Positions 1 to 64,000 of a DNA stretch of 64,000 nucleotides are shown in pieces. The notes under the pieces were generated by a model. It was given only the letters and a program-made list of their open reading frames with translations. It was not told the origin of the DNA and ran no database searches. The DNA lies in the IMG/VR virus record IMGVR_UViG_3300045919_000631, positions 32,001 through 96,000 of that record; one strand, 5' to 3'. Position numbers and translations under genes: made by a program. Position 1 is the first letter of the stretch; every line of letters starts with the position of its first letter. Source of the DNA: a virus.

Positions 1-516
1 GCCTTTCAAGGTGCCTGCCTTTGTGAGGTGCATCACAAAGATAACAACACATTCATGATCTTTTGCGTGCTTAACTAAGCTATTAATTGCAAATGTCTCA
101 TGCTCTCTTGTGTTCATATCTTCATCCTTTTCAAGAGCTTGGAATGAATCAATTACAAGCACATCATTATCCTCAATAGCTTTCAACAATTTATCAACGT
201 CGGTCTCATTTGCGATGCGCACGTTTTGCACATTAAGACGCTTGCAATTATATGCAAGTTGGTGCAAACTTTCTTCACCAGATGCATGAGCAACGGTGTA
301 ACCAGCTTTGCTAAGCGATTCAAGTAATTGAAGCAAAAACGTGGTTTTGCCTAAGCCAGCGCGAGCCGTAATAGTGATACTTGACCCCGGAAGCAATCCC
401 TCGCCAAAGATTCTATCCAGCTCTTCAACGTTAGATTTAATACGACGATAAAATACATCAGGTATTTGTACATCAGAAGCTTTTACAAATTCTGTTCGTT
501 CAAGTCCAAGGTTCAT
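1..516 (-). CDS. RadA/Sms-like RecA-family ATPase (partial, runs off left edge)
   Basis: Not in ORF track; my translation from ATG 516: MNLGLERTEF...ELDRIFGEGLLPGSSITITARAGLGKTTFLLQ (Walker A)...SGEES...VLVIDSFQ (Walker B)...VMHLTKAGTLKG, matching the RadA ATPase core; ATGA overlap with stop of 513..944. Confidence 0.8.
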   Translation of the reverse strand, partial: MNLGLERTEFVKASDVQIPDVFYRRIKSNVEELDRIFGEGLLPGSSITITARAGLGKTTFLLQLLESLSKAGYTVAHASGEESLHQLAYNCKRLNVQNVRIANETDVDKLLKAIEDNDVLVIDSFQALEKDEDMNTREHETFAINSLVKHAKDHECVVIFVMHLTKAGTLKG

Positions 517-944
517 GCAGTAATTTGAATATACTCCTCGCTAATTTTCTTATTAAAATGTCTCATAAAACAGTCTTCAATATATGAGAGTTCCCGTTTA
601 TGTTTGATGCATGCTTCTGTGTCTGCCTCATCAATAGTTTCTGTTATCAATGATTTATAGCATAGAGCAAGCCAGGTGCTGTATGCATTTAATTTATATT
701 GACTATGCTCTTCTTCAGAGATGCCAGCGTCTTGGCGTTTTTGTTTTTCGGCACCTTTTTTTGCAAAGGTTTGAAGAAACAATTGGAATTTATTTTTGTA
801 CTTTTTCTTCACAAGTTTTTGCAGAAACTTATGATAAATTGGTACTATCTCACCGGTAAGAGTGCATTTAGCTTGATAAGAGGAAGGGACTTCCACCGCA
901 CCGTCTGCGAAAAAATACTTGAAATTTTTCTTTTGTCTGGCCAT
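513..944 (-). CDS. hypothetical protein
   Basis: 143-aa ORF, stop overlaps RadA-like start. Confidence 0.7.
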   Translation of the reverse strand: MARQKKNFKYFFADGAVEVPSSYQAKCTLTGEIVPIYHKFLQKLVKKKYKNKFQLFLQTFAKKGAEKQKRQDAGISEEEHSQYKLNAYSTWLALCYKSLITETIDEADTEACIKHKRELSYIEDCFMRHFNKKISEEYIQITA

Positions 945-959
945 AGATTAAATAATTCA

Positions 960-1226
960 GTGAATGAGTTAATTAAGTTAATTAATATTCTTAAAGAGTA
1001 CTCTAAAAAAGTGTACCCTGATTATGATAGAGGAACGGTGCTAACACACTTTCCGAAAAAGTTTTACCAAGATTTGTTATCAAATATTGAAAAACTTAAT
1101 ACTGATATTGTCTACAAAACAGAAATAAATCAAAAAGAATATCTTGTTGTGTTAGCACCGAGTTATGATGATACTCATAATTTTTTTGCTTCTCTATCCT
1201 CTAGCGCAATTGATGACGAGGATTAA
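960..1226 (+). CDS. hypothetical protein (likely GTG start at 960 within ORF 699..1226)
   Basis: TAAATA at 949-954 lies 5 nt before GTG 960; upstream part of the long ORF overlaps 513..944 antisense. Confidence 0.6.
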   Translation: MNELIKLINILKEYSKKVYPDYDRGTVLTHFPKKFYQDLLSNIEKLNTDIVYKTEINQKEYLVVLAPSYDDTHNFFASLSSSAIDDED

Positions 1227-1447
1227 TACGCAGCAAACCATTGCTCACGCTGAGTATCAATCCATCTATCACTAAGCTCAGCAGCTCCCATAACAGAGCC
1301 GGTATCCTCGCTTACTAGGATGCCTGGTCCATATTTTGGATTAGGTTTGAAGGTCCAGTAGACCCCCATTCCAAAAACACGACCAGGTCGGTCAATACGT
1401 AGAATGCCTGTTTTAAGGCAATGAATTAAATAATCAGCAATGCTCAT
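1223..1447 (-). CDS. hypothetical protein
   Basis: 74-aa ORF; TATAAT on minus strand at 1455-1460 just upstream. Confidence 0.6.
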   Translation of the reverse strand: MSIADYLIHCLKTGILRIDRPGRVFGMGVYWTFKPNPKYGPGILVSEDTGSVMGAAELSDRWIDTQREQWFAAY

Positions 1448-1510
1448 GACCTATATTATATTACAGTTCCGTGGAGGTCCACTTTAATGAATCAATAAAT
1501 AATAACACAT

Positions 1511-4500
1511 ATGAGTTTCGTCAAAATCTCTGAACTACCACAAAATTCTGTATTGTCCCAGGACGATTTACTCGCAATGGTGCATAGCACAGCTGGTACA
1601 CTTGTTACATATAAAGTAGGTTTATCAGATTTAGATTCTCGGTATGTTCAGCTCTTTGTACCCCTTTCTGGTGGTATAATGAATAGCAGTTTAAATGTTC
1701 TTGGCTCAATCAGTGCTCGCGATAATTTATTTGCAGCTGGTATGCTTGTTGGCAGCTTATCAACAACGACATTTAACGTTTTTAGTTTAACAGCAAGCAA
1801 TTTATCAGCCAATAATGTTTTTATTGGTGTGCTTTCTGGATCAAATGCAGGATTTATTAATTTATCAGCGTTTTCATTGAACGTTTTCTCTCTTTCAGCG
1901 ATCAATGAACGTGTTAATAGCTTAACAGCAAATTACATAAACACAACGAGCTTAACTGCTTATAATTTATCTGCGACAAATATTAGAGGAGCTAGTGGTG
2001 TATTTGATACAGCAACAATTACTTCAATATCAGCGGCTTCATTAGTTGTTGTAAATGCTACAGTTGGAACCCTCTCAGCAACGAACATTACTTCTAGTGG
2101 TGGCAATTTTTCAACAACAAACGCAAATGTTATTGACTTATCAGCATATCATTTATCAGCTAATCAAATTGTAAATTCTCAGATTTGGACTGATCCAGTA
2201 GCAAATACAGTCGGTATCAATACTAAAGCCCCAAATAATGCACTGACAGTTATTGGTACTATTAGCGCGGTCGGTGCTGTTACATATACAGCACCGCGAC
2301 CAAATCTAGTTTATGTAGCAACTTGGGGTGATGATACTAACGTTGGTACAAATCCTTCAGCCCCATTTAAGACAATTAAAAAGGCTTGTCAATTTGTATC
2401 ACAAAACCAGGGTATGACATATCCAGTCACTCAAACAGCTGGTCAGCCAGTGACTCAATATACAATTTTCGTAATGACAGGCACCTATACGGAACAGAAT
2501 CCGATTTATGTGCCGCAATCAACTTCAATCATCGGTGATGGTTTAAGACGTGTAACTATTATCCCAGCAAATCTTTATTACGATGTTCTTTGGGTTAATA
2601 ACGCCTGCTATGTTTGGGGCATTACTTTTAGAAGTCATTTAGAGCCATCAGCTGCAATAGCGTTTCCAAATCTTGACTCAACAAAGCCACAATTTCAAAT
2701 TGCGTTTAATACTTCTGGATATGCAATTTCAGCTGTGGGAACGAATGATTATTATCGCACATACAAACCACTAATCACAACAAGCCCATATCCACAAGGT
2801 TGCTCTTCAATTACGCAATCAGTTAGTGCTCCAAATCAGTTTACAGTTGCGCAAACAATTTCAGGGCGACCATCATTCTTTAATACAGCATCATCTCGCG
2901 TTGCAACTGAATTCACAACATTTATTAATGTTGTGCTCGGTGGTCAAACAGCAGTGCCTGCAACGTTCCCGACATACCCAGCAAATATTCCAGTTACAGC
3001 AGGAACAGCAATTACAATTTTAACAGCAAATAGATCAGCTATTCAAGCTTATTCATCTGCATATTGGACAGCAAATTACCCAGGTGTTCTTACAACACCA
3101 CAATTAACAGCATCGACAAGAGATATGGGTGCGTTTGTTGACACAATTGTTGCTGATCTAAAAACAGGATCAAATCACAGAGCTGTTGAATTTGGTGATA
3201 TCTTTTATGTTGGCACAATTAATCAAAGCGGTTCTGGTAATAATATTCCATTACCCGCTGGTGTAGTTGGTCCATGTAATGGAGTGTTTGGAGCTACATA
3301 CAATTACATTAATGCAGGATCCGGTTTAAATCTTTCTGCATATGCGGATTCAACAACATTTATTTTATCTGAGTTTAAAGCCCTCACAGGTATTTTAACA
3401 AATGGACAAAATTCAGTTGTTCTTTTCCCAACACTAACTCCAACAACTGATGAATTAGCTGCAGCAAATCTTCTCAGCGCAAATCGTTCATTCTTTCAAG
3501 CTGAGTTAACAGCATATGTTGATAATAACTTCCCTGGATTCAATTATACTAAGTCAACTGCTGCAACAATTTCAGCTGCAAAAGCACGTGCTTATCGTGA
3601 TGCAGGTTGGATTGTAGATGCTATTGCTTATGATTTACAAAAAGGTACAAATTCACGCGCTGTAACATATGCAAATTCATATTACTATCCAGGATATAGC
3701 CGTATTGCTGGTCAGGAAATTGCCACAGCAAAAACGCTCGGATATTTGAGTTATCTAGCTTCTTATGTTATCAATAATAGCGCTGCTCAAACAACGTATG
3801 GTGGATGCGGTCTTCGAATTGATGGAAGTCTTTGTCGCGGTCCTCTCAGAAGCTTTGTAACCGACTCCTTTACGCAAGTAAATGAAGGTGGATTGGGAAT
3901 GCATATACTCAATAACGGATATGCTCAACTTGTATCTACATTTACTGTTGGTTGCCGTATTGGATTGCTTGCAGAGTCTGGTGGTCAGATGACAGTCAAT
4001 ACTTCAAATTGTACATTTGGTCTTTCTGGACTTGTTGCAAACGGATATTCATCAACGCCAGTATTGTCAGGTATTTTAAGTGCAGACGCTGCTTATAATT
4101 CAATTTATATCACAGTGAGTGGTGTCTTACCGAGATATGATGCTCCAGATTATTTGACATATCCAATGCCTGTAACGGTTCCATATGTTGGTCTTGTTAT
4201 GACAGTGGATGGAGATACTTCAAACACGCTCTATATTGTGGCTTCGGCATCACTTGTTGATGCAGCAAGATATTCATACAATTTGACATTTAATCAAAAT
4301 GTTCAAGCACCTCTTAAATCATTAAGTGCTGTCAAGTTTTACGTTCGAAGTGAAATTGCAACAAATTCACACGCCTTTGAATATGTCGGGTCGGGTACGC
4401 AACTCAGTCAGTTATCTCAAGCAATTCCAGCACTTGGTGGTGTAGCAAACCCTGACAATGAAGCCATTGCTTTAAGCGGTGGTGCAGTGTTCTTCACAAG

Positions 4501-4633
4501 CACAAACACTCAAGGTAACTTCAAAGTTGGTAACAATTTTACAATTCTTCAAGACACTGGCACAATTCAAGGAACCACATTCCAGAGATCTATCTTGGCA
4601 CTGGTTACGCCTTTAACTTTAGCGCTTGAATAA
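1511..4633 (+). CDS. virion structural/tailspike-like protein with pectin-lyase-like beta-helix region
   Basis: VYVATWGDDTNVGTNPSAPFKTIKKA and GTYTEQNPI..IIGDGLRRV beta-helix start motifs; two RDxGxxVDxIxxDL helical repeats typical of T4-like aquatic phage structural proteins; TAAATA at 1496-1501. Confidence 0.7.
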   Translation: MSFVKISELPQNSVLSQDDLLAMVHSTAGTLVTYKVGLSDLDSRYVQLFVPLSGGIMNSSLNVLGSISARDNLFAAGMLVGSLSTTTFNVFSLTASNLSANNVFIGVLSGSNAGFINLSAFSLNVFSLSAINERVNSLTANYINTTSLTAYNLSATNIRGASGVFDTATITSISAASLVVVNATVGTLSATNITSSGGNFSTTNANVIDLSAYHLSANQIVNSQIWTDPVANTVGINTKAPNNALTVIGTISAVGAVTYTAPRPNLVYVATWGDDTNVGTNPSAPFKTIKKACQFVSQNQGMTYPVTQTAGQPVTQYTIFVMTGTYTEQNPIYVPQSTSIIGDGLRRVTIIPANLYYDVLWVNNACYVWGITFRSHLEPSAAIAFPNLDSTKPQFQIAFNTSGYAISAVGTNDYYRTYKPLITTSPYPQGCSSITQSVSAPNQFTVAQTISGRPSFFNTASSRVATEFTTFINVVLGGQTAVPATFPTYPANIPVTAGTAITILTANRSAIQAYSSAYWTANYPGVLTTPQLTASTRDMGAFVDTIVADLKTGSNHRAVEFGDIFYVGTINQSGSGNNIPLPAGVVGPCNGVFGATYNYINAGSGLNLSAYADSTTFILSEFKALTGILTNGQNSVVLFPTLTPTTDELAAANLLSANRSFFQAELTAYVDNNFPGFNYTKSTAATISAAKARAYRDAGWIVDAIAYDLQKGTNSRAVTYANSYYYPGYSRIAGQEIATAKTLGYLSYLASYVINNSAAQTTYGGCGLRIDGSLCRGPLRSFVTDSFTQVNEGGLGMHILNNGYAQLVSTFTVGCRIGLLAESGGQMTVNTSNCTFGLSGLVANGYSSTPVLSGILSADAAYNSIYITVSGVLPRYDAPDYLTYPMPVTVPYVGLVMTVDGDTSNTLYIVASASLVDAARYSYNLTFNQNVQAPLKSLSAVKFYVRSEIATNSHAFEYVGSGTQLSQLSQAIPALGGVANPDNEAIALSGGAVFFTSTNTQGNFKVGNNFTILQDTGTIQGTTFQRSILALVTPLTLALE

Positions 4634-4641
4634 ATAATTTT

Positions 4642-5004
4642 ATGGCAACAACAGTAGCATTAAATCACTTCGTTAGAGCATCAGTTTTATTAACAACGAC
4701 ACTGACGCAAGTGTATTCCGCACCTGCAAATCAAGCATCGATTGTTTTAACAGCGCTAGCTACTAACACGACATCAAGCCCGCAGACAATTACCTTAGGT
4801 GTCTCCGGTAATGGTGGAACAAATCAAGCAACCCTTCCTTACTTTGATATTGTAAAGAATTTTCAAATTCCAGCAAATGACACAGCGAATTTAGCAATTG
4901 GTAAAATTGTATTGAATAACTACGATGCTCTTTATGCAAGTGCTCAAACTTTATCAGCTATCAATGTAACTCTTTCAGTGCTTGAGACTTTAAATACACA
5001 ATAA
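4642..5004 (+). CDS. small virion beta-sandwich protein (fibre-associated)
   Basis: 120 aa, TQVYSAPANQASIVLTALATN pattern common next to phage fibre genes; TAAATA at 4631-4636. Confidence 0.6.
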   Translation: MATTVALNHFVRASVLLTTTLTQVYSAPANQASIVLTALATNTTSSPQTITLGVSGNGGTNQATLPYFDIVKNFQIPANDTANLAIGKIVLNNYDALYASAQTLSAINVTLSVLETLNTQ

Positions 5005-5005
5005 T

Positions 5006-6418
5006 ATGTCAAACTCGTTTCCGCAAACAATTGGTGGTAAACTATTGGTCAACTCTCCGCTTAGTGCATCGAGTGATCGCTATACCTTTTTAAGTTTACC
5101 AAACGCTGAGCCAAATCTTGGCGCTCCACGTGGTTTGTCTGGAACGTGCTATTTTAATGTCACTGAACCAGTTTCAGGCACAAGAGTTTGGTCTTCAAGC
5201 GCGAGCATAACTCAATTCGGAAATAATATTGGTATTGGTTTGGATTTGCCAAGAGAAAAATTAACAGTTGTTGGCAATATTTCAGCAACAGGCACAATTT
5301 ACGGAACATTAAACGGTGCAAACTCTGCAGCAGCAGGCAATGATACATACGTTCAATATAATAGCGGTGGACGTTTTGGTGCAGATTCTGCATTTACATG
5401 GAATAGAACATATTCAGGCCTGATTATTGGTGGGTTTACTAATCAGTTATCTGCAAACAACGGTCAAATAATTGGCGCTGGTGGTAATTACGTTCAAGCA
5501 GCTCACACAAATTCAATTATTCTCGGAACCAACATCACAACAAATGCTGCTAATTATACATTTGTTAATAATCTTAGCACTCCAGGGAGCATCGTTGGTA
5601 ACAATATTTTTGCTACAAATGCTATTGGTGTTGGAACACTTACACCGAATCAACAGCTAACAGTTGTTGGTAATATTTCAGCAACAGGTAATTTATATGG
5701 AACTCTTCAATTGCCTCAAACTGCATTGCTTGCAGCTGGTTTTGATACATATGTTCAGTATAATAGCAGTGGCAATTTAGCTGGTAATTCAACATTTACA
5801 TACAATTATAATTTAACTGGGTTAAAAGTTGGTATTACTCACATACTCACAGGCACAAGATCGTCAATCTTGGGTGGTCAAAGCAACTGCGTGTCAAGTA
5901 ATTTTGGAATTGTTGGTGGTGGTAATAACAACAATGTATCTTCTGACTACGCTTCTATTCTCGGCGGACGTTGTAATTCATCGCAAGGCACTCATGCAGT
6001 TGTTGGTGGTGGTAATTGCAATAGCGTTATTGCATCTGGTTATGCAAGTAGCATTGTCGGTGGTGAGTTAAATACAGTCACGAGCGATTATGGCGCTGTT
6101 TTAGGCGGTAGAAGTAACACCTTATCACATAATGATGCTTTTATTCTCGGTTCAAACTTGGCATCAAATGCAGTTTGCACAACATTTGTTAACAATCTTA
6201 GTACTCCAGGAACATTATACGGCAATTTAATGCAAGCATCGTCAGCGACAGTTACTGGTAATCTTAGCGCCAAAGGCAATATTCAAGGTAATATTGTTGC
6301 TAACACCTTAACATTAAATTCTGCATCATTCTTTCCGACATTAACAGCAACCAACTCTTATATAACAATAACTGTTGGAACATCATCACTAGCTCTGCCG
6401 CTTTACAGATATACTTGA
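5006..6418 (+). CDS. tail fibre-like trimeric beta-roll protein
   Basis: IGIG..P..KLTVVGNISA and VQYNxxG modules followed by SILGGxxN repeats (YadA/Hep-Hag-like). Confidence 0.7.
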   Translation: MSNSFPQTIGGKLLVNSPLSASSDRYTFLSLPNAEPNLGAPRGLSGTCYFNVTEPVSGTRVWSSSASITQFGNNIGIGLDLPREKLTVVGNISATGTIYGTLNGANSAAAGNDTYVQYNSGGRFGADSAFTWNRTYSGLIIGGFTNQLSANNGQIIGAGGNYVQAAHTNSIILGTNITTNAANYTFVNNLSTPGSIVGNNIFATNAIGVGTLTPNQQLTVVGNISATGNLYGTLQLPQTALLAAGFDTYVQYNSSGNLAGNSTFTYNYNLTGLKVGITHILTGTRSSILGGQSNCVSSNFGIVGGGNNNNVSSDYASILGGRCNSSQGTHAVVGGGNCNSVIASGYASSIVGGELNTVTSDYGAVLGGRSNTLSHNDAFILGSNLASNAVCTTFVNNLSTPGTLYGNLMQASSATVTGNLSAKGNIQGNIVANTLTLNSASFFPTLTATNSYITITVGTSSLALPLYRYT

Positions 6419-6462
6419 TGACTATTTGGGCTTCACATAGTCTATAAATTAAATAATTAGAC

Positions 6463-9400
6463 ATGAGCCAGAACGTTAATTACCGCGACACTAATTTTAC
6501 TAGTTTAGTGAGTTTGGGTATCGGAACTGATAATCCTAACCATGCGCTAACTGTTGTCGGCAATATCTCTTCAACTGGTAATATCTATGGTAACTTTGTT
6601 GCTGCGTCCGGTGCAGGAAGCGCTGGCGGAGTTAATTCTCAAGTTCAGTTCAATAATTCAGGCTTACTTGCAGGCGATAGCGGCTTAACCTACACAAATT
6701 CAACAAGCACTCTAACAGTTTCTAATGAGTATGTTAAAACAGCACTTGCAATTGGTATATTAAGCGGAGCTAGTGCATTAACAGTTGTTGGTAATATCTC
6801 AGCCTCTGGCATCATTTACGGTAATATTCCATTACTAAGTGCTCTTGCATCTGCTTTTGGACCAAATACGCAAGTTCAATATGCTAGTGCAGGATTGCTT
6901 GCGAGCGTTCCAACATTTACGTACAACCCCGTAAATAGCAGCGTAAATGTTCCAAACGTTTATACAAGCAATATTATTTTAAGCTCTTTAGCTGTTGGAG
7001 CTTTAAGTGGCTCAGAAGTTGCTACTATTGTTGGTAATTTGTCAGTGACTGGTACAATCTACGGCAACTTAAGCACAAATCAATTTTTGTTATCTGCAGC
7101 AGGTCCAACAAATTCAGTTCAGTTCAATTTAAACGGTAAACTCTCTGCAGACGCTGGCTTGACCTATACGCAGGCAACGAGCACATTATTTGCTCGCAAT
7201 ACTAACATAACACTCTTAACTGCAACATCGAGTGTTTTCACAAGCAAAGTTGGTATTAATACTATTACACCAAATGAAATGCTCACCGTTGTTGGTAATA
7301 TCTCAGCAACAGGAAGCATTTACGGCTCAGTAACAATTCCACCAGTCACTGCAACAGGTGTTGCTGCAGGTATAAACACACAAGTTCAATATAATCGCAG
7401 TGGTATTTTAAGTGCAAATGCTGGGTTTGCTTATTTTGATAATTTAAGCAGTGTTGTAGTCGGTTCAGGCAATTCATTAAGTGGCCTCAGCGCATTTAAC
7501 AGCGCGATTCTTGGCGCGAATAACATAGTATCGCATCCAAATGTTTTCACTCTTGGTTCTAATTTAACATCATTTGCGGCAAATTATACTTTAGTAAATA
7601 ACTTAAGCACAAATGGTCAAGTTGCAGCAAATACAGTTGTTGCAAATACTTTATCAGCAGCTGGGTCTATTTTTGGAACATTTCCTCAATTATCTGCAGC
7701 CGGTGCAGCAGCAGGCGCTGCAACTTGGGTTCAATATAATACAGGCGGTGCACTCGGGGCTGATGCAGGTTTTATTTATCTTCGCACTATAAGCGGCGTT
7801 CAAATAGGTGCAAATAATGTGGTGAGTGGCCTTTATAGTGGTGCTCTTGGTCAAAACAATACAGTATCGCATAATAATGCTTTTGCTTTTGGCACTAATT
7901 TAGTATCTAACACAGCTAATTTCACTTACGTCAATAATCTTAGTACCCCTGGTCAAGTACGTGCAAGTTGTGTAACTGTTGTGGGTGATATTTCTGCAAC
8001 AGGTACTGTATATGGCACTGTAGTATTGCCAGCACTAACATCAACAGCTTTTGCAGCTGGTTCAGCTACAAATATTCAGTTTGCAAAGAATAGTCTTCTC
8101 GCAGGTGATAACGCATTTGTTTATTTGCAGAGTCTCACAGCTTTACAAGTTGGTTCAAATCAAGCAATTAGTGGTCCATTTAGCAGTCTTGTTGGTGGAT
8201 TGAGTAATACGATTACGGCTAGTGCATCATTTATTGCTGGTGGCGTCAACAATAGAGTTGATGGCATTAATTCAGTTATCAATGGCGGTACATATAATCG
8301 TTCTTGGAGTGCAAATTCATTTATTGGAGCCGGTACGAATAATACAGTTGTAAATGATTTAGCAGTTGCTCTCGGTGGCAATAATAATATCGTGAGCGGT
8401 AGTGGATCTGCTAACGTAGGTGGTATTGTAAATGTTGTAAATGGATGTTACTCGGCAAATATTGGTGGTGCTCTCAATAATGTTCAAGGTACGTGCGCAG
8501 CTTCAGTTGGTGGTGCCTTTAATCAACCGGCAGGAACGTTTTCAGGCACTGTCGGTGGATGCAATAATATTGCTTGCTGTGCTGGTAGCTCAGTTGTTGG
8601 TGGCTTTTCAAATCTAGCATGTGGAAATTGTTCAACAATTGCTGGAGGCGTTTGCAATACGACAAAAGGTCCATATGCAGCTATAATTGGAGGTTGTTGC
8701 TTAACAGAAACGGGCATTGCATCAGTTCTTGTTGGTGGCCTCACTAATACAATTACTGGATCTGGTTCAGTTATTGCAGGTGGTTTAAACAATACTGCAA
8801 CAGCTAATTATTCTTTAATTGGTGCTGGTTATAATAATGCAATCAACAATACAGTTTCTGGTAGCGTTATTCTCGGTGGTTCAAATAATACTATTACCCA
8901 CAATGATGCAATTGTTCTCGGCACCGGTCTCTCGTCAGTTTCAGCAAATTACGTTGTTGTAAGTAACTTAAGTGCTAAATTTAACATTTATGCAAGCAAT
9001 TTACCGACAGCACCTACTGGCGAATCACAGGCTATATATGTTAGTGCAGGCAATTTTGCAACCAATCAAGGATTTCAATATCTTCCGCAGTTAAGTGCTC
9101 TCGTCGTTGGTAAAGGCAATTCCACAGTTGGGTTGTATGGTACAGTTGCTGGTGGTTATTGCAATATTTTAAGCGGTGATTGCAGCTTTATTGGTGGTGG
9201 TAATAATAATACCACTGGATACGGTACTAATATAGTAATTGCTGGTGGTGGATTTAATACATCATTCGCTTCTTATGCAGCAATGGGTGGTGGTTTTTGT
9301 AATATTAATAATACCACCTATGGGTTTGTTGGTGGTGGCCGCTGCAATAATAATACAGCTGATGCAGGTGTTTTAGTCGGTGGTTGTAGTAATATTAATA

Positions 9401-11262
9401 ACGGGTACTGCGGTGCTTTTATTGGTGCTGGATTTGGAAACTTTGTGTGCCAGCTTGGATCAGTAATTGTTGGTGGTGTTAGTAATACAGCTTGCGGTGC
9501 TTATTCTATTATAGCTGGTGGTAGAGTTAATAATATAGCAGCAAACACTGATGCAGCAGCTATATTAGGTGGGTGCGGTAATTATACATGCGGTTTTTGT
9601 TCATTTATCGGTGGTGGTTGTTTTAACTGTGTGCGAGACCATTTTAATGCGATAGTTGGTGGTGCAGGAAATCAAATTCAGCAAGGTCAAGCTTGGTCAA
9701 CTATTGCTGGAGGTCTTAGCAATTGCATAACAGGGTACTACACTAATCCAGCCAATCATTCATTTATTGGTGGTGGTTGTTTTAACACTGTGTATTGCGT
9801 TGACGGTGGTTTTATTGGTGGTGGTTATAGCAATTTAATACAAAGCACGTATGGATTTACCAACGGTCTTGGTAAAAACACAGCATCATCAATCGTTGGT
9901 GGCACAAATAATTGCATATTAAGCTCATACAACTTTATCGGTGGTGGTACAAATAACTTTATAAAAGCTTGCTACAGTTCAATTAATGGCGGTGCTAATA
10001 ACTCACTAAGCGGCTGTAACAGCTTTATTGGCGGTGGCTTTAGTAATTCTGCATCGGGTAATTGCGCCAGCATCGTCGGTGGTTATTGCAATATTTTAAG
10101 CAGTGATTGTAGTTTTATTGGTGGTGGCAATAATAATACCACTGGATACGGTACCAATATAGTAATTGCTGGCGGTAGTAATAATACTGCTAGTGGATTT
10201 TACACCACTATAGTTGGTGGGTGTGTAAATTGTATTTGCACCGGAGCTATTTATAGCTTTATTGGTGGTGGTCGTAATAACACAGCTGCTGTTGATACTT
10301 CAATAGTTGTCGGTGGATGCTATAATACCGCTTACGGTGGTTGTGGTGCTTTTGTTGGTGGTGGTTATCTAAATTTTACTAACGCAATAGCTGGAGCAGT
10401 CGTTGGTGGTTATCAAAATTGCTCAACTAGCGGTAACTACACTACTATAGGTGGTGGTCGCCAAAATACAGTTTGTGCTGAAGTTGCAGTAATTGCTGGT
10501 GGTTGCCAAAATTTCTCATGTGGACAGTATTCAGGTATTTTAGGTGGACAATTAAATCAAGTAAGAGATCATTGGTCATCAGTTGTTGGTGGGTGTGTAA
10601 ATTGCATACAACAAGGTAATTGTTATTCAACCATCGTTGGTGGTTTAAGCAATTGCATAACTGGTAATTATAACACTCCAGCAAACTTTGGATTTATTGG
10701 TGGTGGGGTTTGCAACCAACTGTATTGCGCAGATTCTGGCGCAATTGTCGCTGGACAATACAATTGCATTGTCCATCAAAATAACGGAGCAATTAACTTG
10801 GGTAAAAATATTGCTTCAGCAATTGTTGGTGGCACAAATAATTGCATATTAAGCTCATACAACTTTATCGGTGGTGGTACAAATAACTTTATAAAAGCTT
10901 GCTACAGTTCAATTAATGGCGGTGCTAATAACTCACTAAGCGGCTGTAACAGCTTTATTGGCGGTGGCTTTAGTAATTCTGCATCGGGTAATTATGCTAC
11001 TATCGTTGGTGGATATTGCAATTTAGTGACAACTGATTGCTCAGGCATTCTCGGTGGTATGTTCAATAAAGTTAGCCACGCTTGCTCGTTTACAGTTGGT
11101 GTCAATCTTTCAACAAACGCGACAAACACAACCTATATGAATAATTTGAGCGTTCAAACGTTATTGAATGCTGGCGGGCTTCCAAGCACCTCAGCTGGAC
11201 AGCCAAAAGGAACAATTTATTATTGCTCCACTGACTCAAATAGGCTATATTACGTGCCTTGA
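6463..11262 (+). CDS. long tail fibre/adhesin-like protein, Gly/Asn/Cys-rich repeats
   Basis: 1599 aa; repeated LTVVGNISA and QVQ(F/Y)N modules, then many (F/I/V)xGGxxN repeats; TAAATA at 6450-6455. Confidence 0.75.
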   Translation: MSQNVNYRDTNFTSLVSLGIGTDNPNHALTVVGNISSTGNIYGNFVAASGAGSAGGVNSQVQFNNSGLLAGDSGLTYTNSTSTLTVSNEYVKTALAIGILSGASALTVVGNISASGIIYGNIPLLSALASAFGPNTQVQYASAGLLASVPTFTYNPVNSSVNVPNVYTSNIILSSLAVGALSGSEVATIVGNLSVTGTIYGNLSTNQFLLSAAGPTNSVQFNLNGKLSADAGLTYTQATSTLFARNTNITLLTATSSVFTSKVGINTITPNEMLTVVGNISATGSIYGSVTIPPVTATGVAAGINTQVQYNRSGILSANAGFAYFDNLSSVVVGSGNSLSGLSAFNSAILGANNIVSHPNVFTLGSNLTSFAANYTLVNNLSTNGQVAANTVVANTLSAAGSIFGTFPQLSAAGAAAGAATWVQYNTGGALGADAGFIYLRTISGVQIGANNVVSGLYSGALGQNNTVSHNNAFAFGTNLVSNTANFTYVNNLSTPGQVRASCVTVVGDISATGTVYGTVVLPALTSTAFAAGSATNIQFAKNSLLAGDNAFVYLQSLTALQVGSNQAISGPFSSLVGGLSNTITASASFIAGGVNNRVDGINSVINGGTYNRSWSANSFIGAGTNNTVVNDLAVALGGNNNIVSGSGSANVGGIVNVVNGCYSANIGGALNNVQGTCAASVGGAFNQPAGTFSGTVGGCNNIACCAGSSVVGGFSNLACGNCSTIAGGVCNTTKGPYAAIIGGCCLTETGIASVLVGGLTNTITGSGSVIAGGLNNTATANYSLIGAGYNNAINNTVSGSVILGGSNNTITHNDAIVLGTGLSSVSANYVVVSNLSAKFNIYASNLPTAPTGESQAIYVSAGNFATNQGFQYLPQLSALVVGKGNSTVGLYGTVAGGYCNILSGDCSFIGGGNNNTTGYGTNIVIAGGGFNTSFASYAAMGGGFCNINNTTYGFVGGGRCNNNTADAGVLVGGCSNINNGYCGAFIGAGFGNFVCQLGSVIVGGVSNTACGAYSIIAGGRVNNIAANTDAAAILGGCGNYTCGFCSFIGGGCFNCVRDHFNAIVGGAGNQIQQGQAWSTIAGGLSNCITGYYTNPANHSFIGGGCFNTVYCVDGGFIGGGYSNLIQSTYGFTNGLGKNTASSIVGGTNNCILSSYNFIGGGTNNFIKACYSSINGGANNSLSGCNSFIGGGFSNSASGNCASIVGGYCNILSSDCSFIGGGNNNTTGYGTNIVIAGGSNNTASGFYTTIVGGCVNCICTGAIYSFIGGGRNNTAAVDTSIVVGGCYNTAYGGCGAFVGGGYLNFTNAIAGAVVGGYQNCSTSGNYTTIGGGRQNTVCAEVAVIAGGCQNFSCGQYSGILGGQLNQVRDHWSSVVGGCVNCIQQGNCYSTIVGGLSNCITGNYNTPANFGFIGGGVCNQLYCADSGAIVAGQYNCIVHQNNGAINLGKNIASAIVGGTNNCILSSYNFIGGGTNNFIKACYSSINGGANNSLSGCNSFIGGGFSNSASGNYATIVGGYCNLVTTDCSGILGGMFNKVSHACSFTVGVNLSTNATNTTYMNNLSVQTLLNAGGLPSTSAGQPKGTIYYCSTDSNRLYYVP
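9151..11007 (+). repeat. tandem ~930-bp duplication inside fibre gene
   Basis: 9895-10063 is identical to 10825-10993 (169 bp, offset 930); 9151-9245 is near-identical to 10078-10172 (offset 927); middles diverged. Confidence 0.9.
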
Positions 11263-12158
11263 TTTTTGACTGATGCAATTATTGCATTAACATCAAACAA
11301 TTCATTTGTGCTATATGGATACTCGTGATCTTGACCATCAAAATTATAGTCAAAGATAAAGCTATCAATTAAATGCTCCATATCGCGTTTTGCAGTTGGA
11401 TAGATATTATCGTGAATATTATATCCAAATGTTGTATGCGATGTACCGACCCAAGCAACTGTTGACGGCAATCCTAGCGTAGCGGCAGCATGTTGCATGC
11501 TACTATCAATCAATAAACGCTTTTTTGACATTAAAAGCATAGCCATGAACTCACGCTTACCAATTTCAGGCAGTGCCTCAGTCCCATTTAATTTAAAGCC
11601 GGTTGGTCTTGATACTTGAATAATATGATGCGTATCTTTAAAAGCGTCAACCACTTGTTGGGCCTGATAAATTGGAAAATCTCTGGTCCAGCTATACGGT
11701 TTTTGTGAAGCCCAGGCACCTCCACAAGTTTGAAATATCATTATTGGCTTAGGATTGGCGTATTTTTGTTGAACATTTTCAAGCTCTCGAGCATTAAAAT
11801 ATAGACGCGGAGTCTCATTGTTATATTTCAATTTAAACAATTCACACCAGCTGATAATAACGTGCTGCTTCTTTTGAATATGAGCGGCTGTAAAGTATGG
11901 CTCGTTTTTAAAGATTAATGTGTCTTTATCTTGAATATAATCTCTATAAAAATAAGGATGAGCTCCAGAGCGGTATACTCTTGCGACATTTGGGTTATTT
12001 AAATAAACTTCAGGCCAAGGTGTAACAACAATTAAATCACGTTCAGGATGATTTGCTTTAATTGCAGCCGCTACAGCTGTCGATGCAATGATTTTTCCAA
12101 GACCACCTTCAGGAATAAAAACGGAATAGCTTTTTGGCTCACTTAATACTAATGTCAT
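11250..12158 (-). CDS. GT9-like (heptosyltransferase-like, GT-B fold) glycosyltransferase
   Basis: GGLGKIIASTAVAAAIKANHPERDLIVVT N-terminal motif and IDSSMQHAAATLGLPSTVAW, matching the GT9 DSGxxHxAxAxGxP motif. Confidence 0.8.
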   Translation of the reverse strand: MTLVLSEPKSYSVFIPEGGLGKIIASTAVAAAIKANHPERDLIVVTPWPEVYLNNPNVARVYRSGAHPYFYRDYIQDKDTLIFKNEPYFTAAHIQKKQHVIISWCELFKLKYNNETPRLYFNARELENVQQKYANPKPIMIFQTCGGAWASQKPYSWTRDFPIYQAQQVVDAFKDTHHIIQVSRPTGFKLNGTEALPEIGKREFMAMLLMSKKRLLIDSSMQHAAATLGLPSTVAWVGTSHTTFGYNIHDNIYPTAKRDMEHLIDSFIFDYNFDGQDHEYPYSTNELFDVNAIIASVKNQGT

Positions 12159-12187
12159 GAAGCTACTTACATAACACTAACAATCTA

Positions 12188-12397
12188 TCAAGACTTATTG
12201 GCAATTAAATCATCAAAAGTACTGACTAGGGTGGTGTGGAGGCTTGGATATGCTAAGTTCTTATCAAAGATTTTACAGAAACTATCAGTTTGTTTTAGTT
12301 CTTCAACGCGGGCTAATATACTTTGACACTCAATTAGGGCCCATTTATTGTAGCTATAATGTTGTTGAACAGTATTTACTAGAGTTTGCCAATCCAT
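12188..12397 (-). CDS. hypothetical protein (start likely ATG 12397, MDWQTL)
   Basis: within ORF 12188..12439; minus-strand TATAAATA ends 5 nt upstream of ATG 12397. Confidence 0.55.
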   Translation of the reverse strand: MDWQTLVNTVQQHYSYNKWALIECQSILARVEELKQTDSFCKIFDKNLAYPSLHTTLVSTFDDLIANKS

Positions 12398-12402
12398 TTG
12401 AT

Positions 12403-12414
12403 TATTTATAAATA
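12403..12414. promoter_or_regulatory. palindromic bidirectional T4-type late promoter TATTTATAAATA
   Basis: perfect 12-bp palindrome containing TATAAATA on each strand, 5 nt from ATG 12397 (-) and 5 nt from GTG 12420 (+). Confidence 0.75.
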
Positions 12415-12419
12415 TACTT

Positions 12420-13085
12420 GTGATATCTGTACCTTTCACAATTTACGATTATAATAACTCCGTATTAACTGCAGCGTCTGGTTATTCCGTGCAATTTAAC
12501 ACTTTTAAATTTTCAACAGACTTCACTTCTATTACAGCGGGTATATCCGATAAAAAAGTTGTTTGGAATTTTGGTGATGGTACAACCTCAGCTGAGTTAA
12601 CAGCTACGCACTGGTATAAATATCCTGGGACTTATCTCGTTCAGCTAAATCTTTTTGATCAGTTTGGGCAAGGTACTCAAAATTCTTATGTAAGCTCAAT
12701 AGCAATATATAATTATATACCCGATACTATTATTATATCATCAACTGTGCAGCCAATTTTAACAAGCGGTGAAGCTGTTACTCAATTATTTTTAACAAGA
12801 TATAACTCTTGGCAAATGTCATCAAGTGCTGAAAACACTGTAATAAATTTGACAGTATCAGGCAATCAATCACCTTTTTATAGTGCATCGGCATATAATT
12901 CAGATAAATTTGCTCACCTAAAATCATCGAGTCGATTTGCTTTAAGTTCTACGTTTGGACTAACTGTAGTCGATCAAGTATCCACAACTAACAATCCGAT
13001 ATTTTTACTAGTTAATGGAACTAATTATTTGGTAGGCACGAGCGGTGTGAGCTCATTTTATTACATTGAAGATTCAAAGATATAG
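12420..13085 (+). CDS. PKD-domain virion protein
   Basis: VVWNFGDGTTS....ATHWYKYPGTYLVQL PKD signature. Confidence 0.8.
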   Translation: MISVPFTIYDYNNSVLTAASGYSVQFNTFKFSTDFTSITAGISDKKVVWNFGDGTTSAELTATHWYKYPGTYLVQLNLFDQFGQGTQNSYVSSIAIYNYIPDTIIISSTVQPILTSGEAVTQLFLTRYNSWQMSSSAENTVINLTVSGNQSPFYSASAYNSDKFAHLKSSSRFALSSTFGLTVVDQVSTTNNPIFLLVNGTNYLVGTSGVSSFYYIEDSKI

Positions 13086-13093
13086 ACTATAAT
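13066..13093 (+). promoter_or_regulatory. sigma70-like promoter TTGAAG-N16-TATAAT
   Basis: -35 at 13066-13071, -10 at 13088-13093, 6 nt before ATG 13100. Confidence 0.55.
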
Positions 13094-13099
13094 AAAGAA

Positions 13100-13798
13100 A
13101 TGGTAATTTTTGATCCCACTAACCACACATATAAAAATCCAGAAAGTGGTGAGTTTTATAAGTCAGTTTCAACTCTTTTATCTCAATACAAGAAGCCATT
13201 TGATGCAAAGTTTTTTTCGAAGATAGTCGCTAAGAGAGAAGGCGTTTCACAGCAAGCTATTTTAGATAAATGGGATAAAAATACTCAAGAAGCGTGCATA
13301 AAGGGTAAAGATATTCACAGCATTATTGAAGGTTACATAAAAAATGACGCTTATGATATTGAAAACTTATCTTTGATAGACGAGTTTAAAAAAGTTTTTA
13401 ACAAGGAAGAATTTAAAGTTTTTCATAGTGAGAAAATCTTGTTCAGTGACGAACATAAAGTAGCCGGCACTTCAGATTGTATTGCTGATAACATAAAAGG
13501 TAATACTTTTGATGTTTACGATTTTAAAACAAATAAAAATTTCCAATTCTTTAATAAATATAATGAGTACCTCTTAAAACCTCTAGAACATTTACAGAAT
13601 TGTCATTTCAATGTCTACGCTTTGCAACTATCACTATACGCTTTTTTATATAGTAAAATGTCTGGTAAATCTGTTCGAAAATTAGCACTTTATTACTATG
13701 ATGACACTAAGTTCAACTATATTAATGTCCCGTACATGCGTTGGGATATTGCTGTTTTATTAAAACATTATGGATCCAATCATCCTGAAAAAAGTTAA
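13100..13798 (+). CDS. PD-(D/E)XK exonuclease (phage Cas4/RecB-like)
   Basis: HTY..SVSTLLS, GKDIHSIIE, SEKILF..VAGTSD, VYDFKT, YALQLSLYA motifs. Confidence 0.85.
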   Translation: MVIFDPTNHTYKNPESGEFYKSVSTLLSQYKKPFDAKFFSKIVAKREGVSQQAILDKWDKNTQEACIKGKDIHSIIEGYIKNDAYDIENLSLIDEFKKVFNKEEFKVFHSEKILFSDEHKVAGTSDCIADNIKGNTFDVYDFKTNKNFQFFNKYNEYLLKPLEHLQNCHFNVYALQLSLYAFLYSKMSGKSVRKLALYYYDDTKFNYINVPYMRWDIAVLLKHYGSNHPEKS

Positions 13799-14036
13799 GA
13801 CGCTTTTGATGACTTGCACTGCTGATAATTGCAGCAGCGTTAAAAGCAAATTGATGACAATATTAAAACCAACTGAGGCTGACTTAATGTATATTCATTT
13901 TTTGGATATTGAGCCTCATTTCATCAAAGAAACCTGCAAGATACCTGCATCTCAGGTAATTCCTCAATTTAACGATTACTTTCAATCGAGCAATCCTGTG
14001 ACATATTTGTATGTTGATGACTACTTAGAGACCTGA
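13770..14036 (+). CDS. hypothetical protein
   Basis: 88-aa ORF overlapping the nuclease 3' end. Confidence 0.55.
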   Translation: MDPIILKKVKTLLMTCTADNCSSVKSKLMTILKPTEADLMYIHFLDIEPHFIKETCKIPASQVIPQFNDYFQSSNPVTYLYVDDYLET

Positions 14037-14056
14037 TAACGTAATTAAATAATCTT

Positions 14057-17000
14057 GTGCTATCAGGGTTAAATACATTAAGTCCAGTATCATTTAATTA
14101 CAATAACGACAGCGATTTATCTGTAAATCAGACGCCTTTTGCTACACAACAGGGGCTTAATCTCAATTTTGTAAGCCTTTTAAGTTCGTGTCGAGACGAA
14201 GCTGTGTTAAATTATTCAAACACATTTTTATCCGACTTAATTGATATAAACGATTGCATGCAAATTGCAGCAAAGCAATCTATCCCCTTACGGTTTTCGA
14301 CATATTTTGCATTTAACTCTTACCCATCAATTAATATAGCATCAAGCTATTTGCAAATTATTTCAAATCCTGGCAATATCTCAGCTTTAACGTTTGTCAA
14401 CACGTTATGCGACTCATTAAATTCATATTTTGTATTTAGCGACGTTGATGGTATATCTTGCAAAATAAGCACAATAGATAACTCTATTACTAAGTTTTTG
14501 ACTGTCGACCCAGCAACAAGTGCTTGCATTTTTTCCGTTGAAACATCAGCAATAACAGCTATTAGTTCTAATCGATTTGAGTATGCATTAGATAATAGTG
14601 GATTCTTAAAACTTTTTTATAGAGGTGCTGGGACTCTTTGCACTGTATCTAAAGTTAATAACAGTCTTAGCGCTGTGCCCATTGCTGTTATAAATCCGTT
14701 TAGTACAATTCTTACAACTTCATATAAACCAGTAACGCCTCCAAATATAAGAAATAACTTTGTTTATTATGATGGGATTAAAAACTTTAAAGTAAATTCT
14801 GCAAAATCAATTTCAACTCAACAGAATTACGCCGCGCATTACGAGCATGAGAGCCAGAGTAATTTTCAAAATAGTGTGTCAGCTGGTATCGATTTTTTTA
14901 AATTAAAAAACACTCTAAGCGATAATTATTGGATTAATGATACTTTGCCTTTTGATAAAAAAACAGTTCAAAGAAGATACTCAAACATTTTATCAAAGCA
15001 AAATAGTGAAAAATTTGCGGCGGATTTGCAATTTAACTACGCTTACTACACAAAAGAGTATTATTTTGCTCCAGATATAACAACTAAATTTACTTTACCT
15101 GACTCCTTATACCCATACCTGAATATTAATATTAATGATAGCAGCCTTGCATTGGCAGGATCATATGGTGGTATGTCTCCTGTATTTTCTGATAAAATTT
15201 TTAAGCAAAATGATGTCAATTTAAACTTGACAGATTTTAATAATTCAAACGGTCTGTATTTATTTTCATGGTTATATACAAGCAGTAATCAGCTCACCTC
15301 ATATTGGGTTGATAGATATTATTACCCAAAAAGCACCTCACTGACAAATGCTTACACAGGTGCTTCATATCAAATTTTCTCTTACGTATCTGATTTATCT
15401 GCATATTTGTCTCTCAATAGTGTAAGCAATTTTCTATACTATGATATTAAGAGTTCGCAGGTATTAGAGCCTCTGGCAACTTATTATTATTCAAGAATAG
15501 GATCAAATTACATCGAAAAGGTAGTTAGTAAATTTGCAACTGCCTTAAGTTCGTTAGATTCAAGTTACTTCACGATTAGTAACCCAAGTAACGCGTTCTC
15601 GGTTGCATTTAACTTAAATTGCGACCGTATCAGCAACGTTAAGACACCTTTATTAGTTGGTAATAACTTTGATGAAGGAGTTAGTGTATATAAAGGCGGA
15701 ACTGAAAACATTTTCACTCCAGGCTATTTTATATCAACTGATAAGCTTATTAATTTTTATGATATTGATGATGCCTTAACGTTTACATTAAACTTAAGCA
15801 CATATGTTGGTAGCTCCGTAAAGATATTGGATGTAGTAAATACTGGATTTGACCATCCACAGAAAGTGTTTTATGTTAATACAGCAAATAGCTATCCAGG
15901 ATTTATTGATTTTAGTCTTGATGGTAAAGTACTAAACAAAGTCGAGTTTTCAAACCTTGCTAATAAATTTGATGCAGGTATAAGTGGAAAAACGTATATC
16001 GGTAATGCCAATATAATTTACTACAACACAAATGGAGCACTTACTAGCGCTTATAATTTTGATTATATCAATAATACTCACGATTTAGGTACAGTATATG
16101 CTAACCCAAGCGGTTGCTTTGTATCTTTTAACAGCTCTCTTTGCGCGTTATCAGGCACACACGGTGTTGTTTTTGGTAAATATGGTGTATCTAAAGCAAA
16201 TAACGTGATTTATTTTAGAAATTTAGCAACAGGTATATATTCTGAATACGTTGCTTTAAGTACATCAAATGCTGTATTTGACTTACAGTCTTATAACAAC
16301 TTGTTGTATGTGCAAACTAATACAAAAGTATCAGCTATTGATTCTCTTAAAAACGTTGTAAGCACGTTTTATCTAAACACGAGTGCTGTATCTGGGCTTG
16401 CAATTGATTTTATTAACAAAGATTTTTCTACAAAATTGCTAAGCTATTCTGTAGATATTAGTGGTCGCATTATTGTCGATACGTTTAATATTGATACCAC
16501 AAAATTGGAGTCAACGTTTGCAACTAACTTAACTGCAATCTCTTCACAGTATCAAGAGATTGCAAATAATATCAACACACAATTATTCACTCCAGTAAAT
16601 TTCACAACTATTAATAGCATTAATAAATTTGATACTAATGATATCATTGTGCGTGCTGATTTATTTTCTGGAAATAATTACAAGAATAAAACAACTCAAA
16701 TAATTGGAAGCAGTATGACCAGCAATCAGCGTTTATTACTATCATTTGACCCGACAAATGGTATAATAAAATTGTATATTGATGGTGTGCTCACTAATTT
16801 TGCTTCAATTTCAGCTAATACATTTTTGAATAGTTACTTTCTTGCAAATACTTTCGGAGTTGGTGTACCATACATTGGAAATATACCAGTGACTAGTTTA
16901 ATTGCTTCTTGTAGTTGTGCTCCTATGGACTATCAATTAGCAAATTTTAAAGTGTATAACAATGCTTTAACTGATGATGAAGCAAAATTTGACTCACTAT

Positions 17001-17254
17001 TGAATAAGCGTATTCAAGGCATAAATTTTGACGTACCACAAGGCACGCGCAATAATACAGATTCTATAGCATCATTTAATAAATTCTTAATACCAGGCCG
17101 CAAAAATAACAACATAAAAGTGTATATCAAAAATTTGAATCTTAGTCAAGCATCGCAATTACAGCTTATCTCTCTTTTACAGAGCAAGTTAGTTGATGTT
17201 TTACCAGCTAATACCAATAACGTAGAGTTTGATTTTTCAATAAACAATGAGTGA
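14057..17254 (+). CDS. large virion/baseplate-associated protein with C-terminal LamG-like segment
   Basis: 1065 aa, S/N/Y-rich; IKLYIDG and FKVYNNALTDDE resemble concanavalin/LamG; TAAATA at 14046-14051. Confidence 0.6.
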   Translation: MLSGLNTLSPVSFNYNNDSDLSVNQTPFATQQGLNLNFVSLLSSCRDEAVLNYSNTFLSDLIDINDCMQIAAKQSIPLRFSTYFAFNSYPSINIASSYLQIISNPGNISALTFVNTLCDSLNSYFVFSDVDGISCKISTIDNSITKFLTVDPATSACIFSVETSAITAISSNRFEYALDNSGFLKLFYRGAGTLCTVSKVNNSLSAVPIAVINPFSTILTTSYKPVTPPNIRNNFVYYDGIKNFKVNSAKSISTQQNYAAHYEHESQSNFQNSVSAGIDFFKLKNTLSDNYWINDTLPFDKKTVQRRYSNILSKQNSEKFAADLQFNYAYYTKEYYFAPDITTKFTLPDSLYPYLNININDSSLALAGSYGGMSPVFSDKIFKQNDVNLNLTDFNNSNGLYLFSWLYTSSNQLTSYWVDRYYYPKSTSLTNAYTGASYQIFSYVSDLSAYLSLNSVSNFLYYDIKSSQVLEPLATYYYSRIGSNYIEKVVSKFATALSSLDSSYFTISNPSNAFSVAFNLNCDRISNVKTPLLVGNNFDEGVSVYKGGTENIFTPGYFISTDKLINFYDIDDALTFTLNLSTYVGSSVKILDVVNTGFDHPQKVFYVNTANSYPGFIDFSLDGKVLNKVEFSNLANKFDAGISGKTYIGNANIIYYNTNGALTSAYNFDYINNTHDLGTVYANPSGCFVSFNSSLCALSGTHGVVFGKYGVSKANNVIYFRNLATGIYSEYVALSTSNAVFDLQSYNNLLYVQTNTKVSAIDSLKNVVSTFYLNTSAVSGLAIDFINKDFSTKLLSYSVDISGRIIVDTFNIDTTKLESTFATNLTAISSQYQEIANNINTQLFTPVNFTTINSINKFDTNDIIVRADLFSGNNYKNKTTQIIGSSMTSNQRLLLSFDPTNGIIKLYIDGVLTNFASISANTFLNSYFLANTFGVGVPYIGNIPVTSLIASCSCAPMDYQLANFKVYNNALTDDEAKFDSLLNKRIQGINFDVPQGTRNNTDSIASFNKFLIPGRKNNNIKVYIKNLNLSQASQLQLISLLQSKLVDVLPANTNNVEFDFSINNE

Positions 17255-18704
17255 TATAAAAAAATATGAATTCAGTGACGGTTCTCTGTTTACGTTAACG
17301 GGCTCTAATTATATTGGGTACTTTAATATAACTGATAATGTTGCGTACGCTGGCAAATACACTCAAGATGTTGCATTAGCTAACAAAAGCAATGTTAAAA
17401 CAGCAGTGACAATTTCTGATAAGTTTTTTAATAGATTAATCAATCAAAACATATCCTTGTCGTATAGCTTATCTGATTTTGTCTTTTATCCTGGAGAACT
17501 TCTTAACAAAAACTCAATCAATGTTAAATTAGAATATGCTTTCGAAAATTTTATTGATGTATACAGAGCCTGTTTTATGGCTTCATCAAATTTACCTTAT
17601 AGTTTTCAAAATTTTGCAGCTTTATCGTCAACAAGTGGTGGACTTAGTATTGTTTGGGCAAACTCCGCAACGAGTTTTGCAGCAGGATTTTCCGCCTTAA
17701 GTGCTTTATATCCACAAATTCAATCATCTAGCCGTATTTGCTACGCTCCTAACAAATACTCAACAAATAAGACTCTAATTGTTGCAAATTCAGCATCACT
17801 TCATGTTTTTAAAGTTAATCAAAGCCAAAACACTTTCACGTTCGTATTTTCTTCAGCGTTTGTCGCAACTAATAATAGTCTTGACTATAATCAACTAACG
17901 TTTAAAAATATCACAAGCATAGCCCGTGATGGAAATTCTTTTTACGTTTGCGATGCTGGCAATGCAATTGTATATGCTTATGATATTTCTGATGTCTTAG
18001 CTGAAGACCGTGCACTTGGCAAACAATTTAATCTCAAAAATTCAATAAATCATAACGCTTTGCTTATTCAGCCAACTATAGTTGAAGCATCAGAAAATTA
18101 TGTGTTTGTGTATGATAGCTCTTCTAATTTAGTTTATTTTTATGATGCTAATTTTAATCATATTAATACGTATCGAAATTCAAAGTTTTTTAGCAAACAT
18201 CCTGTTGTAGATTTGACTTACTATAAGCCATATAATCAACTATTTGCACTTACTCAAGATTTCAATATTGCTAAGATCAATCTAGATACAAGCTCAACAA
18301 TTGTTGCTCTTAATACTGCCTATACCGTATCCGGAGAGCTTGCTAAAAAGATTATATTTTCAAACTCTAATTCAGATGTGTTTTACTTGATGACGAACTC
18401 GTCTTTATATAAAAAGTTTGTATCAAACCCAGAACCAAACATCGGGTCTTTCTTTTTTAATTACAAATACGACACTGATCAAACTGCTGTATATTGGGAT
18501 ACATATTCTGTTAATTGGAGCGCGGCTAATATTAACTGGGATTACGGTCCAAAATCGGCATCTTTTAGTTCAGCCTCAGCAGTAAATATATACGACATTG
18601 ATACCTTCAATTCTGATTTAAGTTCTGATGATATCATGCTATATGCATTCAATTCATTTTTGAACTATAATGAGATTACAGTATTTAACTCAATTTTAAA
18701 ATAA
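17247..18704 (+). CDS. virion protein with probable beta-propeller (NHL-like) region
   Basis: FYVCDAGNAIVYAYD and VFVYDSSSNLVYFYD blade-like repeats. Confidence 0.55.
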   Translation: MSDIKKYEFSDGSLFTLTGSNYIGYFNITDNVAYAGKYTQDVALANKSNVKTAVTISDKFFNRLINQNISLSYSLSDFVFYPGELLNKNSINVKLEYAFENFIDVYRACFMASSNLPYSFQNFAALSSTSGGLSIVWANSATSFAAGFSALSALYPQIQSSSRICYAPNKYSTNKTLIVANSASLHVFKVNQSQNTFTFVFSSAFVATNNSLDYNQLTFKNITSIARDGNSFYVCDAGNAIVYAYDISDVLAEDRALGKQFNLKNSINHNALLIQPTIVEASENYVFVYDSSSNLVYFYDANFNHINTYRNSKFFSKHPVVDLTYYKPYNQLFALTQDFNIAKINLDTSSTIVALNTAYTVSGELAKKIIFSNSNSDVFYLMTNSSLYKKFVSNPEPNIGSFFFNYKYDTDQTAVYWDTYSVNWSAANINWDYGPKSASFSSASAVNIYDIDTFNSDLSSDDIMLYAFNSFLNYNEITVFNSILK

Positions 18705-19144
18705 TGGCTGACGTTTTTACAGTTCCAACAAACACCTCAACAGTAAATTTCGATATTTACCCGAGAACATCTGTTCAAATATCTAATTCAACAGACACAA
18801 GTGATGAGTATGTTAATACGGTTATTATTAATAAATCTCTTGCAAAGCTTTTATTGAATTATTCAGTGCTTATATCATATTTTAACTATAAATTTACTGG
18901 TATATATACTCCTGGGACTGTGATTGTATCATCAGATATTAAGCCGTTATCTACACCACAAAAGCTGTCAATTGCAACAATAATAGATGATAATTTCTTT
19001 GTGGGGATAAATGAAAAAACAGCTCCGCAAGTATTAACAAGAATATTTTCATCTCTGTTACAAGCTAACTCAGCAATATTACAACAAACAAACATCGAGA
19101 TATCAAATCTCGATGATGCACTGAAAGTCGTTACAGCACTATAA
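18704..19144 (+). CDS. hypothetical virion protein
   Basis: 146-aa ORF, TAATG-coupled within structural operon. Confidence 0.6.
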   Translation: MADVFTVPTNTSTVNFDIYPRTSVQISNSTDTSDEYVNTVIINKSLAKLLLNYSVLISYFNYKFTGIYTPGTVIVSSDIKPLSTPQKLSIATIIDDNFFVGINEKTAPQVLTRIFSSLLQANSAILQQTNIEISNLDDALKVVTAL

Positions 19145-19159
19145 AGAATAAATAATTTT

Positions 19160-19816
19160 ATGGCTCTTCCTAATTTAGCAGGTAATGCAATTAACACTTC
19201 ATATGTTGGTGTATTGCACGTTAATGGTGCTAGTCCTTCAGCAATACCAGCTAGTGGCGTCACTGTTGTTTCTGATGGTAATGGTAATTCAAGCTCTCTC
19301 AGTGTTGGTCGAGCTGGTAACGGAGCGACCGTAACCGGGACATTTATTGCAAACGGCTTAACATTTCCAGGATCTGGTGGTGGTGTAACAACTTTAGTTG
19401 ATCTAATTTATCCGGTTGGTTCTATATACCTATCAGTGGCAGCAACAAATCCAGGAACGTATTTTACTGGCACGACATGGATTGCTATCGCGCAAGGTAA
19501 AATGTTAATGGGCACAGGAACTGGCACAGATAAAAACGGCAACACTTTTACGGGATTGTCTGGTGATGATGTGTTAACTGGTGAATATACTCATCAATTA
19601 ACGACAGGTGAAATGCCTGCTCACTCACATCAATTGAACACATTAGGTTTAGGGCAAGCAGATGGTAATACAACAAATGCGGATCAGGGTGTTCTTTTTA
19701 ATTCTATTGGCATTTCGGGGGCTTCATCCAATTCAACAGGATCTGCTGGTGGTGCACTTGCTCACAATAATATTCCACCATATTTTGGCGTTAATATCTG
19801 GCAACGAACAGCATGA
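19160..19816 (+). CDS. baseplate protein, T4 gp10 C-terminal/tail-collar-like
   Basis: DLIYPVGSIYLSV...NPG...TW, GEYTHQLTTGEMPAHSH and HNNIPPYFGVNIWQRTA signatures; TAAATA at 19149-19154. Confidence 0.8.
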   Translation: MALPNLAGNAINTSYVGVLHVNGASPSAIPASGVTVVSDGNGNSSSLSVGRAGNGATVTGTFIANGLTFPGSGGGVTTLVDLIYPVGSIYLSVAATNPGTYFTGTTWIAIAQGKMLMGTGTGTDKNGNTFTGLSGDDVLTGEYTHQLTTGEMPAHSHQLNTLGLGQADGNTTNADQGVLFNSIGISGASSNSTGSAGGALAHNNIPPYFGVNIWQRTA

Positions 19817-21180
19817 GCTACAATGTTATCATTTTTGCATCATTTCCTTCAACTATATTTGTCGACCCTCAGCAAGAGCTCGCCAATTATGGTAGCGTAA
19901 GCCATTATTTTAATTTACAACCAGCGTTTCAGACGGCAACAATTGTGCCGCATAATGTAGCATCCATAACATCGCTAAATATAACGAGCAACGGTGTTGA
20001 TGACGGTAACTTTGATATTTTTCCTATAAAATATGCAAATGAAGATATTAACTTTGTTGTAAAACTTAAAGATATCAAAGGCTTTGATGTAAAGGACTAT
20101 AAATTGCTGCCTTTAAGTAGTTTTACTTTTTCTCTTAGTTCTTCCGTAGGTGCAAATCTTTCGTCTGCATCTTTTCAGAACAATATTGGAACCTTAAGCT
20201 CGTTAACGCAGGGTGGTTTCTTCAAAGGTCTACTTACATGTCCAGTCACTGCAAATAACGTTAAGATAAAAGCTATCTACAATGACGGAATTATTAATTT
20301 AACTGGATCATCAGCTACATTTTCAATTTATAGTAGTGGCGGCCTTTATCAGCTGCGGAAAGTTAATGAAGATTTTGATCAAGCTAACGCTTTTAAGTAT
20401 TTAGCCACACAGCCTGCGTTAATTGATAGACCTATGCTAATGGATCAGTTTCTCGGTCAAATAGTTGGCACTGCGACTGCTAATCCAAATACACTTGGTA
20501 TTGAGGTGTATGAAAAAATTTCAAACTTTGTATCTAACTTAGAAGATATTGAGTATTGCAATGTTGATGCATTGAAGTCATTGCTTGATTCAGTTAATGT
20601 CCCTTATGAAAACTTTGATTATGATTTACCGCCAAGTTTTAAACGCTTAGTTGATATATTATCTGTTAAGCACAAGCTAATATTTGGGCAATCAAATCAA
20701 TATCAAGGCAATTACAATCCAAAAGGGTTTGTTAATAGCGCGATATATGGATTAAACAGAGGCACTCAGTTAAATATCAATAGCGCAATTTTATCTAGTG
20801 GAAGTCTTGCACAGTATATTTTAACTCATGAAAAATTTAGTGACACATATAACCTCGTTAGTACAGACCTTACAGGTATTTCTGGGGTACCATATATTCA
20901 CGATACTGCCTATCCTCTCAGCGCTGTCTCTACTAATTGGGGCTGGTCCTTGGTACTTCCCGGAACTGTATCCGGAACAGGAGTGTCAAAATACTACGAC
21001 TTCTACAAATATACCCCAGCTGTAGAGGGAACACTTCTGCAGAAATTTCTAGATTTTGATAATAGCAATAACACTCTGTTACAAACAAACAGCACAATTA
21101 ACGAGTTCACCAGACAAGGTGGTATTATAGACAACGTTTTGCTGCATAACATATACACAAACCTTGAAATATTGTCTTAA
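19813..21180 (+). CDS. putative baseplate/virion structural protein
   Basis: 455 aa, ATGA-coupled in structural operon. Confidence 0.55.
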   Translation: MSYNVIIFASFPSTIFVDPQQELANYGSVSHYFNLQPAFQTATIVPHNVASITSLNITSNGVDDGNFDIFPIKYANEDINFVVKLKDIKGFDVKDYKLLPLSSFTFSLSSSVGANLSSASFQNNIGTLSSLTQGGFFKGLLTCPVTANNVKIKAIYNDGIINLTGSSATFSIYSSGGLYQLRKVNEDFDQANAFKYLATQPALIDRPMLMDQFLGQIVGTATANPNTLGIEVYEKISNFVSNLEDIEYCNVDALKSLLDSVNVPYENFDYDLPPSFKRLVDILSVKHKLIFGQSNQYQGNYNPKGFVNSAIYGLNRGTQLNINSAILSSGSLAQYILTHEKFSDTYNLVSTDLTGISGVPYIHDTAYPLSAVSTNWGWSLVLPGTVSGTGVSKYYDFYKYTPAVEGTLLQKFLDFDNSNNTLLQTNSTINEFTRQGGIIDNVLLHNIYTNLEILS

Positions 21181-21188
21181 ATATTGTA

Positions 21189-23555
21189 ATGCTACTCACA
21201 TCAAATAGATACTCAATCATTACTGTGCTTAATAGTGTAACAAACACTATTAATGATGATAAGTTTGATGCAAGAGTTCCTTTTTCATTTTTAGAGTTTC
21301 TTAACTACTCTAAAGCGCTAGATAACCACTTGATAAATCTGTCTGATTATCAAGATTACCTCAAAAAATGGAACGGGGTTACTAATAATACGCAAAATGA
21401 TTTACCGACACAAGTGCGTGAGCAGTTTATTGTTTTTTTAAAAACTGTCGCACTTAACTACACAACTTCGGAAGAAAAGAGATATCTATCAAATATTGAT
21501 TACTCATCAAATGATGATCTTGAGATTGCTACCCCGTTCTTTGTTAACAAAGTAAAACAAGTAATTTTGTATTTTGCTGATAAACGAGATACTTTTAAAC
21601 AAACTCTAGCTATTGCAGCAAATAAAGGAACCAATCACGGAACTGAAGAGTTTATTCGAGCATTTATTATTGATAATTTTATCGGTAATGAAAGTTCAAC
21701 GCAATTTACAACTACAGATTCTACATCAGCAATTACTTCAAAACTGCATATTGAGATTGAGGAAGGGTATGATATCAATAATGATTATTTTGATTTAGAT
21801 CCGTATGAGGCACCAGCTTTTTATAATGCAGAGAATGATAGATCTGCGTATTTTTCGTCGAATACTAATAGCATTGACCCGGAAATTTTTCTTAATGGAG
21901 ATCAAGCCATAATCAACCTCATAAATTATGAACAAGTTATCCTTGATAGTATACCAACTTTAGCTGTATTAATAAACACTCCTGATCTAACGTTGCTTGA
22001 AAATAGCGACTTCATAGACTATTCTAATCATACTAGATCAAATATTAAACTGCTACTAACAGCAAAACTCATACAAAAATTTGTTGGCACTGATTTTTAC
22101 TATCTTAGCACAAACACATTTGGCGAAACTTTGAGTGGACGTTTATTTGAAGCAACCTCACCGTACGCAAATTTATTAAACTTACATTATCCATCAACAT
22201 TAACAGTTCCTGCAAGTGCTACTTTATATGACCGTGATGTGGGTTTATTTTATCGGCCTTCTATTCAGAACATTTATTCACTGCAGACCCCGTTTTCATA
22301 TTCACTAAAATCATCTTTATGTGCTAACAGTGTGTACGTGTTTCCGGACCCTTCGAAATATGGAAACGTTTCTGGGGTTAGTAAGACTACGTTCAATTCA
22401 CCGTTTTTATACGAACAGCATGGTGAGGATATTCAAAGAAATATTTCTTCAAATAACGCTTATGGCCACTCGTTTGTGACTAATAACAATACAACTTTTG
22501 AAAGTTATAACTCAAGAGAACAAAACAAATTTAAGAGTGTGGCAAACAAGCTATATAATTCAGGAATAGCTACTACAAATGTTTCTGACCCTTTTGGTAA
22601 TGTTATTGTAGGTTTTAAGCAGCAGAATACTCTATTCATTAATAATTGGACCAATAACGTTAGTCTATCTTCTTGGGGCCTTGGGCTTTCTGCGTTAAAT
22701 ACAATTCCTTATACGAGTAATATCAAAACTGCAAACACCCTGCCGTTTTTAAATACATCTACAGCTCCGAGTAATATACAGGGATTAGCAACTCCATTAT
22801 CTATATACGATGAGCGTGAAACAAATGGTGATTTTTACGTTTTTAATGCTTTATCGAGTCAATTTACTTCTCTCACTGCTGCTTTTAGTGATGTTCTAAC
22901 AAAATATCCTACAGAGTCTAATTATATTAGATATGCATTACATAATGTTGAAATATATGATTCTACTTATGTATTCACTACATTTGCTTATAAGCTTATA
23001 GATCGCATAGATTTTGATGGACAATTTAAAAAATCTCCGAGTGTTCCACTTAGTTTACATGTGTATAGCAATCATTTAGCAAGTAACGTGTTTAATGTTA
23101 GTAAAACTCTCAACGTAGCGACCTATACACTAGTTGATAATGTTTCAGCACAATATAACAACCGTCAATTTACTTTATCATTTTATCAATACGACACAAG
23201 GCTTAATACTTGGAAGCAGTTGACATTTTTATCAAGTAATGTTTTTCAATATGCTGTTAACTCTAAATTAGACGCAAATAATTTAAAGCTATCATATAAC
23301 AGCCGTCAAGATGTGTATAATATTATTGTCGATTTAAAGGATTTAAATAGAAATATTTTTATACATAACTTGGTTTTAAAGATTGCTAACGGTCGTGTTG
23401 AGATAACAAAAGATATCCTATATGCTTGCACAAATAATAACTGCACGATTAATTTTTATGATGGCAGCAATAGCATTCAAAACGTTAATATTTTATCAAA
23501 CGCTTTATCTAGCATACCGTACATAAGTACTTCAAATGGCACTTACCAATTTTAA
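21189..23555 (+). CDS. putative baseplate/virion structural protein
   Basis: 788 aa; TAAATA at 21178-21183; NKGTNHGTEEFIR resembles the KGT motif of baseplate wedge proteins. Confidence 0.55.
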   Translation: MLLTSNRYSIITVLNSVTNTINDDKFDARVPFSFLEFLNYSKALDNHLINLSDYQDYLKKWNGVTNNTQNDLPTQVREQFIVFLKTVALNYTTSEEKRYLSNIDYSSNDDLEIATPFFVNKVKQVILYFADKRDTFKQTLAIAANKGTNHGTEEFIRAFIIDNFIGNESSTQFTTTDSTSAITSKLHIEIEEGYDINNDYFDLDPYEAPAFYNAENDRSAYFSSNTNSIDPEIFLNGDQAIINLINYEQVILDSIPTLAVLINTPDLTLLENSDFIDYSNHTRSNIKLLLTAKLIQKFVGTDFYYLSTNTFGETLSGRLFEATSPYANLLNLHYPSTLTVPASATLYDRDVGLFYRPSIQNIYSLQTPFSYSLKSSLCANSVYVFPDPSKYGNVSGVSKTTFNSPFLYEQHGEDIQRNISSNNAYGHSFVTNNNTTFESYNSREQNKFKSVANKLYNSGIATTNVSDPFGNVIVGFKQQNTLFINNWTNNVSLSSWGLGLSALNTIPYTSNIKTANTLPFLNTSTAPSNIQGLATPLSIYDERETNGDFYVFNALSSQFTSLTAAFSDVLTKYPTESNYIRYALHNVEIYDSTYVFTTFAYKLIDRIDFDGQFKKSPSVPLSLHVYSNHLASNVFNVSKTLNVATYTLVDNVSAQYNNRQFTLSFYQYDTRLNTWKQLTFLSSNVFQYAVNSKLDANNLKLSYNSRQDVYNIIVDLKDLNRNIFIHNLVLKIANGRVEITKDILYACTNNNCTINFYDGSNSIQNVNILSNALSSIPYISTSNGTYQF

Positions 23556-24027
23556 TACTCTCATCTTAACGTTGTCTTCAACACCTCCAGTTGCAAACAC
23601 TAATGCTATGTTTGTTTTATCTGCTGCAATTCAAGGAATAACTCAGGTTCAACTCAATTACAATCTATTAAGTGCTTTTTCTTCTAAGATGTACAAAACA
23701 ACTTTAAATTGGACCTCAAGCGCAACAGCGGCGGTTAACGCGTCTTATGATAACTCAACTTTGCTTCCTTTTAATTCAGCATATACCAGCTACGTATATT
23801 CTCCATCAACGTCAGGTATAACAACAAAGCAAGCTGCGTTCAGTGTTTACTTTGAAAATGGTGCTATTCACACTTTTCGCGTTGGTCTCTTTATTTTAGG
23901 TGATAGCTTAATTGATCTTGACTTGAATGTCTTGAATGTTCAGAATATTGCTCAGCTTGGCTACAGCGTATTAAACGTCCAATCCAATAAACAAAACGTT
24001 GTTTTTAACGTATCCGATTTACGCTAA
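23536..24027 (+). CDS. hypothetical virion protein
   Basis: 163-aa S/T-rich ORF ending the plus-strand structural run. Confidence 0.55.
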
Positions 24028-25944
24028 ATAATTAGCAGTAACGTCTTTAATATAAAATGGTGAGTGGCCAGAATACCCTACACCAAATTTAAGATTCGTT
24101 GGAATTGCGCTCAACGCAAGACCGGTATTGATTGATGTTACAAGATTATATTTGTTATTTTGCAGTGCATATACATCTATCTGCTGCATATAGCGGCGAA
24201 GGCCGACACGAACAGTTCTTTCAATACTATCAAGCCCGTAAAACGTTGCAGGATTAACTGCAGCAGATGAAATGTAATTAAAGTTTGTACCTGTTCTTAA
24301 TGCAATTTGACTTGGAATTAATCCTGTCAAGCCTGTTGTAAACGCTGCTATTGAATTTTTTTGACTAAAAGCACCAGTAACGTCAAATCCAAGTGCCATA
24401 TAAATTCCAGAAATTGATGATAATGGTGTTGATGTATTATTACCAACTGTGGTTAATCCTGGTCCGCATGCGCCACCAGTTAGTGTTTGAACATTGGCAT
24501 CTATAAAGAATACACTAAAACCATAAGTACTGATTGTTGAAAATCCTGTTGACAATAAATTGAAAGTGAACCCAATTGTAAAATCATAATTTGCTTTAAA
24601 TGCTGATACAAACAACATTGAGCTGCAATACAATGGATATGTCGGTGTCGGTGTTGGAGTCGGTGTAGGGGTTGGAGTCGGTGTCGGGGTCGGTGTTGGT
24701 GGGCATGGTACAACTAACTGATCACCGTTTTGAGCCAATAGTGGATCAGATAACTCATCTGTCAGTGGGCATACAGTTGGTGTAGGTGTGACAGATGGTG
24801 TTGGAGTAGGGGTCGGTGTAGGGGTCGGGGTATTAGTAGGAGTCGGAGTAGGGGTCGGTGTTGGAGTATTAGTAGGGGTCGGTGTAGGACTTAAAGGAGG
24901 TGTAGGTGTCGGCGTGGGGGTTGGAGTCGGTGTTGGAGTATTAGTTGGAAGCGGAGTCGGTGTAGGTGTCGGAGTAGGAACAAACGGAGTCGGTGTTGGA
25001 GTATTTGTTGGTACTGGTGTTGGAGTTGGAGTTGGTGTCGGAGTACCAGGTACTGGTGTTGGGGTAGGTGTTGGGGTAGGTGTATTAGTCGGTGGTGGAA
25101 CCGGAGTCGGTGTGGGCGTTGGGGTAGGTGTACTAAATACTGGTGTTGGAGTAGGTGTTGGAGTCGGTGTATTAGTTGGAGTGGGGGTTGGAGTCGGCGT
25201 GTTTGTGGGCGTCGCTGTTGGTGTGGGAGTAGGAGTCGGGGTATTAGTAGGGGTTGGAGTCGGTGTAGGTGTCGGAGGATCGGTATTAGCTGTAAACTCT
25301 AATAGAGCATCAGATAATATTGAAACGTCGGGGTTTTGTGAAAGAGATATACTCGTTGGAGTTATTGTAAAATTAGTTTTTGGATTACTAATTGTATCTC
25401 CATTGATATTAAAATTGGAACCAAAATAGATTCCACCTGACGTCATGTTCTTAGAATCAGCTGATGTTACCCAATCACCACTTCCAATACCATTAACGTT
25501 TGTACCTGCTAAAGCTAGGCCAAGTGGACCGCCAGGAATAGAACTTGATAATGTCCAACCTCTGTATGAACCATTTTGAAAAGTTGCGGTTCCTCCAATA
25601 ATATCAATAGAAAGATTGACTATTAAAAGAGTGGAGTCGATTGATCGACCAGCTGATGCTGTTATTGCAGATTTACCTGTTGGTAAAGTAACATCAGCAA
25701 ACATTGTTGTGCTGACACCATCACCAACAATACTGCCTTGTGATACACCATCAAAGTATAAAGTATACGCAACATCAGTTGGAATAGGTGTTCCAAAAGC
25801 ATATATTTTATAACGAATTGTGCTTCCAGCGCTATACCCAACTGTCATTATAGCACCAACAATATTGTTTAATGCTTGCGATAATGTTGAGGATGATATT
25901 GTACCAATACCCTCAATATGGTCAAATGTAGCTCTTGTTGACAT
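24019..25944 (-). CDS. surface protein with long Pro/Thr linker and C-terminal lectin-like (ConA/L-type) domain
   Basis: about 200 aa of PT repeats; C-terminal [30 protein letters not shown] resembles legume-lectin fold. Confidence 0.65.
24641..25278 (-). repeat. (Pro-Thr)n coding repeat, two blocks
   Basis: degenerate hexamer repeats such as ggtgtc/ggagtc/ggtgta; blocks about 24641-24703 and 24775-25278. Confidence 0.95.
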
Positions 25945-25945
25945 A

Positions 25946-27757
25946 TTATTCTACAATGATATTATCAAGAATAGTCTTGTTGAACAAGAACGGAAATTTA
26001 AAATACGGCAGTTGAATATCAGTAGATTTCACTTGAATGTCTGTTGAATAGTTAGGATTAAACACCAGTAAAGTCAACCCACTTGAATTGATAACTAATC
26101 CATCGTCTAAAATTCTTCGCATACTATAATTTGCTACACCTGCAACGCTAAGGATTTGCGATACTAAATCACTCAAAGATACAAGCTGACCAAGCGTGCA
26201 ATTATCTGGAGCAAAATAGTTTTGAAAGATTGTATTCACACTATTTTTAATACTGTTTGAATCTACTCTAGCATCAGATGTCTTTGTTATTACTATGAAA
26301 GTTGTCTTTGCAATATCAGGAGTTAATGTCTCGCCGGATCCGGCTAATCCTAGCGTAAATGCTGTGTATATAGGATCTTGAGGCACAAGCTCCATATTTA
26401 GAGCTTTCAACGGATTCATTGTTGATATTATCGCGTTTTTTTGTGAATTTTGTAAAAAATACTGAGTGTTACTACTATCAACACTTTGGATGCGAGGTAC
26501 AGCAAAAATATAAACGTTGTTGTCTTGTCCAGCATGTGCAAAATTTACTTCATTTGACAAAAATCTAGGATCTCCGTTTGGTGATGCTAAACCTAGGTCG
26601 TAAAAGTATTTAATATAATTCTCTATAAATGAGTTATTATTAACTGCCTTAACATCAATTACAATGTTTGAAAAATTCTTTGATATAAAAGTCTTAAAAT
26701 CATCAGATGTCAGTAAACGATTTTGGCTAAAAAACGTCTTCGGAGAGTTTACTCTAATTTCATCAACTGTCTCTTTTTCTCTTGAAGATGAAGATGCGAG
26801 ATTATTTGAAAAGCTTATATTAGTTGCAAGATTAACGGAGATATAATTTAGTGTTGATGAAAATACGTCTGCAGATATCTTATTGAACTGAGGAGACTGA
26901 AAGAAATTAATTGTTTGGCCGTTTAATTGATTGGCTGATATAACACCAGATGCACCATCGCTTTGGAGATAATAAACATAAACTTGGTCATTTGTATTTA
27001 ATTTTTTGCCAAATACTCCGTTACCAAATTTAATTTCATAAAACTCGTTTTCGTTCAATCTAAGCTCATATTTTAAAGCATCTCCAGATTCTAAAAATAA
27101 AGAACTTGTCGGCACATACTCATTATATTTACCAGTTGTTGCATCAAGCACATATACTCCAAACCCTCCATCAATAAATAGTGGATTATTGGTTACAGTG
27201 TCTTTAACGACGACAGTTACTGTTTCCCAATTTTCACCTGTTGCAAACTGCGCAGGATACTCAATCCATTTGCCTTGTTTTAATAAATTTTCTTCATATA
27301 GCGTTGCCAGGTCTTCAGTTCCTGATAATGTCTTGCTGAAAGTTATATCGGATGGGAAAGAAAAATATATACCATTAACATCAAAAAACGAATATCTCGG
27401 GAGTGTGTATATACCAGTAGGAATATCTGATCCCGCTGTTGCCTCAAACGCTAAAAGCCCTGTTTGAAAACCTGTTGGCTTATAATTCATAAGCTTTACA
27501 AGTTTGTTCATATTCTCATATAAAGCTGCTTGGTCAAATTGAGCCTCTGCTCCTGTATTATTAAGATAGAACAAAAGATAGTGATAACTTAGTGCTATAA
27601 CATCCATTATAGCGCTGATATTACTCCCTTCAAAATTTTGATCAGTAAAGACCCCACCTTGCGTTAGCCTGTCTCTAATTAAACTTTTGAGCGTAAGTGC
27701 ATCAAAGGTTGCGTAACCGTTGCGTGGTAGTGTGAGATCTGTGAAAGTTGTTGCCAT
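25946..27757 (-). CDS. baseplate wedge subunit (T4 gp6-like)
   Basis: [65 protein letters not shown] gp6 motifs. Confidence 0.9.
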
Positions 27758-27760
27758 TTG

Positions 27761-28240
27761 TTAATTTTTGAAGAAGCCTGTTTTATCTAAAGTACCTTTA
27801 AAGCTTACTTGCTCAGTACTAAAAGAAGGGACACTTATATTAAAAGTTATTGTATATGATTGATTTTCTGAGTCAGGAGAAACATCAATGTTAATTATAT
27901 TTACACGTGGTTCAAATTTTTGAACATTTTCAAATATTGTCGTACCTATGATTCGAGCCCGTGCGTCACTTACTGGAGCAAATAAAATATCTCCAAAATT
28001 AGCACCAAAAATGGGATTTAAGGGTTTTTGTCCAGGCGATGTTGTTATTATATTAATAATGCTGTTAAATATTGCACCGAGGTTGTTATTTACAATTACA
28101 TCTGTTACTTGCTGCTTCTTATAAAGTTGATTGTTAAATGTTAGCCCTAATGTTAAATCAAGCTGCAAATCTGTATAAGTCTTAGCATTGCCTCTGCTAG
28201 GATTTATATTGTTTAAGATATCGAGCTTTAGGTTAGCCAT
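27761..28240 (-). CDS. baseplate wedge subunit (T4 gp25-like)
   Basis: SIINIITTSPGQKPLNPIFGAN..FEPRV gp25 signature; minus-strand TAAATA at 28249-28254. Confidence 0.9.
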   Translation of the reverse strand: MANLKLDILNNINPSRGNAKTYTDLQLDLTLGLTFNNQLYKKQQVTDVIVNNNLGAIFNSIINIITTSPGQKPLNPIFGANFGDILFAPVSDARARIIGTTIFENVQKFEPRVNIINIDVSPDSENQSYTITFNISVPSFSTEQVSFKGTLDKTGFFKN

Positions 28241-28296
28241 GGCATAATTATTTAGGCCTAGAACAGAAAATCACAAAGAGAGACTAAATAATGATA

Positions 28297-28890
28297 ATGC
28301 AACGTAAATTTTTAACTTTGGTCGAGAACTCAATAGCTCGCTTTAGCAATGGCGGGTTTCTAGTGGGTGATGTTGTTAAATTTGCTCCTAGTTTTAAGAG
28401 CAAAGAGTCCTTTAAAGAGCTTACCGATGATGTCAAAAAGTATATTACAGACTTCATGAAGACTGATAAGCCTTTACGTGTTGTTGATATCGTCACAAGC
28501 AAATTAACACCTGGACCAGGCAACAGCGATAATCGCGGTGCAAAGTTTTCTGTCGTGCTAGCAACCGAATTAGCGCCAGGTAGTTTTGATTTACAGAACA
28601 AAGTTACAGTGCCAGGTGATTTGTTAATTGCTGACAACCCATATCCAAATTTACCTCCAATTGCAAATAGTCTCCGTAAAAAAGAGAAAATTAATTTAAA
28701 GCCAGTAAAACCTGAAGAGGATGAAGAGGTTGTCAACGCACCATATGACCAAACTCTTCAGAGTCAAATTGGAGACACTGTAAAACGTGGAGACCGGTCA
28801 CTTGGAAATGTTAATGTTAAGATCCCATCCAAGTCGGTCAAAACGCCGATGACTGCAGGTAGCTATACTAAGATGTATGTTGGTGGCTAA
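28297..28890 (+). CDS. hypothetical late protein (possible head-internal)
   Basis: ORF 28291..28890; TAAATA at 28285-28290 favours ATG 28297; N-terminus MQRKFLTLVE. Confidence 0.65.
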   Translation: MQRKFLTLVENSIARFSNGGFLVGDVVKFAPSFKSKESFKELTDDVKKYITDFMKTDKPLRVVDIVTSKLTPGPGNSDNRGAKFSVVLATELAPGSFDLQNKVTVPGDLLIADNPYPNLPPIANSLRKKEKINLKPVKPEEDEEVVNAPYDQTLQSQIGDTVKRGDRSLGNVNVKIPSKSVKTPMTAGSYTKMYVGG

Positions 28891-29807
28891 GCCAACTTTT
28901 GTAGAGCTAACATACAAGCAAAAGAATTAATTTCTTTGTCAGCCACAAAAACATCTCTATAAAGATGTTCACTAATAACTGAGATCAAATCAGGTTTAAT
29001 AACTGAATTAATTTTGCTATCATTGTAAATGAAGTTCAAAAATTGGCGAAGTAGGCTGCTATAATCACCTTGAAACCTTGATTCGTTTTCAATTAAAAAC
29101 TTTCTTAGCTCTAGAGCTTTCTTATCCGCTAAGAACTTCCAAACACTAGCAAGCATTTCTGTATCTCCTATTTCGTTTGAAAGATTTAGAGTGCCGCTAA
29201 CGCTATATCTTTGCAAACCACTGAGAACCTTGCGAATATCAGGGTAACAGTTTTTAATGTATTGGACAAGCAATCTCTTTTGACTTTCAGGGATTACTAT
29301 TTTCTCTTTGTTAAGAACATCGACTGCACGTGATAAAACACCTTGAATTGGTGGAGTTAAATCGAATGCTTGAGCTCTGCTTTGCAAGGCTAACATTATC
29401 TTATGTTTAAAATTAGCTGTAAAGATAAAGCGTGTAAAGTTCTGATACTCCTCAACAGTATTGCGAAGTGCTCGTTGTGCGTCAATTGATAGCCCATCAC
29501 ATTCATCTAATATAACAACTTTTAATGCGCCATCAATGCTTTTTGTCTGAGCGAAGTTAGTTACCTTGTTTCTAATCGTATCGATGCCATTTTCATCAGA
29601 AGCGTTAATATAAAGATACTGGCATTTGAGTATGTCTTGAACAATAACTCGTGCAAGTGTTGTCTTACCAATACCTGACGGACCCACAAAGATAAAATGT
29701 GGTATGTCACCTTTTAACGAAGAGAAATATGCTCTATTATCTGGAGATAAAATAATATCATTAAGCGTTTTAGGCTTATGACGTTCTTGCCATAATGTTT
29801 CGAACAT
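28887..29807 (-). CDS. sliding clamp loader large subunit (T4 gp44/RFC)
   Basis: LWQERHKPKTLNDII, GPSGIGKTT, INASDENGIDTIR, ILDECD, ALQSR; start likely ATG 29807 next to dUTPase stop. Confidence 0.92.
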   Translation of the reverse strand: MFETLWQERHKPKTLNDIILSPDNRAYFSSLKGDIPHFIFVGPSGIGKTTLARVIVQDILKCQYLYINASDENGIDTIRNKVTNFAQTKSIDGALKVVILDECDGLSIDAQRALRNTVEEYQNFTRFIFTANFKHKIMLALQSRAQAFDLTPPIQGVLSRAVDVLNKEKIVIPESQKRLLVQYIKNCYPDIRKVLSGLQRYSVSGTLNLSNEIGDTEMLASVWKFLADKKALELRKFLIENESRFQGDYSSLLRQFLNFIYNDSKINSVIKPDLISVISEHLYRDVFVADKEINSFACMLALQKLA

Positions 29808-29808
29808 A

Positions 29809-30258
29809 TTATTTCTTATCTGATGATCCAAAACCTTTTTCGCCTCGAGCTGTTTCAGTTACTTCAGTTGCCCAATCAACGTTGGCCTGGATTAGTGGGT
29901 ATACAATAATTTGTGCAATTTTATTGCCTTTTGTCACTTGATATGGAATATCACTTTGATTATACAACTTAATGCCCATATTTCCGCGATATGGATTATC
30001 TATAATTCCAAAATGTGGCTGTACTCCAAACTTAAATCCAAGACCTGAACGGCCTTCTACGCGAAACCAATAACCTGGTGTGATATACGCCAGTTGCAGG
30101 CCGACATCAACGATACCACTTCCTCTTGCATCAATAAGTTTGTCTTCTACTGCAACTAAATCCAATCCACTATCTCCGATATATGGGTCTGAATGATTAT
30201 AAGCAGGGAGCATTGCATCTGGATGTGTCTTTACGAATTTAATTGTTACTGGAAACAT
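29809..30258 (-). CDS. dut: dUTPase (trimeric)
   Basis: DSGLDL, GRSGL, GIIDNPYRG, KIAQ, RGEKGFGSS motifs I-V; promoter position favours ATG 30258. Confidence 0.95.
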   Translation of the reverse strand: MFPVTIKFVKTHPDAMLPAYNHSDPYIGDSGLDLVAVEDKLIDARGSGIVDVGLQLAYITPGYWFRVEGRSGLGFKFGVQPHFGIIDNPYRGNMGIKLYNQSDIPYQVTKGNKIAQIIVYPLIQANVDWATEVTETARGEKGFGSSDKK

Positions 30259-30267
30259 ATATTTCAC

Positions 30268-30295
30268 ATTATAGAAGTTAGAACTATTAAATCAA
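30268..30295 (-). promoter_or_regulatory. sigma70-like promoter TTGATT-N16-TATAAT
   Basis: aatcaa 30290-30295 and attata 30268-30273 on plus strand, upstream of dUTPase. Confidence 0.55.
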
Positions 30296-30317
30296 GAAGA
30301 TATAATAAGTAATTAAG

Positions 30318-30812
30318 ATGGAAGCACAAAACAAAGATATCAGTAATACCAATATTAGCGATACCGTTAATCAGCTTGTGGCTCAACTTCAGGCACCAGC
30401 TGGGAGAAAAGATGAAAAAGAGTTCTCTCTTAAAAGAGAAGAGCTTGAAGACTTTATTATTCAGCAATCAGGGCAACTTGTAAAAGGGAGTGTTGAATTT
30501 ATTGAAGAGCTAAAAGAAATGCTCGTTTCTGCCCCAGAGGCAAAAGACGTTGAAGCTTTGTCTAAGTATGTCGCAGCTACTGCAGCAGCTATAGAGAGTT
30601 TAAATAAAGTTTACACTGCTAATAAGACTGAAGCTTTAAAGATAAAACTCAAAAACATGGATATTGAGAGTAAGAAGCAGCTACAATCAGCAGATATTGG
30701 AAGCCGACTTGTTATGAATAGAGAAGAAATTCTTAAACGGCTTATTGATGATGCAAAGCTTATTGAAGCAGAGGTTACGACAGTATCTCCATCGTTGACT
30801 TCTCGATCTTAA
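30318..30812 (+). CDS. helical protein, possible terminase small subunit (gp16-like)
   Basis: 164 aa; helix-APEAKDVEALSKYV-helix then C-terminal LVMNREEILKRL loosely follows gp16 layout; weak. Confidence 0.4.
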   Translation: MEAQNKDISNTNISDTVNQLVAQLQAPAGRKDEKEFSLKREELEDFIIQQSGQLVKGSVEFIEELKEMLVSAPEAKDVEALSKYVAATAAAIESLNKVYTANKTEALKIKLKNMDIESKKQLQSADIGSRLVMNREEILKRLIDDAKLIEAEVTTVSPSLTSRS

Positions 30813-31662
30813 CAATTTCGTCTTTAAACGCATCAACTTTTACCTGCAGATGTTCCATATCAGTCAAGGTAAACTTAAAAAGAATTGCTTTGCGGTTAGG
30901 GTCTAAATCTTTTGGATTTATTTGTTTGAAGAAAGATATGAAATCGCTCAAGTCACCGAGAACACTCTTGAGTAAATTTAGTATCTGTAGCTGATTTACA
31001 ATTGCTCGATTATAATATAGGATATCAGTTACTAAATTAGTGCCATGAGCTGTTTTAGCTGTGTTCACATTTACATCAACTTGCAAGCCACTAAGACCAC
31101 GCTTTAAAAGGGTGTCAGTATAGTAACTAAATGTTTTTAGCACCTTTAATTCATTTTGAGAAATTTTGTTATATAGTGATGCTGATATTCCGACCGGTAA
31201 AAAATATTGTTTACTGTATGTATCGTAGTATGGAGATGTGTTATTATCAAGCACACATATAGTATTTGCTATATCCCCTGTATCATCAGAAAATTGTTTG
31301 AAATAGACGTTATTGTTGATAGCTGACTGAACACGAACCTGGAACTGTTCAGACATTGCAAAATATTTCTCAATGAAAAATAATTTAAACGAATCATCAA
31401 GCTGTTTTTCACCGGCGGGATTTCCAAAAGCATCAAAATTAGGAACAGTGAAATTGGCATCGTTTAATGTTGCAAATAAGCCACCAACTGAACTCAACAT
31501 ATCATAGGAACTATTAGCTTTAGCAAACTCAATGCACTGATTAATTTCAGCAATATATGTTCCCATAGCTGAAAGTATGTTGGTGCTTGAGTTGTAAAAG
31601 GAAATGCTAGTTGCTTCTACAATATTAACGTAGTCAGGAAGAAGTGTTTGCTTATAGGACAT
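30775..31662 (-). CDS. hypothetical protein (baseplate operon)
   Basis: 295-aa ORF downstream of hub-like gene. Confidence 0.65.
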   Translation of the reverse strand: MSYKQTLLPDYVNIVEATSISFYNSSTNILSAMGTYIAEINQCIEFAKANSSYDMLSSVGGLFATLNDANFTVPNFDAFGNPAGEKQLDDSFKLFFIEKYFAMSEQFQVRVQSAINNNVYFKQFSDDTGDIANTICVLDNNTSPYYDTYSKQYFLPVGISASLYNKISQNELKVLKTFSYYTDTLLKRGLSGLQVDVNVNTAKTAHGTNLVTDILYYNRAIVNQLQILNLLKSVLGDLSDFISFFKQINPKDLDPNRKAILFKFTLTDMEHLQVKVDAFKDEIVKIEKSTMEILS

Positions 31663-33220
31663 TTTCGTTAAATTTAAGATCTGTGAAGTCGTACGTTTTT
31701 ACTGCAATAATTTTGTTAACAAAATCAGTGTCATCAATAAAATGATATTCAATACCAATTATATAATATATTCCAAGGAACTTATTATCGAAATCGTTGT
31801 CGATGTATTCACCTCTACGATCAACGCTAATAAATTTGCTAGTGTCTCTATGCATTGATCCACCAACAATTATTTCTACACCTAGGTTTAAAGCTAAAGC
31901 ATCTCTTAATAACTGATTTCGGCCAAATGATAAATGTGAATATGATTCAAATTTTGGGTATGTTGCAAAAACATTTTTAGAAGCATAATTTAACTTTTGA
32001 GTGATATTGGTTATAAAATTAGCTGCAGGTAATTGATCTTTTCCTTTCATTGTATCGACATACATCTCTTTGAAGTCTGCTTTAACGTTCAAGATATTAC
32101 CATCAGAACCATTAATACTAAATTTCTTTTCATCAAAATCATATTGATGCACAAATGTAGATTTAATTTTTTGTTGCCAGATACCACCTGGGCTATTAAA
32201 GAAATTTACCTCTCTGATGTCACTTGTTTCGCCCAATTCCAAAGCTTGTAATGGCTTGCGAATGTCATTCAATGACACATTTGAAGTTGATTGACCGCCA
32301 GTTATTGTAAGATTTTCAATAAAATATTCACCACCCTGGTCATATGGAAAGCCTTTGATGTAAGCTTTCTTAAATTTAGACGCCATACTTTCTAGGCTAT
32401 ATTCACCTGACCATTTATCTTTATCAAGAAAAGAAAAACTATTTTGTGAGTCTGCACTGACATGCAAATCCGCTATATATGTAATATCATCCATTACAGT
32501 ATTTGTGATTGGAGATGAATAAAATATTTTGCTTATACCATTTTCAAAGTATGGAGTAGTTTCAATATCTTTATTAATGTCAGTTGCAATAGAGTCGCGG
32601 CCTAAGATATCAGCAATAATGTTTTTAAGTAATTTGCCTGTATATGTTGCACGATCTTCATTTGATAAATTTGATATCTCACCATCGACAAATCTGCTTG
32701 ACGACAGAAAGCTTTGTCGCTCTTGAAAAAACTCTTGATCATAGTCAATTAAATCATATTTCTTACATTTTCCTTCTTTATCTGACACATTATCTTCATT
32801 TTCTAGTGCAAAGATGTATCTGAATGCAAATTCTTTATTGAATTTTTCATTCGATACATCAAATGGGTTGCTATTATTAATAATTGGAACTATTGTCAGC
32901 AGCAACAAATCTCGAGCATCACCGCGGGTGCGATACCCTCTCAATACACTAAAATCAGGAAAAAACTCTTTTTGAGATGGGTCGTTTTTAAATCTTTCAA
33001 TAATATCTTCATCATTTTTGATGATAATGTATCCATCCATGAACGGGTTCCATACATTATTAGCAATATAAAGCTCTTTAATGGCGCTTTTTTGTATGTC
33101 AACAGCTATACCATCAGGGTTATACATTGTTGCTCGAAAAAAATAATTTTTTCCATCAATTAAAGATATAAAGTTTGTATAGTTATCTTTAACGTATTCA
33201 AATAAAGAGTCGTTTCTCAT
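31652..33220 (-). CDS. baseplate hub protein (gp27-like)
   Basis: IKELYIANNVWNPFMDGYIII at N-terminus and DNKFLGIYYIIGIEYHF at C-terminus, typical of hub proteins; follows gp53-like gene. Confidence 0.65.
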   Translation of the reverse strand: MRNDSLFEYVKDNYTNFISLIDGKNYFFRATMYNPDGIAVDIQKSAIKELYIANNVWNPFMDGYIIIKNDEDIIERFKNDPSQKEFFPDFSVLRGYRTRGDARDLLLLTIVPIINNSNPFDVSNEKFNKEFAFRYIFALENEDNVSDKEGKCKKYDLIDYDQEFFQERQSFLSSSRFVDGEISNLSNEDRATYTGKLLKNIIADILGRDSIATDINKDIETTPYFENGISKIFYSSPITNTVMDDITYIADLHVSADSQNSFSFLDKDKWSGEYSLESMASKFKKAYIKGFPYDQGGEYFIENLTITGGQSTSNVSLNDIRKPLQALELGETSDIREVNFFNSPGGIWQQKIKSTFVHQYDFDEKKFSINGSDGNILNVKADFKEMYVDTMKGKDQLPAANFITNITQKLNYASKNVFATYPKFESYSHLSFGRNQLLRDALALNLGVEIIVGGSMHRDTSKFISVDRRGEYIDNDFDNKFLGIYYIIGIEYHFIDDTDFVNKIIAVKTYDFTDLKFNENVL

Positions 33221-33576
33221 TGCAATTGGTTTTTTATACTATCTAAAACTGTTTTTATATATTGCTTGCGGAGAATTTTAATTTTCTTTCCTCTTATTGA
33301 TGAATCAAAAGGATTTTGAATGCCATTAAGAATGCAAATCAACCACCACAGGTATGTTGTTCCATATAATTGATAACTCAGCAAAGTAAGTGGAATATTA
33401 TCAGGTAATGTAATTACGTCAAATACAGCTGGATTTAAATCAGCCGGTACTTGAATTTTCTTCATTATATTGTAAAAGTAATGATTGTCACTAGTCAAAT
33501 ATACTTTAAAGATGTTCTCGTATCTATAAGACTCTAGTTGAGGAAGTTCGTCTATATAATTTTGATATGATGCCAT
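33217..33576 (-). CDS. baseplate wedge subunit (gp53-like, LysM-like)
   Basis: LSYQLYGTTYLWWLICILNGIQNPF signature. Confidence 0.85.
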   Translation of the reverse strand: MASYQNYIDELPQLESYRYENIFKVYLTSDNHYFYNIMKKIQVPADLNPAVFDVITLPDNIPLTLLSYQLYGTTYLWWLICILNGIQNPFDSSIRGKKIKILRKQYIKTVLDSIKNQLQ

Positions 33577-33577
33577 G

Positions 33578-34705
33578 TTATTGTCCGTTTACTGTTACTG
33601 GTGTTCGAGTTAGTCCTGAATATAGAAAGTTTCTTGTATCATCATTTAAGCTTGTAAAGCTAATAGACACTTGATAAGCATCTGGAATAATAGTTTTAAT
33701 TGTTGATACTGTCTTTTGAGATTGCGTTACTGGTGGGATAGGAATAGTCATCATTCTTCTGCTTCCTAAAAATTTTACTTCAAGTTTATTAATATAAGCA
33801 TAAGGAATAAACGTGGAGCCAGGAACGGTCAACTCATAAATTACCGGCAGATCAATAATGCTTCGAGTTATACGGCCGGGTCTATTTTGAAAAATTAGAG
33901 CAAACAGAAGCTGCCAATTAAGTGAGATATCATCAAATGTGCCTGTATTTAAAAGTGGAAAATTCACATCAAATGATGATCCTTCTCCCATTTTAAATGC
34001 TTGGCTTCTTTCAATATAAGTACCTGGGCTTAAAGCACCTGTTGTAGATGCTAAAATTTCTGATACGGAAGATGCCATATCAGATACTCCACTAAAAATA
34101 TTTCCATCTTCTTTGTCTCCGAATGCATTTTTATCGCTCACATAATTATCAGAAAAATATGGCATTGCATAGTTAAATCCGGTTTGCTCTGTCAAGTATA
34201 AATATGTATACGGATCTAATACAGCATTACCAAATGTTGTGGCGTTTTTAATAATAGATAAATTGTTTCCAAGAGCTGTTTTAATTTGCTTTAGAGTATT
34301 GGAAGCAATATTTGTGGCAGTCTGCGCATTACCAACTGCTGGAGCACCTGTTTGCTGTAAAATATTATTGACAATTGCAAGACCAGTTTGAGTACTATCA
34401 ACAGATGCAAATGTTGAATTTGCTAAATTGCTAACAATACTATTAATTGCTAATCGTTTTTCTGTTAAGTATATTACTGGTGTATCTGATCGAGAGGTCT
34501 TAGGGCTTTTAGTCCATGGAAAATCATTTACAATATCTATTGGATTTCCTGGAGTTGTTTGCTGCGCATATATATTATACGACTGGTCATCAAAAGGATT
34601 TATACTTGTTGAGTCAAATTTTGAATAGACAGCCACTTTATCACGAACCAGCACAGGTAGTGTTGGTTGATGAGATAAAAATTGCAATGCCCATAGGTTA
34701 GTCAT
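33578..34705 (-). CDS. baseplate tail-tube cap (gp48-like)
   Basis: position between tape measure and gp53; SFDVNFPL, LPVIYELTVPG..YINKLEVKF tube-fold pattern; TAAATA (-) 34712-34717. Confidence 0.5.
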   Translation of the reverse strand: MTNLWALQFLSHQPTLPVLVRDKVAVYSKFDSTSINPFDDQSYNIYAQQTTPGNPIDIVNDFPWTKSPKTSRSDTPVIYLTEKRLAINSIVSNLANSTFASVDSTQTGLAIVNNILQQTGAPAVGNAQTATNIASNTLKQIKTALGNNLSIIKNATTFGNAVLDPYTYLYLTEQTGFNYAMPYFSDNYVSDKNAFGDKEDGNIFSGVSDMASSVSEILASTTGALSPGTYIERSQAFKMGEGSSFDVNFPLLNTGTFDDISLNWQLLFALIFQNRPGRITRSIIDLPVIYELTVPGSTFIPYAYINKLEVKFLGSRRMMTIPIPPVTQSQKTVSTIKTIIPDAYQVSISFTSLNDDTRNFLYSGLTRTPVTVNGQ

Positions 34706-34719
34706 TTATAATATTTAAG

Positions 34720-36660
34720 TTACGTGTTGGACGTTTGCAGTTCTCTGAGGGACATGCCTTTTGATGCATTGTTTACTATAGAATTGTTTGTTACTATGTT
34801 TGTCCCCATTTTCTTCATATTTTCAGCCATCTGTCGTAAAAACTTATTGCTCTCTGCAATCAATTCAACCTGACGTGATAGTAAAGACGTTGATGAACTT
34901 GATAGATCCTGAAGGATATCGTTGTTTTCCTCTGCTAATTTCAATGTTTCACCGAAATGTTTATCAAAGACACCACCAGCTTTAGCACCAATGATAGTAT
35001 CATCTTTGCTCGGTTGAATAACTTTGCCGCTAGGTGTTTGAATAAAATCGTTTACTTGTTGGATTTGTGGTAATTTAGTTTTATCTGACTTTGCGGTCTG
35101 TAATTTATCATCCACTATAGGTCCCATATCTATGCCAAACGTTTTTGCTACTCTTGCTCGGAGTGAGAAGCCAAAAACACTTTCAGGAATGAGCATTAAT
35201 GCTTTTTTCTTTAACGACTCAACTAATTGACCGAAGGTATCTCTAAATTTTTCGCCAGAGCCTGCTGTAATTTCTTTTGCTTCTTTATAGCTTGATATTC
35301 CTGTTATTATATTTGATAATATTCCAAATCCTGGAACTGCCCAAGCCATTTTTAATAGCCCATCTTTTACATTTTCTAAATTGCCACCTGAAGCTAATAC
35401 CTCACCGAATCCTTCACCAAACATTGCAAAGTTTTTAACGAGTGGTAATTTATTCCACATCTTCCACAAGGAAGATGTCCATGAGCCTATAAGATTTAAC
35501 TTTGTAGCTGTTCTCTCTCCAGGATCACCTTTATTGCCTTTCCAATCTAGTATTGCATTGAAAGCGTCAAGACCAATACTTAGCGCTGTTCCTACACCAG
35601 GAACTAAAGATGTTATGCCACTAATTAAATCGATGGAGCCACCAACGATATCACCAGTTTTAAATCTTGTAGCAGCACTTGCCCACGATATAAAAGAACC
35701 AATTAGGGGCAATACCTTTAATGCAGGCTTAATAAGTTTTGAAGCACCACTGGCTGCCTTAGCAAACATTCCGAGATTTAATTTACCAATTGCTTTGATT
35801 GGTGCATATAATAAACCTCCAAACGCTTTTTTGAATTCAGATGAAATTGCGCTTACCGCTTTTGATACAAACCCACCACTTGGGATACCTGCAGTAATTG
35901 CTTTAGATAAACCTGATAACATCGACGCAATAGGTTTCTTAACTTCTTTAATTAAATCAATTGCTTTACTCTTGAGACTTTTTGCAATTTCAGGAAATGA
36001 CAATGTTGGTAGAAATTTACTGAGGTTGCTTTCTAAACTGCTTATTGCTTTTGAAAAAACTCCTTGAACTAAAGTAAATATTGTCTTTGGTCCATATTTT
36101 GCAAGAAAGATTAATAACCCTTTTAATGGCCCGTTACTCATTAGTCCTGTTACCAAAGCCGCTAAACCTCCTAGCACTACAAGAGCACCTCCTGTAAGTT
36201 TTTTGATAAGTGTCATGAACGGCAAATCCTGAACTGTATCATCTTCTTTTTCTTTTTTCTTTTTTGACTTGATTGACTTTAAAAAATCCTGAGCAGGTTT
36301 GCCGAATCCAGTTATGATTACAGGTTTTGGCTCTTCGACAATTTTTTCAGCGGCGGGAGCATCTTTTTTTGCTGTCTTTTTTACGAAGTCTAAAAACTTC
36401 TTAGTGATGTCTTGAAGAGGCTTCTCATCTTTTTCTCTCTTTTCTAATTTCTTTGGAGCAGGCTTTTCTTTTGTGGCTGTTACCACATTTACCTTTTTTT
36501 GCTCTTTTTTTGCCTCTTTTTTTGGTTCAAGTTTAATGGCCGCTACTTTCTTAGGAACAGCAGCATTTTTTTGCTTTTTAGCTGCATCAGCTATTTTAGC
36601 TGAAACAGATGTAAGCAATGCTATAGCTTCATTAATATCTTTAAACGGCTGATCTGCCAT
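34720..36660 (-). CDS. tail tape measure-like protein (gp29-like)
   Basis: 646 aa, K-rich N-terminus, G/A/L-rich helical core with LKVLPLIGS and LVPGVGTALSIG motifs; TAAATA (-) 36666-36671. Confidence 0.65.
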   Translation of the reverse strand: MADQPFKDINEAIALLTSVSAKIADAAKKQKNAAVPKKVAAIKLEPKKEAKKEQKKVNVVTATKEKPAPKKLEKREKDEKPLQDITKKFLDFVKKTAKKDAPAAEKIVEEPKPVIITGFGKPAQDFLKSIKSKKKKEKEDDTVQDLPFMTLIKKLTGGALVVLGGLAALVTGLMSNGPLKGLLIFLAKYGPKTIFTLVQGVFSKAISSLESNLSKFLPTLSFPEIAKSLKSKAIDLIKEVKKPIASMLSGLSKAITAGIPSGGFVSKAVSAISSEFKKAFGGLLYAPIKAIGKLNLGMFAKAASGASKLIKPALKVLPLIGSFISWASAATRFKTGDIVGGSIDLISGITSLVPGVGTALSIGLDAFNAILDWKGNKGDPGERTATKLNLIGSWTSSLWKMWNKLPLVKNFAMFGEGFGEVLASGGNLENVKDGLLKMAWAVPGFGILSNIITGISSYKEAKEITAGSGEKFRDTFGQLVESLKKKALMLIPESVFGFSLRARVAKTFGIDMGPIVDDKLQTAKSDKTKLPQIQQVNDFIQTPSGKVIQPSKDDTIIGAKAGGVFDKHFGETLKLAEENNDILQDLSSSSTSLLSRQVELIAESNKFLRQMAENMKKMGTNIVTNNSIVNNASKGMSLRELQTSNT

Positions 36661-36680
36661 TTAAATATTTAATTAGAGCA

Positions 36681-37418
36681 TCACACTACAAAAAAGTCGG
36701 GGACAAGCTCAATATAGCTATCAAAACCAGGTATTTTTGTTAAAGCCTTTTCAGCATCTCTAACACCGTTAATATATTCAACAATTCGCACAAATTCAGC
36801 GCTATCAAGTGATTCAATGATAGAAACATTTTGATTGATGTTATCTTTCATTAGGATCTGCGATCCTGTGCTCTGTACTTCGATTTTTTCAATAAATTTA
36901 AAAATCTCATACGAGAATAAGTCGCTAATTAATGATTTGAGTTTGCTGCTATCTACGTTCTCGTCTTTGTATTTCTTGAGAAGAATGCTATTAATTCTAT
37001 TATCATATTCTAGACTAGGAACTCTCACATGGAATTTAAAGTTTGTTGACTCAATAATTTTTGGCTCAGGAAGATGTGTAGGCTTATTAGCAGCCATAAT
37101 TTCTTTAATACTAAAGGATACATTATCTTGTTCACCGCCATCTTTTAACTGCCCTCTCAATGCAAGAGCTAAATTTACGCGATCAATCGTGTTGAGATCT
37201 GACATCTTTTCAGAACAATTTGACTCAAGAATTTTATAGAAGGTTGTATTAAAAAATAATACTGATAAATTGCTATCAATTGCAGTTTCAATAATTGTCT
37301 TTTGCTGAGCTAAAGTCAGCGCAAAGACTTCAACGTTTTTAGCCAAAGATGGGGCCCACACAGATGTTTTTGTTCTAATTTTTTTAATATCTTCTAAAAT
37401 TTTGCTAATGTCGCTCAT
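36681..37418 (-). CDS. baseplate hub assembly protein (gp26-like)
   Basis: ALTLAQQKTII..SDLNTIDRVNLALALR and C-terminal DFF resemble gp26. Confidence 0.55.
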   Translation of the reverse strand: MSDISKILEDIKKIRTKTSVWAPSLAKNVEVFALTLAQQKTIIETAIDSNLSVLFFNTTFYKILESNCSEKMSDLNTIDRVNLALALRGQLKDGGEQDNVSFSIKEIMAANKPTHLPEPKIIESTNFKFHVRVPSLEYDNRINSILLKKYKDENVDSSKLKSLISDLFSYEIFKFIEKIEVQSTGSQILMKDNINQNVSIIESLDSAEFVRIVEYINGVRDAEKALTKIPGFDSYIELVPDFFVV

Positions 37419-37426
37419 ATTATAAT

Positions 37427-38239
37427 TTATACTGGCTCATCTATTTTTCCAGTATCTGCTGTTTTTGACTGCTGCTCAATCTCTTCTTTATATTTTGTTA
37501 TCATTACTTTAGTCTCAGCATACGGAGTGTTTTCTAAATCCACATAATTATATCCAAGATGTTTTCTCAAATGATACTCCAAATCGAGAACCGTTGAATA
37601 ATCTCCATCAAATATTATTTTTAGAAAATTTAATATTGATGAATCGTATATACTTATCTGATAATCATTTAAAGCTGTTACCTTATATTTGAAATCTCCA
37701 TACATTTTTATAAGCTTCTCAATTGCATCCTTGACTGGGAACGCAATTATATGATCAACTAGTATATCTCGATTTTCGGGTGTAATGTCTTCGAAGTCTT
37801 CGTCATTAGCTGTGGTTATATTAGCTATACTATCTTTAATACAATCCATTATATTGCTACTTGCAATAAAATTGGCTGGAGGGCCTAGCTGCAATTTAAA
37901 TCCATTGCATTCATACTCAAGCAAGTCGTATTTTTTATTGAAAGCTTGAAAAAACAAATCTACAGATGTTGTAATTTCTTTATCATCTAAAATTAATCGA
38001 ATATCGTCCCCTATTGTTAGGCTTCGAATATAAAGCAATATAAGAGTTTTTTCAATCACATTTGCTGGCTTTTTTCCAACAACTTGGCTATCAATTACAT
38101 CGTTAAATACTCGCACTAATGAAGGCAAGTCATCTACGAAAAGCAATTTCTGACAAAGCTTTTTATACTCCATAAAAGACATCTCCTTAACTTGAAATGT
38201 ATTTTGAGCAGTTGCGACCTTTGATACAAAATTATCCAC
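37427..38239 (-). CDS. baseplate hub assembly protein (gp26/gp51-like)
   Basis: LILLYIRSLTIGDDI (gp26-like); C-terminal HLGYNYVDLENTPYAE (gp51-like). Confidence 0.5.
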   Translation of the reverse strand: MDNFVSKVATAQNTFQVKEMSFMEYKKLCQKLLFVDDLPSLVRVFNDVIDSQVVGKKPANVIEKTLILLYIRSLTIGDDIRLILDDKEITTSVDLFFQAFNKKYDLLEYECNGFKLQLGPPANFIASSNIMDCIKDSIANITTANDEDFEDITPENRDILVDHIIAFPVKDAIEKLIKMYGDFKYKVTALNDYQISIYDSSILNFLKIIFDGDYSTVLDLEYHLRKHLGYNYVDLENTPYAETKVMITKYKEEIEQQSKTADTGKIDEPV

Positions 38240-39008
38240 GATGTAACTTAGTTAGTAAATTTGGAAGTGAAGTCAAATTACTAGATATTTCGTAATAGCT
38301 GTAAAGAAACGGAACGTTATATTTGTCTAATTGCTCAGCATCATATGACAACTCTCTCGATCCTACATTTAACGGAACAACATCGTGAAACGTCCAAATT
38401 TTTCGCGGAATCATTGATACATGCTCCACGGTCTTTGCATATTGCAAGATTGTGATAGTGCCTTTTGTATTTTTATTTCTTTCTGCTATATTTGAAAGAT
38501 CTCGAGCAACGTATCCGTGATGGCTTGCTAAAATAAGCCAAGGTCTAATAATAAAATCAGCAAATGATGTATTCGTCTCTCGAAATTGAATTGTTAGCTG
38601 CTCATTAGCGTATGATTCACGGTCACCTATTACTGATCCAGTTATAAACCCTCTGTTATTTTCAATTGATGCTGCTTTAACTGAAAGTGTCTCAGGTGGT
38701 ATGTCAACTCCCTGAACATATACACAACCAATCAGTTTTTGATTTTCATTTGCTAGTAAAGCTGCTTTAGCTTTATCAATATTAAAACTATCTTTGCTGC
38801 CTGTTACTATCTCTAAATTTTGCAGAATAGATGTGCGCAAGCCAATAGGAATATCATCAAAAACTACAACCCATTGAGTGCGTAGCGGTATAGAGTTATG
38901 CCAAATAGATAAATTATCTAGGAATGAATCTCTAAAACTGATTAGAGGAATTGCTCCGTCTTCTAATCCAATTGTCGCGTTTGTGTCAGCGTTAAAGATA
39001 CCAGGCAT
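38232..39008 (-). CDS. tail tube-fold protein (gp54/gp19 paralogue)
   Basis: VQGVDIPPE, LTIQFRET, DVVPLNVGSRELSYD tube-fold motifs; TAAATA (-) 39014-39019. Confidence 0.65.
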   Translation of the reverse strand: MPGIFNADTNATIGLEDGAIPLISFRDSFLDNLSIWHNSIPLRTQWVVVFDDIPIGLRTSILQNLEIVTGSKDSFNIDKAKAALLANENQKLIGCVYVQGVDIPPETLSVKAASIENNRGFITGSVIGDRESYANEQLTIQFRETNTSFADFIIRPWLILASHHGYVARDLSNIAERNKNTKGTITILQYAKTVEHVSMIPRKIWTFHDVVPLNVGSRELSYDAEQLDKYNVPFLYSYYEISSNLTSLPNLLTKLHRG

Positions 39009-39039
39009 AGTAATATTTATGCCTGGTAATAAAAATCAA

Positions 39040-39585
39040 TTATCCTGTTTTGCGCCAGAAATGATAAGCAATAGTAACATCAAAGTTTTGAACTTCGCCA
39101 GTTGATGTAATATCATACTCTAGAGTTCCAACATTTCTAATGCTTACACCAACAAGCTGGATTTTTGATACTGGATCAAGCTGCTTATTTAATTGAAGTA
39201 AATCAATTGTAGCATTTCTTGTTGGTATGAAATAATTTCCTGTGCTTGATGCATCACTAAACGTGTTTTCGCTTACTTGTAAAAACTTTTGGCGTAGTGC
39301 TTGAGCCTCATCACCATAAAAGTTAATTTTATATTCAGCGCTTCCTTCATACTGAACAACGCCTGGCACGTTAAATTTCAATCCCATATAAGGGGTCTCG
39401 ATATTAACGATGCTTTTACCTGGCACAGATGCTGTACGAGCATATACTAGCTCAGTTTCATTGAGCACTGTTGGGCTGTTTTCACCGAAATTAATGCTAA
39501 GTACTCTAAACAAATTTGTTCGAGCAAAATCTTTACGTTGTGCTTGGGTGTAAAACTGCTGAATTGTTTGGATTGTTTGTGCCAT
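39040..39585 (-). CDS. tail tube protein (gp19-like)
   Basis: ARTNLFRV, ARTASVPGKSI..PYMGLKFNVPG, FDVTIAYHFW; TAAATA (-) 39591-39596. Confidence 0.85.
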   Translation of the reverse strand: MAQTIQTIQQFYTQAQRKDFARTNLFRVLSINFGENSPTVLNETELVYARTASVPGKSIVNIETPYMGLKFNVPGVVQYEGSAEYKINFYGDEAQALRQKFLQVSENTFSDASSTGNYFIPTRNATIDLLQLNKQLDPVSKIQLVGVSIRNVGTLEYDITSTGEVQNFDVTIAYHFWRKTG

Positions 39586-39596
39586 GATATTATTTA

Positions 39597-39794
39597 TTAT
39601 CCGAGTATTAGTTGACTATTGGCTGACGTATCTTTGCTATCAAGTAAAATGTTCTTAATATTAATTTCACTGCGATTATACCAAGCCCCATTTATTTTAT
39701 AACCAATTGATGTAGACTCTTCAATAGTACCACTTCTTTCAAGTGGATCATATTTTGTAGTGTAGAATACTGTTTGGCCTTTTGATGCGCTCAT
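39597..39794 (-). CDS. hypothetical protein
   Basis: small ORF between sheath and tube genes; likely ATG 39794. Confidence 0.55.
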   Translation of the reverse strand: MSASKGQTVFYTTKYDPLERSGTIEESTSIGYKINGAWYNRSEINIKNILLDSKDTSANSQLILG

Positions 39795-39798
39795 AAAA

Positions 39799-42174
39799 TT
39801 ATCCAACTAGCTCGTTAAAATTGACTCCCGTGCGTGTTGCATTGAAGTTTACTAAAATAAACTCTGCTGTACGGACCGGTTTTAGGTATATATCAACAAC
39901 TAATTCATTTGCATCAATAATATCTGGAGTATTATTACGAGTGTCACAAACAATCATATAGTCGTATAATCCTTCCGTATTCTTTGCGTATTCAAAGATT
40001 GGAGTAAGAGTATTAACTAGATTTGTTCTTGTTAAGAGAGTGTTTGGCTCAAATACGTAATATTTAGCAGCAGCTGCTGTAGCTTTTTCAAGAGCTAAGA
40101 ATAAACGACGAACATTGATTCTATCAAACACGCTCGGGCGCTTTAAGAGAGTCTTTTGTCCGTAAATTACTAGACCTTCATTTGCAAAATATGCAACAGG
40201 GTTTGTGCTAATTTTATAGAGCTGATCGCGTTGTTTTTGTTTTGGATACAACGCAGCTCCTGTAACACCTTTTACAACTCCTCTATTAAACCCAGCTGGT
40301 GCTTGCCATGGTTGCGAGTTAGAATCTGTAAGAGCCATTGCTGCGGCAGCAAAGCCTGAAAATGGAACATATACTTGACCATCTAACACACCATCATATG
40401 CTTGAACCCAATTATCATACGTTGTAGCGTAACTTGTATTAACAGTTGCAAGAACGTTGCGAATTGCGTTATAAACATTCTGTGAGAAATTATTGGCAAC
40501 ATTGTCAAGTGTTTTGAAGTTTTGACCTTGTACGAAGATTTCTCTTGGAAGATCTGCAATGAACAAGTGATCTTTTCTTACAAATTCAGCAAATTGAGCA
40601 AATCTTTGGAATACTGAATTCCAATCTGCTGCAAATGCAGCAGCATCTGCGGGCCAAACTGTGATATCTGCGGCGGCTAATCCGCTTATAGCGCTCACAA
40701 ATACATTATCATCAAAGTATTCTGTGCCTGTCTGGCCGCTTAGATAATTTTTGACAGCATAGATTGTTGAAAGGCCACCATCAACTGTGATATCAAGGTT
40801 ATAGAGATCTGCATTTTCTGCAATACTAAACATTCTATCAAGCTTTAATGGAATTGCACCAAGATATTTGTTTTGTGGATTTGTATCTGCAAATGCGCCG
40901 ACTGTGAATAAGCTATCTGCAGCATTTAAGTATGCCCAAGAAGATGTCAATGTTTTGATTAATGACTGTGTTTGCTGATAGCTTGTGCTACCATACGCTC
41001 CAGACAATGTCACCAATGTGCTTGACAATAATGGTACGTTAGCGCATTTTGATGTAATAATGCGCACTTTATTTGATGGATTACCTGCAACGTCTAACCA
41101 AGTTGCTCCATTTTTGTGAGATATGTAATCGTTGATTAACACTTGCACATTTGGAGAGTTATCTTCAACAGCTCCTAAAAATAGATTAATTGGCTGGCCA
41201 CCTTGCTGGCTATTTACTTGACGATAATAATCAAGTGAACCAACATATTTTTCAGCGAGAGTGTAATCAAGCTTGATTGTTGTTGGTGAGAATGTTGACT
41301 GCTTTAATTTAAACAATCCAAATGATATCATGTCATCGTTTGTTCTCGTATTAAGATCAAACTGACTTAAATTTTCCATCACTTCAGAAATGCTTGCATT
41401 AATTTGACCGTAAGATGATGGAGTTGCATCTGATGCAGCTGAAAGAATGAAATTTAGACGAGATGCAGGTAATACTGTGTAGTTATATGTGCTTGTAGCA
41501 GAGTATGACACAGATTGAACATTTAAAATTTCATCAAAATTTGTTGCGGGCGTTGCGTTTGTATTGTCTGCTAAACCAACGTAATATCCTTCGTATCGAG
41601 GATTTACTGTTGTTTGACCAATGTTTAAAACAATAATACCAGCATTGCCTAAATCAGAAAAAGAGTTAAAAGTTCCAAGTGGGCTATTTTTCCAAGAAAA
41701 CCCGTTTTGCTGAACCAAATTATTATACTGAGTCTGGTTTAACTCGAAGTGGTCAGGTTGTCCGATCAAATATAATACACCAGATGTGTATTGATTGAGA
41801 GTTGTAAGAGCCGTGCCATATGCATTACGGTCTTGAGAAATATCAACAGCTGTTACTGGATAAACTAATGCACCGAATGAACTGCCAAATCCAACACCGT
41901 TGCCACTACCGTATGGGAGTCTGTATACGCTCACATTTGCCTGCGTTTTTAACAGCGGCTCAACTGTGTGATACAAATAACGTTCTGCTGGGGTAGTAGG
42001 GCTACCAAAAATTTGAGTATATTCTGCAAGAGTCGATACTGTAATAACTTCATCAGTTGGTCCTGATGGAGCAAAACCTGCCGCTAAAATATTCGTACCC
42101 GATGGCAGCACTGGTTGCTGTTGCAACTCGTTTTCAGCAATTTGGACGCCTGGTGAAGTGATTGTAAGTGCCAT
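39799..42174 (-). CDS. tail sheath protein (T4 gp18)
   Basis: SPGVQIAE, PWQAPAGFNRG, FDRINVRRLF, FEPN, CDTRNNTPDIIDANELVVDIYLKPVRTAEFI; TAAATA (-) 42182-42187. Confidence 0.96.
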   Translation of the reverse strand: MALTITSPGVQIAENELQQQPVLPSGTNILAAGFAPSGPTDEVITVSTLAEYTQIFGSPTTPAERYLYHTVEPLLKTQANVSVYRLPYGSGNGVGFGSSFGALVYPVTAVDISQDRNAYGTALTTLNQYTSGVLYLIGQPDHFELNQTQYNNLVQQNGFSWKNSPLGTFNSFSDLGNAGIIVLNIGQTTVNPRYEGYYVGLADNTNATPATNFDEILNVQSVSYSATSTYNYTVLPASRLNFILSAASDATPSSYGQINASISEVMENLSQFDLNTRTNDDMISFGLFKLKQSTFSPTTIKLDYTLAEKYVGSLDYYRQVNSQQGGQPINLFLGAVEDNSPNVQVLINDYISHKNGATWLDVAGNPSNKVRIITSKCANVPLLSSTLVTLSGAYGSTSYQQTQSLIKTLTSSWAYLNAADSLFTVGAFADTNPQNKYLGAIPLKLDRMFSIAENADLYNLDITVDGGLSTIYAVKNYLSGQTGTEYFDDNVFVSAISGLAAADITVWPADAAAFAADWNSVFQRFAQFAEFVRKDHLFIADLPREIFVQGQNFKTLDNVANNFSQNVYNAIRNVLATVNTSYATTYDNWVQAYDGVLDGQVYVPFSGFAAAAMALTDSNSQPWQAPAGFNRGVVKGVTGAALYPKQKQRDQLYKISTNPVAYFANEGLVIYGQKTLLKRPSVFDRINVRRLFLALEKATAAAAKYYVFEPNTLLTRTNLVNTLTPIFEYAKNTEGLYDYMIVCDTRNNTPDIIDANELVVDIYLKPVRTAEFILVNFNATRTGVNFNELVG

Positions 42175-42205
42175 ATGCTATTATTTATGGTTTTCAAACC
42201 AAAAA

Positions 42206-42814
42206 TTATAACGGTACAGCAAAGAACTGGGAAAACGAAAACTTAAACCCTGATGTAATCTCATCTGGGTCTTTATAATCGTAGCTAATTCCATTTAGCG
42301 ACACGGGAAATGCTTTTGTGTATGTAAATTGCATTACTGGTTTTTCAAACTCATCAAGGGCATACACTGTTAAGTCAGCCTGATATTTCTCGGGAGCCAC
42401 TTTCTGTGGGTTTGCAATAGCATTTTGTGGAGTATCGCTCCGGGCATCATAATATGACACTTTTTGATCATTTAATATGTCTAGCCAGCGATATATAACG
42501 TAATAATTATTAAATTTGTTGTCAATTGTAAAGCCGACATCTATATCAGCATAAGGTTCTCTATTATTTGATGATACTTTAAAAGACTGGCCGCTATAGC
42601 CAGCTGTTATACCCGGTACTATAATTTCTGGAACAACTGACCCAAATACAGAGAATTGAAGTGATTTCTCGACAAATAATTTTTTATCTCTCGAAGATAA
42701 ATCACTTGTTGCTAAATCTTTTAGAGCTGCGGGGTAATTTAATACAAGCAGAAATTTATCTTTTCTGCTTTTATTAAGCTGTGATTGAATATTATTATCT
42801 ATGATCTCACTCAT
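42206..42814 (-). CDS. tail tube terminator/completion protein (gp3-like)
   Basis: YADIDVGFTIDNKFNNYYVIYRW, AFPVSLNGISYD; ATG 42814 overlaps terminase stop. Confidence 0.7.
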   Translation of the reverse strand: MSEIIDNNIQSQLNKSRKDKFLLVLNYPAALKDLATSDLSSRDKKLFVEKSLQFSVFGSVVPEIIVPGITAGYSGQSFKVSSNNREPYADIDVGFTIDNKFNNYYVIYRWLDILNDQKVSYYDARSDTPQNAIANPQKVAPEKYQADLTVYALDEFEKPVMQFTYTKAFPVSLNGISYDYKDPDEITSGFKFSFSQFFAVPL

Positions 42815-44502
42815 CGCATTGGCTTCCAACCCGAACTCATTAGATCAGCAATCTCATCTGGTTCTGAATTATTTGGTCCAATTATAAATGGATTAACGTT
42901 TCCAGCACCGGATGAATCACTTTCATTATAGAATGAATGCGGGTTCGTAAAATACTTAATACCAAAATCAATTTGCTTTATTAATAGCGGTCTATTGTTT
43001 GAGTCGTGTTTGAGAATTTCGAAATATCTCTGAACAATCGCTTCGTCAAGTACGAGCAACGCCCACACCATGCTCATTACTCTATCGTCATTAATATTTG
43101 TACCTGTTCTAGCGCTCCATGTACCATTTGCGTTGCGCATAAAGTTTTTAAGCTCTTTTACAAGATTAACATCTCTAATTTGAACAACTTCGAGTTCATT
43201 TACCCAATATCTCATATTAGTGATGCCTGTAAATTTTGTGTTTGTGTGATTTATGATACCTAATTGATCTTTAGAGCGGCCAGCTGCTGATGCACCCCAA
43301 GATACTATATTTTCATATTGGTGGACGTTTCGTAAACTATCAACGACTTGCGCTCCGCAGCTATTTCGCTCAATACAAGCAAGTGGTTTACCCCATTGCG
43401 TTAATATTTCATATACCTTTTCAGTGAAATTATATGGAGATATGCTATTATTATGATAGCAAGCCACTTGCTTAATATTTGTTAACTCTGTAATATCAAA
43501 GATATTAACGACTGATGCATCTCTGTCAATTCCTTCTCCAACGTCAATGCCAGCTACATATATTTGACCATCAATTGGCTGTTCCCATATTTGATAGTGA
43601 CCATCCTCCATTAGGTACTTTGGTTGCTTAATTTGCATGAGCAGTTTCTCGTACAATTCTTCATTTACTGTGCTTTCTCCAGCGTCAAGAAATTCACAGC
43701 CAAATTCTTGATTAAACGCTTCTTCACTGCCGATTGTGGCAATTGTTTGTTTTCTCCAGCGTTCATCTCTGCCAGGGACTTCATTCCAGAGAATTTTATC
43801 ACAACTCCAACCGTTACTACCTTCCTCAGCTCCTTTATATAAAGTGTAAAACAAGTTTCCGGTGCCGTTTGCAGTTGATGCTATAAAAATTTTAGATTTT
43901 TTAGATGATGAAACGATTGGATAAACTGATTTCCAAAATTCCTCAACTAAATGAGAGTCAATAAATGCTAATTCATCCAAAATCAAACAATTGATAGATT
44001 GACCTCTAGCAGCTGTACCAGTTGTTGTAGATATGCCAATTTTGGATCCATTTGCTAATACCATTGAGGTTTTGCCATATTCTTTAACGCCGGGCTTGAG
44101 CCAATTTGGTAACTCTTCATACGCTAAACGAATTCTTCGAAAAATTTCAATTGCGGTTCCTTCTTTATTAGCAACAATTAAAATGCTTTGATCTTTTAAA
44201 AAGCATGCAATCCATAGAGCGTAAATTGTTAACAATGTAGTTTTACCAATTTGGCGGCTGGCTAACAGCACAAAGAACCTTTCATCTCTCATCTTTCTAA
44301 TAGCTCTTTTTTGACAAGGATGCAAAGCAATTTTTTGCTTGCCTTCATCTAGTGACACTATATAAAAGTAGTTTTCAGCAAAATACAGCAAGTTCTTATT
44401 GCATTTTGATATCTCTTGAACCATCTCTGATGTATATTCAAATTCCGCATCAGCAGTTGGGAGATTAGGATTATTTAGATATGTCTGTTTATTCTTAGTC
44501 AT
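42811..44502 (-). CDS. terminase large subunit (T4 gp17)
   Basis: YLNNPNLP, SRQIGKTT Walker A, LILDELAF Walker B, STANG, FNQEFGCEF, GIDVGEG, DDRVMS nuclease motifs. Confidence 0.97.
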   Translation of the reverse strand: MTKNKQTYLNNPNLPTADAEFEYTSEMVQEISKCNKNLLYFAENYFYIVSLDEGKQKIALHPCQKRAIRKMRDERFFVLLASRQIGKTTLLTIYALWIACFLKDQSILIVANKEGTAIEIFRRIRLAYEELPNWLKPGVKEYGKTSMVLANGSKIGISTTTGTAARGQSINCLILDELAFIDSHLVEEFWKSVYPIVSSSKKSKIFIASTANGTGNLFYTLYKGAEEGSNGWSCDKILWNEVPGRDERWRKQTIATIGSEEAFNQEFGCEFLDAGESTVNEELYEKLLMQIKQPKYLMEDGHYQIWEQPIDGQIYVAGIDVGEGIDRDASVVNIFDITELTNIKQVACYHNNSISPYNFTEKVYEILTQWGKPLACIERNSCGAQVVDSLRNVHQYENIVSWGASAAGRSKDQLGIINHTNTKFTGITNMRYWVNELEVVQIRDVNLVKELKNFMRNANGTWSARTGTNINDDRVMSMVWALLVLDEAIVQRYFEILKHDSNNRPLLIKQIDFGIKYFTNPHSFYNESDSSGAGNVNPFIIGPNNSEPDEIADLMSSGWKPMR

Positions 44503-44508
44503 TGCTTC

Positions 44509-44520
44509 TATAAATATTTA
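44509..44520. promoter_or_regulatory. bidirectional late promoter TATAAATATTTA
   Basis: palindrome TAAATATTTA 44511-44520 in the 19-bp gap between divergent terminase (ATG 44502) and 44522. Confidence 0.7.
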
Positions 44521-44521
44521 C

Positions 44522-45511
44522 ATGTCGCAATCAAAGAATCTATTAGAGATATGGGATGTCTATGCTAACAGAGTTATCTTAGCAGAAAAGGCACCAGCTA
44601 AAAAAACTGATACTTTTTCTTCCAAACCCGGAAAAGGACCAGCTGCTCTAAACAGTAAAGAAGCACAAGCAATGGCTCATAAAGACACGTCTGGGCCAAA
44701 TAGCGCTAAGCCGCTTCAAAAACCTCTCGATGTTAAAGATGTAAAGACTAATCCAAAAGATGCTGTCTACGGAGTTCAACGTTTTACCGTAGCAAACGGA
44801 AAATTTGATGAAAGTATAGAAAAAAGATCTAAAGCGGTAATAAATAATTACATGAAATCTATTTTCGATAAATTGTTTGAAGATGTTATGGGTGGCGACG
44901 ATTCTGCTGATCTTAAAGCCCTTGGCGTTGATACAAAAGACGGCCTTGATGCAGGTCAACCAGGAGAAGAAGGAATGGGTGACGAGTCTGGTGATGTAAC
45001 AGTTACATTAACAGCTGATCAAGTAGATTGTTTGCGTGCAATTTTATCTCAACTTGACGGTGATGATGCTAGCGGGGATGATTTAGAGCAGGGTCTCGGC
45101 GACGAAGGCAGCCCTGAAACTGATGAAATTGGTAATCCAGGTGAAGAAGATTCTGAAGAAGAGGACAAAGAAGATGAAGATGTCACAAAAGAATCAGTTG
45201 CAGCTAGCGTAGACAATAATGTTGATGGCAGTGGTAAAGTTTTAGGCACAGCAATTACAGATGAAGATAAGCTCAATAATGGCTTTGTTAAAAAAGGTAA
45301 TGCAGTTGTAAAGAGCACAGTTTCTAAGCTCGGTAAAAAAGGAAGTCTTGGTAACGGTAATGTAGCAAATGCTGTAGATGGTAGCGGTAAAGTTTTAGGC
45401 ACAGCAATTACAGACGAAGATAAACTTTCAAGCGGAATGACAAAAGTTGGTAAAGGTGCAAATGTTGTCAAGACAAAAATTGGTAAGCCAGGCAGCGATT
45501 TTTTCAGCTAA
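44522..45511 (+). CDS. putative prohead core/scaffold-like protein
   Basis: basic N-terminus, very acidic middle, duplicated VDGSGKVLGTAITDEDKL; ILAE, LFE and TKE resemble gp21 cleavage sites; late promoter and terminator. Confidence 0.55.
   Translation: MSQSKNLLEIWDVYANRVILAEKAPAKKTDTFSSKPGKGPAALNSKEAQAMAHKDTSGPNSAKPLQKPLDVKDVKTNPKDAVYGVQRFTVANGKFDESIEKRSKAVINNYMKSIFDKLFEDVMGGDDSADLKALGVDTKDGLDAGQPGEEGMGDESGDVTVTLTADQVDCLRAILSQLDGDDASGDDLEQGLGDEGSPETDEIGNPGEEDSEEEDKEDEDVTKESVAASVDNNVDGSGKVLGTAITDEDKLNNGFVKKGNAVVKSTVSKLGKKGSLGNGNVANAVDGSGKVLGTAITDEDKLSSGMTKVGKGANVVKTKIGKPGSDFFS
44841..44846 (+). promoter_or_regulatory. internal late promoter box TAAATA
   Basis: 5 nt before in-frame ATG 44852 (MKSIFDKLFE). 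Confidence 0.5.
45224..45423 (+). repeat. internal direct repeat (~47 bp, 153 bp apart)
   Basis: gatggcagtggtaaagttttaggcacagcaattacagatgaagataa vs gatggtagcggtaaagttttaggcacagcaattacagacgaagataa. Confidence 0.9.
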
Positions 45512-45534
45512 TAGATTTAAAAAGAAAATAGATT

Positions 45535-45560
45535 AAAGCCGGCTTAGAGCCGGCTTTTTT
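45535..45560 (+). terminator. intrinsic terminator
   Basis: aaagccggct-tag-agccggcttt hairpin ending in a T6 run, downstream of 44522..45511. Confidence 0.85.
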
Positions 45561-45581
45561 ATGGTTCGATTAAATAATTGC

Positions 45582-45950
45582 GTGGATTCTTTTAAAAAAT
45601 ATTTTACCACTCAAATTGGGCCTAAGCACAGACACCGAAAAGACTTTACTACAGCCACTGGCAGTAAAGGCTATCAACGTCAGCAAGTAAATTTAGTTCC
45701 GCGATTGGCTCAAAATAATGCTTCAGATTTTTCTGGAGCACCTTCTTTTGTGGAAAAAAATCACAAAATTGAAACTCTAAAAAAGGCTCCTGGTAGATTT
45801 TTCTGTGATGGGAAAGATGTAGATTTCATTACAAAAACCTACTTAAAAGGTTCTGCAATTAAGCCTGGAGAAATAAAAATGCTTGGTGGTAAGATGGGGA
45901 TTAAGTTTTACCAAGATGCTAAAACCGGCAAATATATAATTGAAAAATGA
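45582..45950 (+). CDS. hypothetical basic late protein (GTG start likely)
   Basis: ORF 45561..45950; TAAATA 45571-45576 lies 5 nt before GTG 45582 (MDSFKKYF). Confidence 0.65.
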   Translation: MDSFKKYFTTQIGPKHRHRKDFTTATGSKGYQRQQVNLVPRLAQNNASDFSGAPSFVEKNHKIETLKKAPGRFFCDGKDVDFITKTYLKGSAIKPGEIKMLGGKMGIKFYQDAKTGKYIIEK

Positions 45951-46003
45951 CCTTCAACGAGCTATATACTATCCTTGAAAACGACTTCATGAATGGCTTA
46001 GAT
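45947..46003 (+). repeat. 57-bp gene-start repeat, copy 1
   Basis: 56/57 identical to 47256-47312. Confidence 0.95.
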
Positions 46004-46390
46004 GACGTTGATAAAGAAGCGTTTTTCTATAAAATCAGAGTTAATCCAAACGACTTTGAAAAGTGTGGGGAAGGTTGGGTCGCTAAAAGTCTTAAAAATA
46101 AACCAAAAAGTTTAGAAAAAGATTGTATCATGTTTGTTGATGGCACTAAAGTGTGGTGGAAAAACGGAGAGCGCCATCGCGACGATAGACCTGCTATAGA
46201 ATATGCTAGTGGCACTAAAGAGTGGTGGAAAAATGGGAGACTTCATCGCGATAATGGACCTGCTATAGAACGAGCTAGTGGCTCTAAAGAGTGGTATAAA
46301 AACGGAAAATGTCATCGCGACGATGGACCTGCTATAGAACGAGCTAGTGGCTATAAAGAGTGGTGGAAAAACGGAGTAAAAATTAAATGA
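45947..46390 (+). CDS. leader-tagged protein with 23-aa KEWWKNGxxHRDDGPAIE repeats (MORN/YwqK-like)
   Basis: about 3.4 tandem 69-bp units starting 46141, 46210, 46279, 46348; N-terminus shared with 47256. Confidence 0.75.
   Translation: MTFNELYTILENDFMNGLDDVDKEAFFYKIRVNPNDFEKCGEGWVAKSLKNKPKSLEKDCIMFVDGTKVWWKNGERHRDDRPAIEYASGTKEWWKNGRLHRDNGPAIERASGSKEWYKNGKCHRDDGPAIERASGYKEWWKNGVKIK
46141..46376 (+). repeat. 69-bp coding tandem repeat
   Basis: units begin tggc(a/t)(c/a)taaag and contain catcgcga...acctgctatagaa. Confidence 0.9.
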
Positions 46391-47256
46391 TCGACTATAC
46401 CGGCAACTGTTTTCCAGGAATCGTTGACGATAGCACTTTTTGCTTTCGTTATAATGATAAAGCTACAAATGAAAATGAGCAATACCTTTTTCAAAGCTAT
46501 TGGAATGAGCAAATTAATACATACGGTCAACGCACAACCTATTACGTCAATACCTACAATGTATTGAGCGCTGATAACATTTATGGTGAGCAGCCGGCCC
46601 GACGCTTTGCTCCTGGTGTGAGCCTTATTATGGCAATTGAGTTGAGTGAAAATGCAAATACTCTTTCAAAATTTGGCTTTCAAGCTGATGATGAAATCAC
46701 AGCATATGTGACAATATCAGGATTTTATAACGCTTTTAATTCTTTAGGATTGACATTGATGACAACAACCAGTGGAGTTTCAGGTAACGTCCTCGACACT
46801 CAAAATTCTCAAGATATTCGAACTGAAACATCAACAGTGTATGAAACTCAATTTAATCAGGTTCAGCCCAAAGCTGGTGACGTTTTTGCAATGACAGAGT
46901 ACGGCCAAGGACGTCCTGGTGGTCGAAGCGGTATTCAATTTGAAGTCACTGAAATTATTGATCAGGATATTACAAAAATAAATCAGCTCGGTGGCCATTA
47001 CGTTTGGATGCTAAAAGCAAAACGCTTTGATTATAGCTTTGAGCCAGGGCTATCTGCTGAAGCTAAAAGCGATCAAGTATTTGATAATTCATTTTCTGGT
47101 CAACTTAGCGGTGGTGTCGATGATGACGTTATTCCTACTCCAGTTGATACGTCAATCGATAAAAAATATCCTCTTAATATCGACCAAACTAGCAAAACTG
47201 TTGTCTTTAATATGTCAGCTAATAATGATACAGCTGTCTATGGAGGTTATTACTAA
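46387..47256 (+). CDS. neck protein (T4 gp14-like head-tail connector)
   Basis: EQINTYGQRTTYY, DNIYGEQ, LSKFGFQADDEITAYV, PKAGD, FEVTEI, QLGGHYVWMLK..FDYS gp14 motifs. Confidence 0.85.
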   Translation: MIDYTGNCFPGIVDDSTFCFRYNDKATNENEQYLFQSYWNEQINTYGQRTTYYVNTYNVLSADNIYGEQPARRFAPGVSLIMAIELSENANTLSKFGFQADDEITAYVTISGFYNAFNSLGLTLMTTTSGVSGNVLDTQNSQDIRTETSTVYETQFNQVQPKAGDVFAMTEYGQGRPGGRSGIQFEVTEIIDQDITKINQLGGHYVWMLKAKRFDYSFEPGLSAEAKSDQVFDNSFSGQLSGGVDDDVIPTPVDTSIDKKYPLNIDQTSKTVVFNMSANNDTAVYGGYY

Positions 47257-47312
47257 TGACCTTCAACGCGCTATATACTATCCTTGAAAACGACTTCATG
47301 AATGGCTTAGAT
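47256..47312 (+). repeat. 57-bp gene-start repeat, copy 2
   Basis: 56/57 identical to 45947-46003. Confidence 0.95.
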
Positions 47313-47612
47313 CAGGTCGAAGATGAATTAAAATGGCATCTCCCGTTTTATGTGTGGGATAGTAGTCCAAAAACAATTAACACTAAACAATTTAGCAGTA
47401 TTGCAGAGCACTGGATGTCTTACATAAAAGAAATCCATAAAAAATATAAAACTGCGAAAGAATTTCGAGATGCTATTCTCGAAGGAGAGCCTCTCATGTT
47501 TGAGAGGACTGGAGATGGTATAAAATATTTAGACGGTTCTGTATATTCTTATAAAGTGGTCTTCTGCTCTAATATAGATCGTCTCAAGGAATTTGTCAAG
47601 ACCTTGAAGTAG
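47256..47612 (+). CDS. leader-tagged hypothetical protein
   Basis: first 19 aa MTFNALYTILENDFMNGLD near-identical to 45947; remainder unrelated. Confidence 0.7.
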   Translation: MTFNALYTILENDFMNGLDQVEDELKWHLPFYVWDSSPKTINTKQFSSIAEHWMSYIKEIHKKYKTAKEFRDAILEGEPLMFERTGDGIKYLDGSVYSYKVVFCSNIDRLKEFVKTLK

Positions 47613-47835
47613 CTTTTTGAATCATCCAATTTTCGATATCGTATCGCATATCTTTTTCGCGATCAATGATGTATTTTTGAAACGCGAGTGGTTTAATCCA
47701 AGAACTATTCTTATCAGGGTTTAAACCGAGTTGCTCAGCTTTTTGACAAGCTAAATTTACTCCCTCAATTAAACAGGCCATTCGAGCCAAAAAATCTATT
47801 CCATACTCTTCTTCTAAGTTACTTGTTACTGTCAT
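47596..47835 (-). CDS. hypothetical protein
   Basis: 79-aa ORF in overlapping minus-strand run. Confidence 0.65.
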   Translation of the reverse strand: MTVTSNLEEEYGIDFLARMACLIEGVNLACQKAEQLGLNPDKNSSWIKPLAFQKYIIDREKDMRYDIENWMIQKATSRS

Positions 47836-48244
47836 GTAATGATTGTAACACTTTTCCCATTAGGACAATTTTAGACCGACGTTCATCATACGCATATTGT
47901 TTAGTCAGGTTAAAGCAAGTGATTAAGAGCTCCTTAATAGTTTTTTTGTTCTTTTGATAAATTACTAAACTATCTTTATCAAGTGTTTGAGGAGTTTCCT
48001 GATCTAATACATTTATAAGTGTATCAAACGCTATTCTAATTGAAGAGTTAATTTTATTTTTCTCTGTATCAATGCCTTCTTTTAAGAAAAGAAGTTCTTG
48101 GGGAGATAAATTGATATTTTTTTCAATACTTTTAACTAATTCATCAAAAGATGGTAATACCGCTTCTGGCTTTGTTACAAAAGCCACGGGCTCAACGTTT
48201 TTAAAATGAGCGTCATAAAATGATTGAGGTTCACCGTTGGCCAT
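47819..48244 (-). CDS. hypothetical protein
   Basis: 141-aa ORF. Confidence 0.65.
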   Translation of the reverse strand: MANGEPQSFYDAHFKNVEPVAFVTKPEAVLPSFDELVKSIEKNINLSPQELLFLKEGIDTEKNKINSSIRIAFDTLINVLDQETPQTLDKDSLVIYQKNKKTIKELLITCFNLTKQYAYDERRSKIVLMGKVLQSLHDSNK

Positions 48245-48617
48245 CGTTAAAATAGATTGGTTCAGTTACGAGCAACGTTTTTACAACTGTTTCTGCTTTA
48301 ATTGTCTTGTCACACTTTTTGCATTTGTAAAAAACGTCAACATCTTGCCTAATCTCAACTGGCTGTTTCACTTTTTCATTGCAAGGACATTCAATTACAG
48401 CTACGTGTTTAGATTTTAATGCATACTCCTCATTTTTAAGCTGCTGAGCCTTTAAAATTAAAGCGTTCTCAACTGTTTGGCGATATATTTCATATCCAAT
48501 AGTTTGAAGCACTATTGCAAGCATAAAAACAAGCCAAAAATGAGAAGAAAATATAAGCCCAAACACAACACTTACAAAAAGCGTCAAACCTATCGAAAAT
48601 ACCGGAGATTTAAACAT
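48231..48617 (-). CDS. membrane protein with two TM helices and C-terminal Zn-ribbon
   Basis: hydrophobic residues about 5-42; CPC...CKKC. Confidence 0.65.
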   Translation of the reverse strand: MFKSPVFSIGLTLFVSVVFGLIFSSHFWLVFMLAIVLQTIGYEIYRQTVENALILKAQQLKNEEYALKSKHVAVIECPCNEKVKQPVEIRQDVDVFYKCKKCDKTIKAETVVKTLLVTEPIYFNDGQR

Positions 48618-48970
48618 TAACCAATTTTATCTACAAGAGTGCTAATTTCAACTAATATTTTGTTTATCTCAGTTAATTTTTTCTTAGCTTCTTCTAAAAT
48701 AGGGGCTTGGTTTTTCTTGAAAGCTGGGTTAACCATTGTGTTATCAATAATTTTCTCCATATTCATCACTGTTACATACATATCTGATAAAATCTCATCG
48801 GTTCTATCAAGAGGATAAGGCTTTACATGAGGTGCTTGAGAGTTATCATCTCTATTATTTGCTCCCATTAGGGTCGACACTTTATTAGCCTCAGGTGGTG
48901 TCTCTGTTTTCATTCCAGACATCTGGCGCTGACTATTCATTTTTTGATCCTCTGAAATGAGCTTTTTCAT
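48617..48970 (-). CDS. hypothetical late protein
   Basis: TAAATA (-) 48976-48981; N-terminus MKKLISE. Confidence 0.7.
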   Translation of the reverse strand: MKKLISEDQKMNSQRQMSGMKTETPPEANKVSTLMGANNRDDNSQAPHVKPYPLDRTDEILSDMYVTVMNMEKIIDNTMVNPAFKKNQAPILEEAKKKLTEINKILVEISTLVDKIG

Positions 48971-49003
48971 TTAAATATTTATGGGAGCAATAAATAATAA
49001 CAT

Positions 49004-49423
49004 ATGAGCAAATTTGGCAACAGATTTAAAAGCATTTTGAATGAGAAAGATGAAGAGATGTCTGATCAACAAGCCATGGCTCAGACACTTGACAAAGGAT
49101 CGTCTATTGAAGACTTTAATGTGGATGCTCCTCCTGTGGATCACCAAGTTCAACCTTCAATGAGCGGCATTCAGAAGAAGATGTACGATGAATTGAAGGA
49201 ATGGATTGCAGAGCTTGATAGATTCGCTCAATATTTGAACGGTACAGAGCCAAATAGTGTTCAATCTCGATTAAATTCAGCTGAATCGGATACATTATTT
49301 GATAAAATCAGCACAGCTGAAACAAAAAAGATTGCTCGTGTTGCTGTAGAAATTTCTTCTTTAAGTGAAATGATGAAAGGCTATTTAGCCACAGTCAATG
49401 ATCCAAAATATCGCTATTCGTGA
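49004..49423 (+). CDS. hypothetical late protein (possible head-internal)
   Basis: TAAATA 48991-48996; N-terminus MSKFGNRFKSILNE. Confidence 0.7.
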   Translation: MSKFGNRFKSILNEKDEEMSDQQAMAQTLDKGSSIEDFNVDAPPVDHQVQPSMSGIQKKMYDELKEWIAELDRFAQYLNGTEPNSVQSRLNSAESDTLFDKISTAETKKIARVAVEISSLSEMMKGYLATVNDPKYRYS

Positions 49424-50457
49424 TTTTGGTTTTTAATCTCAATAAGTTTTATCTTAGCCGTTAGCCCAGAAAACGTATTATCTAATACAAATTTCTGGGT
49501 TATTTCATCTTTACCCTGGTCTATACAAATATCATTAAAGTCTTTATACTTTTTTAGCTCTTTCGGCCATATAAAAACCTTCTCTCCTTGATCAACTAGA
49601 GTGGATGTCTTTTTAAATGCTGGTAAATCGCTCCATTGATTGTCTAAACACCAGATTCTTGTAAAGCTTGTTAATGAAGCAAGCTGATTTCGTTGATATT
49701 CACCAAAGCTTCTATCACTATCTTCCTGAATACCTACAACAGCTAGGCCATTTTTAATAAAATAACTATCAATTGGGCCTTCTAAAAGAAAGATATGTTC
49801 CGTATCAGACTTTACGTTTTCAATTCCAGCTAAACTCTTTTCTCCACCAACTTTGCTAATGTATTTTTCTTTTTTAAAAGAGTCGCTTTTTAATAGCGCA
49901 CGACTTTGATAGAAGACAATGTTCCCCTCAAGGTCATAAAACGGTATAATTAACCTATTCTTATGCGTAAAGTCAGTAAGTGACAAATACATCGTTTTTG
50001 GCTTGTTAATTGCCGTGTTTAAGCGTCTTGACTTAATGAAATCTAAGCAAACCTTTACAATTGCATTGCTTTCATAAAATTTAAGCTGACTTATATCACT
50101 TAAGTTAATACAATCATCTGGAAGAGATGGCGTTGCAACTTTTACTTCAGGCTTTTTATTAGCAATAACTGGAACATCATCATATTCTCTTGACTTAATC
50201 TCATTTATGATGATGTTGAATGGTTTACCTGTAAGTTCAAGTAAGAAATTGAAGGCTTTTTTACTGTACCCGCAATTATGGCAGTAAGCTAACTCTTTTC
50301 TTGGTATGTAAAAGAATCTCGTCTTCTTTCCCCAGCTCTCACCTTCTTTACAAAAGGGGCAACTGCCATTATATACCTTAGTATGCTTATTATATGTTAG
50401 ATGACTTACGCATTGATACAGATTCTGCACAATGTAGTCTTCGGGGATAGGAATCAC
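49414..50457 (-). CDS. DNA primase (T4 gp61-like)
   Basis: CPFC...CHNCG Zn finger, RLIIPFY..YQSR, EGPIDS and LDN..KDFND TOPRIM motifs. Confidence 0.93.
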   Translation of the reverse strand: MIPIPEDYIVQNLYQCVSHLTYNKHTKVYNGSCPFCKEGESWGKKTRFFYIPRKELAYCHNCGYSKKAFNFLLELTGKPFNIIINEIKSREYDDVPVIANKKPEVKVATPSLPDDCINLSDISQLKFYESNAIVKVCLDFIKSRRLNTAINKPKTMYLSLTDFTHKNRLIIPFYDLEGNIVFYQSRALLKSDSFKKEKYISKVGGEKSLAGIENVKSDTEHIFLLEGPIDSYFIKNGLAVVGIQEDSDRSFGEYQRNQLASLTSFTRIWCLDNQWSDLPAFKKTSTLVDQGEKVFIWPKELKKYKDFNDICIDQGKDEITQKFVLDNTFSGLTAKIKLIEIKNQNHE

Positions 50458-50464
50458 CCAAATA

Positions 50465-50704
50465 TTATTGTCTGTAAGAAGTAGAAGTCAATGAATTATT
50501 TTGATTTTTCTTAAAATCTGCAATAACTTCACCGGTCTTGCTGTCTTTAATCGATACGGTACCCCTTTTAATGAGGCTACCCGTTACCGGATCACTCCAA
50601 GCAACGTTTTCATATGTTTTTCCATTCTCTGTAAATGTAGTAACCTTTGGAAAAGCTGCCTGGCCTGAGAAAGGCGATATAATCTTTACGGGTTCCATGA
50701 ACAT
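50465..50704 (-). CDS. hypothetical protein
   Basis: within ORF 50465..50815; TAAATA (-) 50710-50715 lies 5 nt before ATG 50704. Confidence 0.6.
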   Translation of the reverse strand: MFMEPVKIISPFSGQAAFPKVTTFTENGKTYENVAWSDPVTGSLIKRGTVSIKDSKTGEVIADFKKNQNNSLTSTSYRQ

Positions 50705-50708
50705 ATAA

Positions 50709-51059
50709 CTATTTAGTCGTTGCTGTTGAGGATTTAACAGGATTACCGTGCTTTTTGTTGTGATAAAACTGCGCCTTGCAGATTTTGTATATATCAGCCG
50801 GTAAACATTGCACAAATTCTGCTATCTTATACTTTAAAGCCCATTCAAACTTGTCAACAGGTGAGAATCTATTGATATTCTTTGGAATAGATAGAAAATG
50901 ATAGACATCATCATCTTTCTCCACAAATACCCACATTTCACCTACGTATGTACCTGTTCCTACTGCATAAGCCTGGGATTCTTTTGGGGCTTTAGTGGAA
51001 TTATTAGGCTTCCACTTCATTTTTTCTATTAGTCTCTTGACCTTTGTTATATTAGACAT
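50709..51059 (-). CDS. hypothetical protein
   Basis: 116-aa ORF. Confidence 0.65.
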   Translation of the reverse strand: MSNITKVKRLIEKMKWKPNNSTKAPKESQAYAVGTGTYVGEMWVFVEKDDDVYHFLSIPKNINRFSPVDKFEWALKYKIAEFVQCLPADIYKICKAQFYHNKKHGNPVKSSTATTK

Positions 51060-51104
51060 AGAAACTTAAAAATACTAATGAGATTCAAGGGATTTCAATG
51101 TGAA

Positions 51105-51494
51105 TTAACGGAAATTACCACCATTACCAACATGATATTGATAGAATTTCACGAGAAAAGAGTTAAGTGCATCCGCTTCTTGTTGATTGTGAGCAACAAC
51201 CAGTGGACCAACTGGGTTTCCTTCAAAATCATACCCAAATATGATGAAATTGTTCATAAACTCTTGGTTTGTTGCCACTAGAGCATCGTTAATATCATCG
51301 CCTTTTTTGGCTTCTGATTGCTGTTGAGCTTGTTTTCTGAGAAAAATCTTTAAAGCGTCTCGAACCACTGCATCAACAGCAACTGTCGTATCTGAAACAG
51401 CAGGAACAGCAGAAAGTGCTGTTGTCTCTTTTTTTCTTTTTGGAGTCTTTCCAGGATCTTCTTTAGATTCCTCTCCTTTATTTGAAACGAACAT
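51105..51494 (-). CDS. hypothetical protein
   Basis: within ORF 51105..51515; TAAATA (-) 51500-51505 lies 5 nt before ATG 51494. Confidence 0.65.
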   Translation of the reverse strand: MFVSNKGEESKEDPGKTPKRKKETTALSAVPAVSDTTVAVDAVVRDALKIFLRKQAQQQSEAKKGDDINDALVATNQEFMNNFIIFGYDFEGNPVGPLVVAHNQQEADALNSFLVKFYQYHVGNGGNFR

Positions 51495-51498
51495 ATCT

Positions 51499-51864
51499 TT
51501 ATTTAATTTTAGCAAATGGATTATTGGCTATATTGTTATCAACACCTCTACTGATTAGATGATCTATGATAACCTCAATGCTTTCTGTTTTTAAAAACGT
51601 TCCAGATGGGAACTTTTGATTACCGTCTGATAACTCAAACAATACTTCATTTACTTCATTTTTATTTGAGTAACAAGTAACAAACACTGATGCGACTCCT
51701 GGATCAACAAGCACTGTCCATCGTCTTGGGTCTGAACTACCATACGCATTAAAGATTTTAAATACAACAAATCCACTATCTTTAAGCCGCTTAATGAAGT
51801 AACCAGCTGTTTTGATCTTGTTAGATACTTTCTTTTGCTTAATTGTCCACGGGATCTGTTCCAT
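51499..51864 (-). CDS. hypothetical protein
   Basis: 121-aa ORF directly after clamp gene. Confidence 0.7.
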   Translation of the reverse strand: MEQIPWTIKQKKVSNKIKTAGYFIKRLKDSGFVVFKIFNAYGSSDPRRWTVLVDPGVASVFVTCYSNKNEVNEVLFELSDGNQKFPSGTFLKTESIEVIIDHLISRGVDNNIANNPFAKIK

Positions 51865-51865
51865 A

Positions 51866-52603
51866 TTAATTAATTAACGCAGACACGATATAAATCAATT
51901 TTGTATCTCCTCTTTTCATGTCTATCTTTAAAATACCCAATGTATTGTTAATGCTAACTTTGCAAGCATCGCTCTTGCTAAAGTTAACCAACCTAAATGT
52001 CTCAAAATTAATAGGAAGCGGCTTACTAATAGTTGATCCTTCAAGTTTATCAGATATAACCATTTGAAAGTTATCACTGTTGTGACGTGTCTTGTCACCT
52101 AATTCAGCGAATACTTTATTATCCTCGCAATAAATGTATATTTTATTAGTTTCTGTCGTAAACGAGCTTGCGCGTGTTATATTGTTTATAACTTCTGCTT
52201 GAACCACAAAACTTGTATCAAACACAATATCATTTATTTTTTTAATATTGATTAATGGCTCTTTAATAATGCCATCATCAAGCAGGTGATACTTAAATTT
52301 ATAATGCGGGGTTGTATATTTGATACAATTGGACTCTAAAGTGAGATCAATCTTATCAGATTCTTCATCGTTAACGCAATCTAAGACCCTTGTAAATTTT
52401 TTAATATCAGGGACGTTAAGTTTAACAACACTTTCGCAAATAGCTGGAAGCTCGGCATAAAGCACAAGCGTCTGGTCATTAGATGCTAAAAGAGCTGAAA
52501 TTTTATCAGTCTCTATTCTAAAAGTCGCTTTATCGGATATACTCGACGCTGAGCCTAGTATATTTGAAATAAATTGCTTTTTATTTCCTATTGTTAATTT
52601 CAT
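51866..52603 (-). CDS. DNA sliding clamp (gp45/PCNA-like)
   Basis: 245 aa two-domain beta/alpha pattern, LNVPDIKKFTRVL, KFKYHLLD, ends LIYIVSAL; replication cluster. Confidence 0.75.
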   Translation of the reverse strand: MKLTIGNKKQFISNILGSASSISDKATFRIETDKISALLASNDQTLVLYAELPAICESVVKLNVPDIKKFTRVLDCVNDEESDKIDLTLESNCIKYTTPHYKFKYHLLDDGIIKEPLINIKKINDIVFDTSFVVQAEVINNITRASSFTTETNKIYIYCEDNKVFAELGDKTRHNSDNFQMVISDKLEGSTISKPLPINFETFRLVNFSKSDACKVSINNTLGILKIDMKRGDTKLIYIVSALIN

Positions 52604-52622
52604 TAAACTAATTATAGATTAG

Positions 52623-53138
52623 TTAATTTTGAGAACCATCTACTTTTTTTTTATATTCTCTCTTAGGCTTTGGAGCTGCGTCTAATTTTTGGGAAATTTC
52701 ATTGAGCTTTTCAAAAAGCTCATCAAATGTATCGTTCATACGATCTTCCATGTCTTCAATTTTATACACTAAATCTTGATATTTTGCTCTCTTATCAAAA
52801 TCAAACTCAAGCTGCGGAGTATCTTCCACTTTTATAGGATAAGATGTTGTGATTGTCGCTGGATCAATTGGAGTAACTGAACCGACAACTTGCATAAAAT
52901 TTACTTGTGAAGTAGCTTGTGGCTGGGTGGGTTGAATTACTGGCGGCTGGACCTGCGGTTGCGAAACAACTGGCGACGATGTGGTCGTCGCCAGGAATTT
53001 TGCAAGATCATTTTTAACCACTTCAGCTCTCTTGCCGAGAGTGCTTGATGATGAGGTAATCATGCCATCGATTTTATTCAAATCAGACATGGTCCCCAAC
53101 ATTATGCCAGCAACGAGAGCTTTGTGATCTTCTTCCAT
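52623..53138 (-). CDS. hypothetical protein with Pro/Gln linker and coiled coil
   Basis: 171 aa; contains QLEFDF, a possible clamp-binding motif. Confidence 0.65.
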   Translation of the reverse strand: MEEDHKALVAGIMLGTMSDLNKIDGMITSSSSTLGKRAEVVKNDLAKFLATTTSSPVVSQPQVQPPVIQPTQPQATSQVNFMQVVGSVTPIDPATITTSYPIKVEDTPQLEFDFDKRAKYQDLVYKIEDMEDRMNDTFDELFEKLNEISQKLDAAPKPKREYKKKVDGSQN

Positions 53139-53140
53139 CT

Positions 53141-53968
53141 TTAATTAGTATTTAAATCAGCGAGAAGTTTTTCAACTTCATCATCGCTATCTACAGGAGC
53201 TGTCTTTTTAGAAGCTTTTGGGGACTCTTTTACTGGCTCATTCTTTTCTTCTTCGACTTCATCCTTAACAGTAGTGCAATAGAAGTGCTCTGCAAGCATT
53301 TGCTTAAGCTCTTCAACGCTCCTTGCCGGAATAACACCAGTTAAATCAAACACGCTGCCATAGATCTTTTCAATCTTATCTTCTGTCAAGCCCTTAATTT
53401 CACCGGGCATGGAGAACTTAGATGCAACATAAGAAGGAAACTCACCTTGCTTATCAACTTTAATTTTAAGACTAACACCTTGATTACTCAGATCAAAAAT
53501 CTTTGAACCAAGCTCTTCGGCGCTCTCACCATCAATTGCATCTTGGATAACGGTCTGCAACTGCTTGCCGTAGCGTAAAATCTTTACTGTTCCGTTATTT
53601 TCTGGCTTAACGGGATCATTAACTACATATACGTTAACAAGCCATTTTTCAGCGCGACGAATAGTTTCGGCTTTTTTCTTGGCTGTTTCATCGCCTGTGC
53701 GAATAATGCGATAACGGTCTTCAGAGATTGGATCTCTTTGATTGAATGTCTGGAGACTTAATGCTCCAACATACTCTCCTGTAGAGAAGCTTGTCCAACC
53801 GTGCTGATAATAATGGAAAAACGTCTTAGACGCATCCTTTGCTGGTAAAAGGCGTACCGTGTAGGTATTGCCTGGTTCTGTCTTTAGAAAATCACCGGCG
53901 CCGCCAGTGCTTTTATCTTGCTCAAGAGCTTTTTTAATGCTCGCGAATGCTGATGTTATGTTACTCAT
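53141..53968 (-). CDS. single-stranded DNA-binding protein (T4 gp32-like)
   Basis: VRLLP, YYQHGW, NVYVVNDPVKPENNGTVKILRYGK, IFDL, PSYVASKF, acidic tail DSDDEVEKLLADL. Confidence 0.92.
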   Translation of the reverse strand: MSNITSAFASIKKALEQDKSTGGAGDFLKTEPGNTYTVRLLPAKDASKTFFHYYQHGWTSFSTGEYVGALSLQTFNQRDPISEDRYRIIRTGDETAKKKAETIRRAEKWLVNVYVVNDPVKPENNGTVKILRYGKQLQTVIQDAIDGESAEELGSKIFDLSNQGVSLKIKVDKQGEFPSYVASKFSMPGEIKGLTEDKIEKIYGSVFDLTGVIPARSVEELKQMLAEHFYCTTVKDEVEEEKNEPVKESPKASKKTAPVDSDDEVEKLLADLNTN

Positions 53969-54028
53969 AAAAATTTAGAAATATTAGAAATTAAAAATGT
54001 ATTATATGTTAGGTTGTTTGTTTTTCAA
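53969..54028 (-). promoter_or_regulatory. sigma70-like promoter (TTGAAA-N16-TATAAT) plus AU-rich gp32 leader
   Basis: -35 at 54023-54028, -10 at 54001-54006; leader ACATTTTTAATTTCTAATATTTCTAAATTTTT before ATG. Confidence 0.55.
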
Positions 54029-54652
54029 GAGCTCGAAAATCGTTATGCACAATTTTCGAGCTTTATTGGAAGCGTAGTATTTAGTTCTGTAAAAATTAAT
54101 GTTATCGAATAAAGTTCCAAACATTAGGTTCTTTATATCTTTGTCATATGTTGCTAGGGTTGTATCGAATTTAGGAAATGTAAAAAGTGGATATAAAATA
54201 GTGTTTCGTTCTTTAAGATGTATTAAAAATGAATGAAGACTTTCGTTTTCTTCCTTCACCAATATATAGTCTTCAAACTTAGTTTTTCTTTGTTGGCAAA
54301 ACTTAAAAATGTAGAGAAAGCTGTCTTTTATTTTTTTAACTGTTTGATTATGATCAGGATTGTTGGGTAAGAAATTTGTCTCATAATTTGTATAAGCTTT
54401 TATTGCTTTTTGAGTTGTAAAAAACTTTAAATCAAAATGCTTCTCATTGTATACAAAATATGGAGCTTCTAAGAAATCTTTAATGTTAATATTTGGGAAC
54501 CTATTAAAGAAATTAGTAAGCCTTGCAACGTAAACATAATCCTCTCTTTCTTCGAACCCTTCAAAATCTTTTCTATACTTAAAAGGCTGATTATTGATCT
54601 TTCTCGATATTTCGAGATAACAGTTGTAGACGTACTGCTCCTGAGTTGTCAT
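54002..54652 (-). CDS. helicase loader (gp59-like)
   Basis: 216 aa, immediately upstream of gp32 as in T4; VYNCYL and FEEREDYVYVARL resemble the gp59 N-terminus. Confidence 0.5.
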   Translation of the reverse strand: MTTQEQYVYNCYLEISRKINNQPFKYRKDFEGFEEREDYVYVARLTNFFNRFPNINIKDFLEAPYFVYNEKHFDLKFFTTQKAIKAYTNYETNFLPNNPDHNQTVKKIKDSFLYIFKFCQQRKTKFEDYILVKEENESLHSFLIHLKERNTILYPLFTFPKFDTTLATYDKDIKNLMFGTLFDNINFYRTKYYASNKARKLCITIFELLKNKQPNI

Positions 54653-54879
54653 TGATGAATTAGTAGAGGCATATAAGGTGCGTAAACAATACCTGGGGTT
54701 ATTGGATTATTTCGACGGTATTCATAAGCTTTTCTCTCGTTTTCAATAACGTCTAATCCTGCTATAAAATTATCGTCTTGTTCAGTCATGCTTTTAGGCC
54801 CACTACAGGTCTGCCTTATCAAACTGTTAATGATTTCTTTATCAAGCTCTTTTACCCTCACCATAAACGAATCTTCCAT
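54649..54879 (-). CDS. small protein ending in a major-capsid-like motif
   Basis: 76 aa; PGIVYAPYMPL. Confidence 0.55.
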   Translation of the reverse strand: MEDSFMVRVKELDKEIINSLIRQTCSGPKSMTEQDDNFIAGLDVIENERKAYEYRRNNPITPGIVYAPYMPLLIHQ

Positions 54880-54885
54880 CTCTTA

Positions 54886-55185
54886 TTAAAAGAGTTTTCC
54901 TTCTCGTCTGTTTATAACTTTCGTAATATATTTTGATTTAGTTATGGATGGTTCAAAAACGATAAATTTTCTCAGTGCTTCAAAATCGCTTGGTTCAGAA
55001 ATTGATAACTTATATAAGGCTCTTAACTTTTCTTCTTGTAAAAGTTTAGTAAAAATTGTAGCAAAATTAATTTTTTTTCCGTAATATAGAAAACAAAACG
55101 TGCAAAAACTATAAAACGAATGAGCTAACTCTTCATCTTCTATGTGGGCTTGAGGCGAACGTGCTAAACTCTTTTCTTCTATCAT
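54886..55185 (-). CDS. hypothetical protein
   Basis: 99 aa; TAAATA (-) 55192-55197. Confidence 0.65.
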   Translation of the reverse strand: MIEEKSLARSPQAHIEDEELAHSFYSFCTFCFLYYGKKINFATIFTKLLQEEKLRALYKLSISEPSDFEALRKFIVFEPSITKSKYITKVINRREGKLF

Positions 55186-55214
55186 TTACCATATTTAGCT
55201 TGACTTTAAATAGT

Positions 55215-56543
55215 TCAACCTTTGCTAAGCATTGTAAGAGTATTACTGATTGAATTGAGATCTCCTGTGTTATTTAAACTATCATCCTCAAGCATTGTGA
55301 GTGTATGGTAATCCATTTTAAATGTCGATTTGCCGGCGTTAGTTCCAAATCTATTCTTCATCATACCTAAATTAATTGTGCCAAGCTCTCTTTCTTCGTC
55401 ATTTTGAAAGATGCTCACGAGTACATCAGCCGTGGCTGCTAAACCCATGCTCTCACTTAATGTCACAAGGCCTGGGTTATCAATGTCATATCCAGATCGA
55501 TTTAACTGAGTTGCTGATATAAATGGACATTTAAAGGTATATGTCATTGCGCGAATTTGTTCTGTTGTGCCTTTTACCCTCTCATAACTATTATTGCCTT
55601 CTGTCGCTTTTACGAGATTAACATAATCAACAACTACTGCATCAATTTTTATGCCTTTAGAAATTATGCCTTTTATGAAGCCCTGTAACTGATGAACTGT
55701 AATTGTATTTGGAGGAAACTCCTTAATAATAATTTTACCAGACTTACCATCCTTATGAATTTCATCAATTTGTTGCTTAAGTGTCTGATTTTCACTTCGT
55801 AAATCTTTGATCGGAATATGAGTTATATTTGATGCAAGTCTCTTCGCATACATTAGTTCACTCATTTCGAGAGTAATAAGCAAAACTGTCTTATTTTGCT
55901 TTGCTATGTTTGTGGCAATATTGCCTAATATAATACTCTTACCGATATTTGTCTCACCCGCAAACACATAAATTGCTCGACCATTTGTTAAGAACCCACC
56001 ACCAAGTTTCTCATCAAGCCATTTCCAGCCAGTGGATATTGTTGGCTGATCCGTGCAGATATCGTCAATTAAGGTATCAATATCTTTATAAAGGTCAATC
56101 CCGTCATCAGTTTTGAGACTGATATTACAGCTTTGTTCAAATTTATCTAAGATAAAACTTGTATCAACTTTACCGGCTCCAATATCTTCAGCAACTTCAA
56201 GCATCGTATTATAGATAGCTCGTTCTTTAATGTATCTCTCTGTATTTTCAACTAACTCATCGTTATTAAAATTTTTATCGATGTTTGTAAATGTGCGAAG
56301 AACAACTTTAAATGACTCCCTGGTTTCTTCAGAATTTATATAACTCTTTAATTCAGTAGCTGTAGGAACGGATCCACGCTTTACGTAGAACTCCTTAATA
56401 ATATTAAAGATAGCCTTAATATTTTTGTCTTTAAAATATGAAGGTTTTAAATGCTCTAAAATTGATGATAGATATTTTTCATCAGTTAGTGCTTTATACA
56501 CTATAATTGACTCATATTCATCCAAATTCAGTTTTAACCCCAT
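55215..56543 (-). CDS. replicative DnaB-like helicase (T4 gp41)
   Basis: AGETNIGKS, LITLEMSE, IKEFP, VVDYVNL, SATQLNRSG, SESMGLAATAD, MKNRFG. Confidence 0.95.
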   Translation of the reverse strand: MGLKLNLDEYESIIVYKALTDEKYLSSILEHLKPSYFKDKNIKAIFNIIKEFYVKRGSVPTATELKSYINSEETRESFKVVLRTFTNIDKNFNNDELVENTERYIKERAIYNTMLEVAEDIGAGKVDTSFILDKFEQSCNISLKTDDGIDLYKDIDTLIDDICTDQPTISTGWKWLDEKLGGGFLTNGRAIYVFAGETNIGKSIILGNIATNIAKQNKTVLLITLEMSELMYAKRLASNITHIPIKDLRSENQTLKQQIDEIHKDGKSGKIIIKEFPPNTITVHQLQGFIKGIISKGIKIDAVVVDYVNLVKATEGNNSYERVKGTTEQIRAMTYTFKCPFISATQLNRSGYDIDNPGLVTLSESMGLAATADVLVSIFQNDEERELGTINLGMMKNRFGTNAGKSTFKMDYHTLTMLEDDSLNNTGDLNSISNTLTMLSKG

Positions 56544-56548
56544 ATCAA

Positions 56549-56576
56549 ATTGTAAAGTCTAATTTTAGACTGTCAA
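56549..56576 (-). promoter_or_regulatory. sigma70-like promoter TTGACA-N16-TACAAT
   Basis: tgtcaa 56571-56576 and attgta 56549-56554 on plus strand; 5 nt before helicase ATG 56543. Confidence 0.7.
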
Positions 56577-57254
56577 CGTCTTACCAATATATTTTGAATA
56601 TTTTTCCAAAAAGTATTTTTCGCCGGCGATCCATTCAGGTGTAAACTCTCTCAGGCCAGGTGATTGATGAATTACAGGAACATCACCGACCACAATCGAT
56701 ACTTTATTAAGTGAGCAATCTAGCGAGAAATTTAGGTCATAGAAATGGAACTTAGCAGGGTTTGACTCATCAAATTTTACTGAAACTGGCAATTTTTCAA
56801 TATTGATTGCAATAAAAAGACCATCAATCATAATTGCTTGATGCGGTAAAGGACCAAATGATGTATAATAATAATCATTATACATTCCATGAGCAACACA
56901 ACCTTTTTGATCTTTTCTTTCTGAGATTAAGTGCCAAAGAACTGGAGATTTGATAGTAATTGCTGATGCACCCGCAAGGCCTAAAATAGTATATTGAGAC
57001 AAATATTTTTGCACTCGTTCACGTAAATCGTAACAATTTATAATAACATCATCGTGAACTAAAATAAGAGCATCAATTTGCTCATCTCGAGCTTTTTTGA
57101 TCGCTTTATTATATACAACAGCTAGAGATTCTTTATTTTCTCCGTAAAAATCTACATCACGTATAAAGTTATCAGATAGATACGGAGACTGACGCATAAA
57201 AATTGTGTCAGATAAACTCTTTTTCTGTGAAGCAATTGCAAATCTAATTCTCAT
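56565..57254 (-). CDS. GT-A fold (GT2-like) glycosyltransferase
   Basis: SLAVVYNKAI, LILVHDDV (DxD-like), GLAG, IDGLFIA, FDE..FHFYDLNFS, VIHQSPG. Confidence 0.8.
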   Translation of the reverse strand: MRIRFAIASQKKSLSDTIFMRQSPYLSDNFIRDVDFYGENKESLAVVYNKAIKKARDEQIDALILVHDDVIINCYDLRERVQKYLSQYTILGLAGASAITIKSPVLWHLISERKDQKGCVAHGMYNDYYYTSFGPLPHQAIMIDGLFIAINIEKLPVSVKFDESNPAKFHFYDLNFSLDCSLNKVSIVVGDVPVIHQSPGLREFTPEWIAGEKYFLEKYSKYIGKTLTV

Positions 57255-57565
57255 ATAAATTTTTTTCTATCATCCATTTCAGGCTTGTTTTGTTCAGTCC
57301 ACATTGCGCACATTATATTCCATATTGCAGCTGCGGCATGGTCTTCATTTTGATCACCTTCAAACCATGAAGTTAAATGGCGCTGAGCACTGTCATAAAA
57401 AACTGAAAGCGGCATTCCATGCTTCCAATTATTTTCTCCGTATTTTCCGGCGCCTCCAACATAATGTTGCGCGACTCTTTTTAATTCTTTGTGAGGAACT
57501 AAACTTAGGCGAGGTTTACCTTTTGCGGTATCGCGTTGAGCTCCTGTTTCAAACTGCCTGTTCAT
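57251..57565 (-). CDS. dATP/dGTP diphosphohydrolase-domain protein (DUF5664-like)
   Basis: FETGAQRD..GKPRLSLVP, GAGKYGENNWKHG, SAQRHL..W..G..EDHAAAAIWN signature. Confidence 0.85.
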   Translation of the reverse strand: MNRQFETGAQRDTAKGKPRLSLVPHKELKRVAQHYVGGAGKYGENNWKHGMPLSVFYDSAQRHLTSWFEGDQNEDHAAAAIWNIMCAMWTEQNKPEMDDRKKFI

Positions 57566-58043
57566 CTAAAATATCTTTAATAGTTTTCTCAAAAACTGCA
57601 TCTTTTGTTCCAAACTCATTATCAATAATAGTTGGCTCCATTTTTAAAAGCTTTTTAAAGAAACCAACACCAAGGCTATTAATTTCAGAGTTAACGTAAT
57701 ATTTTGAACTTACGTCTGAATAATCATTTAAGACTTTTAATATTAAACCTGATGCAATCCCTTTTCCGCTATAGCCCTTGTCAGTAACTATATAATATGT
57801 TTTAATGACGTCTGGACCTTTATGATTAAAAGAATATGCATGTAAGCCTATGATTTGATCACCATCTTTTGCTAATACAATAGGAAATAAATCCCACCAA
57901 GATACCATATTTGGGCAACGTGACCAAATCAATCCAAACGTGTTCATTACAAATGTATCTGTGTTATCATATACAAATCTCACCATTTCAAGTTTTTCTT
58001 GTTCGGTGGGGCCAACAACATACCTAACATTAAAATCGCTCAT
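57549..58043 (-). CDS. GNAT-family acyltransferase
   Basis: IVTDKGYSGKGIASGLI acetyl-CoA motif A; N..GVGFFKKL motif B. Confidence 0.8.
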   Translation of the reverse strand: MSDFNVRYVVGPTEQEKLEMVRFVYDNTDTFVMNTFGLIWSRCPNMVSWWDLFPIVLAKDGDQIIGLHAYSFNHKGPDVIKTYYIVTDKGYSGKGIASGLILKVLNDYSDVSSKYYVNSEINSLGVGFFKKLLKMEPTIIDNEFGTKDAVFEKTIKDILDEQAV

Positions 58044-58684
58044 ATCACAAAAAATGGTGAGTTCACTTTAAATTTGCCAACTTCTTTTGTACCTTTTTCA
58101 TCGAATTTATATATTAAGCCTTCTTTAATATCTTCAAATCCTTTTCCTTTAACTGACGAGAAGCTATTATTATCATAAAATAATGTGCTCCCTTGACGCG
58201 CTAAAAATATATCAGATGTTTTGCTATTAAAAATCCATAAACCAAATGTACCTTCAAGCAGCTCTAACACTGTTGCAACATTTTTAATAATACTTCCGCG
58301 GTGTTTTTGAAAGTGATTTAATAGTGCCGGAATAATGCTGCTGTCAACCACACCTTCATGCTCTGGTAAGTATTTCTTTTTGAGTGTTTCAAAATTTGTT
58401 AGAACACCATTGTGTGCTACAACCCAGTCACCGGCTTCAAAAGGATGTGAGTTATGTTCTCTATATACTCTTTCACTTGAAGTAGGTGCTTGATTATGAC
58501 CTAAGTAAATAAATCCGTCTGGAAGATTTCGTTCATTCCAATCAAAATTGCCCGAGGTCTTATGATAATCATAAGATTCACCATTTGAATATAAAATTCC
58601 TGAGGCGTAATTACCTCTACTTTGATTTACTTTATCAAGTATTTCAAACTTGGCTACATGAAAGCTTCCCCATATTCCGCACAT
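58040..58684 (-). CDS. class II (Ntn) glutamine amidotransferase, stand-alone
   Basis: MCGI N-terminal Cys, SRG..ASG, LGHNQAPT, HPF, VAHNGVLTNF, VDS. Confidence 0.88.
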   Translation of the reverse strand: MCGIWGSFHVAKFEILDKVNQSRGNYASGILYSNGESYDYHKTSGNFDWNERNLPDGFIYLGHNQAPTSSERVYREHNSHPFEAGDWVVAHNGVLTNFETLKKKYLPEHEGVVDSSIIPALLNHFQKHRGSIIKNVATVLELLEGTFGLWIFNSKTSDIFLARQGSTLFYDNNSFSSVKGKGFEDIKEGLIYKFDEKGTKEVGKFKVNSPFFVI

Positions 58685-58717
58685 TCCATATTATAAATGG
58701 TTTCCTGGAAAATCAAG

Positions 58718-59125
58718 TTAAGGAGCGATATAAGTCACTGTCAATCCATTATAAGCAATAACTGTTGAAACAGCAATATTTGCTGTAGTTAAACTGTTAG
58801 CATTAGCGTATATATTGCATGTTGTACCTGATGTTAGCCAAAAAGTAACAAAATTAGCAGCTGCTGTACCGTTCCAAACTTGGACAGATGAAGGTATAAA
58901 AGTTGGGTTACCTGCAGATAGTGTTATTGCTCTTGTATTACCAGAACCACCACCAACACTATATGTCAAAATTGCAGTCTTAAAAAAAGATTGTGTCGCT
59001 GAAAGGCCATCATCATAGCCAAAAACAGCAGATAACTGCGGAAAATTTGTGTCTGCGCTAAGAGAGACAAATTTCATGTACTCGACTGTGGCTATATTAT
59101 CGCGGACGTTGTTAATTACTGGCAT
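58718..59125 (-). CDS. small late virion-like protein
   Basis: S/T/A-rich, four LSA motifs; TAAATA (-) 59133-59138. Confidence 0.65.
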   Translation of the reverse strand: MPVINNVRDNIATVEYMKFVSLSADTNFPQLSAVFGYDDGLSATQSFFKTAILTYSVGGGSGNTRAITLSAGNPTFIPSSVQVWNGTAAANFVTFWLTSGTTCNIYANANSLTTANIAVSTVIAYNGLTVTYIAP

Positions 59126-59191
59126 ACTAAATTATTTAGTCTACGACTGTGCAATATTAAAATATTGCGTAACCATTAAATAAATAATCAT

Positions 59192-60328
59192 ATGAATAAT
59201 TTCTATAGTTGCAGCTGGGTTCAAAATACCAAAAACTTACCTAACTCTGCTGAAATGCTAGAAGAAAGCATTGCATCTGTATTAAAAGATACAATGAAGA
59301 AAATTCAGGCAGCTAAATCAGGTGTTCCATACCGTGATGCACGACTATTCTTTTATCAATTTTTACAAGATAAGTATAACGAAAAAATTCCTCAAGAATA
59401 TAAAGACTTAGGACGCAAATTAGCAGGTAAAGAAGTGAACGCTCTTATGGGGGCTATGATGCTTGATGAAACATTGCCAAAGAATTTTATTGAAAAGATT
59501 GGCGACGAATTTAAAAAATATTCCGATGAAGAAGTGCCCGGCACGGATTATGATAGATTAAAAGCTTTTCTTAATAAAGAGGTTGGTGGGCGTGAATATC
59601 GAGGCGTTGCTCCTGGAGGTGAAAAACGCATGATGAAAGTTAATAATGAATTTGTACCTTATAAATCACCTGATGAAATTAAGTCTGCAATTACCCACAC
59701 CTATGCAGAAAAAGATCTCAAAAAGGGATCGACGGGATATGAAACTTTAACACTCAATCTTGACCCAACGACGAAGTTTTCTTTTGAATCGGAGTCGCCT
59801 ATGGGTACTCCAATTTATGTTGCATCAAAAAATGGTCTCAAGTTTAGAGTTACTCTAAAAGATGACCACGGTAAAGATATTGAACTCAAAAATATTGGAC
59901 CTGATGCAATTTCAAGTGTTGTCGTAACAAAACCAACAGAAAGTGAGACAGTTACTCTTCCAACACCAAATGAATATGACGCTGAAGCACCAAAAATTGG
60001 TCGCGAAAAGTCTGTTGCTGATTTTCCAAATGGAGAACATGAAGATTGGAGCAAAGGTCCATTAGATCCTGAAGATTCTGCATATGGTCGTGAAGAAGAC
60101 GCATCAGAATTTGCTAATAAAACAGATATGACAACCACTCAACACACTATGAGCGCAAGCCCAATGAACATTCAATCACTTCCTCATATTGAGATAGTAT
60201 CTATTAAACCTCATAGAGAGTCTGTAAGACTCTCTCCTCAAGCAGTAAACAAACTAATGCGTGAGCAAATTCGTGCTAAGCAGCAGCACGTTTATGGCAC
60301 AGAGCGTAAATACGGTCCAGGTCGCTAA
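59192..60328 (+). CDS. hypothetical late protein (possible head-internal)
   Basis: 378 aa, charged; TAAATA 59181-59186; MLEE near N-terminus. Confidence 0.7.
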   Translation: MNNFYSCSWVQNTKNLPNSAEMLEESIASVLKDTMKKIQAAKSGVPYRDARLFFYQFLQDKYNEKIPQEYKDLGRKLAGKEVNALMGAMMLDETLPKNFIEKIGDEFKKYSDEEVPGTDYDRLKAFLNKEVGGREYRGVAPGGEKRMMKVNNEFVPYKSPDEIKSAITHTYAEKDLKKGSTGYETLTLNLDPTTKFSFESESPMGTPIYVASKNGLKFRVTLKDDHGKDIELKNIGPDAISSVVVTKPTESETVTLPTPNEYDAEAPKIGREKSVADFPNGEHEDWSKGPLDPEDSAYGREEDASEFANKTDMTTTQHTMSASPMNIQSLPHIEIVSIKPHRESVRLSPQAVNKLMREQIRAKQQHVYGTERKYGPGR

Positions 60329-61107
60329 GGTGCAATTTCTTTGCACTTATTTTTCTTATAGACCTTATCTATCTCTTTTTGTTGCAAATACTTGATCGGA
60401 TCTTTGTATTTTGCATCAATAAAGCCTTTTAATCGTAGAGCACTCGATGGCGTCTCAGCATCTGCTAGTCCATCATCTCTTTGTGAATAGCAAGTCCATG
60501 TATTTGCAAAGTTCACTCCCATTTCAACACCAATCTTAACAATATCTGCTTTACTTTTGTCTAGAAGAGGAGCTTCAATTGAAATCTTATGTTGCCTATT
60601 AAGACCAACAACAACATTCATTGAATTTACAAAGTTTGTATCTCCATCCCAGTAGCCAGCCAACGAGTCTGCTTGAGCAGCACCGTACCAAACTTTATCA
60701 ATTCCATTTGCTTCAGCATATGAACATGCAATTGATAAAAACATCATATTTCTATATGGAACATATGACTTTGGCTGTGCTTCACCGGCTATATCTTTAA
60801 TATTTGGTGTTGCAATATCGTTATTTGTCAGTGACGACACAGGTGCTATGTCCTTAATGTAAGAAACATCAATAACTTTGCGGTATGTCATCACATTTGA
60901 ATATAATCCTCGTAGCTCTTCTAGTTGCTGTTTTACACATTCAAGTTCTCTTTTGTGGCGCTGACCATAATCAAAAGAAAGGGTATAAATTTCTTTATAC
61001 CCATTGCGAATTGCTAAGTGTAGCAATACTGAAGAATCCATTCCTCCACTAAATGCTAATACCAATTTCTTAGACATTCCCAATTTTACAATAGTTCCTA
61101 TACTCAT
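60325..61107 (-). CDS. queC: QueC-like PP-loop ATPase (7-cyano-7-deazaguanine synthase family), degenerate Zn site
   Basis: AFSGGMDS, FDYGQRHKRE, YVPYRNMMFLS, APLL..SKADIV..G, TWTCY; alternative start ATG 61077. Confidence 0.88.
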   Translation of the reverse strand: MSIGTIVKLGMSKKLVLAFSGGMDSSVLLHLAIRNGYKEIYTLSFDYGQRHKRELECVKQQLEELRGLYSNVMTYRKVIDVSYIKDIAPVSSLTNNDIATPNIKDIAGEAQPKSYVPYRNMMFLSIACSYAEANGIDKVWYGAAQADSLAGYWDGDTNFVNSMNVVVGLNRQHKISIEAPLLDKSKADIVKIGVEMGVNFANTWTCYSQRDDGLADAETPSSALRLKGFIDAKYKDPIKYLQQKEIDKVYKKNKCKEIAP

Positions 61108-62213
61108 ACTGCATCATCTTCAACCTCATCTGGAACTTCAGCTGCACCTCCTGTAGATGCCATTCCATATTTCCACTCTGTCTTAATGCGTTCCTCAATT
61201 CCTGGTACAATAAAATTGTCCCAAAGCTCAATATCATTTTTCCAGCGACCATATTGACCAATTTTATCTCCATTTGGCTTTGTGTATGTGCTTCCGCTTT
61301 GGTTGATGACACCAAGCCCAACTGCTAAATCAAGTAAACCATAGTATTTAGCAAGACCACTTTCAAAGCTTAGATACATCTCTCCTTCAAGATATTGTTT
61401 TGCAAAACGGTTCTTTGCTGTTAATGCTCTAAGAATTACTCCAGGATAGCTTTTTTGCCCCACAGCTAATTTTGATTCAATATGCTTATCTTCTTTCATT
61501 GGCTTGCGAGCCAATTGAACTGTTACTGACGGAAGATAGACTGCAGCACGACCGCCTGGCATTTCTTTTACAAGAGAAGGAAACATTGCAGATGGATCAT
61601 CAAAGATATGATTTGTTGCAAGAATCGTTGTCTTGGTTACAGCAGCTAATTGCGTTGCTGTTCTCAGTAATGATTTAACTGCCTTTGCTCTACTTCCCAT
61701 ATCAGCAGAAACATTACTCTTTTCCATTCTGTTGATTTGAATCTCGCTTTCCATATTACCAAGCGAATCAATTGCTACTACAAACTTATCAGTAATACCT
61801 TTTTCTTGAGCTTTCTTCAAGAAAGACCAAAGAGTGTTTCTACATTCTTCAAGGCTAAATGATGGAACATATTTAACCAGACTTGAATCTAAACCTAGAG
61901 CCTCTGCTCCTTGAGCATCAATTGCGTTTTCACTATCAAAAACGACAATCGTTTTACCTGCTTTCTGTGCATTAGCAAGAATTTTTTGAATGATATATGA
62001 CTTACCGGTCATAGATGGGCCTGCAAATAAAGTTAATCTATTTTTTGGAATCCCGCCAAAAAGAGAACCGGAAATAATGCCGTTAAGCACCATTGATCCG
62101 GTGTCCCACCAACCCTCTACATTTGAAAGTGCTCCATTTTTCAGAAATGAAGCATATGGATTTAACTTATCAATTTCACCTAAAATTTCATCGAGATCAG
62201 CGTCTTTGGCCAT
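61104..62213 (-). CDS. uvsX: RecA-like recombinase (T4 UvsX)
   Basis: DTGSMVLNGIISGS, AGPSMTGKS, FDSENA, IDSLGN, ADMG.RAK, TNH, KNRF. Confidence 0.93.
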   Translation of the reverse strand: MAKDADLDEILGEIDKLNPYASFLKNGALSNVEGWWDTGSMVLNGIISGSLFGGIPKNRLTLFAGPSMTGKSYIIQKILANAQKAGKTIVVFDSENAIDAQGAEALGLDSSLVKYVPSFSLEECRNTLWSFLKKAQEKGITDKFVVAIDSLGNMESEIQINRMEKSNVSADMGSRAKAVKSLLRTATQLAAVTKTTILATNHIFDDPSAMFPSLVKEMPGGRAAVYLPSVTVQLARKPMKEDKHIESKLAVGQKSYPGVILRALTAKNRFAKQYLEGEMYLSFESGLAKYYGLLDLAVGLGVINQSGSTYTKPNGDKIGQYGRWKNDIELWDNFIVPGIEERIKTEWKYGMASTGGAAEVPDEVEDDAV

Positions 62214-62235
62214 CCCGAATTATAATATGAAACTT

Positions 62236-62487
62236 TTAAGATTCCATTATTTTTCTTGACTCTTGCAAGATTTCTTGAGCGCGCTTTTGACGTGGTCCTG
62301 CAGTATTGTTTGTCTCAATAATAAAGTCCCGCCATGATAGAAATACACGACGAATCTTTTCGAGTTCTTTGTTAGCAACTGTTTTGTCGCCCTTATCGGT
62401 GCCATCAACAATGCGTAACATTACTAATGCTGTTCCAACTAAGCCATCTTTTTGACCTTGAATAAAGTCTGGTGAATTTTGTGCCAT
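62236..62487 (-). CDS. hypothetical protein
   Basis: 83-aa ORF. Confidence 0.65.
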   Translation of the reverse strand: MAQNSPDFIQGQKDGLVGTALVMLRIVDGTDKGDKTVANKELEKIRRVFLSWRDFIIETNNTAGPRQKRAQEILQESRKIMES

Positions 62488-62518
62488 ATTAATATATAAT
62501 GCTCAACTAACTCAAATC

Positions 62519-62547
62519 AATAAAAAACCCTCAGTATTGAGGGTTTT
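62519..62547 (-). terminator. intrinsic terminator (possibly bidirectional)
   Basis: aaaaccctca-gtat-tgagggtttt hairpin; T6 run on minus strand, just after stop of 62552..62800. Confidence 0.8.
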
Positions 62548-62551
62548 AGAT

Positions 62552-62800
62552 TTAAGCTAAATTAAGCTGTTTTGTTAGAGCGTCTAGAAGAGACTCATTA
62601 GTCCACTGTGGATTATCGTAATTTGCATCACTCAAATCATTTACTTTAATACGTCCTAAATCGCTACAATAAACATAGACCGTTTTTTCAGCTACGTTAT
62701 CTTGAACGCTTTGGATAGTAATTGTCGAAACTTGCTTTACTTCAGCTGCACGAACAACAATTGACTTACTTGAACTTAGAGTGGCGATAAGAGTGCTCAT
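62552..62800 (-). CDS. small late protein, monocistronic
   Basis: TAAATA (-) 62807-62812 and its own terminator. Confidence 0.7.
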   Translation of the reverse strand: MSTLIATLSSSKSIVVRAAEVKQVSTITIQSVQDNVAEKTVYVYCSDLGRIKVNDLSDANYDNPQWTNESLLDALTKQLNLA

Positions 62801-62816
62801 ATAATTTATTTATTAT

Positions 62817-63188
62817 TTATTCATTGAATAACTTTACAACTTCAGGTGCTACCTCAGCTTTAGCATCAGCAAAATTGAAAGACTGATTTACTACTCTGTC
62901 ATATTGGCTAATAATCTTTGGATCAATATTAAAACCTTTCCCTAAAGCAATTGCAGATTTGCAATATTCATATGCAAAGTTTCTCTTAGTGGTTGGAGTC
63001 GATTCAATAAATTCACCGAGAAATAGAGGAACAAGCTGCACTGTTAGTTGATTATTTTGCTGGGTATGAACAATAATCATTGTTGGGTTCTGAACTGTAA
63101 TTGTGGTTGGAGTAGCTGCTGATACAACTTCTTCACCGATAATATTGCGGCCGTTTTGATCAATAAAAGTAACGTAATTTTTAGACAT
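62817..63188 (-). CDS. hypothetical protein, possible Sm-like fold
   Basis: GRNIIGE..ITVQNP..LVPLF pattern. Confidence 0.6.
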   Translation of the reverse strand: MSKNYVTFIDQNGRNIIGEEVVSAATPTTITVQNPTMIIVHTQQNNQLTVQLVPLFLGEFIESTPTTKRNFAYEYCKSAIALGKGFNIDPKIISQYDRVVNQSFNFADAKAEVAPEVVKLFNE

Positions 63189-63217
63189 ATCTTATATTAA
63201 GATAAAACGATATAAAA

Positions 63218-64000
63218 TCAAGATAATAAATTGAATAGATTTGTCTGCGTTAATGTTCCAGGTTGCTGAGCTTGCCAATTTACATTTTCGTAAAAACGTT
63301 CAACAATTGAGAACACGTGGCTATTAAACATTCTATCGAAATCGATGCTTAATTTTGATTTAAACTCTTCTGGAAACGTATACTTGTAGCCAATTGCATT
63401 AATATTAAATGGATTTGGCCTCATTACATAGAAGTATCTAACTTTATCACCTGATGCAATTTTTTCGTATTTGTTATCAAGCTTGAATCTTTCAAGTAAA
63501 GTATTGTAATAATATGCTGCTTTTGCATGGACTGTCATTCCTTTAGCAGTATCGAATTCATCGCATTGATCTTCTTTTTCCTCAAACCCGTTTAACCCTG
63601 ATACTAGCGAAATAGTCTCAATTGGAAGACTTTTAAATATTTCATACGTTTCATTCAACACTTTACTTGTCTCAACAATGTTTTGTGTTGTAAGCATCGT
63701 TTCTATAATTTTTTTGACATATGGCCTAACCGCAACAGGCATAGTACTTCTCACAACCTCAACACCTGTATATTTAAATTTGTTGCAGGGTATTCCTTCA
63801 TCATCTAATACATGAAGAACATATCTTTTCTTGCCAACAAAAAGACCCGTATCAGCTATAACTTCTCTTTTAAAAACGAATCGACAATCTTTAGATCGAA
63901 ATTCTTTGACACCCCATATCTTAATATTTTTATTGAGATAGTCTTCAATTTCCTGAACAAGTTTTAACGTCTCTTGAGATAGCTTTTCTTCATTTTTAAA
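63218..64000 (-). CDS. family B DNA polymerase C-terminus (T4 gp43-like; partial)
   Basis: frame open to right edge: FVFKREVIADTGLFVGKKRYVLHVLDDEG..YTGVEVVRST, SGDKV; ends QTNLFNLLS (clamp-binding-like). Confidence 0.93.
   Translation of the reverse strand, partial: FKNEEKLSQETLKLVQEIEDYLNKNIKIWGVKEFRSKDCRFVFKREVIADTGLFVGKKRYVLHVLDDEGIPCNKFKYTGVEVVRSTMPVAVRPYVKKIIETMLTTQNIVETSKVLNETYEIFKSLPIETISLVSGLNGFEEKEDQCDEFDTAKGMTVHAKAAYYYNTLLERFKLDNKYEKIASGDKVRYFYVMRPNPFNINAIGYKYTFPEEFKSKLSIDFDRMFNSHVFSIVERFYENVNWQAQQPGTLTQTNLFNLLS

Follow-up and report, generated by a model that had tools for sequence, protein, structure and literature searches.

A candidate 7-deazaguanine DNA modification locus in a marine T4-like phage: QueC arm and side-chain tailoring cassette

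What do the five enzyme genes clustered between the UvsX recombinase and the gp41 helicase of an uncultured marine T4-like phage make together? In the window, the whole 64,000-nt stretch of DNA analysed here, these genes encode a QueC variant, a class II (Ntn) glutamine amidotransferase (GAT), a GNAT acyltransferase, a DUF5664 protein and a GT-A glycosyltransferase (GT). A preliminary description proposed that they constitute a free-standing pathway for a novel DNA modification. We consider it probable that the region instead belongs to a DpdA3-type 7-deazaguanine DNA modification system, of which it comprises the QueC arm and the cassette for side-chain tailoring.

Gene order and enzyme assignments

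On the minus strand, the gene for UvsX (61104..62213; RecA PF00154, E = 2.1e-14; phrog_97, E = 1.4e-53), which serves as the upstream anchor and whose nearest cultured phages are cyanophages with only ~31% identity, is followed by the QueC variant (60325..61107), two unrelated ORFs, and then the overlapping genes for GAT (58040..58684), GNAT (57549..58043), DUF5664 (57251..57565) and GT (56565..57254). The downstream anchor is a gp41-type replicative helicase (55215..56543; DnaB_C, E = 6.4e-26; phrog_19, E = 9e-75). Read directly from the sequence, the GAT/GNAT and DUF5664/GT junctions are both ATGA overlaps and the GNAT/DUF5664 junction is a 17-nt overlap, while 21 nt separate the GT stop from the gp41 start. 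The QueC gene lies upstream of GAT, its end 1.64 kb from the GAT start. Within this gap, an antisense ORF of 378 aa (59192..60328, plus strand), to which no function is assigned and which has no Pfam or PHROG match, holds a conserved position between QueC and GAT; its homologs (27-54% identity) occupy the same place in relatives, and antisense ORFs at the corresponding site encode 346 aa in locus L072 and 471 aa in L006. The second ORF in the gap (135 aa; 58718..59125, minus strand) is an orphan without a family match, for which tblastn against the related loci gave nothing, and in other lineages an HHH protein takes its place (L006:12189-12641; HHH_3, 1.4e-11). Since the order UvsX-QueC-...-GAT-...-GT-gp41 was found again in well over 100 IMG/VR loci, the arrangement is not due to chance. 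The ORFs, Pfam matches and junctions confirm the gene order given in the preliminary description, and all five of its enzyme calls agree with the Pfam matches.

The QueC protein, of the PP-loop 7-cyano-7-deazaguanine synthase type, matches PF06508 at 184.9 bits (cut-off 22; E = 1.7e-54) and retains an intact PP-loop motif, FSGGMDSS. It had been called a variant, rightly so: in an alignment to Bacillus subtilis QueC (3BL5; E = 4.7e-25), YWDG replaces YPDC and three of the four Zn-binding cysteines are lost, with the TCY cysteine alone kept. These losses are common to all marine relatives compared. The QueC of phage immuto_2-6A also has no C-terminal Cys cluster, and those of ValKK3 and CP220 keep the cysteines.

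GAT is a stand-alone protein with matches to GATase_6 (E = 7e-10) and GATase_7 (E = 1.3e-07), both above cut-offs. Its N-terminus, MCGIWG, places the catalytic Cys after Met, and the oxyanion motif is present as AHNG; among 73 distinct relatives, 66 start with MC and 72 have HNG. Over its full length it can be aligned to the Ntn protein that Vibrio phage ValKK3 encodes beside QueC (26% identity, E = 3e-9, phrog_12378), and we infer from such sequence evidence that GAT may act as the glutaminase partner of QueC. The GATase and QueC domains lie on separate genes with two ORFs between them, and do not form a single-polypeptide fusion.

Deazaguanine backbone genes in the contig and its relatives

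No folE, queD, queE-type radical SAM or TGT gene was found in the window, where the preliminary description had seen no folE, queD, queE or dpdA, nor in the whole 109,280-bp contig, which is 52% complete. QueF, DpdA3 and purZ (PF00709) likewise gave no match in this 52%-complete contig; a control search demonstrated that the Pfam TGT model fails to detect DpdA2 or DpdA3. The incompleteness of the contig would explain why FolE, QueD, QueE, QueF and DpdA3 are not visible in the phage's own DNA. The contig (G000) is collinear with sister contig G011 up to G000:108971-109180, and beyond the last shared gene G011 encodes FolE, a 468-aa protein of unknown function, QueD and QueE. Judged by this collinearity, the window's contig ends ~0.4 kb short of FolE, and synteny puts the DpdA3 gene in the missing part as well. 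By synteny with its relatives, this phage is predicted to encode all five proteins.

In the relatives, including three complete genomes, FolE, QueD, QueE, QueF and DpdA3 are located elsewhere from the cassette. A bimodular QueF was found in every searched relative with at least 72% estimated completeness (G001-G004 and G021-G023), as well as in G005, G025, G033 and G034, and every relative with sequence over the QueF region has it. The DpdA3 of the complete relative G004 shares 49.6% identity with the protein annotated as DNA guanine transglycosylase in immuto_2-6A, and less with CP220 (47%) and phiST (27%). Genomes with the GNAT cassette, namely the complete G021 and G023 along with G022, G025 and G034, have a DpdA3-AAA_28-QueF operon, and their DpdA3 proteins are 55-61% identical to that of G004.

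The anticipated setting of DNA base modification was borne out, and the idea of a free-standing five-enzyme pathway was not, since relatives carry FolE, QueD, QueE, QueF and DpdA3 and the window's own contig stops short of FolE. As this deazaguanine gene set is present in relatives, the base backbone in this gene system is, on gene content, that of the known deazaguanine pathway and not a new one. FolE, QueD and QueE, encoded just past the contig end, would generate 7-carboxy-7-deazaguanine, which the Zn-less QueC, using ammonia from glutamine supplied by its predicted partner GAT, would convert to preQ0. QueF would then reduce preQ0 to preQ1, and DpdA3 would exchange guanine in DNA for the base.

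A different product would be expected if the split GAT and QueC behaved as the Gat-QueC fusion of phage 9g does, yielding the archaeosine base (G+) or the amide (ADG) and hence dG+ or dADG in DNA. The domain pair matches Gat-QueC (PMC6884629), the window QueC aligns to the C-terminal part of the longer profiles phrog_1550 and phrog_10428, and its altered C-terminus could change the chemistry. We nonetheless regard this as very improbable, as the relatives covering the region have a bimodular QueF, which needs preQ0, together with an acyltransferase, which needs the preQ1 amine. In addition, immuto_2-6A, whose QueC shares the loss of the Cys cluster, carries fdPreQ1 in its DNA (PMC10516641). 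As QueF would carry the pathway on towards a derivative of preQ1, QueC is expected to deliver preQ0 and not G+.

The acyltransferase slot and the accessory genes

The GNAT protein matches Acetyltransf_1 (PF00583) at 25.2 bits (cut-off 20.7) and contains a glycine-rich motif A-type segment, GKGIA, with the consensus RGxGIAK across its 28 aligned relatives. The slot that it occupies, between GAT and DUF5664/GT, holds GNAT in 32 distinct cassettes and DpdN in 10, is empty in 37, and never holds both. The cassette DpdN, found in a sister clade, carries PF00551 and is 45% identical (E = 3e-47) to DpdN of immuto_2-6A. PF00551 was absent from the window's 109-kb contig (52% complete), and no formyltransferase was found in the complete cassette-GNAT genomes G021 and G023; G022 encodes GNAT plus an unrelated 241-aa formyltransferase. 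Conversely, in G001, G002, G003 and G005 DpdN adjoins QueF and GNAT is missing, while in the complete relative G004 a GNAT lies exactly at DpdN's position, beside DpdA3 and QueF. On the gp41 tree, just 2 changes suffice for the slot states, to which a single swap within the QueF operon is added, and the GNAT-or-DpdN pattern thus rests on about three events rather than many independent ones. The cassette and G004 operon GNATs are barely similar (BLASTP E = 0.009; hhalign probability 16%).

From this pattern we infer that GNAT is likely an N-acyltransferase of the preQ1 aminomethyl group and a functional substitute of DpdN. A chemical precedent is provided by gp48 of phage PaMx11, a GNAT that N-acetylates 5-aminomethyl-dU in DNA (PMC8989533), although the window GNAT had no tblastn match at E <= 1 in 50,697 phage records, PaMx11 among them. 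GNAT would transfer an acyl group, in the simplest case from acetyl-CoA, to the aminomethyl nitrogen of preQ1 or dPreQ1 and thereby take the role of DpdN, the formyltransferase of the sister phages; the product would be acetamidomethyl-7-deazaguanine. Since an acetyltransferase stands where the sister phages have a formyl-adding enzyme, an undescribed acylated DNA base is probably made. This acetyl-preQ1 base, the predicted product of GNAT-type phages, has not been described before.

The stand-alone DUF5664 protein matches PF18909 at 83.4 bits (cut-off 27; E = 1.2e-23), covering profile positions 3-99 of 99. Its AlphaFold2 model is a helical bundle (pLDDT 87.6), to which MazG-type chains align with Z scores of 4.9-5.9 only, within noise for helical proteins. 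DUF5664 proteins had been described as dNTP pyrophosphohydrolases, in agreement with the literature (PMC12884076), where a stand-alone member of the family from Arthrobacter phage Wayne was demonstrated to have this activity; by analogy, the window protein is a probable dNTP (dATP/dGTP/dUTP) pyrophosphohydrolase. The gene is missing from the complete relatives G004 and G021, and its presence requires 5 changes on the gp41 tree. It is a dispensable accessory gene, whose product would optionally trim the purine dNTP pool.

GT matches Glyco_tranf_2_5 (PF13712; E = 1e-10) at 42.1 bits against a cut-off of 27. Its AlphaFold2 model (pLDDT 95.4) has UDP-bound majastridin (2QGI) as its best PDB match (Foldseek E = 1.6e-11), and across 34 sequences the residues HDD 67-69 (acidic, DxD-type), WH 107-108, H122, H170/Y172/D173 and the H196/S198-L201 motif are invariant. 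IMG/VR holds 478 relatives, and there was no match in 50,697 cultured-phage records. The GT-A matches are glycan and protein glycosyltransferases, with no hint of a nucleic-acid acceptor. GT is an active-looking putative nucleotide-sugar transferase, conserved and co-translated with the cassette genes, to which we assign no acceptor.

These data bear on the proposal that the five enzymes act in sequence as a single new pathway, in which a canonical dNTP is depleted, QueC and GAT amidate a base or sugar, and acylation and glycosylation follow, yielding a base that bears both an acyl group and a sugar. The four downstream genes are co-oriented and overlapping, almost every relative has GAT coupled to GT, and the DpdN ortholog inside the cassette links the operon to deazaguanine tailoring. 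However, GNAT and DUF5664 come and go, the latter to the point of absence from complete relatives; GT occurs without QueC and GAT in one lineage (G036), and QueC and GAT occur without GT in L075 and L076. An acylated aminomethyl nitrogen would also leave no obvious sugar acceptor, and the known GT-A matches suggest none in nucleic acid. We therefore consider a single linear pathway unlikely: the five genes do not have to occur together, and nothing was found that shows the glycosylation of a base that had been envisaged.

The same GT-A matches could indicate that GAT, GNAT and GT have no connection to DNA and tailor an amino sugar or glycan of the host envelope or a phage protein, their adjacency to QueC being due only to a variable site that separates uvsX from gene 41. 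GlmS-like names among the PHROG matches of GAT and the retention of GT without QueC and GAT in G036 are in keeping with this. Yet GAT, at 214 aa, consists of a glutaminase domain only and has no sugar-isomerase domain, GT-free Vibrio phages have a homologous GAT after QueC, the sister clade fills the GNAT slot with DpdN, a dedicated deazaguanine enzyme, and GNAT and DpdN are complementary genome-wide, all of which makes glycan tailoring distinctly improbable. Under the favoured reading, a deazaguanine tailoring cassette, the novelty of the locus is kept in narrower form: a GNAT standing in for DpdN predicts a new acyl-preQ1 base, and it is joined by a conserved GT to which this reading gives no role.

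Comparison with known systems

Individual components of the locus have counterparts in several phages. PaMx11 gp48, the 5-aminomethyl-2'-deoxyuridine N-acetyltransferase, is likewise a small phage GNAT that acetylates a nucleobase aminomethyl group and belongs to a hypermodification cluster, but its substrate is the pyrimidine 5-NmdU rather than a 7-deazapurine, and its likeness to the window GNAT is one of predicted chemistry only. The Wayne protein and the DUF5664-DUF550 MazZ of Acinetobacter phage SH-Ab 15497 (PMC12884076) share PF18909 with the window protein (83 bits), and the former resembles it further in its stand-alone form of ~100 aa and its location among nucleotide and base-modification genes. 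In contrast, among the homologs listed, the Arthrobacter-phage proteins are only ~31-36% identical to it, and no PurZ, the adenylosuccinate-synthetase homolog of Z-genome (2-aminoadenine) systems, was found in the window's 52%-complete contig. DUF5664 proteins are often encoded by phages with ordinary DNA, too.

The Gat-QueC of Enterobacteria phage 9g and Crenarchaeota, an archaeosine enzyme, similarly combines a class II GAT and a PP-loop enzyme of the QueC type within the deazaguanine pathway of a phage, whereas the window has two genes 1.6 kb apart and not a fusion. In the Vibrio schizoT4 phages (the ValKK3 and phi-Grn1 group), QueC is directly followed by the homologous ~200-aa Ntn amidotransferase, and this pair is part of a FolE/QueD/QueF cluster in a T4-like genome. 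Unlike the window, these phages have a QueC that keeps the Zn cysteines, and their amidotransferase is followed by no GT, GNAT or DUF5664. The literature assigns DpdA2 and DpdM to the group, and relatives of these phages have a preQ1 derivative in their DNA (PMC10516641).

The DpdA3-type system of immuto_2-6A resembles the window's relatives in DpdA3 (~50% identity), bimodular QueF and the intervening AAA_28 kinase-like gene, in FolE, QueD and QueE-like genes and in a QueC without the C-terminal Cys cluster, and a DpdN ortholog (45% identity) is encoded by the window's sister clades. The systems differ in that the window's clade has GNAT where the sister clades have DpdN, and in the stand-alone Ntn partner of the window QueC, of which no homolog is detectable adjoining the immuto_2-6A QueC. 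The window operon also has DUF5664 inserted, plus the GT without a cultured-phage match, and here the genes are distributed among three sites of the genome, within a replication module of the T4 type.

Gene order around the cassette

The contig carrying the window is a linear IMG/VR record of 109,280 bp with an estimated completeness of 52%, of which bases 32001-96000 were studied here. No nucleotide match to the window was found in 50,697 phage records, and the nearest cultured UvsX, from a cyanophage, is ~31% identical to that of the window; this phage is far from anything cultured. On the minus strand, UvsX (61104-62213) is followed by a QueC homolog (60325-61107), an orphan 135-aa ORF with no family match (58718-59125), an Ntn glutamine amidotransferase (GAT; 58040-58684), a GNAT (57549-58043), a 104-aa DUF5664 protein matched by PF18909 over its whole length (57251-57565), a GT-A glycosyltransferase (GT; 56565-57254) and a gp41-type helicase (55215-56543). 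We refer to the genes from GAT to GT as the cassette. The coupling of these genes noted in the preliminary description was confirmed, as ATGA overlaps join GAT to GNAT and DUF5664 to GT, GNAT and DUF5664 overlap by 17 nt, and a gap of 21 nt separates GT from gp41.

Wedged between QueC and the cassette on the plus strand is an antisense ORF of 378 aa with no family match (59192-60328), and antisense ORFs of 346-471 aa occur in the same place and orientation across the clade. The orphan ORF (58718-59125, minus strand) is rich in Thr, Ser, Asn and Ala and had no homolog in about 200 related loci; in other lineages a helix-hairpin-helix protein stands at its position (for example locus L006:12189-12641). 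In the lineage of the related genome G004, GT and gp41 are separated by the antisense insertion of a gene for a DUF1501 protein (sulfatase/phosphodiesterase-like, E 2.2e-108; L072:13187-14446, minus strand). Elsewhere in the window, 8001-12000 and 24001-26000 have a G+C content of 0.39-0.42 versus about 0.34, with a strong positive GC skew of 0.11-0.28.

A probable 7-deazaguanine backbone and a putative QueC partner

The preliminary description proposed that QueC, the amidotransferase, GNAT, the diphosphohydrolase and the glycosyltransferase form a new five-enzyme pathway, while allowing that a folE/queD/queE/dpdA set elsewhere would make it a known one. Models for FolE, QueD, radical-SAM proteins, TGT and PurZ (PF00709) had no match in the 109-kb contig, which is 52% complete. 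A protein search with QueC recovered 80 IMG/VR loci at 49-65% identity, and the order UvsX-QueC-...-GAT-GT-gp41 was kept in nearly all of those with enough flank. The records behind the long QueC loci encode FolE adjoining QueD, a QueE-like Fer4_12/radical-SAM protein and a bimodular QueF, the enzyme that reduces preQ0 to preQ1. Pfam TGT (PF01702) detected no DpdA anywhere; since in a control this model also missed the known DpdA3 of the cultured phage CP220 and the DpdA of DpdA2-bearing phage ValKK3, the negative was meaningless and was discarded. DpdA3, a DNA transglycosylase subfamily defined in PMC10516641, was found together with QueF in the 100%-complete genomes G021 and G023 and in G022, G025 and G034, all of them relatives of the GNAT type. 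As a possible DpdA2, phrog_10773, a 458-aa unknown from the ValKK3 que cluster, was also tried and had no match in 11 relatives.

From 80.6 kb to 109.18 kb, each gene of the window's own contig has its counterpart in the same order in G011, a relative of the same sub-lineage (UvsX 78%); G011 then continues with FolE, a 468-aa unknown, QueD and a QueE-like gene. Our contig therefore ends about 0.4 kb before FolE. FolE and QueD would be absent from it because it ends there, and QueF and DpdA3 are predicted by synteny to lie further out in the missing half of the genome. The 468-aa protein of this sub-lineage, between QueD and FolE in G011 (L129:2195-3601, minus strand), has no Pfam match; in its place, G004 has PhoH between QueE and QueD. 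The pathway backbone is probably that of a known DpdA3-type 7-deazaguanine system. The preliminary proposal is thus supported in part. A setting of DNA base modification stands; a free-standing new pathway does not, as the full set is present in relatives and, in this phage, is placed by synteny only.

The window QueC (185 bits) retains the PP-loop FSGGMDSS. In an alignment with Bacillus subtilis QueC (3BL5), YPDC is replaced by YWDG and three Zn cysteines out of four are lost; these changes are common to all marine relatives fetched. The C-terminal cysteine cluster is kept in ValKK3 and CP220 and is absent from the QueC of another cultured phage, immuto_2-6A. Since the DNA of immuto_2-6A carries fdPreQ1 (PMC10516641), a QueC lacking this cluster appears compatible with a working preQ0 route; a host QueC may serve instead. 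In GAT, the catalytic Cys directly follows Met and an HNG motif is present, features found in 66/73 and 72/73 relatives, respectively. A tblastn search of the 50,697 phage records with GAT gave weak matches only; GAT does align end to end (26% identity, E 3e-9) with the Ntn protein that Vibrio schizoT4 phages encode directly after QueC. Because the same QueC-GAT pairing occurs in two distant T4-like lineages, these data support a role for GAT as a putative glutaminase subunit supplying ammonia to QueC. Since relatives encode QueF, QueC would be expected to make preQ0 and not archaeosine. The immuto_2-6A protein gp027, also encoded beside QueC, was considered as a GAT homolog and is not homologous. 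A stand-alone glutaminase partner of QueC is not named in the deazaguanine literature examined.

GNAT and DpdN as probable alternative acyltransferases

Where a locus has GAT as well as GT, the slot that follows GAT can be compared. GNAT occupies it in 32 distinct cassettes, of which 22 include DUF5664 and 10 do not. A formyltransferase occupies it in another 10, each of which includes DUF5664, and 37 have an empty slot; no distinct cassette held both enzymes. The cassette formyltransferase aligns end to end with gp204 of immuto_2-6A (45% identity, E 3e-47) and matches PF00551 above the cut-off. Judged by its sequence, it is a true ortholog of DpdN, the formyltransferase that makes fdPreQ1. 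Lineages with an empty slot keep the acyltransferase in the QueF operon. This operon reads DpdA3-DpdN-AAA_28-QueF in G005 and immuto_2-6A, and DUF3307-DpdN-AAA_28-QueF in G001, G002 and G003. In G004 (complete, 184.5 kb) it reads DpdA3-GNAT-AAA_28-QueF (L115:5088-7921), and the genome has no formyltransferase. Apart from the cassette, G004 is thus another instance in which an acetyltransferase takes the position of the formyltransferase. Its GNAT, of 181 aa, stands exactly where immuto_2-6A and G005 have DpdN; orthology between this protein and the cassette GNAT was not demonstrable.

Genomes with a cassette GNAT have a bare DpdA3-AAA_28-QueF operon. Genome-wide, four DpdN-type genomes lacked GNAT, and the complete GNAT-type genomes G021 and G023 lacked a formyltransferase. 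Both enzyme types were seen together in G022 alone, which in addition to its cassette GNAT encodes a 241-aa formyltransferase unlike DpdN (L217:1195-1917, minus strand; G022:45829-46551; PF00551, 64 bits). Taken over the slot, the QueF operon and whole genomes, this distribution indicates that each genome carries one acyltransferase, of the formyl or GNAT type, at one of two sites. A phylogenetic caveat applies, since two changes on the gp41 tree suffice to explain the slot states, which makes about three events when the QueF-operon swap is included. We infer that GNAT replaces DpdN in the window's clade.

GNAT had no match among the 50,697 phage records by tblastn, nor did GT, and a GNAT profile matched only generic N-acetyltransferases in the PDB, at E-values of at least 0.0035. 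A GNAT from another phage, PaMx11 gp48, N-acetylates 5-aminomethyl-dU in DNA (PMC8989533); tblastn against the same records revealed no sequence relation to it. By analogy, the cassette GNAT would yield an N-acyl, most simply an N-acetyl, preQ1 base, and the predicted acetyl nucleoside would be 14 Da heavier than that of fdPreQ1. Calculated from the formulae, with C2H2O added to dPreQ1 (295.13), its neutral mass would be about 337.14 and its [M+H]+ about 338.15; fdPreQ1 was seen at 324. In the DpdA3 operons, the gene directly upstream of QueF is always an AAA_28 P-loop kinase-like gene (L115:6439-6999, L116:8907-9494, L117:10472-10996 and matching genes in L213-L222), for which the immuto_2-6A annotation is thymidylate kinase; this could mean that one step of the pathway acts on nucleotides and not on DNA.

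The glycosyltransferase, DUF5664 and comparison with known systems

The GT model (pLDDT 95.4) adopts a GT-A fold. Its best match (E 1.6e-11) was to majastridin with UDP bound, itself an enzyme of unknown function, followed by STIV A197 and then by assorted glycan and protein glycosyltransferases. An HDD motif and several His/Asp positions are invariant, and nearly all relatives have GT coupled either to GAT or to the genes inserted after it. A solitary homolog (48% identity) occupies the interval from UvsX to gp41 in G036 (L161:7926-8684), with two antisense ORFs flanking it; G036 is a 34-kb contig in which QueC, GAT, GNAT and FolE/QueD/QueE were found nowhere. Loci L075 and L076 have QueC and GAT without GT. 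No ThyA-family hydroxymethylase was found in the window's own contig, G002, G004 or G021, which makes hmC or hmU from the known route an unlikely acceptor for GT. The acylated preQ1 side chain would offer no obvious acceptor for GT. A doubly tailored purine, in which GNAT adds not a plain acetyl but an acyl group with a free hydroxyl or amino group to the preQ1 side chain and GT then adds a sugar to it, seems to us improbable; if real, it would have no precedent in a phage genome, either as a glycosylated 7-deazaguanine or as a purine bearing a sugar.

Metagenomes are rich in stand-alone DUF5664 homologs of 100-125 aa, and 818 phage records also contain them, mostly those of actinophages, including Mycobacterium, Propionibacterium/Cutibacterium and Arthrobacter phages. 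The assignment of DUF5664 as a diphosphohydrolase in the preliminary description is sound, as in a 2026 study the stand-alone homolog from Arthrobacter phage Wayne turned dATP, dUTP and dGTP into dNMPs (PMC12884076). DUF5664-like proteins are also found in Arthrobacter phages with canonical genomes (PMC12884076). Fold searches (Foldseek PDB and VIA wide) returned nothing above helical-protein noise. The gp41 tree implies no fewer than five gains or losses of DUF5664. G004 and G021, both complete, and G002, 93% complete, lack the gene; MazG (PF03819), absent from 12 genomes, does not replace it. DUF5664 is an accessory and not a step of the pathway. An NTP pyrophosphohydrolase next to DpdA3 is recurrent: directly upstream of DpdA3 in immuto_2-6A is gp208 (L117:8273-8797), annotated 'hydrolase' and matching the PRA-PH/MazG superfamily (3.1e-10), phage phiST has the dUTPase/MazG-like CGPG_00068 (PMC10516641), and DUF5664 occurs here.

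The window's clade probably carries a variant of the DpdA3-type system, with GNAT in place of DpdN, a putative stand-alone QueC glutaminase, an optional DUF5664 and a conserved GT co-translated with the deazaguanine genes. The replacement of DpdN by GNAT appears to have taken place in a widespread uncultured marine T4-like clade. As deazaguanine bases shield phage DNA from restriction enzymes, host defences able to recognise the formyl form may have selected for it. Eight 7-deazaguanine derivatives, none of them acetylated, have been reported in phage DNA (PMC10516641, the one paper in the searched literature to mention DpdN or DpdA3 in this sense), and the replacement predicts a ninth.
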